In this document: piece after piece, positions 1 to 29,411 of the stretch
Position numbering within the stretch: the first letter of the stretch is position 1
How the letters are laid out: each line of letters opens with the position of its first letter
NCBI GenBank assembly: GCA_964555035.1
Contig: CAZKRK010000046.1
Location: forward strand, 1 to 29,411
Source of the DNA: an uncultured Victivallales bacterium
Lineage (GTDB): Bacteria > Verrucomicrobiota > Kiritimatiellia > UBA8416 > CAYOBW01
DNA: 29,411 nucleotides
Direction: 5' to 3'
Made by a program: the position numbers and the translations under genes
The notes under the pieces: generated by a model
Databases searched by the model: none
Seen by the model: the letters and a program-made list of their open reading frames with translations, nothing else
What the model was told of the DNA's origin: nothing

Positions 1-2
1 TC

Positions 3-25
3 ACCTCTCCCCTCGGGGGAGAGGT
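3..25. terminator. GC-rich hairpin CCTCTCCCC-tcg-GGGGAGAGG (9-bp perfect stem) at window edge, probably terminator of an upstream gene outside the window
   Basis: Perfect stem seen directly in sequence; no T-run (common in high-GC genomes). Confidence 0.35.
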
Positions 26-153
26 CGGTCCGACGCAGGAGGACCGGGTGAGGGGGGAGGGCGGGAGACGCCCGCTCCGGCGGCCACAAAATCGCTGGGA
101 TCACCGCTCTGCCCATGTTACTCTGAGCGTCCATGTCAAGCAGGAGACCGCCC

Positions 154-1581
154 ATGAACCGTCCCCACTCTCGCCGCGCCTTTATGAAGCTTTCCGGGAT
201 CGGGGCGGCCGCACTGGCGCTGCCGGCCGCGGGCCGCGCACAGTCCGGCAAACGCCCACCGAACTTCGTGATCGTATTCCTAGACGATTCCGGCTGGGGG
301 GACTTCCGCCCGTTCGGCAAGCCGCAATACCCGACGCCCAACGTGGAGGAGCTTGCGCGGGGCGGGTGCCGTTTCAACCACTTCTGCGTACCGCAGGCCG
401 TCTGCTCCGCGTCACGTTCAGCGCTGATGACCGGCTGCTATCCCGGGCGCACCAAGGTGTTCGGCGCACACCCGCCGCGGGCCCGCGGCCTGGATCCGAA
501 ATTCGCCACCCTGGCGGAAGTGCTGAAGCCGAAGGGCTACAAGACCGCGGTCTTCGGCAAGTGGCATCTCGGCGATCAGCCCGACACGCGCCCGCCGGCG
601 CGAGGGTTCGACGAGTCCTGCGGCCTGATGTACTCCAACGACATGTGGAAGTACCATCCCGGCACGCGCCACTTCGACAAGTGGCCGCTCCAGTTCTGGG
701 ACAACGGCAAGATCACGATCGAAGACGTCACTCCCGAGGACCAGAAGAGCCTGACGAAGTGGTCCGCAGAGCACGCGGTGAGTTTCATCGAGCGGCACAA
801 GGACGAGCCGTTTCTCCTCTACGTCCCGCACTCCATGCCGCACGTTCCGCTCTTCTGCAGTGACGAGTTCGACGGCAAGTCGGGCCGGGGGCTGTACGCA
901 GACGTGATGATGGAGATCGACTGGTCCATGGGCGAAATCATGAAGGCGCTGAAGAAGGCCGGCATCGAAGACAATACGGTTGTCATGTTCACGTCCGACA
1001 ACGGCCCGTGGGTGTCTTACGGCAACCACGCCGGCGTTACGCCCTACCGCGAAGCCAAGGCCACCGGATTCGACGGCGGCATCCGTAGCGCCTGCATTGT
1101 CAAGTACCCGCCGCAAATCAAGGCGGGAACCACGTCCGAGCGTATGTTCAGTTCGCTCGACGTGCTGCCCACGTGCGCGGCCCTCGCCGGCGCGGAGCTG
1201 CCGAAAAACGAAGTCGACGGCAAGAACGTCTGGGATCTGATTACGGGCAAACCGGGCGCGTCGAATCCGCACGACTACTATCCCTTCTCAACCGGCGGTA
1301 CGTTTGAAGGCGTCATCGGCGGCGATGGGAAGTGGAAGCTGCACGTGCCCCATCGGTACCGGACGCTGGTGAAACCCGGCAACGACGGCAAGCCGGGCCA
1401 GTATAAGCAGGCGCGTATCGAACTCTCGCTGTTCGACATGGAAAACGACCCATACGAAACGACGAACGTGATCGACAAGCATCCGGAGGTCGCCAAAAAG
1501 CTGCAGGCCTACGCCGATGCACACAAGGCGAGATTCTACCGAAAATCGAAGCCCAAACCGAAAAGGAAAACCACCGGGTAG
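154..1581 (+). CDS. Tat-exported formylglycine-dependent sulfatase (arylsulfatase family), complete
   Basis: Twin-arginine signal SRRAFMKLSGIGAAALALPAAGRA right after ATG at 154, with AGGAG 7 nt upstream. Active-site motif CSASRSALMTGCYPGR at nt 403-417 (C-x-A-x-R variant). Downstream family motifs GKWHLG, PHSMPHVP, FTSDNGPW, and C-terminal LFDMENDPYETTNV...PEVAKKLQAYADAH. ORF-track start 133 is probably an upstream in-frame ATG. Confidence 0.9.
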   Translation: MNRPHSRRAFMKLSGIGAAALALPAAGRAQSGKRPPNFVIVFLDDSGWGDFRPFGKPQYPTPNVEELARGGCRFNHFCVPQAVCSASRSALMTGCYPGRTKVFGAHPPRARGLDPKFATLAEVLKPKGYKTAVFGKWHLGDQPDTRPPARGFDESCGLMYSNDMWKYHPGTRHFDKWPLQFWDNGKITIEDVTPEDQKSLTKWSAEHAVSFIERHKDEPFLLYVPHSMPHVPLFCSDEFDGKSGRGLYADVMMEIDWSMGEIMKALKKAGIEDNTVVMFTSDNGPWVSYGNHAGVTPYREAKATGFDGGIRSACIVKYPPQIKAGTTSERMFSSLDVLPTCAALAGAELPKNEVDGKNVWDLITGKPGASNPHDYYPFSTGGTFEGVIGGDGKWKLHVPHRYRTLVKPGNDGKPGQYKQARIELSLFDMENDPYETTNVIDKHPEVAKKLQAYADAHKARFYRKSKPKPKRKTTG

Positions 1582-1890
1582 CCCCCGTTCTGGCACTTCC
1601 CCAACACCTACGATCAACCGCCCTACAGCTCGGTGCGCAAAGGCGACTGGAAACTGATCTACCAGCACGTCACCCGGAAACTGGAGCTGTACAACCTTCG
1701 CGAGGATATCGGCGAGAAGAACAACCGTGCGCAGAGCAACCCGGCGAAGTTGAAGGAGTTGGCGGGCGCGCTGAGCGAACACCTGCGGGCATGCGGCGCC
1801 CCCATGTCGATCGACAAGGCTACAGGGAAGCGCATCGAGTACCCGTCGGAACTCTCAGTGGGCCGGATTTGTAATCCGGCCGAGAGATAG
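1582..1890 (+). pseudogene. C-terminal remnant (~100 aa) of a second sulfatase, in frame directly after the stop of the first sulfatase; lacks N-terminal catalytic domain
   Basis: In-frame translation after TAG at 1579-1581 gives PPFWHFPNTYDQPPYSSVRKGDWKLIYQHVTRKLELYNLREDIGEKNNRAQSNPAKLKELAGALSEHL, a typical sulfatase C-terminus. The complete upstream gene already has its own C-terminal motif, so this is a truncated second copy. Confidence 0.6.
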
Positions 1891-1985
1891 TCGAGGATGT
1901 TATCGAGAATGAACGGACCAAGGTCAGGCCATTCTCCCGGCATGCTCCACATTCTCTCGGCCGGATTACAAATCCGGCCCACTGA
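1855..1985. repeat. REPIN-like inverted-repeat element: perfect 33-bp arms (TCAGTGGGCCGGATTTGTAATCCGGCCGAGAGA) separated by 65 bp; each arm holds a hairpin GGCCGGATT-TGT-AATCCGGCC
   Basis: Arm 1855-1887 is the exact reverse complement of 1953-1985. Sits between convergent sulfatase remnants. Core hairpin is similar to the element at 13140-13251. Confidence 0.8.
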
Positions 1986-2032
1986 AGACGCACATGATTT
2001 GGGCGGTATCCGTCATTCCGCCGCGCTCCCGG

Positions 2033-2669
2033 TCACCGCTTCTTCTTGCGCGGCTTGCGTTGGCGCAACGGCGTGTTGTCCTCCGGCACCTTGAGCTCTT
2101 TGCGCAACCGGTGCAGCTCCGCCAGCAGCTCCTTCCGGACGGAGGCGTATTCGGGTTTGCCGTAGACGCTGTTGAGCTCGTTCGGGTCTTTCTCAAGGTC
2201 GAACAGCTCCCACTCCTTCAGTTGGTAGTAGTGGATCAGTTTGTGGTTGCCGGTGGTGACGCCGTAGTGCCGCGCCACGCTGTGGGCGCCCGGGAACTCG
2301 TAGTAGTGGTAATAGAACGACTTTCGCCAGTCCTCCGGCGTCCGTCCCTTGAAGAGCGGCACGAGGCTGCGTCCCTGCATGTCGGCCGGGACAGGCACAC
2401 CCGCCAGGTCGAGAAACGTCTCGGCTTGGCCCGCAGATGGAGTTGGTGACGTGACAGCGCGTGAACTTCATGCCGCCCTTGGCGATGCGGTCCATGTTGG
2501 GCGTCGTCATGCGCGTGGGGTCGTACGCGCTCAACGCCTGCTCGCAGTGGTCATCGGTGAAGATGAAGATGATGTTGGGTCGCTTGTCCTTGCCGACGGC
2601 GCGCGCCACGCCGCTAGCCAGTCCTGCCGTTCCCACCATCGCTGTCTTCATGAAATCACGTCGGTTCAT
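2033..2669 (-). pseudogene. Sulfatase with internal deletion and frameshift: N-terminus (Tat signal plus CGPSR active site) joined directly to the C-terminal ~135 aa
   Basis: Minus-strand frame A (2669 to ~2421): [20 protein letters not shown]...FTDDHCEQ...[12 protein letters not shown], then nonsense. Frame B, open from ~2440 downward: [26 protein letters not shown]...[19 protein letters not shown]...[23 protein letters not shown], the canonical sulfatase C-terminus. The ~250 aa that normally separate these motifs are missing, and the junction is out of frame. Confidence 0.7.
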
Positions 2670-2685
2670 GATATGTTCCCTTTCC

Positions 2686-2774
2686 GTAGAACCGTTCTCC
2701 AGGACGGTTCCAATCCGCGCGCGTTTGCAGTACCCCCTCAGGCTCTGCCGAACCGTCCTGGAGAACGGTTCTAC
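2686..2774. repeat. Inverted-repeat element: perfect 25-bp arms (GTAGAACCGTTCTCCAGGACGGTTC) separated by 38 bp, intergenic between the TolC-like stop and the sulfatase-remnant start
   Basis: 2686-2710 is the exact reverse complement of 2750-2774. The outer end starts with GTAG, as in REP elements. Confidence 0.75.
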
Positions 2775-2782
2775 AAGACAGC

Positions 2783-4111
2783 CTACCGCCCAACCGCGAA
2801 TTCGTACTCGCTCAACAGTTCCATGTACGTGGTCTGCAGGTTGATGAGCCTGATGCGGCTGTTTTCGAGGTCGTTCTGACTGCGGACGTATTCGAGGATG
2901 TCGATTTCGCCGTTGTCCCAGCGGTCGGCGTAGAGCTCGGCGCGCAGCTCGGAGACCTCGATTTTATCCTGCTGGATCCGGACAAGCTGCAGGGTCTCCT
3001 TGATGCGGCGGGCAAGTTCGCGGATGGACTTGATCCTGGATTGCTTAAGATCGTCGATAGCGATTTCGTCCGAGGCAATTTCGGTTGCGACTTTTCTGCT
3101 CTTGAGCCGCTCGGTCATGCTGCCCGGCTCCCACGAGAACGCCAACCCGACGGCGGTTTCGGTGTCGCCGTCCAGACCGAAGCCGTCCTCGCTGTCGCGG
3201 CCGGTCGTGGCCGAGAGCGTCACCTTCGGCCAACGGCGGGCGCGCTGCACGGGCAGTTCGTTTTCGCGTTGCTTCTTCTCGAGCTGCGCGTTGAGGATGT
3301 CCTCGTGGTTGGTTACTGCGAAAGCGGTATCCGCCCCGACATCGAGCTTGTGTTCGGCGAATTCGAAAGAGGCGTCGATTTCGATGTCCCGCGCGACATC
3401 CATGCCGATCAGTAGCTTCAGCTCGTCGAGCGCCGACTGTATCTGGCGCCTGGCCCGCAGGACCCCGGCTTCGGACTCGGGCACCTCGATCTTGGCCGTG
3501 GCGATGTCGAGGGGCCGTTCTCTCTCCAGGGCGTGCTCGAGGTTCTTACGTGAGCGCGCCAGCTTGAGCTCGTTGATGCGCAGGGTCTGGTGGTTGCGAA
3601 TCAGGCCGTAGTAGTCCTGCTTTACGCGGTAGACCAGCTCGCGTTCGTACTTGCGGACCTTGTTGCGTTCGATAAGCTCGCCGAGAATGCTGTTGTCGAT
3701 CTCCAGCATGGATTCCCGCCACGAGCCGCCGCCGACGATGACCTTCGAGAGCTTGAGGGAGAGGTTGGCGCTTTCCGTCTCGTCATCGCCGCTGTCTTCG
3801 CGCGTGGCCTTGCCCGTAGCCGAGGCCGTGATGCCGGCGGGAAGCTCCTGCTTGACCGTGGCGGATGCGCCGAGCTCGTCTTCATCGATGCCGCGGTCGG
3901 CGGATCCGCTGAGCGTCGGCCGGAACTTGCCGCGACGGATGTGCGTTGTCAGTTCCTGTCCGTCGAGAGCCAGCCGCCGCTTGGCCAACTCGCGCGAATG
4001 GCTCACCGCGTAGTCGGTGCAATCCTCGAGGGTCATGGCGTCCCGCGCCGAAACCGGCGCAAGCGAAACCAGCAGGGTCAGGATTGCGGCTGTGACCGGT
4101 CGCTTACTCAT
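2783..4111 (-). CDS. TolC-like outer membrane efflux protein (OEP family) with signal peptide
   Basis: 442 aa. N-terminal signal [22 protein letters not shown]. Coiled-coil-rich tandem-repeat composition typical of outer-membrane factor proteins. Start overlaps the upstream macB-like stop by 8 bp (translational coupling). Confidence 0.75.
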
Positions 4112-6113
4112 ATCTCAACGCCTCAACGGGGTTCTCGGCGGCGGCCTGGGCCGCGGGGTAGATGCCAAACAGCAGGCCGGTCGCCGTCGATGCCAGAACC
4201 GAAAGCAGAACCATTGTCGGTGAGATCACGATCGGCAAGTCGAAAAACGTGCAGGTCGCGGCCACCACGGCGAAGGCGAGCAGGATTCCCGCAAACCCGC
4301 CGGTCACGGCGATGACCACGGACTCGGACAAAAACTGGTAGAGTATGTCCTGTCGCGTGCCGCCCACGGCGCGGCGGATGCCGATCTCCCGTGTGCGTTC
4401 CGTTACGGACGCCAACATGATGTTCATGATGCCGATGCCGCCGACCACGAGTGCGATGGAGGAAATGCATATCGTCAGAATGTCGAGCAACCGCTGCGAC
4501 TGCTGCTTCTGCTTCAAGAGATCGAGGGGCACCACAAGCTGAAAATCCTCCTGCCCGGCGTGAGTGGCATGCAGCAGCCGCCGGATGGCGACGCCGGCTT
4601 CGCGCAGGATGTCCTCGTCCTCCAGTTGGAGGTGGATTTCATCGATCTCGCTGCGCATATCGAGATGTCGCGTACGCGTGAGAATCGTGCGCAGGGGTAT
4701 GAGCAGATCGTAGTTCGCGTCGCTCACCCCCGTGGCTTCCAGTCCGGCGGTGTCGACCTGCCGGTTGGCCAGAACGCCGACAACGAGATACGGGTTGCCC
4801 CCGAGCAGAATCTGCCTGCCGATGATGCCGTCACGTCCCAGGCGTTCGGCAATGGCATGGCCCAACACGGCCACGCGCGCGCTGCGGGCCTGGTCGTCAG
4901 CGTCCGCGAAGCGGCCCTCTGCCAGCGACAGGTTGTTGACCGTCAGGTAGTCGCCGAAGACCCCGACGATTCGCGGTGACACCGGGCGCGCACTTTCGGT
5001 CACGAGGTTCAGCTTCACCTCCCGTGACGCCGCGGCCTTCTCTACCCCGGGGACACGCTCGACGATCTGCTCCATGTCCAGGAGGGAGAGCCCCTTCGAT
5101 CCGGCGATGCGGGTCTGCGACAGCTTCTCGCCTTCGAGGCGGCTGTCGGTTACGCGCACCAGGTTGGCCCCCAGAGCGCGGATCTGGTCGGCCTGCTTTT
5201 GCTTGCTGCCGAGCGAGAAGGATGACATGGCGATGACGCCCGCCACGGCGATGACGATGCCCAGCATCGTCAACGCCGTGCGCATCTTGTGGGCGAGAAG
5301 ACCTTCGCGAATACCGATGCGCAGCAGGTCCGCGAAGTGGATACCCCGGCGGCGCACCCGTTCTCCGGTCGCACGCGTCGCCTTGTGGCTGACCTTGCGC
5401 TTGCCGGGCACGTCTTCCACGACCAGCCCGTCGCGCATCACGATCTTCCGTGTTCCCGCATCGGCGAACTTGGCGTCGTGCGTCACCATGACGATCGTGT
5501 AGCCCTTGGCGTGGAGGTCGTAGAGCACGTCCAGGATCTCCTTGCCTGTGCGCGAGTCGAGGTTTCCGGTCGGTTCGTCGGCGAGGATGATGTCCGGCTC
5601 GTTCACGAGTGCACGGGCAATGGCCACGCGTTGGGCCTGTCCGCCGGAGAGCTCGCCCGGGCGGTGTTCGAGACGGTGTCCCAGTCCGAGCCGGTCAGCG
5701 TACTCGCAAGCGCGTTCGAGACGCGTGCGGCGGTTGATCCCGCTGTACACTTCAGCCAGGGCGACGTTCTCTTCTACCGTCAGGCCGCCGAGCAGGTTGA
5801 ATTGCTGAAAAACGAATCCCACGCGCTGGTTGCGTACCTGCGACAAACGTCCGTCCTCCAGCGCGGACACATCCTCACCGTCGAGAAGATACTCGCCCGA
5901 GCTGGGCACATCGAGACAACCCAGGATATGCATCAGCGTTGACTTGCCCGACCCGGAGCTGCCCATGATGACGACGAACTCGCCGCGGCGTATGTCGAGG
6001 TCGACCCCGTCGAGAGCCCGCACGACGTGCTCGCCCATGGTGTAGTGCCGCCGAATGCCGCGCAGCCGCATCAGCGGCGCGGCGGCGGAATCGGATGATG
6101 GAGGCGTGGGCAT
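4104..6113 (-). CDS. macB: MacB-type ABC transporter (fused N-terminal ATPase plus C-terminal FtsX-like permease)
   Basis: Walker [10 protein letters not shown], signature [15 protein letters not shown], Walker [13 protein letters not shown]-loop VTHD. Followed by a large periplasmic region and 4 C-terminal TM helices. 669 aa, typical MacB size. Confidence 0.88.
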
Positions 6114-6191
6114 GGGGCCTGCAGGAGGTGGGTGGGGCCAAAACCGATCTGACAGATCGGTCGGATCCGTCGGATCGGCCGGGCCAAATGG

Positions 6192-6228
6192 GCGCAGGTG
6201 CGGGACGCGACGCGTCCCGCATCTGCGC
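6192..6228 (-). terminator. Near-perfect 18-bp-stem palindrome GCGCAGGTGCGGGACGCG-A-CGCGTCCCGCATCTGCGC, 12 bp downstream of the oxidoreductase stop; probable terminator and/or operator ahead of macB
   Basis: Palindrome centred at 6210 with one G-T wobble position. Adjacent region 6140-6175 carries further overlapping palindromes (CCGATCTG-A-CAGATCGG; CGGATCCG). Confidence 0.55.
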
Positions 6229-6239
6229 AGATGGTCGGT

Positions 6240-7589
6240 CTAGCCGTTGAGCGGCCAGCCCTCGCGGTACTTGCGCTTGAAGCAAAGATCCTTCTCCGCT
6301 TCGGGCAAGTTCGTGATACGACCGGTCTTGGGATTGTACTCGATCTTCTTGCCCATGCGGTAGGCCACGAGGCCGAGCATGATGGACTCGAGCATCTTGC
6401 CGGAGTAGTCGAAGTCGCAGGATGTCTTGAGGTCGCCCTTGCAGGCTTTGACCCACTCGCCCTGGAAGTGACCCAGGTTCGGGATCATCTTCTCCTTCTC
6501 ACGCCGGTTGTAGTAGCTCATGTCCGCACTGTCGCCGAACGGAATAAGGAGACGGGACCTGAAATCGCAGATCAGGAAGCCCTTGTCGCCCTTGTACATC
6601 GCGCCGTGGCCGATCTTGTTGACGTCGACCCAGGATCTCGGCGACTTCGGCATCGCGCCACCCTGGTACCAGCTCATACCGATCTCCGGCCGCCAGTCGT
6701 TGGCGGGAAGCTTGCAGTGGACCTCGAGCTTGACCGGTGAAACTTCCGGATTGAACTTCTCGCCCTTGGCGGTGGCCTCGGTTGCGACGTCGGCATCCAG
6801 CGGGTTGAAGCAAAGATCCAGCGTGTGGCTGCCCATATCGCCGATCTGCCCTGTGCCGAAGTCCCAGTACATGTTCCACTTCAGGCAGTTTGCGCCGGGG
6901 CCGCCCGAGAAGTACTCCGGGTGGTAGGGATGGTACGGCGCCGGTCCGAGCCACAGGTCGTAATGCAGGTGGGGAGGCGGCTCGCCCTTGGCCGGATGAT
7001 AGCCGGGCTTCGGAATCTTGCGGTTGCCCCAGGCGTAGGCATGCTTCAGCTCGCCGATGGCTCCGTCCACGATCAGCTCACGGACGCGGTTGAAGTTGGG
7101 GCCGGCGTGGCGCTGCGTGCCGATCTGCGTCGCGAGCTTGTCCTTTTTCTCGTTATAGAGCTCGCGGACCGCGCGACACTCTTCAACGCTGATACCGATC
7201 GGCTTCTCCATGTAGACGTGGAGGTCGCGATTCAGCGCCCATGCGGAAATGTGCGCATGCGTGTGGTCGGGCGTGCAGCAGAGGATCGCATCGAGATTGA
7301 GACTCTTGTCGTCAAGCAGCTTGCGCCAGTCGATATACGTCTTTGCCTTGGGGAACTTCTTGTGCGCCGAGGCGAGGTGGTTCTCGTTAATGTCGCACAG
7401 CGCCACGACATTCTCGCTCTTGATCGAGCCTTGGTGTGCCAGGCCGCGACCCCAGACGCCGATCAGCCCGACGTTGAGCTTGTTGCTGGGAGCGTTCTGC
7501 CCGAACACCGAGATGCTCGGCAGAATGAGAGCCCCGGCTCCCGTGACAGTTGACCGCTGCAGGAATTGACGTCGGTTCATGGTGTGCAC
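6240..7589 (-). CDS. Tat-exported Gfo/Idh/MocA family NAD(P)-dependent oxidoreductase
   Basis: Tat signal MNRRQFLQRSTVTGAGALILP. Rossmann motif VGLIGVWGRGLAH. Conserved EKP (YMEKPIG) and typical Gfo/Idh/MocA C-terminal domain. AAGGAG RBS 7 nt upstream. Confidence 0.9.
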   Translation of the reverse strand: MHTMNRRQFLQRSTVTGAGALILPSISVFGQNAPSNKLNVGLIGVWGRGLAHQGSIKSENVVALCDINENHLASAHKKFPKAKTYIDWRKLLDDKSLNLDAILCCTPDHTHAHISAWALNRDLHVYMEKPIGISVEECRAVRELYNEKKDKLATQIGTQRHAGPNFNRVRELIVDGAIGELKHAYAWGNRKIPKPGYHPAKGEPPPHLHYDLWLGPAPYHPYHPEYFSGGPGANCLKWNMYWDFGTGQIGDMGSHTLDLCFNPLDADVATEATAKGEKFNPEVSPVKLEVHCKLPANDWRPEIGMSWYQGGAMPKSPRSWVDVNKIGHGAMYKGDKGFLICDFRSRLLIPFGDSADMSYYNRREKEKMIPNLGHFQGEWVKACKGDLKTSCDFDYSGKMLESIMLGLVAYRMGKKIEYNPKTGRITNLPEAEKDLCFKRKYREGWPLNG

Positions 7590-7856
7590 TCCTTGTAGGT
7601 TACTGGGGTTCCTGGTCCCTCCCGGACAAGAAATCGGATACTAACGAAAAGGAGCCGAACAAATCAAGCACCGGTTCGCTGAGTCCGCGGCCGCGGGCGC
7701 ATCTCGATCTGCTGCACTTGCCGAGTGGCCCCCACCGGGATAAGCCCGGCGGGGGGGCCTCGGCAAATGCAACAAATCGGCGCCATTGTCAATCCGCCCC
7801 GTTTGTGCCATTTTTCGAGCATTGTGAAGACCTCCACCGAGAACATTGCGGCCGGG

Positions 7857-10800
7857 ATGAGGCAGAACCGGCTCTTTCTCGACCTCGAAACAACCCGGAG
7901 CGGACGCATTCGCAAAGTCGGCGCCGTATTCGGCGATCGTGTTGTGTCGTCGGCACACGACGGGGGCGTGCAACGGGCGCTGTCCATTCTGGACCGAATA
8001 GCCGGCCAGGCCGAGTGCCTCGCGGGACACAACATCGTCGATCACGACCTGCCTGCTCTTCGCCATTGCCGTGCGGACTTGAAACTCCTGCAGGTTCCCG
8101 TGATCGATACGCTCTACCTCTCGCCGATCTGCTTTCCCGAAAATCCCTATCATTGCCTGGTCAAGGACTACAAGTTGGTCTCGGAAACCGTCAGCGATCC
8201 TGTCGAAGACGCCCGCCTGGCCGCAACGCTGTTCGAGGACGAAATCGCGTCTCTGATCGGTATCCGAGAAAGCAGTCCCGAGCTTTTCAAAGCGTTGCAC
8301 CTGCTGACCACAAAGACATCGCCGTCGGATCCCGGATCTCATGCGACCGGAATGAGGCATCTGTTCCGGAGCCTCGGGGCCGACGCGGTCACCGATGACG
8401 CGCTCGAGTGTGTCCGCGGGATGGCGGCGCAGTACGGCTGTCGAACGGCAGCCGTACGCTTGGACCACACGAACCTCACGTCCGCGCAGAAGTGCTGGGC
8501 GCTGGCCTTCGTGCTGACCTGGTTGCGCGTGTCCGGCTCGGATTCCGTCATTCCGCCCTGGGTGCGGCACCGCCACCCGTCCGTCAGCGTATTCCTTCAT
8601 GCGCTCCGGGATGTTCCTTGTGACGACGCGGATTGCCGGTATTGTGCCGAAACCCACAGTCCCGAGAAGCAGCTCAAGCGGTTCTTCGGGTTCGACTGCT
8701 TCCGACCCACGCCGCATGATGGGAACGGCGGCAGCCTGCAACGCCGCATCGTGTTGGCGGGGATGCAGGGAGAATCGCTCCTGGCGATCCTGCCGACAGG
8801 CGGCGGCAAGTCACTCTGCTACCAACTGCCCGCACTTGTCCGCAGCGTCCGGCGAGGGCAGTTGACGGTCGTGATCTCCCCCCTGCAGGCGTTGATGAAA
8901 GACCAGGTGGACGGGCTGCAACGCCGCACCGGCCTTGAAAACGCCGCCGCGCTCTACGGCCTTCTGACGCCGCCCGAGCGTGGTGACGTACTCCGACGTC
9001 TCAGGACAGGTGACATAGCGGTTCTGTACGTATCTCCGGAGCAACTCCGCAACGCTTCCTTCACCAGGGCAATCTCGCAGCGGGAGGTCGGTTGCTGGGT
9101 CGTCGACGAGGCGCATTGCCTGTCGAAATGGGGACACGATTTCCGCCCCGACTACCTCTACATCGGCCGCTTCATGCGCGAGCTCGCCAAGCGTCAGGGA
9201 TGCCCCTTGCCTCCCGTTGCCTGTTTCACCGCCACGGCCAAGCGCGATGTCGCCGAAGAGATCATGGCCTACTTTCAACGTGAGACGGCCATGCCCGTTG
9301 CCCTCTACCAGGGCGGCGTCGAACGCGAGAACCTGTGTTTCGAAGTGCAGACAGTCAGCGCGCCGGCCAAGCTGGGGCGAATCGACGAGTTGCTGCACGA
9401 CCGATTGGATGCGAACGGGAACGAAGGAAGCGCGATCGTCTTTCGTACTACGCGCCGGCTCGCCGAAGAAACGGCCGAGTACTTGTGCAACCAGGGGTGG
9501 CAGGCGGCGTTCTTTCACGCCGGCATGACGCCGCCGGAAAAGAAGCGCACGCAGGACGCGTTTCTCGACGGCGAGCTGCGCGTGATCTGCGCGACGAACG
9601 CGTTCGGCATGGGGATCGACAAGGACGACGTCAGGCTTGTCGTGCACGGCGATTCGCCGGCTTCGATCGAAAACTACCTGCAGGAAGCCGGCCGGGCGGG
9701 CCGTGATCGCGGCCGTGCCGACTGCGTGTTGCTCTATGACGAGGAGGACTGCGAGCAGCAGTTCCGTCTCGGCGCCTTTTCAGAACTGAGCCGGCGCGAT
9801 ATCGCCCAGATTCTGCGCGGGCTCCGTAAAGCCACCCGCACGCACGGCTCGGACAGCGTCGTGATCACGACCGGCGAGCTCATGCGCGACGAGGATGTCG
9901 ACACCACATTCGGGCCCGAAGACCTGTCGGCCGACACCAAAGTACGCGCCGCGATGTCCTGGCTCGAACGTGCCGGCTTCGTCGAACGCAACCAGAATCG
10001 CACCAACGTCTTTCAGGCGCGCCTCCTGGTACGCTCCACCGGGGAGGCGGAGGAGAAGCTCGCGCAGCTCGGCCTGTCCGACGCGGAGTCCCGGCTCTGG
10101 CTCGCCATCGTGCGTGAAATGATCAATGCCGGGGAAACCGACAGCCTGACCGTAGACGGGTTGGCTCTGCTGCCTGAATTCCAAGGCTATCTGAAGACCG
10201 GGGCGGAGTTCATACCGCACCATGTCGTGCGCGAGGGACGCAGCCAGGAGTATCTGAGTTCAAAGGTCCTCAAGGTCCTTAACTCCATGACGAACGTCGG
10301 GATCATGAAGAAGGATACGCTGCTCACCGCGTTCATTGCCTACAAGGTGGCCAACCACTCGCGCGTGCGTTTCGATCGGGTCTGCGCGAGCGATCGCGAA
10401 ATGCTGAAGGTGTTGATGGAAGAAGAGCCCGATCCGGAAGGCTGGCTGCCGCTCAATCTCCGTCTGCTGAACCAGACATTGCTGGATCGCGATGTTTCCG
10501 CGTCACCCCCTTTCCTGCGCAGGTTGTTGCGCAGCTTGAGCGAGGACGGCAAAGGGTTCTCGGGACAAAGGGGCAGCATCGAGTTGCGCCACGTCGGCCG
10601 CGATGCCTATCGGGTTCGGCTGCGGCGCGAGTGGGCACAGATCGCGGAGCTTGCCGAACGCAGGCGTCGCGTGGCCGGTGTGCTGCTCGACGCGATTGTC
10701 TCCAAAGTGCCGTCCGCCACTCCGCCTCGAGCGGACCTCCTCGTGGAGTTCTCTTTCGAAGAACTGACCGCCGCGCTCAACCGGGATCTCGCTCTGCGCT

Positions 10801-13073
10801 CGGACGTCCGCGACATGCAGGCCGCCATCGAACGGGGACTCATGTTCCTGCACGAGCAGAATGTCATTGTCTTGCAGCAAGGACTGGCGGTGTTCCGCTC
10901 GGCCATGACCGTTCGTGTGCTGCCTGAATCGAAAGGGCTGCGCTACACGCAGGACCAGTACCAGGCGCTCGAGCACCACTACCGCGAACGTGTGTTCCAG
11001 GTGCACGTCATGAACGAATACGCCCGGTACGGGATCGAGAAGATCCAGGAGGCGTTGGCTCTGGTTGTGGCATACTTCACAATGGAGAGGGAAGCCTTCA
11101 TTGCCCGCTTCTTCGGATCACGCCGCGAGCTCTTGGAACGTGCAACGACGGCACGCTCATACCGTCGGATTGTCGATGCCCTGGGCAACCGCGAACAGAT
11201 CCGCATCGTGACGGCGCCGCTCAACAAGAACATGCTCATCCTGGCGGGACCCGGATCGGGAAAGACGCGCACCGTCGTCCACCGGTGCGCCTACCTGTTG
11301 CGCGTGAAACGCGTGCGCCCCTCTTCCGTTCTCGTCTGTTGCTTCAACCACAAGGCAGCGCTCGAATTGCGCAGACGCCTCGCGGAGCTTGTCGGCCGCG
11401 ACGCCTGCGGCGTCACGGTTCAGACATACCACGGATTGGCCCTGCGACTGCTGGGGTTCTCGTGCAGCGCGATGAAACCGGACGCTCGCGATTCGCTCGA
11501 CTTCGACAGGTTGATCGTGGACGCCGTGGACCTTCTTGAAGGCGGAAAGGCCGCGGCTGGCCTCGAATCCGACGAAACGCGTGACCGGCTCTTGGCGGGA
11601 TACGAACACATCCTCGTCGACGAGTATCAGGACATCGACGAGGCGCAGTACCATATGATCGGCGCAATCGCCGGGCGGACCCTTGAAGATGGCGATCGCA
11701 AGCTCACCATCCTTGCCGTCGGAGACGATGACCAGTCCATCTACGGTTTCCGCGGCGCGAACGTCACGTTCATTCGCCGTTTCTGCGAAGACTTCGAGGC
11801 CGCCACACACCACCTCGTCGAGAACTACCGGTCTACCCGCTACATCATCGAAGCGGCGAACAGCGTCATTGCCCGCAACCGTGATCGAATGAAGTGCGAC
11901 TTGCCTATTCGCGTTGACGAAGGCCGCCAGCTTTCCCACCCCGGGGGGGCGATTGCCTCACTGCATCCGGAGACAAACGGACGCGTTGCCGTCGTCTCCG
12001 TGCGGGATGACGCCGCACAGGCTGTCGCCGCCGGGACCGAGATTGAGCGGCTTCGGACCCTTGGCGCGAAAGACTGGTCTCGAACGGCAATCCTCTCGCG
12101 AACGCGCCGCGATTTGTCGCTCGTACGCGTCGCGTTGGAGGCGAAATCGATTCCGGTCCAATGGCCTCTGCAGCGCAACAAGCTGCCCTCGATCTACCGA
12201 ATGCGCGAGGTCCATCGTGCTCTCGGCACACTCCGCGAGATGCGAAGCAGCAACAGAACGGCATCGGAGCTCTTCGAGCGCGTCGTCATGCCACCCGGTT
12301 CTTGCGGCAACGCGTGGGCGGGCATGATCGAATCCCTCTTGAGCGCATGGCAGGACGAAACCGGCAACGCCAGCCTTCCCGTTGGTGCTTGCGTCGATTT
12401 CCTCTACGAGTCGCTCGCACAGCGCCGGAGAGACGAACAGTTTGGCGTCGGCGTCGTCCTGAACACGGTCCACGCGGCCAAGGGAACGGAGTACGACCAC
12501 GTTATTCTTTGCGGCGATTGGTCCAATGGGAGCAATGCCGCGGACATCGAAGAAGAACGCCGCGTCTTCTACGTCGGCATGACACGTGCGCGGCATTCGC
12601 TGTGCATTCTCGATCGCGCCGATACGCGCAACCCGTTCCGTGGAGAGCTGGTTGGCCCTTGTTTCGCCCCGCGACATGAGATGGGCCCCGCGAACGGCAA
12701 TCTCGCCTATCGCGACTACACGCTGCTTGGTCTCGATGACATGTTCCTGGACTTTGCGGGCCGGCAGCCGGCCCGCCACCGCGTTCACGAGGCTCTGTCC
12801 GAGCTGAAGCCCGGAGCATCTCTGCAGGCACAAGCGCAGGATGGCCGCGTCTGGCTGGTCCATGGGGCAGGGACAACGATCGGCGCTTTGTCCGCACAGG
12901 CGACAGAACTCTGGCGCGATCGCCTCGACGACATCGACTCGATCCGCGTGGTCGGAATGTACACGCGCCTGCGCGAGGACATCGGCGACAGGAACTTCCT
13001 TGCCCGCATCCGCTGCGACTCGTGGGAAGTCCCGGTCTGCGAGGTCCGCTCCATGCCGGCCGGGCAGGACTGA
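7857..13073 (+). CDS. Giant multidomain helicase-nuclease: DnaQ-like 3'-5' exonuclease + RecQ-family helicase core + unknown ~450-aa middle region + UvrD/PcrA-family helicase core + unknown ~170-aa C-terminal domain
   Basis: Exo I FLDLETT and Exo II [12 protein letters not shown] near the N-terminus. RecQ motifs: [102 protein letters not shown]. UvrD motifs: [98 protein letters not shown]. Single uninterrupted frame. The ORF-track start at 7725 probably over-extends; ATG at 7857 sits immediately before the exonuclease motif. Confidence 0.9.
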   Translation: [1738 protein letters not shown]

Positions 13074-13139
13074 GTTCGTCGATCGCTCCGCCTATGCCGC
13101 CCCTCCGGGGCTTGTTTCCATGCTCGACGCATGTGCGGC

Positions 13140-13251
13140 AAACGTAGGTCCGATTTGCAATCGGACCCAACTCCGGTCGGGTCTGGTCAGCCGTGGCGTT
13201 ATCTGAGGCAACCAGCGGGGTTGGGTCCGATTGCAAATCGGACCTACGTTT
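13140..13251. repeat. REPIN-like inverted-repeat element: perfect 32-bp arms (AAACGTAGGTCCGATTTGCAATCGGACCCAAC) separated by 48 bp; each arm holds a hairpin GGTCCGATT-TGC-AATCGGACC preceded by GTAG
   Basis: 13140-13171 is the exact reverse complement of 13220-13251. Lies between the convergent stops of the two helicase genes. Hairpin core matches the 1855-1985 element at 16 of 21 positions. Confidence 0.85.
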
Positions 13252-13350
13252 ACCGCTCACGCACGTTCCGGCCCTCGGGGAGTCACGAAGCATCCGCTTC
13301 TTCCGCACGAAGGTGTCACAGTTGTTTCCGAGAGGTAAGGTAGTCTGGGC

Positions 13351-16122
13351 CTACGGTCGCGCCAACTCCGCCTCGACGCGCGCGACGAGGTCCAGTCCCT
13401 CTTGGAGAGCACCATCGCCGTCGCTTCCGCCGCCGTCGAAGGCGGCCAGGGCAGAGACGAGGGCTGCGGGTTCTGTCGGGAGCTCGGAACCGTCGCCGTC
13501 GGGCTTTGTTCCGGGACCGTGGTGCAGGACGACGACCGCTTCGCGCCCCGCTCCCAGAACCGTCGCAAGGTGCGGGAGTGCCTGCTCCGCAAGACCCACA
13601 CCCGCCAACGCCTCGACGGCCTTGCGCTCGGCTGCGGTCGTTGCCCAGACCTTGCGTGCCGCGGCACGGTGGAGCTTCGGCTTGGGCCGTTCCCGCGGGG
13701 GCAATGGCGTGTAGCCGTCGGCGGCATGTACCGTATCGATGTCGGCGGACAGCGTGAGGATGCCCATTTCCTGAAGCCGCAGCAGCATCGCGTGCATCTC
13801 CGGCGTAATGACCTCGGCCGTGGCGCCTGCCGCCTCGGCCGTATCGCGAAGCGCATCGAGGTCCGTTCCGGGGCGCGACACGACTACCGTCCCGCCGGTT
13901 TTGGCGTTGCGTTCGATGCCGAGGATGATGTCCGCGTGGCGCGCCGTGAGTTCTTCCTTCAGTGTCCTGGGTTTCTCTTCGCGAGCCGGTGGGGCAGGCG
14001 CCACGGGCTCCCCGCCCAGCAATTCGCCGACGCGCGCCGCAAAGGCCTGGCGACCGGTTTTGCCGCTCGGCCGTTCCTCGAACGCGGCCCCGTCCAGCAC
14101 GGAGTCGGCCAGCGCGGTCTTGTACGCCAACTTGTCGAGCATGGCGCTTTCGATCGAGCGTTCCGCGACCAGGTTGACGACGCGCACGCTTCGCTTCTGG
14201 TGCTTGCGCCAGGCCCGCGCGATGCGCTGCTCCAGCTTCGCCGGATTCCAGGGCAGGTCGAGGTTGATCACGATGTTCGCGGCCTGCAGGTTCAGACCCG
14301 CGCCGCCTGACTCGGACGAGAGAAACACGCGGCAGTCGGCATTCTGCTTGAACATGCGGATCTGCTCGCGCCGTTTCTGCTGGGGGATTCTGCCGGTGTG
14401 TTCCGCGAACCCGATTCCTTTTGCGGTCAGCAGTTCCTTTACGAGGTCGAGCATGCGCACCCACTCCGAGAATATGATGACCTTCGCCTCCGGGTCGTCA
14501 CCCAGCAGGTCGTCGAGGATGTTCTCCAGCTCCTCCAGCTTCGGACAGTCACGGCACTCGGGGTCAAGGATGTAGGGCGTGTCGCAGATCATGCGCATGC
14601 AACCCAGCAAGAGCAGAAGGCGTTCCTGCTCCTTCTTCGTCAACGGGCGCCGTTTCATGATCGAAACGAGCATGGCCACGTCGTATTCGATCTCGGCATA
14701 GCGCGCCCGCTGCTCTTTTGTCATGGAAACGAAGAAGTTCTTGTCGGTACGTTCCGGCAAGGCGTCTTCGACGTCGCTCTTGCGGCGGCGCAACATCACC
14801 GACGAGACCGTGCGGTGCAGCTTGTCCAGGTTCCTGGGGCGGACCTCGTTGTCGGAAGTGAGTTCCATAAACGCGCGCTGAAAACGGAAGAGCGACCCGA
14901 ACACGTGTGGGTCGACGAACTCGACCAACGAGTACAACTCCTCGATGCGGTTTTCCAAGGGCGTTCCGGTCAGCACGAATGCGTATGGACTGCGCACCCG
15001 CTTGATCGTTTTGGCGGTCTTCGTGGGCCAGTTCTTGATGCGTTGCGCCTCATCGAGGATGACGAGGTCCGGAACGAGCAGGCGGTTGATATCGTCCACG
15101 TCATTGCGTACCTGCTCGTAGTTGCAGAGGCTGTACGGATGCTCCTCGGCATAGAGGCGCAGGCGGGCGGGCCGCGATCCGAAGACCGGCTTGGCCTGGC
15201 GGCCGGTGAACTGCATGATCTGGTCCTCCCACTCCGCCTTGAGCGAAGCGGGGCTGACCACCAGCACGCGGCGCACGCGGCCGGACTGGCGCAGCAGCTC
15301 GGCGGCGGCAATCGCCTGCACCGTCTTGCCGAGCCCCATCTCGTCGGCCAGCAGGGCGCGACCGGTGAAAGCCAGATGTGCCATGCCCGCTTTCTGATAG
15401 GGGTACAAGGGAAGGACAACGGGGTTGTCGGTGCGTTTGGCGGCTGCCACGTCGCGATCGAAATGCCGCCGCAGCTCGTCAAGGTCCGTCCTGAACCTCT
15501 CTCGCTCGAGCCAGTAGTCGACGTGTTCGGACAGACGCACGCCCTTCCGCGCCGATGCGGTGAGCATGGCCGTGGCGCGTTCCGCGGCCGTGCACGCGTC
15601 CGTATTGCCGGCCAGGGCGAAGCCTTCATCGCCGAACAGCGACCCCACGCGCCTCTCGACCGCGGCGATGCCCGCTGCCGGCCGCAACAGGCGCAACCGC
15701 GGATTGGGTCCGCGAACGTCCATGAAAATCTCGTAGGCAGGCGATCCCGCCTTTGCCGCGCGGGCAAAGGCGCGCTTCTTGCGGTGCTGGATGAACTGCC
15801 GCACACGCTCGATGTGCTTGCAGCACCCGAGGCGGTTCATGCGGTAGTCCTGACACGAACAACTGTTCAGGTTCTCCGACAGACTCCGAATCTCGACGCG
15901 GTAGGGTTGCTCCCACTGCGTGGACGAGACCTCGAAGAGACCGTGGAAATCGTCACGCATCGCCACGCGGGTGACCTGCGCCTTTTCCTTCTCGGCACTC
16001 TCGCGCCGCAGCACGATGCTCTGCTCATCCGTCGGAAAGCCAACCCGTTTCGGTGGCCGTTTCTGGACCTGTTTGGCCTTCTTGCTTCTGCGTTTCTTCC
16101 GCGTCTTCCGTTCCAAGCTCAT
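13351..16122 (-). CDS. SWIM-zinc-finger SNF2-family helicase/ATPase with ~280-aa C-terminal extension of unknown function
   Basis: Basic N-terminus, then SWIM CxC...CxH (CSCQDYRMNRLGCCKH). SNF2 motifs: LLADEMGLGKTVQ, DLVILDEAQRIKN, LTGTPLENRIEELYSLVEF, and helicase-C LSSESGGAGLNLQAANIVINLDLPWNPAKLEQRIARAWR. 923 aa. Confidence 0.9.
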   Translation of the reverse strand: MSLERKTRKKRRSKKAKQVQKRPPKRVGFPTDEQSIVLRRESAEKEKAQVTRVAMRDDFHGLFEVSSTQWEQPYRVEIRSLSENLNSCSCQDYRMNRLGCCKHIERVRQFIQHRKKRAFARAAKAGSPAYEIFMDVRGPNPRLRLLRPAAGIAAVERRVGSLFGDEGFALAGNTDACTAAERATAMLTASARKGVRLSEHVDYWLERERFRTDLDELRRHFDRDVAAAKRTDNPVVLPLYPYQKAGMAHLAFTGRALLADEMGLGKTVQAIAAAELLRQSGRVRRVLVVSPASLKAEWEDQIMQFTGRQAKPVFGSRPARLRLYAEEHPYSLCNYEQVRNDVDDINRLLVPDLVILDEAQRIKNWPTKTAKTIKRVRSPYAFVLTGTPLENRIEELYSLVEFVDPHVFGSLFRFQRAFMELTSDNEVRPRNLDKLHRTVSSVMLRRRKSDVEDALPERTDKNFFVSMTKEQRARYAEIEYDVAMLVSIMKRRPLTKKEQERLLLLLGCMRMICDTPYILDPECRDCPKLEELENILDDLLGDDPEAKVIIFSEWVRMLDLVKELLTAKGIGFAEHTGRIPQQKRREQIRMFKQNADCRVFLSSESGGAGLNLQAANIVINLDLPWNPAKLEQRIARAWRKHQKRSVRVVNLVAERSIESAMLDKLAYKTALADSVLDGAAFEERPSGKTGRQAFAARVGELLGGEPVAPAPPAREEKPRTLKEELTARHADIILGIERNAKTGGTVVVSRPGTDLDALRDTAEAAGATAEVITPEMHAMLLRLQEMGILTLSADIDTVHAADGYTPLPPRERPKPKLHRAAARKVWATTAAERKAVEALAGVGLAEQALPHLATVLGAGREAVVVLHHGPGTKPDGDGSELPTEPAALVSALAAFDGGGSDGDGALQEGLDLVARVEAELARP

Positions 16123-16269
16123 GTGCGCCTCAATACGTTGTCCGTGAATAAGCGATGTCCGGCAAGACTAGCCATGGAGAGGGGCGGGGTGCAAGAACTC
16201 TCGCAACCCTAACGACAGAAACGTGACCGATGACGTGGGGTAGCCATAGAAGCAAGCTCGCCGGCGCTC

Positions 16270-16297
16270 AGGCTCACACCTTGTAAAGTGTGAGCCT
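16270..16297. promoter_or_regulatory. Perfect palindrome AGGCTCACAC-cttgtaaa-GTGTGAGCCT between the regulator stop and the SNF2 promoter region; candidate operator (copy 1 of 2)
   Basis: 10-bp perfect stem with 8-nt A/T-rich loop. The same stem sequence recurs at 16898-16929. Confidence 0.55.
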
Positions 16298-16871
16298 ACC
16301 CCTCCATGCAAGCGATTCGTACCAACTCATGCGCAAGAGGCGATAACTTCCGCGCCAGGGCGTATGTCCCGCGTTGGTTCCGGACGACAATGTCACGGCG
16401 CACCAGTTTGCTCACATGACGCTTCATCGCCGGCAGAGAAATGCCGCATCGAACAACCAGTGCCACAATCGACAACCCCGGCGAGCGATTCAGTTCCCGC
16501 ACGATCCGGATGCGTCTAGGATGTGTGAAAGCTGTAAGGTTCCGAAACGCCCCCTCGATGGCGCCTAGGCGCCTGGAAAGCTGTCGTTTCATCGCGGTGA
16601 CAAGGGCCTCGGAAAACGAGATCGTGCTGTTTGGAGACACAGTGTACACGACCCAACGACTCGTCCGCCGCGCATCCAGGATGCCTCTGGCGTTGAGAGC
16701 CCGAAGACATTGGCTCGCACTGGATTCCGATATGCCTACCTGCGCGGCGACATCGGAGACGCACTGCCGTTGATGTCGAAGCAGAAACCGCAACACAGCG
16801 AGCCGTCTCCGGTTCGCCAATGCCCGGCATGTGCGCCAAAGCGTAGGACTGAGTGAACGCGCGTTCTCCAT
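16296..16871 (-). CDS. Tandem winged-helix (two ArsR/SmtB-like HTH domains) transcriptional regulator
   Basis: First wHTH: LANRRRLAVLRFLLRHQRQCVSDVAAQVGISESSASQCLRALNARGIL...WVVYTV. Second wHTH: HPRRIRIVRELNRSPGLSIVALVVRCGISLPAMKRHVSKLVRRDIVV. ATG at 16871 preferred; the ORF-track start 16907 is a GTG inside the upstream palindrome. Confidence 0.7.
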   Translation of the reverse strand: MENARSLSPTLWRTCRALANRRRLAVLRFLLRHQRQCVSDVAAQVGISESSASQCLRALNARGILDARRTSRWVVYTVSPNSTISFSEALVTAMKRQLSRRLGAIEGAFRNLTAFTHPRRIRIVRELNRSPGLSIVALVVRCGISLPAMKRHVSKLVRRDIVVRNQRGTYALARKLSPLAHELVRIACMEG

Positions 16872-16897
16872 ACCATCTCCAAGTAGACACCTCAACG

Positions 16898-16929
16898 CCA
16901 GGCTCACACGTTATAAGGTGTGAGCCTGG
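16898..16929. promoter_or_regulatory. Perfect palindrome CCAGGCTCACAC-gttataag-GTGTGAGCCTGG ~30 bp upstream of the regulator ATG; candidate autoregulatory operator (copy 2 of 2)
   Basis: 12-bp perfect stem, identical core to 16270-16297; the two loops differ but both are A/T-rich 8-mers. Confidence 0.55.
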
Positions 16930-17062
16930 CGTCAATCAGAAACTCGTGGCATCGGCATCCAAGCCAGGTTCCTTGACTGCGGCGACTACTACGACGTTGG
17001 TCTTGACAAGTACTGCCCACTGAGCGCTGGGATGGCAGAAGTCCTTACCTCGTGGAACTATC

Positions 17063-17170
17063 GGTGACACCATTGATTGATGATTCCCGATTGATGATTT
17101 GTGATTTTCGAAGTACTTCACAAATCATCAATCATAAATCGCTAGTCATCAATCAGACGAAGGTGTCACC
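17063..17170. promoter_or_regulatory. AT-rich extended palindrome built from GATT/GATGATT iteron-like units (TGATTGATGATT, CCGATTGATGATTT, GTGATTTT | AAATCATCAATCA ...), bounded by GGTGACACC / GGTGTCACC and centred on TTCGAA
   Basis: Low-GC island in a ~68% GC background. Outer 9-bp inverted repeat plus several internal inverted iterons, seen directly. Confidence 0.6.
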
Positions 17171-17361
17171 TTCATTTTCCGCGGTGCAGTCATCCCGGTC
17201 AGAGCGTAGATTCAACGTAGCCGCCCAGAGGACAAGTGTTTGCGACGAAGCCACGGTTCTGTGTGCGGCCGGGCGGGGTAAGGTTCTCTGGATGGAGTAG
17301 AAGGAAGTCCTCGTCTGTTTCCCAAAGTGCACTCACGTTTGCTCTCAACGCCGGTGTCGCC

Positions 17362-17462
17362 CACAACCCAAGTGTGGCATAGGTAGAAAAACGGGAAGGT
17401 AAGAAGATGGGAGAATTGACGGCATCATCTTTCTACCATCCCATCTTTCTGCCTATCATCTC
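17362..17462. repeat. ~100-bp dyad-symmetric element, copy A (CAACCCAAGTGTGGCATAGGTAGAAAAACGGG...CCCATCTTTCTGCC)
   Basis: ~75% identical over ~100 bp to 28362-28465; both copies have internal inverted repeats GGYAGAAAAAYGGG / CCCATYTTTCTGCC. Confidence 0.7.
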
Positions 17463-17575
17463 CTACACAGGGCTTGGCCAGATTTCTAGTTCTTCTTGCG
17501 CCCCTCGCCCGGCTAAGCCACTACGCCTCGGCCGGGACTTCTCCCGGCAGAGGGGGGCCGCATTCGTGGGCAGTC

Positions 17576-17625
17576 CATTGATGATTGTCGATCGCCGATT
17601 GCCGATTTCTGAAGTTCGAAAACCA
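17576..17625. repeat. Second GATT-iteron block (CCATTGATGATTGTCGATCGCCGATTGCCGATTTCTGAAGTTCGAA), related to the left half of 17063-17170
   Basis: Shares the word order CCATTGAT..GATT..CCGATTG..GATTT..TTCGAA with 17068-17112. Confidence 0.5.
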
Positions 17626-17704
17626 GCAATCAGACCGGACTGCGCGTCGTCGTCACTGCAGACTGAACAGTCTTTTGCCTATTCGCCCGCTGTAGGCGGC
17701 CTAG

Positions 17705-17730
17705 CGGCGGAGGACCGCCGTCTCCAGTGG
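17705..17730. repeat. REP-like hairpin motif CGGCGGAGGACCGCCGTCTCCAGTGG, copy 1 of 3
   Basis: Hairpin CGGCGG-AGGA-CCGCCG followed by TCTCCAGTGG; near-identical copies at 20826-20850 (inverted) and 20939-20964. Confidence 0.7.
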
Positions 17731-17892
17731 CGTCTCCGCAGGGCGCGTAGTCGCTTTCTGTGTGTAATAGGCAGGACAAGCCCGGCGGGGCTACTCTGAA
17801 AGTGCAGCAAATTGCAGATGCGCCCAGCGGCAGCGTACGCTCATAACACTCTTGCCCCCGCCGCGCCTCTCGTGCATGCTTACCGGGAGCGC

Positions 17893-20811
17893 ATGAAAAG
17901 CAGCCCTTTCACACCTATCCGCCTTCTCCACCTCGCCGTCGCAGGCACAATCGCCGCCTGCGCCGGGGGATGTCGTGAGGAACAGGAACAGTCGCCGCGC
18001 CGGGCGTTCGAGCTCGACCTGCGCGATCGCGGAGTCGTGCTGCAGCGGATTACCTACGGGCTGCCCGAAGAGTCGACCGCACGCGTCATACGCTTCGACC
18101 GGCGCGGGTTGCTGCGCTGTGCCCTCTACCTGCGCGACAGCAGCGACGAGAACTCGTTCATATACGTGGACCACGTTGGTGTGGTCACCCGGAACGGCAG
18201 GATTGCGACGACCTTGAAGGAGTACGGGGAATTGCTGGTGACGGGCGACCAACAGGCCCTCTACATCGACGGTACGCCTTTGCCCGTCAACACAAAGGGA
18301 TGGGACACGTTCTGGGTGTCCGCTGACGAAGCCGAACCGGACGTGACCCAGAGAACGTATGCCCCCGTGGACCTGTTCGACAGCTTCATGCGCACCGAGC
18401 TGACGAACGGCTTCTGCCGCGTGACCGACGGTTCCTGGGAGCTCAAACAACGCGGCGGCGGAATGCCGACGGAGGAAGAGGACTACCACAACGCCAGTTT
18501 TCAGCGGGCCGTCAACCCCTTCTCCATCCGGGGCGAAGAGCAGGGCCGGTTGACGTACGGTGACGACGATTGGATGAACTATCACGCTGAGGCGAGCTTC
18601 TACTTCGGCATACCGCGAACGATAAGCTGGAGCGATGCAGAGAACCTGCCCGTCGAAACGGACATGCTCATCGCGCAGGGCACGACCAACGGAAACCAGG
18701 TAGCGTTCGGCTGGTCCGGGCGCCATCGCGGATTCGTCCTCATGTCCCGTAGCGGTTCGTCCCTCTGGAAGGTGCTCGAACGCTGGGGCGGCAAGCGTCC
18801 CCCGCTGACGAACTGGTGCCGTATCGGTCTGCGCATCCACGCCGGCTATATCGCCGAAGGCATGCTCGACCGCAAAGCCGTACTGCGCACAAACCTGGCC
18901 ACGTGCATTGTCGGTCCATTCCACGTCATTGCGGGAGAGGCCCCCATCGAGGCCGACACGATTCGCGCCTACTCCCTGCCGCCAAAGCCGAACCTGGGCG
19001 ATACGGCGCACGTCAAGAGCCGCTTCTTCTCGGCCAAGAAGGAGCTCGGCAAATCCCGCGACCCGACGCAGTTCGGGGAGTGGTCCAAGTCTACCAGCGT
19101 TTTCGTGGAGTCACGCGAGACCGATACCAACGGCAATCACAAGGCCGTCATCACGATGCGGGTGCCGCTCATGGGCGACTTCACGGTCGACTCGGTGCCG
19201 TTCGACGACGAGGCCGGCGCCATACCGCCGGGCCCGTACGAGTTCGCCTTCCGGATAGCCGATACAAACGAGTTCGAGGCCATCATGGAGCATCCGCCGG
19301 TCCTCTCGCTGAAGGCCAGGCTCTCAGGCACGGGCTGGGCGCTTGAAGACCTGCCGGAAGATGTCTGGCCCGCGGGCCACCGCGAATTCGCTCTCCGCTT
19401 CGCCCGGCGAAGGGCCGAGGACAACAGGATCGTCGTTCTCTGCGGCGGGTCTGCGACGCCGCTTTCGCCCCCGCTGACGGAGCCGTTGCTCGTATCGGTT
19501 GCGCGCGTGGAAAAGGGCGGCAAACCGGATTACCCGTTCCCGCAGCATCACCTCATCCGTTGCGCAAACCTCGCAAACGAGTTGTTCGAGGAAGCGCCGG
19601 CGGATTGGAGCTGGATCGAAGGCGCCTTCCGCATGGATTGCCGCTGGGCCTGCATGAACCAGTGGAATTTCATGGCGTGCGGCTCGCCCGGCATCCCCTA
19701 CATGACCAGCAAGCGGACTTTCACGGGCGACCAGGTGCACGAGTGCTTCATGTCGTTGCGGCCGGCCCAGCCCTGCGACGCGTACGACAAGGACTTCTTC
19801 TATGACCGCAAAAAGGACGGCGGTCTCAGGCTGTTCCGCGCCAACGGCGGCTGGTACAACCGACGCGATCTCAACGTCTGTTTCTGCACCAACGGCCGCG
19901 ACCCCCTTTCCGGCTACAGCATCGTGTTTGCCGGGAGAGACAACAAGGAGACGTTTCTCCTGCGCAAAGGACGCGTCGTGGCTGCCTCCCAGAACAAGAA
20001 GTTCCTCTTCCACGGCACAAGCCATTCGAGCGTTCACTGGAAATGGTGGAAGTTCACGGTCGACAAGCGTGGCGGCCGTATCCGGTGTTCGCTCAACGAC
20101 ACCGTTATGTTTGACTATCACGATCCCGAGCCGATTCCCGGGGGACACCTTGGTTTCTGGTCCGTGCGCAACGGCTTCACGCTGGCACGCGTCATTTCCG
20201 TCGCCGAATCGGTCGGTTTGGAGCCGCACGCCCTGTTCGTAGGTGACGATGAGGACAGCCCGTGGGTGCCCCTCAAGCGCGACAGCGTTGTTGTCACGCG
20301 CTCATCCGGGGCCGGACTCACCCGCGCCACCGCCACCGTAGGCGGCGGGTTCTTCGCCATGCGCTACACGCTCCCCGTTCCGGTCGATTTGAACAAAACG
20401 CCCGTCATGAAACTGCCGCTTGACATCGGCTACGAAGCGGCCGTGAATCTTCACGCCGATATCGGCGGCACCGCATACGTGATTCCCCTGACGGCGCCCA
20501 TCTCCGAGATGAAAGCGTTGCTGGCCCCGGAATTCGAAAAGGGAGAGTGTTTCAAAATCCCGACCATCGACGAAGCCGTCATTCTACAGACGCGCTACCT
20601 TCGCAACGCCCGCCTGACTCACAATCTGTTGACCGTGGACTTCGCCGCGGCCCTGGAGGAGACCGGCGAGAAGCCCGAGACGCTGGAGCTCAGGAGCATC
20701 ACCATCGGCAACAGCAGCAACCAGGGCTACCTGTTGGCCGGAGCGAACGGCAGAAACGCGGCCGGCGCATGGTACGAAGTAGGTGTGCCCACATTCCGGA
20801 CACGTCAGTAA
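17893..20811 (+). CDS. Large secreted lipoprotein (~970 aa) of unknown function with an internal DUF1080/LamG (concanavalin-like) domain
   Basis: N-terminus MKSSPFTPIRLLHLAVAGTIAAC has a positive n-region, hydrophobic core and lipobox IAAC. Segment WKFTVDKRGGRIRCSLNDTVMFDYHDPEPIPGGHLGFWSVRNGFTLARV fits the DUF1080 pattern W..y.i....g.i.v.lNG..v......GG.iGlQ.h....v.FRNi. The ORF-track start 17812 lacks a signal peptide and overlaps the upstream motif. Confidence 0.65.
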   Translation: MKSSPFTPIRLLHLAVAGTIAACAGGCREEQEQSPRRAFELDLRDRGVVLQRITYGLPEESTARVIRFDRRGLLRCALYLRDSSDENSFIYVDHVGVVTRNGRIATTLKEYGELLVTGDQQALYIDGTPLPVNTKGWDTFWVSADEAEPDVTQRTYAPVDLFDSFMRTELTNGFCRVTDGSWELKQRGGGMPTEEEDYHNASFQRAVNPFSIRGEEQGRLTYGDDDWMNYHAEASFYFGIPRTISWSDAENLPVETDMLIAQGTTNGNQVAFGWSGRHRGFVLMSRSGSSLWKVLERWGGKRPPLTNWCRIGLRIHAGYIAEGMLDRKAVLRTNLATCIVGPFHVIAGEAPIEADTIRAYSLPPKPNLGDTAHVKSRFFSAKKELGKSRDPTQFGEWSKSTSVFVESRETDTNGNHKAVITMRVPLMGDFTVDSVPFDDEAGAIPPGPYEFAFRIADTNEFEAIMEHPPVLSLKARLSGTGWALEDLPEDVWPAGHREFALRFARRRAEDNRIVVLCGGSATPLSPPLTEPLLVSVARVEKGGKPDYPFPQHHLIRCANLANELFEEAPADWSWIEGAFRMDCRWACMNQWNFMACGSPGIPYMTSKRTFTGDQVHECFMSLRPAQPCDAYDKDFFYDRKKDGGLRLFRANGGWYNRRDLNVCFCTNGRDPLSGYSIVFAGRDNKETFLLRKGRVVAASQNKKFLFHGTSHSSVHWKWWKFTVDKRGGRIRCSLNDTVMFDYHDPEPIPGGHLGFWSVRNGFTLARVISVAESVGLEPHALFVGDDEDSPWVPLKRDSVVVTRSSGAGLTRATATVGGGFFAMRYTLPVPVDLNKTPVMKLPLDIGYEAAVNLHADIGGTAYVIPLTAPISEMKALLAPEFEKGECFKIPTIDEAVILQTRYLRNARLTHNLLTVDFAAALEETGEKPETLELRSITIGNSSNQGYLLAGANGRNAAGAWYEVGVPTFRTRQ

Positions 20812-20825
20812 CGCTCGGAGACTGG

Positions 20826-20964
20826 TACTGGAGACGGCGGTCCTCCGCCGTTACGGAGCAAGGTGTTGAGCACAAACGGAAACAGAAGTGAACGAAGTTC
20901 CCGCATGTTCCACCAAGTGCGCACTCACTTGCGCGCAACGGCGGAGAACCGCCGTCTCCAGTGG
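20826..20964. repeat. REPIN-like doublet: two inverted copies of CGGCGGAG(G/A)ACCGCCGTCTCCAGT (20826-20850 reverse; 20939-20964 forward) ~90 bp apart, in the intergenic region between the lipoprotein and O-antigen-ligase-like genes
   Basis: Both copies seen directly; 23 of 23 identity to copy 1 for the inverted copy, and 1 mismatch for copy 3. Confidence 0.7.
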
Positions 20965-20986
20965 CGGCGATACTGTCGGAAGTCCC

Positions 20987-22792
20987 ATGAAACGTATGCG
21001 TAAACTGAGCAGATTCTACACCGTAGCTGCCGCGGCCGTGTTGGGCGCGGCCGTCTGCCAGGTCGGCATTGGCGCTCAGTTCACGGCAACGGGAGAGCAG
21101 ACCGGCATCGCCGTTCCCGTTTCTTCGGTCGTAGTGGCAGTCTTCTTCCTTCTATGCGCCGTGGTGGATTGGCCGCCGCGTCTGCCGACCCTCGGCCGCA
21201 TGCAGTCGCTGTTCATCGTCCTGTTTGCAGTGGGCATCGTGGGATTGCCCCGCGTCCATATGGCCACGGGCGCCAAAGAGACGATCCAGCTCGCGGAGAT
21301 GACCGTTCTGGCCTCCTTCGTGTTCGAAGGCCTTTGCCGACGCGAGCACACGCGCCGAACAGCGCGCGTCTTCGCGGTACTGTGCGGCTTACTGCTCCTT
21401 CTGGCCTGTGCCAACCAGCTCGAGCATCCCTGGTTCGGCTTGAGCCATACCAAGTACGCCGCTTTCGTCATTCTTGCCTGGCCCTTCATGATGCTGGCGT
21501 TGAAGGATGCAAAGACATCGTTCAAACGGACCGCCGTTCTGCTCGCCGCCCTTGCCGTCGGTCTTACGTTCCGCCACGGGTGGTTGATCATCGTCTGGTA
21601 CATCGTCTTTCTAACCAGCTGCGCACGCTTCCGTACGGTTGCCGTGAAATGGATGCTGCTGTTCGCGCTCCTGGCGGGACTGGTCACGCCCCTGGCGATA
21701 TACGGGCGTGGGAACCCATGGAAGATGCTGACCCATCGTTACGATTCCGAGCACCTCTCCCGGTTTGCGGTCGAAGCCGTTGCCGCGGTCAAGGGGCCGC
21801 GCTACTTCCCCCTCGGCGGCGGACCGGGCCGCTACAAGCAAACGATCGACGAACTGAAGCAGTACCAGCCGCACGTGCCGCATCCCGAAGACCGCACGGT
21901 GCCCAGGGACGGCAACAACCAGTATCTGGTGACGCTGGTTGAGGCCGGGCTGCCCGCCGCGGTCGCTCTGCTTCTGCTGCTGACGGTAAACCTGTTCGGC
22001 ATAGGGATGCGGGACGACACCGACCGCGAATTCCAGTTTGCACGACGGGTTGCGATGCTTGGCGCCCTGCTCGCCGCGGCAACCTGCGTACTCGTCTCGC
22101 GCGGCGCCTGCATCTGGCTCGGCGCGCTGATCGGGCTCGGCAACGGTTCGCGCCCGACGCCCAGGTGGCTGGCGCGATTCGTACGGCTCGTGCTTCCCGC
22201 GGCAGCGGTGGCCGCCGCGGCGGTCGCGATGCAGTGGTACAACCGCCAGCTCAATCCCCTGGGCGGAGTCAGCACCGCAAACCGCGAAGTGCGCCAATAC
22301 ATGTACGGGGAAAAGGGACTCGAAAGCCTGGGGCTCAGAATCGTCCAGCTCCAGGACAAGGTCGAAACGGAGAAGCAGGGGGACGTCGTCGAGATCGAGG
22401 CAGAGACCTTTGACGAAGCCACTGTTCCTTTCACGGTCATTCGCGATAACGGCGCCTCGGGCGGCCACGCCGCGGCCATCCCGCAGGACAAGGGCAAAGG
22501 CACGGGCAAGGCGCTCTACACGATCGACATTCCCGTCGACGGCTTCTACCTGCTCTATGCCCGCGTCTTCTGGCTCGACGGCTGTTCCAACAGCTTCCTG
22601 TTCGAGGTCGCCGACAAGCGTATGCTGCTGGCCAGCGACATCTTCGGCCGCTGGCACACCCTCGAAACCAAGGAGCCCATGCGACTCGGCCGGGGCCCCG
22701 CCAAGATCACCGTCCACAACGTCGAAGACGGCGTGCGCCTCGACACCATCGGCCTACGCAGAGTCCCGCCGCCGAGCATGCGGGTGCAGTGA
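20987..22792 (+). CDS. Polytopic membrane protein, O-antigen ligase/polymerase (Wzy_C/WaaL-like) family, with a ~170-aa C-terminal soluble (likely periplasmic) domain
   Basis: About 10-12 hydrophobic helices. Motif RDGNNQYLVTLVEAGLPAAVALLLLL resembles the WaaL/Wzy_C signature H-N-x-y-L-q-x-l-a-E-x-G. The C-terminal 170 aa are hydrophilic. Confidence 0.55.
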   Translation: MKRMRKLSRFYTVAAAAVLGAAVCQVGIGAQFTATGEQTGIAVPVSSVVVAVFFLLCAVVDWPPRLPTLGRMQSLFIVLFAVGIVGLPRVHMATGAKETIQLAEMTVLASFVFEGLCRREHTRRTARVFAVLCGLLLLLACANQLEHPWFGLSHTKYAAFVILAWPFMMLALKDAKTSFKRTAVLLAALAVGLTFRHGWLIIVWYIVFLTSCARFRTVAVKWMLLFALLAGLVTPLAIYGRGNPWKMLTHRYDSEHLSRFAVEAVAAVKGPRYFPLGGGPGRYKQTIDELKQYQPHVPHPEDRTVPRDGNNQYLVTLVEAGLPAAVALLLLLTVNLFGIGMRDDTDREFQFARRVAMLGALLAAATCVLVSRGACIWLGALIGLGNGSRPTPRWLARFVRLVLPAAAVAAAAVAMQWYNRQLNPLGGVSTANREVRQYMYGEKGLESLGLRIVQLQDKVETEKQGDVVEIEAETFDEATVPFTVIRDNGASGGHAAAIPQDKGKGTGKALYTIDIPVDGFYLLYARVFWLDGCSNSFLFEVADKRMLLASDIFGRWHTLETKEPMRLGRGPAKITVHNVEDGVRLDTIGLRRVPPPSMRVQ

Positions 22793-22897
22793 GGGCGAGA
22801 AGAGGATCCGCGACGCGTCTCAACCAGGTGACGGTCGGGCGTGAACGATGTGCGAAGCCCCGAAGAAGGACGGCACTCCCGCGTCGGCACATTTGGT

Positions 22898-23005
22898 TCA
22901 GTCAGCCAAAAACAGTCCGTTGCTGCATTTTTGGCTGATAATAGTTGCTTTATAATCAGCCACAATGCATGTTAATGCATGTATTTTGGCTGATTAAAAA
23001 GGTGT
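22898..23005 (+). promoter_or_regulatory. AT-rich promoter/operator island: four copies of the inverted motif TCAGCCAAAA / TTTTGGCTGA, direct repeat AATGCATGT x2, and a canonical TATAAT at 22951-22956, ~50 bp upstream of the ATPase ATG
   Basis: Seen directly; sharp GC drop relative to flanking DNA. Confidence 0.6.
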
Positions 23006-23008
23006 GAC

Positions 23009-24448
23009 ATGGACACGATAATCGGGCGAGAAGCGGAAAAACGAGTGCTGAGGGCGGCACTCGAATCGGGTGAGGCCGAGTTCATCGCCGTATACGGACG
23101 CCGGCGAGTGGGCAAGACTTACCTTGTCAGTCGGTTCTTCGACCGGGCCGCTTTCTACTTCGAGTTAACCGGCACGCGTGACGGGCCGCTGCACGAGCAA
23201 CTGGCGAACTTTGCGGACGTTCTTGGACGCAAGGCCGGTCTGGATTTGGCTGTGCCGAAAAGCTGGGCCGAGGCGTTTCGGCAGCTCGTTCGCGTGTTGG
23301 AGGCCCGGCCGGCCGCGGGGAAACGCGACCGAACCGTTCTCTTTTTCGATGAAACTCCCTGGCTGGCCTCACGACGCTCGCGCTTCTTGTCGGCGCTGAG
23401 CTATTTCTGGAACTCCTGGGCCGGTCGGCGCCCCGACATCGTCTTGATCGTCTGCGGTTCGTCGGCGTCCTGGATGCTGGAAAAGGTAGTGGCCGACAGA
23501 GGAGGCCTGCACAACCGTCTTACGCGACGAATTCGTCTGATGCCTTTCACATTGCAAGAGACGGAGGCCTTCTTGCGATCGCGTGGCGTGCGGCTCGACC
23601 GACGACAGATTATCGACGTCTTCATGGTGGCCGGCGGCATTCCTCAATACCTGAAGCAAGTCGAGCCGGGACGGTCGTCGGCGCAGAGCATCGATGCGAT
23701 GTGCTTCCAGCCGGATGGCTTCCTGTACGACGAGTTCGATCGCCTGTACGCTTCCCTGTTCCATGATTCGGCCAAGCACATTGCCGTTGTCCGTGCGTTG
23801 GCGAAAACGCGTTCAGGGTTGTCGCGAACGGCACTGTTGAAACGGGCCGGTCTCGCATCGGGCGGAACGTCGACACGGGTTCTGACCGCGCTCGAAGAGT
23901 CGGGCTTCATTGCCCGGCACGTACCCTTCGGCCAGAGAGTCAACAACGCGCGATACCGGCTGATCGACGAGTACAGTCTCTTCTACCTTACCTGGATGGA
24001 GGGGAAGCGGCACGACTTGCTGAGCGAGTCGTGGTCGACGCAGTCGCAGTCCCGGCGGTGGTCAGCCTGGGCGGGGTTCAGTTTCGAGGGAGTGTGTTGG
24101 AAGCATGTCGACCGGATTACAGCCGAGTTGGGCATAGCCGGAGTACAGACCAGAGCGTCGACGTGGCAGCACAGAGGCGGTCCGGGAGAACAAGGTGCGC
24201 AGATCGATTTGCTCATAGACCGTGCGGACCGATGTATCTCGATCTGCGAAATCAAACACGGTGAAGGTGTTTTTGCCATTGACCGGAAGTACGCGGCCGA
24301 ACTGAGACGCAAGCTGGACGTGTTTCGCCTGCAATCGGGCACCCGCAAGACCCTGTTTCTGGTGATGGTCACGCCGAGCGGTTGCAAGCACAACGACTAT
24401 TTCACGCAGTTGGTGACTGACGAAGTGCGTCTGGAGTGCTTGTTCTGA
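23009..24448 (+). CDS. PF01637-type (archaeal/bacterial 'ATPase_2') P-loop ATPase with C-terminal DUF234 domain (PD-(D/E)xK nuclease-like)
   Basis: Walker A GRRRVGKTYL; Walker B VLFFDETPW. C-terminal IDLLIDRADRCISICEIKHGEG fits the D...E-x-K restriction-endonuclease-like motif typical of DUF234. 479 aa. Confidence 0.85.
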   Translation: MDTIIGREAEKRVLRAALESGEAEFIAVYGRRRVGKTYLVSRFFDRAAFYFELTGTRDGPLHEQLANFADVLGRKAGLDLAVPKSWAEAFRQLVRVLEARPAAGKRDRTVLFFDETPWLASRRSRFLSALSYFWNSWAGRRPDIVLIVCGSSASWMLEKVVADRGGLHNRLTRRIRLMPFTLQETEAFLRSRGVRLDRRQIIDVFMVAGGIPQYLKQVEPGRSSAQSIDAMCFQPDGFLYDEFDRLYASLFHDSAKHIAVVRALAKTRSGLSRTALLKRAGLASGGTSTRVLTALEESGFIARHVPFGQRVNNARYRLIDEYSLFYLTWMEGKRHDLLSESWSTQSQSRRWSAWAGFSFEGVCWKHVDRITAELGIAGVQTRASTWQHRGGPGEQGAQIDLLIDRADRCISICEIKHGEGVFAIDRKYAAELRRKLDVFRLQSGTRKTLFLVMVTPSGCKHNDYFTQLVTDEVRLECLF

Positions 24449-24477
24449 GTAGGTTGCCGGTAGCCAAATCCCCCTCC

Positions 24478-25860
24478 TCAATCCCCCCGCGACATCTTCA
24501 CCAGCTTCGGATCGAAACGGGCCAGGATTTCGACCAGATCCTTCTGGGCCGCCATTACTTTTTCGATATCCTTGTACCCCATCGGCACTTCGTCCAGGCC
24601 GGCGGAGATCAGAACCACATCGCGCTCCGCCAGGAACTTGCGGGCCTCGTTCCAGGTGAAGGATTTCTTCGTCATGGTGCGGCTCATGGCGCGGCCGGCG
24701 CCGTGCGAAGCGGAGTTGAGCGAATCGGGCTCGCCCCTGCCGCGCACAACGTACCCCGGCGTCGCCATCGATCCCGGAATAATGCCAATCGCGCCGGCGT
24801 CGGCCGGCGTCGCGCCCTTGCGGTGCACGATCACCTCCTCGCCGAAATGGGTCTCCTTCCACGCGAAGTTGTGGTGATTCTCGACGTCGAGCAACACCTT
24901 GGCCTTGAGAAAGCGCGCAATGCCGCGGTGGATCAACTCATGGTTGGCCGCCGCATAGCGCCCCATCAACTCCATCGCCGCCCAATACTCTCCGCCGGCT
25001 TCGCTCTCCAGATCAAACCACGCCAGGTGCTGCAGCTCCCGCGGCAGCTCGGGATGTTGCTTCATGGCCAGCTTGCTGTAGTGCTGCGCTACGCTGCCGC
25101 CCGTGCCGCGGCTGCCGCTGTGGCTCAACAGGGCAAAATAGACGCCCGGCTCAAGCCCCAGCTCGGCCCGTTCGAGCGTCAACGTCCCGAACTCCACAAA
25201 ATGGTTCCCGCTTCCACTTGAACCAAGCTGCTTCCACGCCTTGTCCCTGTTCCGCCCCGTCACCGGACTCACCGACCAATCCTCGTCCATCACCGCGTGC
25301 TCGCGACGATGCTCGAAACCGGAACCGACGCCGAAACGGGTTTCCGCGTCGATCGCCTTGCGCAACTGGCCTTCCGCGCCGCGGAGCATGGAAACGGGCA
25401 TGTCCAGCACCGTCATCTTCATGCGGCAGGCGATATCCATGCCGACCGCGTAGGGAATCACCGCGCCGCGCGTGGCCAGCACGCCGCCGATCGGCAGACC
25501 GTAGCCAGTGTGTGCGTCCGGCATCAGCGCCCCAACCGCCGAGACCGGCAAACGACACGCGTTCTCCATCTGCTGCACGGAAGTCCGGTCGAAGTCCGAT
25601 CCCCACGCCCGGTAGGACGCTGGTTTAGAGCGTGGCACGAAGCGTGCCCGCGCCGTGGAGGTCTTGATCATCGAGCGCGCCAACGCGCCGACCAGGTCGT
25701 GTTCCGCATGGTCTTTCGGCGCCTCGGCCACGGCCGCGATCAACGCCCGCACGTCGCGCTTCTTCATCCCGAGCCCCGCCGCCTTGCGCGCCGCTTCGAT
25801 CGCCAGATGAATGGGCTCCCCTCCCGGGATCCCCAGGTTGTACAGTTCACGCTTCTTCAT
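24478..25860 (-). CDS. rtcB: RtcB RNA 3'-phosphate ligase (long, archaeal/eukaryal-like N-terminus)
   Basis: Motifs MPDAHTGYGLPIGGVLA, NHEL, HNFAW, SASHGAGR. ATGA start/stop overlap with upstream rtcA at 25857-25860. The ORF-track start 25878 is an alternative in-frame ATG. Confidence 0.9.
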   Translation of the reverse strand: MKKRELYNLGIPGGEPIHLAIEAARKAAGLGMKKRDVRALIAAVAEAPKDHAEHDLVGALARSMIKTSTARARFVPRSKPASYRAWGSDFDRTSVQQMENACRLPVSAVGALMPDAHTGYGLPIGGVLATRGAVIPYAVGMDIACRMKMTVLDMPVSMLRGAEGQLRKAIDAETRFGVGSGFEHRREHAVMDEDWSVSPVTGRNRDKAWKQLGSSGSGNHFVEFGTLTLERAELGLEPGVYFALLSHSGSRGTGGSVAQHYSKLAMKQHPELPRELQHLAWFDLESEAGGEYWAAMELMGRYAAANHELIHRGIARFLKAKVLLDVENHHNFAWKETHFGEEVIVHRKGATPADAGAIGIIPGSMATPGYVVRGRGEPDSLNSASHGAGRAMSRTMTKKSFTWNEARKFLAERDVVLISAGLDEVPMGYKDIEKVMAAQKDLVEILARFDPKLVKMSRGD

Positions 25861-26897
25861 GATACCCTCACATGCCATTTGAGCCGGTCAGGCTTGGTGA
25901 CCGTCACACCTACATCCAGAAACTGCTTCAACACTTCGACATTCGTGGCCGAATGCCTCGTCAGGGGCAGCGTCGTGAACTCGCCCTCTCCGGCCACCGC
26001 CATGGGCACCAGGAGCTGGTCCGCAAGGTAACGCCCAACTGGTACGTCTGACGTCAGGTACTCGCGTACCGGCTTCACAACCGAACGCGCGACCCGCTCG
26101 GACGGGACTCCCCTTTCGCCAAAACCGGTGAAGACTCCGCTAACGTGTTCGCTTTCGAGGATGACCATGACGACGTTGCCCGGTCCGCGCGGCGCCGTGA
26201 CCTGCTCAATGCGCGTGGCACCGTCCACGATCGGCAGCAGCCTCCCCAGGGTCGCAAGCTCCTTCTCCGCGATAGACCGTGGGAGCTGCGAGACTATCGC
26301 CACGGCCTCGTGCCGTACAAGCTCGCCGCGTTCGAGAAGCTCGATGGGCGCAAGCCCGCCGGCCGGAGCAATATCCACCGTGAAACACCCGCCGCCCGCC
26401 GGGTAAAAGCCGGGACGGTCGAGAGTGGCTGTCACCGTCGGCCCCATCCGGTTGACGATGGGCAGAAACGAGCGCGTCAGGAAGTCAAAAGGCGGCGCGT
26501 ACGGATTGTGAGTGCCGCCCTCCAGCGTCAGGCGCGACGGGCCGTCGGCCAACAGCAATGCCGGCAGCACCGTCTGCAGAACCAGCGTGGCGCTGCCCGC
26601 CGTGCCGACGGCAAAACGGTATTCGCCTGCCTTCGCGCGCTTCGGCCTGAACGTCAGTCCGCGCGACTTCATCTCGTTGCCGTCTACGGACGCGGAACTC
26701 ACCGCGGCCGCGGCATTCACGGCCGTGAGATGCTGCCGCAGCAACCCCGGCTTGCGCCGTCCCGCACGGATATTCGTGATCCGAAACGGCTGCCCCGTAA
26801 CGAGGGAAAGTGCCAGGGAAGTCCGCAGCACCTGTCCTCCGCCCTCACCAAATGAACCATCAATCGTAATCATTGTGATTCTCTCTCCCATGCTCAT
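25857..26897 (-). CDS. rtcA: RtcA RNA 3'-terminal phosphate cyclase
   Basis: IDGSFGEGGGQVLRTSLALSLVTGQPFRITNIRAGRRKPGLLRQHLTAVNAAAAV matches the RtcA N-terminal signature. Expected ~340 aa when started at MSMGER (26897). The ORF-track extension to 27158 runs through a hairpin-rich non-coding leader and is probably not translated. Confidence 0.85.
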   Translation of the reverse strand: MSMGERITMITIDGSFGEGGGQVLRTSLALSLVTGQPFRITNIRAGRRKPGLLRQHLTAVNAAAAVSSASVDGNEMKSRGLTFRPKRAKAGEYRFAVGTAGSATLVLQTVLPALLLADGPSRLTLEGGTHNPYAPPFDFLTRSFLPIVNRMGPTVTATLDRPGFYPAGGGCFTVDIAPAGGLAPIELLERGELVRHEAVAIVSQLPRSIAEKELATLGRLLPIVDGATRIEQVTAPRGPGNVVMVILESEHVSGVFTGFGERGVPSERVARSVVKPVREYLTSDVPVGRYLADQLLVPMAVAGEGEFTTLPLTRHSATNVEVLKQFLDVGVTVTKPDRLKWHVRVS

Positions 26898-27043
26898 GCA
26901 CGGATCCGCCTTCGCCGAGCTACGGCGGGACACGACGGGTTTCCGCGCTACCGTCCGTCGCCCACGACCTCCCTCCCCCGTCGACAAGCCGAAACAGGTT
27001 CGGGACAAGACCCGCAAGCCCCGCGCTTCGTAGAGCGTCCGCA

Positions 27044-27125
27044 GGTGCGTCTTGGAAAGACGCACCGGAGGGCGCAGGCCGGGCAAACCCCACCTCTCGT
27101 CTCCGGCCCGCGCGACGCGCGGGCC
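27044..27125. promoter_or_regulatory. Structured leader between the SPFH gene and rtcA: perfect hairpins GGTGCGTCTT-gga-AAGACGCACC (27044-27066) and GGCCCGCGCG-a-CGCGCGGGCC (27105-27125), plus further GC stems
   Basis: 10-bp perfect stems seen directly; located in the ~300 bp between the SPFH stop (27205) and the rtcA start (26897). Confidence 0.5.
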
Positions 27126-27204
27126 TCCGGCGAGTCTACGAAGACACGCCCCCGCCACCGGGGGCCGGGGTACGCCCCTGCGTACCTCCGGCTCCCCGGG
27201 CCGA

Positions 27205-28311
27205 TTAGAGCAGGTTTACCACCCGCTCGGCCAGTCCCTTTTCACCCAACACAACGTTGAGCTTCGAGTTCTCGGCCACCTTTTCCAGAACCTCCAGTTC
27301 CTTCAGCCTCATGAGGGCGGGATTCCCGTCCATCAGTTTGGCCGTATTCACCTGGCTGCGCATCGCAGCCGTCTCTTCACGACGCGCAATCACGTTGGCC
27401 TCGGACGCTTTGCGCGCCTCGATGACCTTGTTGAGCAGCGCCTTCATGTCGCCGGGCAGGATGATGTCCTTGACGCCCAGGGCGACAACGTTCACGCCGA
27501 AGGCTGCGGCCCTCTTCCGCATTGCGGATCCGAGCTCGTCGGTCACGGCGGACTTGTCCGCCAGCAACAGGTCAAGCTCGCGCGTGCCGATGATGCCCCT
27601 GAGGGCAAGCTGCGCCTCACGGTAGAGCGCCTGGTCGACGTCAGCGACAGCCTCGACCGACTTGCGCGCGTCCGTCACGCGGTAGGTCACCACCGCGTTC
27701 AGTCGCAACGAGACCTTGTCGGCCGTCATGATCTCCTGGCCCGACACATCCAGCACCTTCTCGCGCATGTCTACGTGATAGAGCTTGACCTTGCCGACAC
27801 GCTTCCACGACGCGTACTGGCCGGGCGCGAGAGTCTTGACGTATTTCCCGTCACGGAAGTACACGCCCAGGTGACCCTCTTCGACCGTGAACGCGTTCAA
27901 CACGTCCGTAGTCACTGCCGACTTCAGGATCACGTTCAGGTCGGGGTGGTCGATCAGCACGTCACGCGCGTCGACGATGTCCGCCTTCACCTCCTTGAAC
28001 TGCGTCCAGAGCACGTAGCGACCCGAATCGAGGACGCCGTTGAACCTGCCGTCAATCCATACGAGCGCGCGCTCGTAGTCCTTCAGGTCCAACACCAGGG
28101 CGTCGTCGCCCAGGGCAGCGGACTTGACGATCACGTCGAGGTCCGCGTGTGCCAACCAGGGATCACGCTGCGACACGACGTCGACGCGCACCTTGTTGAA
28201 GGGGTCGAAGAACCAGTGACGCCCCGCGTCGAGGATCCCCTTGAACTCCCGATCCTTGAAGACCAGTCCCTTCTCGTACGTTCTAATTTTCACTTTTCCG
28301 ATGACAACCAT
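27205..28311 (-). CDS. Cytoplasmic SPFH/band-7 (slipin/flotillin-like) domain protein with three N-terminal ~45-aa repeats
   Basis: SPFH region LDVSGQEIMTADKVSLRLNAVVTYRVTD...ALYREAQLALRGIIGTRELDLLL...GVNVVALGVKDIILPGDM, followed by coiled-coil EARKASEANVIARREETAAMR. No transmembrane segment. N-terminal repeats (YEKGLVFKDREFKGILDAGRH..., YERALVWIDGRFNGVLDSGRY..., EEGHLGVYFRDGKYVKTLAPGQY...). Strong RBS AGGAGGGGGAAG before the ATG. Confidence 0.8.
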   Translation of the reverse strand: MVVIGKVKIRTYEKGLVFKDREFKGILDAGRHWFFDPFNKVRVDVVSQRDPWLAHADLDVIVKSAALGDDALVLDLKDYERALVWIDGRFNGVLDSGRYVLWTQFKEVKADIVDARDVLIDHPDLNVILKSAVTTDVLNAFTVEEGHLGVYFRDGKYVKTLAPGQYASWKRVGKVKLYHVDMREKVLDVSGQEIMTADKVSLRLNAVVTYRVTDARKSVEAVADVDQALYREAQLALRGIIGTRELDLLLADKSAVTDELGSAMRKRAAAFGVNVVALGVKDIILPGDMKALLNKVIEARKASEANVIARREETAAMRSQVNTAKLMDGNPALMRLKELEVLEKVAENSKLNVVLGEKGLAERVVNLL

Positions 28312-28361
28312 CTTCCCCCTCCTTCCTTTCTCCTATTCGTTTCCCTAACGTGGGCACGGCC

Positions 28362-28465
28362 AACAACCCAAGTGTGGCACAGGCAGAAAAATGGGTTGGC
28401 AGAAAGATGGGGATATTGAGGGTGTCGTTCCTCTGCCAGCCCATTTTTCTGCCTTTCATTTCTAT
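28362..28465. repeat. ~100-bp dyad-symmetric element, copy B, 50-150 bp upstream of the SPFH-rtcA-rtcB gene cluster start
   Basis: CAACAACCCAAGTGTGGCACAGGCAGAAAAATGGG...CCCATTTTTCTGCC; ~75% identical to 17362-17462 with the same internal 14-bp inverted repeat. Confidence 0.7.
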
Positions 28466-28885
28466 CCCGGCAACGCGCTCTCTCGTTCCTACTCTCGTTC
28501 CCCCAGTTCTCAAGAAGACCCTCCAGAGATGAACTCCATGACAATCACACTCAGGCCGCGGAGCGTCGCTTGAGCGCCGCTTGTTCCACCGTCACCGGCG
28601 GGCGGGGGATTGTCCGCCGCGGTTCCGAGGAACCGGGGACAGACCTCCATTCCGCCCGCCGGGCGGTCAAACTTCGCGGCGCGGTATCTGCGCGCTGCAA
28701 GGCGTCCGTCTTGTGCTGCCGGCGAAAGCGTCGCCCGAGCTCCCTGGCGCGTCTCGCGGGGGGACAGCCCCCCGCGCCGTGCTCGCTTGCTCGGTCAACC
28801 TCGATCGCCGGCCGATCCATCATGCGTCCATCTCCTTCGGGCATCGTTGAGGCCCTTGCAGGGCCAACCGGGTTTTCAGCCCAGG

Positions 28886-28959
28886 TGTTCGGTACGGGAA
28901 TCGAACCCGCAACACATGCATCCCAAGTGCATTGCTCTACCCAATTGAGCTAACCGATC
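28886..28959 (-). tRNA. tRNA-Pro (anticodon UGG), CCA not encoded
   Basis: Manual fold of the minus strand: acceptor GATCGGT/ACCGAAC (one A-A mismatch at 2:71), D-arm GCTC-AATTGGGTA-GAGC, anticodon stem ATGCA/TGCAT with loop CTTGGGA (U33, UGG, G37), variable loop GTGTT, T-arm GCGGG-TTCGATT-CCCGT, discriminator A. Confidence 0.8.
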
Positions 28960-29411
28960 CAACCTGCCTTCACGATCGTCGCCAGAACCCCTGCCGGTAC
29001 ACACGGGCCGGAACCTGCAGCACCAACAGCCGTACCGGGCCGGGTGCCGCGGTGGCCAACCCTGCGCCGCGGGCCGGATCGTGCCGGCGGTCGGGGTGTA
29101 CCGCAGCGGGTGTGCCAGGTTGAAAGCAAAAGTGATGACGCATACATAAGCTCTTCATGATTACGGATTAACGGTGATGGATCTTTGCGCCGCGTCGAAT
29201 CGGCATTGACTTGGGGTACGAATGGACGTATACAGACGGCGAGTAATTTCGCTGTGGGGCTATAGATGTTGGGCTAGTTAGGCGGAGGGAGTATCACTTG
29301 CCATCCCGAGGGCAGGGGTGGGAGCGCGCGATTCACGGGGCTGTATCAAAAGGTCGTGGGCCGCTTGCGAGTGTCGGCGCGTAGCGTGCTCCAACCGGTC
29401 CACGCCACTCC

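What the first reader, a model, noticed from the sequence alone, without database searches (positions are those of the whole stretch)
1855..13251. A family of REPIN-like elements sharing the hairpin core GGYCSGATT-TGY-AATCSGRCC
Two separate intergenic elements (1855-1985 and 13140-13251) are each a perfect inverted doublet (33- and 32-bp arms; 65- and 48-bp spacers). Their arms each contain a 9-bp-stem, 3-nt-loop hairpin that is 16 of 21 identical between the two loci (GGCCGGATTTGTAATCCGGCC versus GGTCCGATTTGCAATCGGACC). Both lie between convergently oriented genes. The second carries the GTAG tetranucleotide at the 5' side of the hairpin, as in REP sequences cleaved by RAYT transposases. Perfect arm identity suggests recent duplication or gene conversion, as in REPINs. 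No RAYT gene is present in this window.
Basis: partly seen in the sequence, partly recalled or inferred. Interest (0 to 1): 0.55.

Follow-up and report, generated by a model that had tools for sequence, protein, structure and literature searches.

The report
REP-hairpin doublets (REPIN-like) in a planctomycete
The two intergenic palindromes are real copies of two related families of small repeated elements (inverted pairs of one conserved hairpin, of the REP/REPIN kind that tyrosine transposases are proposed to mobilise), a well-known class of bacterial repeat and so of modest novelty.

Summary
Both loci are inverted doublets with perfect 33- and 32-nt arms. Each arm holds a 9-bp-stem, 3-nt-loop hairpin matching GGYCSGATTTGYAATCSGRCC (4 copies against 0.02 expected).

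Neither locus is a one-off. Over its whole length, spacer included, each is 72-85% identical to elements on other metagenome contigs. I found at least 16 relatives of element 1, four loci for element 2, and relatives of both in a Planctomycetota MAG. Across the 17 aligned copies of element 1 the hairpins are nearly invariant, while the spacers diverge but keep their pairing.

The same 21-mer is abundant in rumen Bacteroidales. There, at two loci, inverted copies flank a RAYT gene (NCBIfam REP_Tyr_transpos; apparently subclass 2.6 of Quentin 2018). Copies in PVC, Chloroflexota and Ignavibacteria carry the canonical GTAG (or GTGG) tag. Bacteroidales copies carry GTTC or GCTC.

The best reading is GTAG-type REP head-to-head dimers, that is, REPIN-like elements. 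This class is already described, including in Planctomycetes (Di Nocera 2013).

Not shown: a RAYT in this organism, and the genome-wide copy number. Only about 37 kb of this genome was reachable.

The elements lack T-tracts, so they are not canonical intrinsic terminators. Verdict: a new member of a known kind, of low to moderate interest.

The parts
1855..1985 (.). Element 1: an inverted doublet of REP hairpins with the tags on the outside (an 'HH dimer', REPIN-like), 131 nt. It belongs to a family with the consensus AGTAGGCCGGATTTGYAATCCGGCC-GAGAGA...GAGCATGTTGCCGAGAATGAAC...CATTCTC...CATGCTC...TCTC-GGCCGGATTRCAAATCCGGCCTACT.
   Evidence: It is 72-83% identical over about 125-135 nt to at least 16 other metagenome loci.
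1858..1881 (+). Left REP of element 1: GTGG tag (its last G is the first stem base) plus hairpin 1861-1881, GGCCGGATT-TGT-AATCCGGCC. It encodes the last residues (VGRICNPA) of ORF 1633-1890.
1888..1952 (.). Spacer of element 1. It is an imperfect palindrome with conserved helices (GAG/CTC, GCAT/ATGC, GAGAAT/ATTCTC) separated by variable internal loops.
1959..1982 (-). Right REP of element 1 (hairpin 1959-1979 followed by CCAC on the + strand), inverted relative to the left REP.
13129..13262 (.). Element 2: an inverted doublet of REP hairpins, about 112-134 nt. Its family consensus is GCGGCAAAC-GTAGGTCCGATTTGCAATCGGACC-CAACYCCGG...GATCTGAGG...CGGGGTTG-GGTCCGATTGCAAATCGGACCTAC-GTTTGCCGC.
   Evidence: Homologues are L078, L086, L112, L127 and L025 5308-5418, at 80-85% identity (L086, a partial copy at a contig end, 91% over 67 nt).
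13144..13167 (+). Left REP of element 2: GTAG tag plus hairpin 13147-13167, GGTCCGATT-TGC-AATCGGACC.
13172..13219 (.). Spacer of element 2. Its ends are complementary (CAACTCCG / CGGGGTTG) and its sequence is homologous to the spacers of the other family members.
13224..13247 (-). Right REP of element 2 (hairpin 13224-13244 followed by TAC; it reads GTAG on the - strand).
2686..2774 (.). A separate GTAG-tagged inverted doublet with perfect 25-nt arms (GTAG-GAACCGT-TCTCCAGG-ACGGTTC). It is the same kind of element with a different hairpin. No relatives were found among the fetched loci.
27026..27143 (.). A further palindromic repeat bracketed by CTTCGTAGAG...GAGTCTACGAAG, with two different inner hairpins. 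It has a homologue in the Planctomycetota MAG locus L025 (80% identity) that shows compensatory changes. It belongs to another family.
20827..20962 (.). A further inverted doublet (hairpin ACGGCGG-TCCT-CCGCCGT in each arm). Its homologue in L129 (75% identity) lies next to a member of the element 1 family. It belongs to another family.

Best explanation
Elements 1 and 2 are members of two related families of non-autonomous REP doublets, meaning GTAG-type 'head-to-head' REP dimers, also called REPIN-like elements.

Each consists of two inverted copies of a 24-nt REP: a GTAG or GTGG tag followed by a 9-bp stem and 3-nt loop, GGYCSGATT-TGY-AATCSGRCC. The copies are separated by a family-specific, partly self-complementary spacer.

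Inferred mechanism, by analogy with E. coli TnpA-REP and IS200/IS605. A single-copy HUH/Y1 transposase (RAYT), encoded elsewhere in the genome, recognises the folded hairpin and its 5' tag on single-stranded DNA. It cleaves and rejoins there, so the doublet is the unit that is copied or maintained. The elements accumulate at the 3' ends of genes, where insertion is tolerated. Once transcribed, they can additionally act as RNA hairpins that stabilise or attenuate transcripts.

Shown here:
- the anatomy of both elements;
- family membership at many loci;
- invariance of the hairpin against diverging spacers;
- the GTAG or GTGG tag;
- the same hairpin core flanking RAYT genes in Bacteroidales.

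Inferred, not shown: that a RAYT exists in this organism, that it acts on these elements, and that it works on single-stranded DNA.
For: 1. Anatomy and non-randomness.

2. Multi-copy families with homologous spacers. Element 1 aligns over about 125-135 nt, at 72-83% identity, to at least 16 other loci, mainly in metagenomes JGI10211J34971 and JGI11705J14877. Element 2 aligns at 80-85% to L078, L112/L127 and L025 (the partial copy L086 at 91% over 67 nt). The Planctomycetota MAG locus L025 carries relatives of four of the window's palindromic elements within 8 kb.

3. Hairpin conservation. In the 17-sequence alignment both hairpins are nearly invariant, whereas mean column identity over the whole alignment is 76%. 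The long-hairpin structure is kept in 95.8% of cells, with 7 pairs changed on both sides, against 0 of 500 shuffles reaching that. One of those pairs is the window's own GTGG/CCAC against GTAG/CTAC elsewhere.

4. Link to a transposase. In L054 and L043 a 180-aa Y1 transposase sits between inverted copies of the same core. It scores 105-113 bits against NCBIfam NF047646 REP_Tyr_transpos (cut-off 80) and matches Pfam Y1_Tnp. The core is present on many contigs of single Bacteroidales MAGs.

5. Tags. All 9 PVC, Chloroflexota and Ignavibacteria copies outside conserved coding sequence carry GTAG or GTGG.

6. Fit to the literature. GTAG REP families, HH dimers with conserved 20-100-bp spacers, a preference for convergent intergenic regions, overlap with ORF ends, the GTGG variant, and presence in Planctomycetes and Verrucomicrobia are all described in PMC3733652.

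7. Assembly behaviour. Three of the eight contig ends of independent assemblies that fall inside the window lie in the arms of elements 1 and 2 (window 1863, 13172, 13225). This is expected of multi-copy or palindromic repeats.

8. No target-site duplication flanks the copies, as expected for Y1-transposase substrates.
Against: - No RAYT was found in the roughly 37 kb available from this organism, nor on any contig carrying a GTAG-tagged copy.
- The only RAYT genes seen flanked by this exact core are in Bacteroidales. Their REPs carry a GTTC or GCTC tag and a second short hairpin, not GTAG.
- RAYTs of the same clade in Phycisphaerae (Planctomycetota), Kapabacteria and Ignavibacteriales are flanked by different hairpins.
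- Subclass 2.6 RAYTs are reported not to conserve the residues that recognise GTAG (PMC6006769). The enzyme serving GTAG-tagged copies is therefore unknown, and the shared core could be convergent.
- Copy number in this particular genome is unknown. About 54 kb from other Planctomycetota contigs lacks the hairpin.
- No presence/absence polymorphism was seen. All contigs of this population are about 100% identical, and the apparent differences near 27,050 are scaffold gaps.
Confidence: 0.75

Rival explanations
1. The elements are purely host regulatory hairpins, such as bidirectional terminators or mRNA 3'-end stabilisers between convergent genes. On this view they are kept by selection on structure and have no mobility or transposase.
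For: - Both sit between convergent genes, and element 1 abuts a stop codon.
- They form very stable hairpins.
- Structure is preserved, with some compensatory changes, across the family.
- REPs are thought to have such secondary roles (PMC3733652).
Against: - No T-tract follows either hairpin, and neither is picked up by the terminator scan.
- The helicase gene has its own terminator-like hairpin at 13099-13111, upstream of element 2.
- Selection on structure alone would not keep the hairpin sequence invariant while the spacers drift.
- It would not explain homologous copies, spacer included, at many unrelated loci and flanks.
- It would not explain the same core flanking RAYT genes.
Confidence: 0.1
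2. The elements are MITEs mobilised by a transposase that is not a RAYT. Candidates are a DDE transposase acting on the terminal inverted repeats, or IS200/IS605-derived palindrome-associated elements.
For: - They are short, non-coding, have terminal inverted repeats, and occur in multiple copies.
- No RAYT was found nearby.
Against: - No target-site duplications flank the copies.
- The termini are GTAG-tagged hairpins, the REP signature, and not plain inverted repeats.
- The element is symmetric, unlike the left and right ends of IS200/IS605.
- The only transposase seen next to this core is a RAYT.
- No matching element was found in plasmids or viral contigs.
Confidence: 0.07
3. The elements are relics. 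They are REP doublets whose RAYT has been lost from this lineage, so they are now immobile and decaying, or persist only through a host function.
For: - No RAYT was seen in any GTAG-tagged locus.
- REPtrons are known to be lost in some lineages (PMC3733652).
- Only one copy of each family occurs in about 37 kb.
Against: - The perfect arms and the invariant hairpins across diverged copies argue for continuing maintenance.
- The sample is far too small for the absence of a single-copy gene to mean anything.
Confidence: 0.08

Closest known systems
GTAG-tagged REP superfamily, HH (head-to-head) dimers (Di Nocera, De Gregorio & Rocco 2013, PMC3733652)
   Same: - A 5' GTAG tag (GTGG in element 1, a variant recorded for Opitutus terrae GTAG-20).
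- A 6-13-bp stem with a 2-3-nt loop.
- Inverted pairs with the tags outside and a conserved 20-100-bp spacer that can fold.
- Location between convergent ORFs and overlap with ORF ends.
- Several families coexisting in one genome.
- Already reported in Planctomycetes (R. baltica, P. brasiliensis, P. limnophilus), Verrucomicrobia and Chloroflexi.
   Different: This particular hairpin (tip ATT-TGY-AAT) was not found in the text or supplements I could search. The figure listing the 24 consensus sequences is not held, so identity with a listed family cannot be excluded. In element 2 the conserved palindrome extends about 10 nt outside the GTAG.
REPINs of Pseudomonas fluorescens SBW25 and E. coli BIMEs, with their RAYT / TnpA-REP (Bertels & Rainey 2011, PMC3116915; E. 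coli biochemistry cited from my own knowledge)
   Same: Two inverted REPs form one long hairpin, and the doublet with its spacer is the repeated unit. The 5' half of the REP (GTAGGCCGGAT...) even resembles the reverse complement of the E. coli REP. That last point rests on my own knowledge and was not tested here.
   Different: The host phylum differs. The spacers are much longer and more structured (48-65 nt). The cognate RAYT and the population size in the genome were not demonstrated here.
Bacteroidetes REPtrons of TnpA-REP subclass 2.6 / RAYT group 5 (Quentin et al. 2018, PMC6006769)
   Same: The 21-nt hairpin core is identical (for example GGCCGGATTTGCAATCCGGCC). In L043 and L054 it flanks, in inverted orientation, a 180-aa RAYT carrying the subclass's motifs NHLH, WQ and YIHxNP.
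   Different: Bacteroidales copies carry a GTTC or GCTC tag and a second short hairpin with the same tip about 13 nt downstream. The window's copies carry GTAG or GTGG, have a single hairpin per arm, and have a long palindromic spacer.

Membership tests
REP (repetitive extragenic palindrome), GTAG superfamily | A short (20-40 nt) imperfect palindrome forming a stem-loop. | tested here: met
   Each of the four copies has a 9-bp stem and 3-nt loop. The single arms fold at -10.5 and -9.1 kcal/mol.
REP (repetitive extragenic palindrome), GTAG superfamily | A conserved 5' GTAG (or GTRG) tetranucleotide at the foot of the hairpin. | tested here: met
   Element 2 has GTAG on both arms. Element 1 has GTGG/CCAC on both arms, while 15 of its 16 aligned relatives have GTAG on both arms. 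GTGG is a recorded variant.
REP (repetitive extragenic palindrome), GTAG superfamily | High copy number within one genome, mostly extragenic. | tested here: inconclusive
   Only about 37 kb of this organism could be read, holding 4 hairpins in 2 loci. A related metagenome, JGI10211J34971, holds 24 contigs with the tagged core, and L025 holds 3 hairpins in 8 kb. Both loci are extragenic, except that one arm overlaps an ORF end.
REPIN (REP doublet forming a hairpin) | Two REPs in inverted orientation at a conserved short distance that can fold as one hairpin. | tested here: met
   Spacing is conserved across family members. 95.8% of cells are paired in the long-hairpin model.
REPIN (REP doublet forming a hairpin) | The doublet, spacer included, is the repeated (replicating) unit. 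| tested here: met
   Full-length homology at 72-85%, including the spacer, at loci with unrelated flanks. Actual replication was not observed.
REPIN (REP doublet forming a hairpin) | A cognate, usually single-copy RAYT gene in the same genome, flanked by the same REPs (a REPtron). | not testable with these tools
   No RAYT was found in the window, in its extensions, or on any GTAG-tagged locus. In Bacteroidales the same core does flank RAYT genes.
Intrinsic (Rho-independent) terminator | A GC-rich hairpin followed directly by a T/U tract. | tested here: not met
   No T-tract follows any of the four hairpins or either long hairpin. The scan reports other sites only.
Classical MITE (DDE-transposase derived) | Terminal inverted repeats flanked by a direct target-site duplication. 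| tested here: not met
   The flanks of the 17 aligned copies show no direct duplication. Instead the palindrome continues outward (A-GTAGG...CCTAC-T).

The most novel reading that the evidence does not exclude
The REP hairpin GGYCSGATT-TGY-AATCSGRCC is a single recognition module shared across distant phyla: Bacteroidota, Planctomycetota, Lentisphaerota, Chloroflexota and Ignavibacteriota. It is combined there with different 5' tags. Bacteroidales copies carry GTTC or GCTC and flank subclass-2.6 RAYTs. The other groups carry GTAG or GTGG.

This would mean one of two things. A REP-RAYT system has spread horizontally between phyla, against the prevailing picture of lineage-specific, vertically inherited REPIN-RAYT pairs. 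Or the tag and the hairpin evolve as separable modules, recognised by different parts or subclasses of RAYT.

Supporting hints:
- the identical 21-mer occurs in both contexts;
- a second tip variant (AGT-TGY-ACT) occurs both in PVC doublets (L019; L127) and in the REPs flanking RAYTs of this clade in Kapabacteria and in L155.
Probability: 0.3. Interest if true: 0.55.

Novelty: new member of a known kind. Interest (0 to 1): 0.33.

Why it matters
It adds two well-defined REP-doublet families to a little-studied, uncultured marine or environmental PVC lineage, probably Planctomycetota. This lineage appears rich in such palindromic repeats: at least five to seven elements in 29 kb. That matters practically, because the elements break assemblies and create spurious ORF tails.

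The more interesting by-product concerns the hairpin core itself. The same core flanks RAYT genes in rumen Bacteroidales and recurs with a different tag in several other phyla. This offers a natural experiment on how RAYTs read the tag as opposed to the hairpin, and on whether REP-RAYT systems cross phylum boundaries.

Tried and rejected
- **Rfam at gathering thresholds.** The only match in the window is the tRNA at 28886-28959. Nothing matches the elements.
- **Exact-protein look-up of RtcB using the longest ORF.** It failed because I used the wrong start. Other proteins located the organism's contigs.
- **Apparent strain polymorphism at about 27,025-27,120.** It turned out to be runs of N in scaffolds.
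- **RAYT hunting.**
  - The regex, phmmer and clade-HMM searches of all fetched loci found RAYTs at hairpin-bearing loci only at the two Bacteroidales loci.
  - The exhaustive profile search and two homologue searches reached Phycisphaerae, Kapabacteria and Ignavibacteriales RAYTs.
  - Their flanks carry other hairpins.
  - A screen of RAYT N-termini for REP-encoded peptides found only Bacteroidales cases.
- **Viral contigs and plasmids.** No copies were found.
- **Literature search for the hairpin sequence.** There were no relevant hits.
- **Synteny comparison through GFO/IDH/MocA homologues.** The loci were not syntenic and held no hairpins.
- **Test for concerted evolution of the two halves within an element, using the variable inner flanks.** The result was not significant: 0.63 within elements against 0.62 between them, p = 0.22.
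- **Cluster look-up for taxonomy.** It returned no names. Assignment to PVC/Planctomycetota rests on the named homologues and on the repeat families shared with the MAG locus L025.

Full report
**1. The observation**

- Element 1 has perfect 33-nt inverted arms (1855-1887 and 1953-1985) around a 65-nt spacer. The complementarity continues to 45 nt at 91%.
- Element 2 has perfect 32-nt arms (13140-13171 and 13220-13251) around a 48-nt spacer, continuing to 47 nt at 91%.
- Every arm contains a 9-bp stem with a 3-nt loop. The degenerate core GGYCSGATTTGYAATCSGRCC occurs exactly four times in the window, against 0.02 expected.
- As single-stranded DNA the whole elements fold at -54.1 and -56.3 kcal/mol, with z-scores of -13.4 and -10.9.

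Context.

- Element 1 lies between a sulfatase ORF on the + strand and a degraded sulfatase on the - strand. The sulfatase ORF has an in-frame TGA, and its last 11 codons run into the left arm.
- Element 2 lies between a 1782-aa DEAD/UvrD helicase gene on the + strand and a SNF2 helicase gene on the - strand.
- Both gene pairs are convergent.
- Element 2 carries GTAG at the foot of each hairpin. Element 1 carries GTGG.

**2. Source of the window**

Window proteins are found exactly on several JGI and ENA metagenome contigs that are about 100% identical to the window. This is an uncultured population sampled repeatedly.

- Named homologues of its GFO/IDH/MocA protein are mostly from Planctomycetota, with some from Phycisphaerae and Verrucomicrobia.
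- A GTDB Planctomycetota MAG locus (L025) shares four of the window's palindromic elements.
- Only about 37 kb of this genome could be read.
- Of the eight contig ends of these independent assemblies that fall inside the window, three lie in the arms of elements 1 and 2 (window 1863, 13172, 13225). Multi-copy or palindromic repeats behave this way in assemblies, though a palindrome alone could also cause it.
- Apparent sequence differences near 27,050 are scaffold gaps.

**3. The elements belong to repeated families**

A metagenome scan for the tagged core, GTRGGYCSGATTTGYAATCSGRCC, returned 60 loci.

- Twenty-four contigs of one metagenome (JGI10211J34971), and four contigs of JGI11705J14877, carry it. 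Many carry it as inverted pairs about 100 nt apart.
- Element 1 aligns over its full length, spacer included, at 72-83% identity to at least 16 of these loci, which have unrelated flanks.
- Element 2 aligns at 80-85% to L078, L112/L127 and L025 5308-5418, and at 91% over 67 nt to the partial copy L086. Its conserved palindrome extends about 10 nt beyond the GTAG (GCGGCAAAC-GTAGG...).

The two loci are therefore members of two distinct full-length families that share the REP hairpin.

In the 17-sequence alignment of family 1:

- Both hairpins and their tags are nearly invariant, while mean column identity over the whole alignment is only 76%.
- A long-hairpin model is kept in 95.8% of cells. 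Seven pairs are changed on both sides. None of 500 shuffles and none of the slid controls reach that.
- One of those double changes is the window's own GTGG/CCAC, against GTAG/CTAC elsewhere.
- The variable internal loops of the two halves are no more alike within an element than between elements.

What is being maintained is therefore the hairpin sequence plus a few helices. It is not wholesale palindromy, and it is not recent duplication.

**4. Link to a transposase**

Most hits are from rumen Bacteroidales, often on many contigs of the same MAG.

The Bacteroidales unit has this form: GTTC or GCTC, then GGTCGGATTTGCAATCCGACC, then about 13 nt, then a short second hairpin with the same ATTTGYAAT tip.

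At two of these loci, L054 and L043:

- A 180-aa ORF sits between inverted copies of this unit.
- The ORF carries the motifs NHLH, WQ and YIHxNP.
- It scores 105-113 bits against NCBIfam NF047646 'REP-associated tyrosine transposase' (cut-off 80) and matches Pfam Y1_Tnp.
- JGI names its relatives RayT.
- Its motifs and length match TnpA-REP subclass 2.6, equivalent to RAYT group 5. That subclass is described as mostly Bacteroidetes, with 'atypical secondary structures' flanking the gene (PMC6006769).

The hairpin core is therefore a genuine REP of a RAYT in at least one phylum.

**5. What could not be closed**

I looked for a RAYT next to the GTAG-tagged form and did not find one.

- No RAYT is present in the window, in its extensions, or in any GTAG-tagged locus.
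- The clade is very large: 268 representatives at E < 1e-30.
- Its members in other lineages are flanked by their own hairpins:
  - Phycisphaerae: GGTGCGAGAA-TCCC-TTCTCGCACC.
  - Kapabacteria and L155: tip AGT-TGY-ACT with a GTTC tag.
  - Ignavibacteriales: a further hairpin type.
- The architecture is shared: a 9-10-bp stem and a 3-nt loop that is often TGY. In the Bacteroidales, Kapabacteria and Phycisphaerae loci this is a long hairpin followed by a short one.
- The tags split cleanly by lineage. Fifty-one of 59 Bacteroidales copies are preceded by TTC or CTC. All 9 copies in PVC, Chloroflexota and Ignavibacteria that lie outside conserved coding sequence have GTAG or GTGG.
- Subclass 2.6 is reported not to conserve the residues that read GTAG.

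So the enzyme that serves the GTAG-tagged copies is unknown. The identity of the core across phyla may reflect shared ancestry or transfer, modular evolution, or, less likely for 12 independent positions, convergence.

The AGT-TGY-ACT tip also turns up in PVC doublets (L019; the right arm of L112/L127). This is a second coincidence pointing to a real relationship.

**6. Rival explanations**

- Canonical intrinsic terminators are excluded. There is no T-tract, and the helicase gene has its own terminator-like hairpin upstream of element 2.
- A secondary role as RNA hairpins is plausible but untested.
- DDE-type MITEs are unlikely. There is no target-site duplication, and the termini are tagged hairpins.
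- Orphan REPs whose RAYT has been lost cannot be excluded.

**7. Comparison with what is known**

Each of the following features of the two elements is described for the GTAG REP superfamily (PMC3733652) and for REPINs (PMC3116915):

- GTAG-tagged short stem-loops;
- head-to-head dimers with conserved, foldable spacers of 20-100 bp;
- location between convergent ORFs, and overlap with ORF ends;
- several coexisting families in one genome;
- the GTGG variant;
- presence in Planctomycetes, Verrucomicrobia and Chloroflexi.

This particular hairpin sequence does not appear in the searchable literature, but the figure listing the consensus sequences is not held.

The finding is therefore a new member of a known kind. 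The cross-phylum sharing of the core, with a lineage-specific tag, is its one moderately novel aspect.

**8. Verdict**

- The REPIN-like interpretation is supported, with confidence of about 0.75. The cognate RAYT and the genome-wide copy number remain untested.
- The inference of 'recent duplication' is not supported.
- Interest is low to moderate, at 0.33.

Noticed in passing
window 1579-1581 (within ORF 133-1890, + strand): The sulfatase reading frame is interrupted by one in-frame TGA. Sulfatase-like sequence continues after it (…TTG*PPFWHFP…). The stop is present in all independent metagenome contigs. It could be a pseudogene or a recoding site.
   Followed up: partly
window 2033-2669 (- strand): Degraded sulfatase. 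The TAT signal and N-terminus (2193-2669) and the SGSH_C C-terminal domain (2033-2398) lie in different frames, and the catalytic middle is missing. It sits between two REP-like doublets.
   Followed up: partly
window 2686-2774: A third GTAG-tagged inverted doublet with perfect 25-nt arms and a different hairpin (GAACCGT-TCTCCAGG-ACGGTTC). No relatives were found among the fetched loci.
   Followed up: partly
window 27026-27143; L025 5547-5662: A palindromic element bracketed by CTTCGTAGAG…GAGTCTACGAAG that holds two different inner hairpins. The MAG homologue (80% identity) keeps one inner hairpin through wholesale compensatory changes. Scaffolds of two assemblies have N-gaps exactly here.
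   Followed up: partly
window 20827-20962; L129 463-594: Another inverted doublet (hairpin ACGGCGG-TCCT-CCGCCGT). Its 75%-identical homologue lies next to a member of the element 1 family on L129.
   Followed up: partly
window 28381-28454 and 17397-17454: Two inverted pairs share the motif AGGCAGAAARATGGG. One lies upstream of the Band7-RtcA-RtcB genes (an RtcR gene lies just beyond the window in L074). The other lies at the start of ORF 17407-17799. They may be operator or activator sites.
   Followed up: no
window 17063-17170; L025 199-239: An AT-rich palindrome made of TGATTGATGATT-like units sits in the lowest-GC part of the window. It is partly conserved (88% over 41 nt) in the Planctomycetota MAG. 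The contigs of two independent assemblies end at window 17037, next to it.
   Followed up: no
window ~16270-16299 (- strand) and 16895-16932: Two similar hairpins (GGCTCACAC…GTGTGAGCC), one preceded by GTAG, flank the double-wHTH regulator gene 16296-16907.
   Followed up: no
L026, L058, L059, L060, L009 (Bacteroidales loci): Bacteroidales REPs are often preceded by short tandem partial copies of the tag plus the left stem (for example GCTCGGTCGCTCGGTCGCTC-GGTCGG…). This suggests slippage or abortive copying at the hairpin foot.
   Followed up: no
L082, L093, L097, L102, L119, L047 (soil and groundwater loci): Compact versions of the doublet, with the two tagged hairpins separated by only 0-10 nt (GTAGGCCGGATTTGCAATCCGGCC-GGCCGGATTGCAAATCCGGCCTAC). 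Heterodimers also occur, pairing it with a GGCCGGTTT-ACA-AAACCGGCC hairpin.
   Followed up: no
L138, L140, L142 (Phycisphaerae); L144, L155 (Kapabacteria-like): RAYTs of the same clade are flanked by lineage-specific two-hairpin REPs with a common architecture: a long hairpin, then a short hairpin sharing the same tip.
   Followed up: partly

Follow-up and report, generated by a model that had tools for sequence, protein, structure and literature searches.

A widespread protein family uniting a DnaQ-like exonuclease fold with RecQ-type and UvrD-type helicase cores in a single chain

Results

Gene and domain organization

The gene studied here lies in a stretch of 29,411 nucleotides (contig CAZKRK010000046.1; hereafter the window) from an uncultured Victivallales bacterium, where a single unbroken open reading frame, with neither a stop codon nor a frameshift, extends on the forward strand from position 7725 to 13073, its GC content being even all along (0.61–0.64). 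The conserved start of the protein is the ATG at position 7857 (MRQNRLFLDLE...), which gives a product of 1738 residues; alternative starts are found upstream, i.e. the ATG at 7767 (1768 residues), chosen in the public gene calls, and the GTG at 7725, and the alignments of homologues begin at about residue 3–6 counted from the start at 7857. It should be kept in mind that all residue numbers used below are counted from the ATG at 7857, those of an earlier note on this DNA being higher by 44, because they were counted from the GTG at 7725.

The protein joins in one chain an exonuclease fold, a RecQ-type core and a UvrD-type core (Table 1), with the boundaries essentially as proposed in the earlier note; this is supported by Pfam and NCBIfam, by a profile search of the PDB and by hhalign. 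The domain-wise Pfam searches recovered DEAD, Helicase_C, UvrD-helicase and UvrD_C, the exonuclease remaining without a Pfam match. The architecture is strictly collinear across phyla.

Table 1 Features of the gene and its product in the window
Feature	Position	Strand	Residues	Basis
Whole gene	7857..13073	+	1738 aa + stop	ORF calling, homologue alignment
DEDD (DnaQ/TREX-like) 3'-5' exonuclease fold	7857..8276	+	1-140	
Helical domain, ending in the Cys3(His) cluster	8277..8666	+	141-270	model
Cys3(His) cluster C255-x4-C260-x2-C263-x3-H267	8619-8657	+		residue conservation
RecQ-type SF2 helicase core, motifs 0 to VI	8667..9776	+	271-640	PF00270, PF00271, TIGR00614
Tandem winged-helix array, ~4-5 modules, then a long helix into the UvrD core	9777..11111	+	641-1085	
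UvrD/Rep/PcrA-type SF1A helicase core, motifs I to VI	11112..12626	+	1086-1590	Pfam
C-terminal domain, fold without detectable relatives	12627..13070	+	1591-1738	

Exonuclease domain and the adjacent helical domain

When the N-terminus, the middle and the C-terminus of the protein were scanned separately against Pfam, no significant match was obtained, that to RNase_T in the N-terminal domain being also absent; the identity of the exonuclease therefore rested on structure. The RNase H-like DnaQ fold characteristic of DEDDh exonucleases is present: the PDB profile search supports it at the N-terminus, as does hhalign against the DnaQ from E. coli, with D118 aligned at D167 of DnaQ, and Foldseek against the PDB gave the same exonuclease folds, but with marginal E-values (7.5e-3). 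The structural matches place the domain nearer to DnaQ/TREX, and inactive exonuclease-like domains are also found among them.

The acidic tetrad of the nuclease is intact. All the four acidic residues of the DEDDh group—D9 and E11 in Exo I, D64 in Exo II (reading H58-N59...D64) and D118 in Exo III—are invariant in 57/57 representatives, the exonuclease domains of which are on average ~41% identical. The Exo III string SDPVEDARLAATLF is located at residues 113–126, and the position five residues before the last aspartate, where the canonical histidine (H-x4-D) is expected, is occupied by a serine; the earlier note had read the motif in this way, and the alignment to DnaQ by hhalign bears it out, identifying D118 as the Exo III aspartate and S113 as the position of the histidine. 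Across the 57 sequences, position 113 is asparagine in 45, serine in six, proline in four and another residue in the remaining two. The flexible loop before Exo III contains Y98, H99 and K103 (Y98-H99-x3-K103), all of them invariant among the 57 representatives, with a low model confidence around Y98-H99 (pLDDT 51–74). The segment H99-x4-D104 was considered as the true Exo III and rejected, because D104 is present in only 36/57 sequences, D118 is invariant, and both hhalign and the profile alignments favour D118, matching it to D167 of DnaQ.

The canonical Exo III histidine being absent, nuclease activity is therefore not assured. On the other hand, both the acidic tetrad and Tyr98-His99 are invariant, and an inactive domain is therefore the less likely reading. 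From the suggestion of the earlier note that the exonuclease may be inactive or non-canonical, it is thus the latter part that stands; judging from residue conservation, the enzyme is probably non-canonical but active, which fits better than a dead domain. The Tyr98-His99 loop may be regarded as a candidate substitute for the missing general-base histidine.

The segment that follows (residues 141–270) is all-helical in the predicted structure, mostly with pLDDT above 85, and its terminal Cys3(His) cluster sits immediately ahead of RecQ motif 0. C260 and C263 are conserved in 57/57 representatives, C255 in 56/57 and H267 in 43/57, and the cluster probably represents a zinc knuckle, zinc binding being predicted from this pattern.

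Helicase cores, winged-helix array and C-terminal domain

The catalytic motifs of both motors are intact. In the RecQ core, motifs 0, I, Ia, II (DEAH), III, IV, V and VI are all present and kept in 57 divergent members, among which PTGxGKS, DEAH and QEAGRAGRD are conserved, 51 of the 370 columns of the core being invariant. Pfam delimits DEAD at residues 294–466 and Helicase_C at residues 510–617, and the recQ_fam model TIGR00614 of NCBIfam scores 277 bits, the cut-off being 219.8. The absence of a Zn-binding or RQC cluster behind the core, pointed out in the earlier note, was corroborated: no module with four cysteines follows, the canonical recQ model TIGR01389 covering only positions 4–338 of its 591, and no HRDC domain was found by Pfam at E ≤ 0.1. 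Concerning PADLOC, the best matches over residues 266–757 are the models of DpdF (PDLC02864, E 9e-107) and PsyrT (E 9.5e-81); the DpdF equivalog NF041063, with a cut-off of 550 bits, scores only 185 bits. The region between the motors was correctly located in the earlier note but left there as unknown; it is now recognizable as a tandem winged-helix array, probably a flexible DNA-binding linker between the motors.

The UvrD-type core contains domains 1A/2A of the SF1A helicases with the motifs I, Ia, II (DEYQD), III (GDDDQ), IV (NYRS), V and VI, which are likewise kept in the 57 members together with the strings AGPGSGKT and TRA. UvrD-helicase/AAA_19 was matched at residues 1111–1313 and UvrD_C at residues 1531–1584, the Pfam scores being 156 bits for PF00580, 89 bits for PF13245 and 82 bits for PF13361, with PF13538 also matching. 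The equivalogs in NCBIfam were all missed, i.e. uvrD (195 vs 1144 bits), pcrA (206 vs 911), rep (158 vs 951) and helicase IV (136 vs 543), and the GajB models of PADLOC match the UvrD core only. The C-terminal domain is weakly conserved, with a near-invariant tryptophan in a W-E-V-P motif near its end, and is present in every full-length relative; no match was obtained with a 26-sequence profile against the PDB, and none of significance when 26 members were searched singly against Pfam.

Taxonomic spread of the family

With regard to the reality of the fusion, the explanation that the long open reading frame is an assembly or annotation artefact fusing separate exonuclease, RecQ and UvrD genes has a negligible probability. 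The identical frame occurs on at least nine independently assembled contigs from several JGI metagenome samples, the full-length gene is carried by 19 plasmids of cultured bacteria, collinear homologues are present also in finished chromosomes of cultured strains, and the frame is uninterrupted with an even GC content across the junctions, so that the chimera that the earlier note had named as its possible refutation is not seen. All 56 representatives with at least 1650 residues (33–49% identity) retain every module, and the gene is complete and collinear at 78 of the 91 loci, most of the others running off the contig end. The representatives of 600–1400 residues mostly look truncated or internally deleted and were, as such, rejected as distinct architectures.

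When 185,579 species genomes were searched with the N-terminal alignment, the family was recovered from at least 596 of them, which corresponds to ~0.3% or more of the species, and 1065 clusters at 50% identity match the N-terminal domain. The fusion, described as unusual in the earlier note, is thus unusual in its design but not in its frequency. The sources cover Verrucomicrobiota, Desulfobacterota, Gamma- and Alphaproteobacteria, Spirochaetes, Planctomycetes, Binatia and Methylomirabilota, and the identity of the N-terminal part to the query is similar (~50–58%) in different phyla, which is suggestive of possible horizontal transfer. No match was found by tblastn in 50,697 phage genomes, and only three clear matches were found among the 2.9 million contigs of IMG/VR. 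The earlier note had also allowed for an already-named family; in RefSeq and JGI, however, the members are labelled no more specifically than 'RecQ family ATP-dependent DNA helicase', and no paper describing an exo-RecQ-UvrD family was found in the literature searched. The architecture is a widespread, uncharacterised and not specifically named family.

Gene neighbourhood

The gene has no conserved partner and stands alone: among 88 loci, no neighbour recurs specifically, but only generic paralogue families do, the largest recurring clusters being histidine kinases and ABC ATPases, with AAA_14/DUF4143 in three loci. The genes directly beside it are highly heterogeneous, their 128 proteins matching 157 Pfam families, with MreB, 6PGD and a tRNA synthetase as examples, and those linked to defence are, in raw counts, only a handful. 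The distribution is patchy, the gene often lying near restriction-modification (R-M), CRISPR, toxin-antitoxin (TA) or IS genes; thus a type I R-M system and an HNH gene adjoin it on the Allochromatium plasmid pALVIN01, a type I-D CRISPR system and a WYL gene are near it on a Thiothrix plasmid, and TA and IS genes as well as an integrase island were also encountered. These surroundings hint softly at an association with defence.

In the window itself, the convergent neighbour (13351–16122) encodes a ZorD/DpdE/DrmD-like SNF2 protein and a homologue of PDC-S27 (E 3.8e-181) is also encoded. The window yielded no further genes of the dpd, zor or drm types, dpd genes being absent from the related loci, too; no GajA-like neighbour was found, and no full-length PADLOC model gave a match. 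The adjacent SNF2 gene is not supported as a partner, since its open reading frame joined no recurring neighbour cluster. A LexA-box-like site is present upstream of the gene at one of 14 gammaproteobacterial loci, this being the only match in a scan that included also two alphaproteobacterial members.

Discussion

Comparison with known systems

The eukaryotic Werner helicase-exonuclease, WRN, likewise possesses an N-terminal DEDD-superfamily 3'-5' exonuclease before the RecQ core. It is, however, only this order that is common to both: from the set defining WRN—DEDDy exonuclease, RecQ, RQC and HRDC—the RQC and HRDC are absent here, and the exonuclease is nearer to DnaQ/TREX. In ExoDinG (PDB 9ii8), the DinG of Staphylococcus and Bacillus that bears a DEDDh exonuclease at its N-terminus, the helicase is of the XPD/DinG type (5'-3' class) and not RecQ, the canonical DEDDh histidine is preserved, and both the UvrD module and the winged-helix array are missing. 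The matches to DpdF of the Dpd 7-deazaguanine system and to PsyrT/RqlH span the RecQ core plus the region following it, as here, whereas the DpdF cut-off is missed and neither dpd nor antitoxin genes are neighbours; an exonuclease or UvrD fusion of DpdF or PsyrT/RqlH was not found described in the papers searched.

The complete SF1A motor with motifs I–VI is shared with UvrD/PcrA/Rep and with GajB of Gabija, whereas in the present family it is C-terminal in a much larger protein and far below the equivalog cut-offs; moreover, GajB is a UvrD-like helicase beside GajA, an ATPase-TOPRIM protein, and no GajA partner is present here. With the two-motor helicase-nucleases RecBCD and AddAB and with Hna, a single-protein helicase-nuclease of defence, the family has in common the concept of ATP-driven translocation coupled to DNA degradation. 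In RecBCD, the two motors differ in polarity and reside on different subunits, the nuclease being of the PD-(D/E)xK type. Hna, a protein of 845 residues in which a single SF2 core is combined with a PD-(D/E)xK-like nuclease, is a single helicase-like protein that exhibits 3'-5' ssDNA exonuclease activity and can be an immune effector (PMC13381803). Unlike RecBCD and Hna, the present family has an SF2 motor, an SF1A motor nominally of like polarity and a DEDD nuclease in one chain.

Possible mode of action and biological role

The members of both the RecQ and UvrD motor families normally translocate in the 3'->5' direction on single-stranded DNA. In the present protein, the two motors, tethered by the winged-helix array, would probably engage different strands or arms of one DNA molecule, the substrate proposed being branched or 3'-ended DNA, such as a replication fork, a D-loop or a gapped duplex. 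The N-terminal exonuclease may then trim the 3' end exposed by the RecQ-like motor, with the invariant Tyr98-His99 loop possibly standing in for the classical histidine as a general base. Two motors of the same polarity are not obviously cooperative on a simple end, and the model of two motors acting on a fork or branched DNA is therefore speculative.

Concerning the role, we are inclined, with modest confidence, to see here a genuine stand-alone exonuclease/RecQ/winged-helix/UvrD family acting as an accessory, horizontally spread DNA-processing enzyme, slightly leaning to a defence-like role; its action would be on foreign or replicating DNA, which is slightly preferred over fork repair. A host repair or recombination enzyme—a functional analogue of WRN with a UvrD-type anti-recombinase, acting on stalled or reversed forks and not immune—is an alternative to be taken seriously, albeit rather unlikely. 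All three catalytic modules belong to families of repair and replication, no toxin-like effector or conserved partner is present, many neighbours are housekeeping genes, and the gene is absent from phages and nearly so from viral contigs. The small share of species, scattered over phyla with similar identity between them, and the frequent location on plasmids or beside R-M, CRISPR, TA, IS or integrase genes speak against that role, as do the single LexA-box-like site, hardly expected under SOS control, and the RecQ part matching the defence-type models DpdF and PsyrT just as well as it matches true RecQ. It is doubtful that the protein is an autonomous single-gene machine of a new design for immunity or fork processing, the tethered motors of which would grip two arms of a fork or of another branched intermediate of an invading replicon and reverse or strip it, while the non-canonical exonuclease, with a relocated Tyr-His in place of the classical histidine, would destroy the nascent 3' end.

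Equally doubtful is the reading of the N-terminal domain as a dead pseudo-exonuclease that binds 3' ends or ssDNA, leaving the protein a pure two-motor translocase. Exuperantia and the exonuclease-like domain of Pol alpha are models for such non-catalytic domains; the substitution of the general-base histidine by Ser, Asn or Pro, the lack of a match to RNase_T and the inactive domains among the structural matches are in its favour, whereas conservation of the metal site as strict as that of the four acidic residues at the given mean identity, accompanied by that of Y98, H99 and K103, is not expected without catalysis. Very improbable is a multi-gene system, DISARM-, Dpd- or Zorya-like, formed with the SNF2 helicase and wHTH genes of the window: the SNF2 gene does adjoin and the RecQ part does match the DpdF models, but the other 87 loci show no recurring neighbour beyond generic paralogues, the SNF2 frame is in no cluster, the DpdF equivalog stays well under its cut-off, and the window is devoid of further dpd, zor or drm genes.

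The fusion of helicases with nucleases is of central importance in DNA repair, as in WRN, RecBCD and AddAB, and increasingly also in anti-phage immunity, as in Hna and Gabija, among others. In the present family, a proofreading-type nuclease shares one chain with motors from two different helicase superfamilies, and this chain is conserved over its whole length in many phyla. The label 'RecQ family ATP-dependent DNA helicase' thus conceals at least one distinct family of 1,700-residue proteins, the N-terminal, middle and C-terminal domains of which have no Pfam model. The family offers a variant of the DEDD nuclease without the classical general base, and it represents a natural system for the cooperation of two motors of the same polarity on one DNA substrate; since its members occur in the culturable and genetically tractable Cereibacter sphaeroides, Rhizobium, Allochromatium vinosum and Paracoccus versutus, these questions are directly testable.

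Domain architecture

The giant helicase combines SF2, SF1A and DEDD parts in one multi-domain helicase-nuclease, an architecture that is undescribed, each of its catalytic modules coming from a well-known superfamily. Its reading frame (7725–13073) is uninterrupted, with a uniform GC content of 0.61–0.64; the methionine at 7857 (MRQNRLFLDLETT...), where the homologue alignments start, yields 1738 aa, the public gene calls starting at the ATG at 7767 (1768 aa). Residues are numbered here from 7857, those of the earlier note having been counted from 7725, i.e. +44. The first motor belongs to the RecQ family according to NCBIfam (TIGR00614, 277 bits vs. a cut-off of 219.8), the second one is UvrD/PcrA/Rep-like, far under all the equivalog cut-offs of NCBIfam, and the full set of both RecQ and UvrD motifs is legible in the translation. 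The exonuclease, RecQ and UvrD recognized in a single chain by the earlier note are thus real, their interpretation was largely right and the proposed boundaries are correct, within about 20 residues, by Pfam and NCBIfam. The two motors are connected by a multi-winged-helix tether. Between the exonuclease fold and the RecQ motif 0 there is a helical domain, ending with C255-x4-C260-x2-C263-x3-H267 (cysteines in 56/57, 57/57 and 57/57, histidine in 43/57 of the divergent family members), this cluster being probably a zinc knuckle. The C-terminal 148 residues matched nothing in Pfam or PDB, the profile included.

Features of the giant helicase, its surroundings in the window and genes near family members in other loci (identities are means of 56 divergent representatives vs. 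the query)
Feature	Position	Strand	Remark
Exonuclease fold	aa 1-140		41% mean identity
Helical domain	aa 141-270		28% mean identity
RecQ core	aa 271-640		55% mean identity
DEAD	aa 294-466		Pfam
Helicase_C	aa 510-617		Pfam
Winged-helix array	aa 641-1085		33% mean identity
UvrD core	aa 1086-1590		42% mean identity
UvrD-helicase/AAA_19	aa 1111-1313		Pfam
UvrD_C/UvrD_C_2	aa 1531-1584		Pfam
C-terminal domain	aa 1591-1738		25% mean identity
Giant helicase	7857-13073	+	1738 aa
Inverted repeat, arms	13129-13175, 13216-13262		47 nt, 40-nt spacer
SNF2-family helicase	13351-16122	-	923 aa, convergent with giant helicase
Double-wHTH protein	16296-16907	-	203 aa, MarR/ArsR/IclR-like, PADLOC Csa3-like matches
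Three ORFs	17407-22792	+	130, 999 and 634 aa
ATPase_2/AAA protein with winged helix	23009-24448	+	479 aa, PDC-S27
RtcB	24478-25878	-	RNA-repair pair
RtcA	25857-27158	-	RNA-repair pair
SPFH/Band7 protein	27205-28311	-	
tRNA-Pro(TGG)	28884-28959	-	
AAA_14/DUF4143 ATPase	L016 2464-3609		PADLOC PDC-S01
AAA_14/DUF4143 ATPase	L036 8795-9946		PADLOC PDC-S01
AAA_14/DUF4143 ATPase	L028 4795-5970		PADLOC PDC-S01
Small 3'-5' exonuclease	L009 15664-16245		Thiothrix fructosivorans plasmid
Small 3'-5' exonuclease	L010 22605-23094		plasmid pALVIN01

The exonuclease domain

The isolated N-terminus gave no significant match in Pfam. The AlphaFold2 model of residues 1–270, aligned with 36 full-length homologues (mean pLDDT 90, pTM 0.88), exhibits over residues 1–140 the strand-helix order of the RNase H-like/DnaQ fold, followed by the helical domain. 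Its structural neighbours are the TREX1 homologue Plex9.1 (11.9), the S. aureus DinG exonuclease (11.7; 197 residues aligned), the exonucleases of PolC (11.2) and Pol II (11.1), Exonuclease X and DnaQ epsilon (both 10.8), Cas2-DEDDh and Cap18 (both 10.5) and the WRN exonuclease (8.3). Foldseek retrieved the same exonuclease folds only marginally (best E 7.5e-3), and the family profile matched TREX1-like and Pol II exonuclease sequences from PDB, the alignment identifying FLDLETT as Exo I and GHNxxxHDL as Exo II. With E. coli DnaQ, hhalign paired D9/E11 with D12/E14 and D64 with D103, running via DTLxLSPxxFP and stopping just short of Exo III; extended with a 2-residue gap, that alignment places S113 on His162 and D118 on Asp167, which agrees exactly with the serine put at the histidine position by the earlier note.

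Among the 57 divergent members, D64 and D118 are invariant, as are D9 and E11 in the 56 aligned (one row being gapped), position 113 being occupied by Asn (45), Ser (6), Pro (4), Lys (1) or Gly (1). Also invariant (57/57) are Y98, H99 and K103, located in a loop of low model confidence (pLDDT 51–74). An alternative Exo III motif, H99-x4-D104, is excluded by the poor conservation of D104 (36/57). The domain thus has the DEDD fold and the acidic tetrad, the “h”, i.e. the classical general base, being missing; the Tyr-His loop would be the obvious candidate substitute. The domain is probably catalytic, since its metal site is, in our reading, under selection. Of the two possibilities suggested previously, inactive or non-canonical, the latter is the more likely, a dead enzyme being less so with the acidic residues conserved.

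Spread of the family

The identical protein, with the same neighbours, is present on at least nine contigs from several JGI metagenome samples. The database search revealed 120 full-length relatives (54–66% identity, ~1,740 aa each), the named ones coming from Kiritimatiellia/Verrucomicrobiota MAGs and bearing “RecQ family ATP-dependent DNA helicase” as their sole label. An exhaustive search by HMMER, with residues 1–270 as the query, hit 1065 clusters (50% identity), 664 of them at E <= 1e-10. The 56 representatives that reach 1650 aa or more are all collinear over every module (33–49% identity), the shorter ones mostly resembling fragments or deleted copies. In a pattern scan using one genome per species, at least 596 species were positive, covering, among the matches listed, Verrucomicrobiota, Desulfobacterota, Gamma- and Alphaproteobacteria, Lentisphaerae, Spirochaetes, Planctomycetes, Binatia, Methylomirabilota and Hydrogenedentota. 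Of 91 fetched loci, 78 have the full-length collinear gene, most of the others running past the contig end; the full-length gene was also found on 19 plasmids of cultured bacteria (Thiothrix, Cereibacter, Allochromatium vinosum DSM 180, Paracoccus, Croceicoccus, Rhizobium, Sulfitobacter and Microvirga).

The assembly chimera considered in the earlier note is refuted by the recurrence of the identical ORF, the full-length collinear homologues and the plasmid copies. The architecture, regarded there as unusual, is so in its design but much more widespread than implied: the family is common, yet without a specific name. No full-length curated model in NCBIfam or PADLOC matches it, three modules are without any Pfam model and the literature searches found no description.

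Genomic neighbourhood

Calling ORFs in 88 loci and clustering 819 neighbours yielded, as recurrent clusters, only generic paralogue families: histidine kinases with response regulators, ABC ATPases and AAA_14/DUF4143 (3 loci). The 128 nearest neighbours contain 157 different Pfam families, each in at most three loci, and few PADLOC matches (PDC-S01 three, PDC-S05 two, and JetA, AbiLi and a type I S subunit one each). Since the neighbours show no specific recurrence, the gene stands alone, without a partner gene. In L016 and L036 the AAA_14/DUF4143 gene precedes the family member at a distance of 55–150 bp; in L028 it is ~4 kb off on the opposite strand. These cases are too few to call an association. 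The plasmids of Thiothrix fructosivorans and Allochromatium vinosum, both gammaproteobacterial, each have a further small gene, annotated as a 3'-5' exonuclease, within 1.5–8.5 kb of the family member; this may be a coincidence.

Single loci often have a mobile or defence-like context, such as an integrase/excisionase island, transposases, toxin-antitoxin pairs, on pALVIN01 type I R-M together with an HNH gene immediately downstream, or on the Thiothrix plasmid type I-D CRISPR-Cas with a WYL gene. None of 50,697 phage genomes contained the family, and of 2.9 million viral contigs just 3 did; among 14 gammaproteobacterial loci, a single one had a LexA-box-like site upstream. “Defence-associated” is a lean rather than a finding.

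In the window, ordinary genes (a sulfatase, an OEP/MacB efflux pair and a GFO oxidoreductase) lie to the left, the right side being more island-like. The inverted repeat (arms 91% complementary), present once in the window, lies between the giant helicase and the SNF2 gene, whose convergent stops are separated by 278 bp. The corresponding RNA folds at -94 kcal/mol (z = -10 vs. shuffles), and each arm contains the near-palindrome GGTCCGATTTGCAATCGGACC. The repeat may represent a small mobile element, an RNA gene or a terminator acting in both directions. The SNF2 helicase core (aa 238–680) matches the PADLOC models ZorD, DpdE, DrmD and BrxH (E down to 3e-62), ~230 N-terminal and ~240 C-terminal residues lying outside it; by the 88-locus clustering, this gene is not a conserved neighbour. 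The adjoining double-wHTH gene, on the same strand, may encode its regulator. An intergenic stretch low in GC (0.54; ~16.5–17.5 kb) precedes the three ORFs, of which the 999-aa one has no Pfam or PADLOC match and no hydrophobic segments, and the 634-aa one, with ~9 membrane segments predicted, weakly matches Wzy_C (O-antigen ligase-like). The end-to-end match of the 479-aa protein to the candidate defence family PDC-S27 of PADLOC (E 3.8e-181) suggests that the right half is defence-island-like. GC skew is strongly negative from ~24.5 kb onward.

Relation to known systems

The giant helicase is helicase-nuclease-like, yet it stands outside every named helicase-nuclease. It has the RecQ core but not the Zn/RQC and HRDC modules usual after it, none having been detected, and the recQ equivalog model aligns only at its positions 4–338 of 591. 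It possesses the SF1A core but fails the equivalogs of UvrD, PcrA, Rep and HelIV, and from DEDDh exonucleases it differs by the absent “h”. Its score is below the cut-off for DpdF, and no dpd, GajA or antitoxin partners are found beside it. Only the exonuclease-then-RecQ order is in common with WRN. ExoDinG also begins with a DnaQ-like exonuclease and, with 197 residues aligned, is the nearest neighbour in structure, but its helicase belongs to another family. Hna, 845 aa long and with a PD-(D/E)xK-like nuclease, is an example of a single helicase-like protein that has 3'-5' ssDNA exonuclease activity and can serve as an immune effector (PMC13381803).

Proposed mode of action

The protein unites two ATPase/helicase cores, both complete, with a DEDD metal site and a winged-helix tether, and has no partner gene. 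Motors of the RecQ and UvrD/Rep/PcrA families translocate 3'→5' on ssDNA, and DEDD nucleases remove nucleotides from 3' ends. Since a single motor would suffice for a simple 3'-tailed end, yet two are kept, the same-polarity motors on their long flexible tether may each engage a different strand or arm of the same branched molecule, for which a fork, a D-loop and a gapped duplex are candidates. Because it adjoins the RecQ-like motor, the exonuclease would trim the 3' end exposed by the latter, as WRN does at regressed forks, and the UvrD-like motor could clear proteins or unwind the other arm. As the distribution is patchy and plasmid-rich, an accessory role on foreign or replicating DNA is slightly preferred over host fork repair. 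The family, of inferred function, is large, conserved, unstudied and open to experiment.

Follow-up and report, generated by a model that had tools for sequence, protein, structure and literature searches.

The regulator gene studied here encodes a protein of 191 aa which is probably a single-chain double ArsR/SmtB repressor, with the two palindromes that bracket the gene as its own operators. Two complete ArsR/SmtB units are joined in the protein, and the same arrangement of gene and palindromes was found throughout a large family of relatives. Because this layout recurs across the whole family, it is interpreted as a real self-regulating module rather than as a switch for the SNF2 helicase gene that happens to follow in the window, by which the whole analyzed stretch of 29.4 kb is meant. 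The features discussed below are listed in Table 1.

Table 1. Positions of the regulator gene, its predicted operators and promoter elements, and the neighboring SNF2 gene in the window
Feature	Positions	Strand	Remarks
SNF2-family helicase gene	13351..16122	-	ATG at 16122, 148 nt downstream of the downstream palindrome; genomic context only, not part of the conserved module
Downstream operator copy (predicted)	16270..16297		Arms identical to the upstream arms; 2-nt overlap with the TAG stop codon
Regulator gene	16296..16871	-	191 aa, stop codon included; ATG 16871-16869, TAG 16298-16296
Shine-Dalgarno-like GGAG	16877..16880	-	5 nt ahead of the ATG
Upstream, promoter-proximal operator (predicted)	16900..16927		AGGCTCACAC-N8-GTGTGAGCCT; dyad between 16913 and 16914
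-10-like hexamer TAACGT (putative)	16908..16913	-	Inside the operator, 16 nt past the -35-like hexamer
-35-like hexamer TTGACG (putative)	16930..16935	-	Begins 22 nt from the dyad, on its 5′ side; placed by comparison with family loci

The Regulator Is a Fusion of Two ArsR/SmtB Units

Two ArsR-type wHTH domains in a chain of 191 aa had been noted in the preliminary description, and this was confirmed by Pfam, by the NCBIfam model NF033788, by an AlphaFold model and by a profile comparison of the two domains. The ArsR/SmtB units extend over about residues 8-98 and 104-189 and are connected by a linker of ~5 residues. Pfam wHTH families match the regulator twice, at ~residues 14-80 and 116-173, and the ArsR/SmtB model NF033788 matches two stretches of it with 85.4 bits (cutoff 55). 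In the AlphaFold2 model, which was calculated with an alignment of 37 homologues (pLDDT 95.9, pTM 0.90), the complete α1-α2-α3-αR-β1-β2-α5 topology of ArsR is present twice, with the helices spanning residues 11-98 and 104-189. The alignment of domain 1 with domain 2 by hhalign resulted in a probability of 97.5% (E = 5e-12) with 20% identity and an offset of 97. Since the chain contains two full ArsR units and its halves are homologous to each other, the regulator consists of two diverged ArsR units that are covalently fused.

In a search with a profile of 37 homologues, either half was found to match the solved chains of SmtB, CzrA, CadC, NolR, HlyU, BigR and YgaV, with E-values of the matches to ArsR-family chains in the PDB down to 5e-13. 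The best Foldseek matches are the single chains of HlyU, SmtB, NolR and CadC, which superpose over ~80 residues with an rmsd of 2.8-4 Å, and no PDB chain that superposes both domains was found in the structure search (TM ≤0.40). The tandem-WH proteins RPC62 and SelB were considered as structural analogues and were rejected (rmsd 14-16 Å). The invariant residues of the family include C15, H117 and H152. A recognizable α3N or α5 metal-site motif was not identified in the regulator.

A word search revealed 302 homologues, all of them ~185-200 aa in length. The named homologues originate from MAGs of Kiritimatiellae, Lentisphaeria, Verrucomicrobiota and Planctomycetes and carry generic annotations only, namely “ArsR family” or “winged helix”. 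In total, the family comprises ~390 clusters at 50% identity (E ≤ 1e-30), each of which matches as a single full-length two-domain stretch. Its members were seen only in PVC-type bacteria, and no relatives were present on viral contigs. A dedicated Pfam or NCBIfam model for the fused-ArsR family does not exist, and neither fused or tandem ArsR regulators nor the palindrome motif were found to be described in the literature.

Two Palindromes Bracket the Regulator Gene

The palindrome AGGCTCACAC-N8-GTGTGAGCCT was located by a pattern search of the 29.4-kb window (Table 1). Both the coordinates and the number of sites given for the twin palindrome in the preliminary description proved correct. 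Exactly two copies are present, since no further copy could be detected in the window with up to three mismatches tolerated, and the number of matches expected from 100 shuffles of the window is 0. The central 8-mers of the two copies, which had been described as different, indeed differ and read CTTGTAAA and GTTATAAG on the plus strand. The upstream copy, which is separated from the regulator ATG by 28 nt, widens to a near-perfect palindrome of 38 bp (16895-16932) with 19-nt arms that are 95% complementary.

Conservation of the Palindromes Across the Family

A metagenome scan resulted in 441 loci encoding relatives of the regulator, of which 80 were analyzed. A CACAC-N8-GTGTG core with at most one mismatch was counted as palindrome, and only distinct intact loci with enough flank were included. 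The upstream flank was available for 61 loci, and 53 of these (87%) contain the palindrome. For the downstream flank, which was searched up to 160 nt past the stop codon, the palindrome could be found in 38 of 64 loci (59%), where the core begins at a median distance of 17.5 nt past the stop. Both flanks were available for 56 loci, of which 31 (55%) are bracketed as in the window.

The comparison of 108 distinct sites revealed a dyad pairing of 67-100% from the center to position 13 and of background level beyond position 15. Even at the innermost pair (pair 1), 67% of the sites are complementary. The palindrome of the family is 26-28 bp long (13-0-13), with a half-site of the form n-T/G-C/A-T-CACAC-y-T-T-n in which the CACAC core is invariant. 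At positions 2-3 from the dyad, TT/AA is found in 77-96% of the sites. As the symmetry reaches the dyad center, the “loop” has to be counted as part of the operator. The earlier suggestion that the stems are selected and the loops are free was therefore correct for the stems, but had to be given up for the loop, the center being symmetric and partly conserved family-wide.

Upstream and downstream copies of the same locus are 72% identical at the 26 variable positions, compared to 46% between loci, and the triplet at positions 12-10 is the same in both copies in 26 of 27 bracketed loci. The outer and central operator positions thus vary between loci and match within a locus. At one locus (L067), two paralogues are located 1.7 kb apart, each of them with its own operator variant. 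Orphan sites are rare, with ~3 in 451 kb of family flanking DNA. In a Victivallales MAG, an identical orphan palindrome is preceded by TTGATA and followed by a gene for a secreted protein of 253 aa, and the orphan site at locus L048 precedes a glycosyltransferase gene. Some of the orphan sites look like members of a regulon.

Covariation Between Recognition Helices and Operator Bases

The mutual information between operator positions and columns of the protein alignment was calculated for 57 non-redundant loci. Residue 147, N-terminal in the second recognition helix, and base 10, which adjoins CACAC on the outer side, form the top covarying pair (z = 8.7). P147 is accompanied by T10 (38 of 42), Q147 by C10, R147 by A10, and W, D, E or Y147 by G10. 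Further pairings are K/R154 with A11, Y/F150 with T12 and, in domain 1, L/V/I/M49 with T4; only the pair of residue 147 and base 10 far exceeds the multiple-testing noise, and the remaining pairs add support. Residues 147, 150 and 154 share one helical face and are homologous to residues 50, 53 and 57 of helix 1.

In a tree that was built without helix 2, a base 10 other than T was gained at least 13 times, and the pairings R-A, Q-C and acidic/aromatic-G are each found in separate clades. The residue-147 code also holds for the downstream sites. A repeated convergent pairing of residues and bases is hard to explain other than by contact between protein and DNA, and this comparative result is strong evidence that the family protein reads this palindrome. 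The earlier proposal that the palindromes are cognate operators is thereby supported from three sides of the comparison, the conservation in the flanks, the variants shared within a locus and the covariation with the recognition helix.

The inner operator positions covary with domain 1 and the outer ones with domain 2, and the two-fold symmetry is strict, which suggests one chain per half-site and thus two chains with four wHTH motifs per palindrome. Both this stoichiometry and the assignment of domains to subsites are predictions from the covariation. Of the “dimeric wHTH operator” assumed in the preliminary description, the operator remains, and the dimer needs to be refined in that each half-site is apparently read by a whole two-domain chain.

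Proposed Promoter Layout at the Upstream Operator

A TTGAC starting 22-23 nt 5′ of the dyad and agreeing with TTGACA in at least five of six positions was detected at 16 of 48 proximal upstream sites (33%). In antisense, distal upstream and downstream sites, the same -35 register was found in 0-5%. With a spacer of 16-17 nt, this hexamer is followed in the family by a weak nAAAGT -10 element within the operator, in its right half. Furthermore, an ATG is located 11-12 nt past the dyad in 22 of the 48 proximal upstream sites, for example at the annotated start of P0101. The ATG would then lie where a transcript from the -10 element begins, which points to a leaderless layout.

In the window, a -35-like and a -10-like hexamer could be placed accordingly (Table 1), and they would be followed by a leader of roughly 30 nt that contains the GGAG, with a predicted transcript start near 16903-16900. 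The -10-like TAACGT agrees with the -10 consensus at only three of six positions. Since no promoter was called by a generic sigma-70 scan of positions 16000-17500, the promoter of the window is proposed by comparison with the family. Other family loci seem to have the palindrome behind a -10-like box. The upstream operator would accordingly occupy the core promoter of the regulator gene, a position that fits autorepression. The autoregulation suggested earlier is consistent with this layout, in which the upstream copy overlaps the -35/-10-like promoter in a fixed register.

The Downstream Copy and the SNF2 Gene

The preliminary description had also proposed a control of the SNF2 gene, and the downstream copy might accordingly be mainly an SNF2 operator through which the regulator co-regulates itself and SNF2. 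The co-directional SNF2 gene starts 148 nt past the downstream copy, and a bound protein could stop read-through into it. A homologue with 81% identity, at whose locus both palindromes are kept, also has a co-directional gene after the downstream copy. This gene, however, encodes an ECF sigma factor and is followed by an alpha-2-macroglobulin gene, and in the case of a homologue with 60% identity, an M28 peptidase gene follows and a PLD-like gene lies on the other side. Other family members adjoin ilvD, LemA or peptidase genes. In an all-vs-all clustering of 481 flanking ORFs from the 80 loci, no conserved neighbors were detected, and the sole large extra ORF cluster consists of an antisense ORF of the regulator. 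Since the neighboring genes differ already at 81% protein identity, the family does not have SNF2 control as a common feature.

The arrangement of the downstream copies also speaks against an operator for the following gene. They precede co-directional and convergent genes about equally, the -35 register was not found in their context, and no promoter-like site is present between 16270 and 16122 of the window. A dedicated SNF2 operator is therefore considered unlikely, and the proposed control was not confirmed as a conserved feature. A roadblock on read-through into SNF2 is possible as a local consequence of the downstream copy, not as its conserved function.

The matches of the SNF2 protein are confined to the generic helicase core of ZorD, DpdE and DrmD, with scores far below the equivalog cutoffs. 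An assignment as regulator of a defense system (DISARM, Zorya or Dpd) was rejected due to these scores and to the lack of conserved neighbors of the regulator. The spacing of the two operators from dyad to dyad ranges from 594 to 746 bp across the loci; a helical phasing between the upstream and downstream copies was not observed (Rayleigh p ~0.3), a result that is uninformative at ~600 bp.

Alternative Explanations: Hairpins, Repeats or Sites of Another Factor

The palindromes could also act as hairpins in RNA or single-stranded DNA, with the downstream copy as factor-independent terminator or 3′-end stabilizer and the upstream copy as a 5′-UTR hairpin. If transcribed, they would form very stable hairpins with folding energies of -34.1 kcal/mol (z = -4.4) and -37.5 kcal/mol (z = -7.1), the stem changes between loci are compensatory, and the short median distance of the downstream copy from the stop codon suits such a function. 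On the other hand, no terminator-like site was found by a terminator scan of positions 16000-17500, no U-tract follows the stem of the downstream palindrome, and a T-run is absent from the consensus of the downstream sites of the family. The central 2-4 nt are symmetric, whereas a loop would be unconstrained, and most of the stem mismatches are not of the wobble type, without a clear sense-strand bias toward G-U. Since the upstream copy overlaps the -35/-10 register and often also the start codon, it would lie largely ahead of the predicted start and would not be fully transcribed, and a covariation of operator bases with the recognition helix is not predicted by a pure hairpin. Hairpins are thus a quite improbable explanation. 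No known RNA family could be assigned by Rfam to the palindromes or to the repeat described in the following.

In a search for the exact palindrome across 185,579 species genomes, 23 matches were obtained, among which those in PVC MAGs are informative. The matches in Rhodococcus, Bifidobacterium and Firmicutes have different loops or T-runs and look unrelated or terminator-like. One MAG contains six 100% identical copies of a 34-bp palindrome. Five of the six are located away from any regulator, and three lie within a shared longer repeat of ~250 bp, so that in this MAG the palindrome looks partly like a dispersed repeat.

These copies, the unrelated genomic contexts of the module and the near-identity of the copies within a locus would also be expected if the palindromes were a dispersed REP/MITE-like repeat or the ends of a mobile cassette carrying the regulator gene between them. 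This origin is very unlikely for the family, for which neither a transposase or RAYT gene nor relatives on viral contigs were found, and the number of orphan sites in the flanking DNA is low. Target-site duplications are not evident at the outer edges in the window. Moreover, the palindrome keeps a constant position with respect to the -35 element and start codon, and the residue-base code implies selection by the encoded protein.

That the palindrome belongs to another conserved PVC factor and flanks these genes by chance is hardly credible, in spite of the existing orphan copies and the comparative nature of the protein-DNA link, given a tight association that concerns the two flanks of the family genes specifically and the repeated independent covariation of helix 2 with bases 10-12, the downstream sites included.

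Proposed Mechanism of Autoregulation

For the single-chain repressor with two operators of its own, the following mechanism is proposed. In the regulator promoter, the upstream operator would take up the spacer together with the -10 region, and because it covers these elements, the bound protein would exclude RNA polymerase, resulting in classical negative autoregulation. Each half-site of 13-14 bp would be read by one whole chain, in which the first recognition helix (residues 49-61) is predicted to contact the inner positions and the second recognition helix (residues 146-158) the outer positions 10-12, with the CACAC core lying between the inner and outer contacts. Two chains would sit symmetrically on the palindrome of 26-28 bp.

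The downstream operator would be bound by the same protein outside the promoter and is most likely an auxiliary site. It may cooperate with the upstream operator over ~630 bp by looping, or, with the protein bound, it may obstruct RNA polymerase where the gene ends, a roadblock which here could also limit read-through into SNF2. The close placement after the stop codon makes the roadblock idea attractive.

A more far-reaching and rather doubtful version of the model regards the family as orthogonal single-chain repressors, with residues 147, 150 and 154 as a code for bases 10-12 and a private site for each paralogue. The operator at the stop codon would then be a built-in roadblock, which adds a second, post-initiation layer of autoregulation and insulates the cassette from adjacent genes at any place where it is inserted. 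If this were true, RNA polymerase would be halted by the roadblock no later than at the gene's own stop codon, as in the case of lacI and O3, possibly acting via non-stop transcripts.

Comparison With Known Regulators

The lambda CI and LacI repressors share with the family a repressor gene that is located between, or ends at, operators of its own product. Looping brings about the cooperation between distant operators in the case of lambda CI (OR and OL) and lac (O1-O3), and in lacI the 3′-terminal operator O3 is a roadblock at which the polymerase stalls as it reaches the end of the gene. Both effects are known there, whereas here they are proposed from the layout of the sequence. Furthermore, the protein families are unrelated, and the arrangement is specific to single operons there but recurs, among unrelated neighboring genes, in more than half of the family described here.

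In DtxR/IdeR, and reportedly in SmtB, two dimers bind to one inverted repeat. Four (w)HTH motifs on one palindrome of ~19-27 bp would thus be common to these proteins and to the two fused chains predicted here. The subunits of the former are identical and non-covalently associated, in contrast to the covalent chain with two specialized helices in the regulator.

A gene flanked by palindromes that are recognized by its product, as predicted here, is also characteristic of REP/RAYT systems and of the ends of IS200/IS605 elements, and several identical copies occur in some genomes in both cases. The differences are that the family encodes wHTH proteins only and no HUH/Y1 transposase, that its copy number is low, that its palindromes hold a fixed position relative to promoter and start codon, and that they are symmetric as duplex DNA rather than imperfect hairpins.

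The closest known systems are the ArsR/SmtB repressors (SmtB, CzrA, CadC, NolR, HlyU, BigR, SqrR), which correspond to each half of the regulator in fold and sequence. They also have an inverted repeat of ~26 bp over their own promoter (of the 12-2-12 type there), which implies autorepression. In the canonical ArsR homodimer, the two wHTH motifs enter major grooves that succeed one another (bioRxiv 10.64898/2026.05.15.721447). Homodimers of ArsR/SmtB are formed via α1/α5 by subunits of ~100-120 aa, whereas the two units are covalently fused here and have diverged recognition helices (domains 20% identical). Further differences are the four wHTH motifs per palindrome suggested by the covariation, the systematic second operator behind the stop codon and the fact that none of the known metal/thiol sensing sites were identified in the regulator. 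Each half is thus ArsR/SmtB by fold and sequence, the operator logic is likewise that of ArsR/SmtB, and the fusion replaces the homodimeric subunit architecture.

Implications for the PVC Superphylum

For the window, the suggestion of a dedicated SNF2 regulator is removed, and the link to SNF2 is regarded as incidental. For the family, a sizeable unnamed group of transcription factors of the PVC superphylum is defined and provided with a predicted operator, a promoter layout and a residue-to-base code. To our knowledge, almost no regulators or promoters have been characterized in PVC bacteria, and the fixed layout TTGAC-N16/17-nAAAGT-N6-ATG provides them with a promoter model that includes leaderless starts and can be put to the test. 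A systematic operator just past the stop codon is unusual, and autoregulation by looping or by a roadblock is directly testable with it. The fused ArsR pseudo-dimer would represent a route from a homodimeric repressor to the reading of a longer site, and the family is a possible source of orthogonal repressor/operator pairs for engineering.

Genomic surroundings of the regulator gene

Further features of the window and of the fetched loci are compiled in the table below. The match of the 479-aa ATPase to the PADLOC candidate defence protein extends over the full length (E = 3.8e-181). The 1782-aa protein is a fusion of a RecQ-type helicase (residues ~316-681) and a UvrD/PcrA-type helicase (~1155-1630), and its gene is located tail-to-tail with the SNF2 gene.

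Between the regulator gene and the divergent gene of a 999-aa protein, there is an AT-rich inverted repeat, which was found only in the window's locus. It ends in GGTGACACC/GGTGTCACC and contains six TGATTGATGATT-like 12-mers, three of them in one and three in inverted orientation. With up to two mismatches allowed, the 12-mer has nine matches in the window, compared to 0.95 expected. The repeat is a candidate array of binding sites for a different factor.

Features located in the window and in fetched loci
Feature	Sequence	Position	Strand	Remark
Helicase fusion gene (1782 aa)	Window	7725-13073	+	
AT-rich inverted repeat	Window	17063-17170		108 bp
AT-rich inverted repeat, weaker copy	Window	17575-17632		
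ATPase gene (479 aa)	Window	23009-24448	+	Matches PDC-S27
RtcB and RNA 3′-phosphate cyclase RtcA genes	Window	24478-25878, 25857-27158	-, -	Adjoin ATPase gene
tRNA gene	Window	28886-28959	-	Near window end
Orphan palindrome	L008 (Victivallales MAG)	354-381		Promoter-like position
Orphan palindrome	L048	1934		Promoter-like position; directly 5′ of group-1 glycosyltransferase gene
Paralogous family regulators	L067	2151-2723, 4480-5091		
Fluoride riboswitch	L014 (CALGXT01 contig)	1069-1137		

Further palindrome copies

In four Rhodococcus genomes (L009, L015, L019, L024), the palindrome gtcAGGCTCACACGCAATrGyGTGTGAGCCTgac with the same 10-nt stems was found, the flank of which is conserved across all four. 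This palindrome, itself conserved, is probably unrelated to that of the tandem-ArsR family.

The two paralogous regulators of locus L067 are 1.7 kb apart with a DUF1848 gene in between, and each has its own palindrome variant 5′ of the gene (AGTCTCACACTTTGCAAAGTGTGAGACT and TTCTCACACATTATAATGTGTGAGAA). In the MAG CALGXT01 ("uncultured bacterium R1_Bin_METABAT__307_1"), the 34-bp palindrome CATAGGCTCACACTTTGCAAAGTGTGAGCCTATG is identical on six contigs (L011, L012, L013, L014, L016, and L017). On L013, it directly adjoins the start of a family regulator, and the copies on L012, L014, and L016 sit within a common repeat of ~250 bp, which has no Rfam match. These copies may represent sites of a regulon or, alternatively, a dispersed element of small size.

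Orphan palindromes were also detected at two non-regulator genes, which are possible regulon members. One is the glycosyltransferase gene of L048; the other (L008) encodes a secreted protein of 253 aa without a Pfam match, and here the palindrome lies behind a TTGATA motif, 6 nt 5′ of the ATG.

Start codons at the operator edge

In many members of the family, the operator has the ATG start codon on its outer margin, 11-12 nt past the symmetry centre, e.g., in the loci L112 (9980-10010) and L114 (10019-10050) as well as in many of L028-L107. Judging by this position, some database gene calls start too far upstream, among them the 205-aa protein P0026. The position further implies that the mRNAs of many family members are leaderless or near-leaderless.
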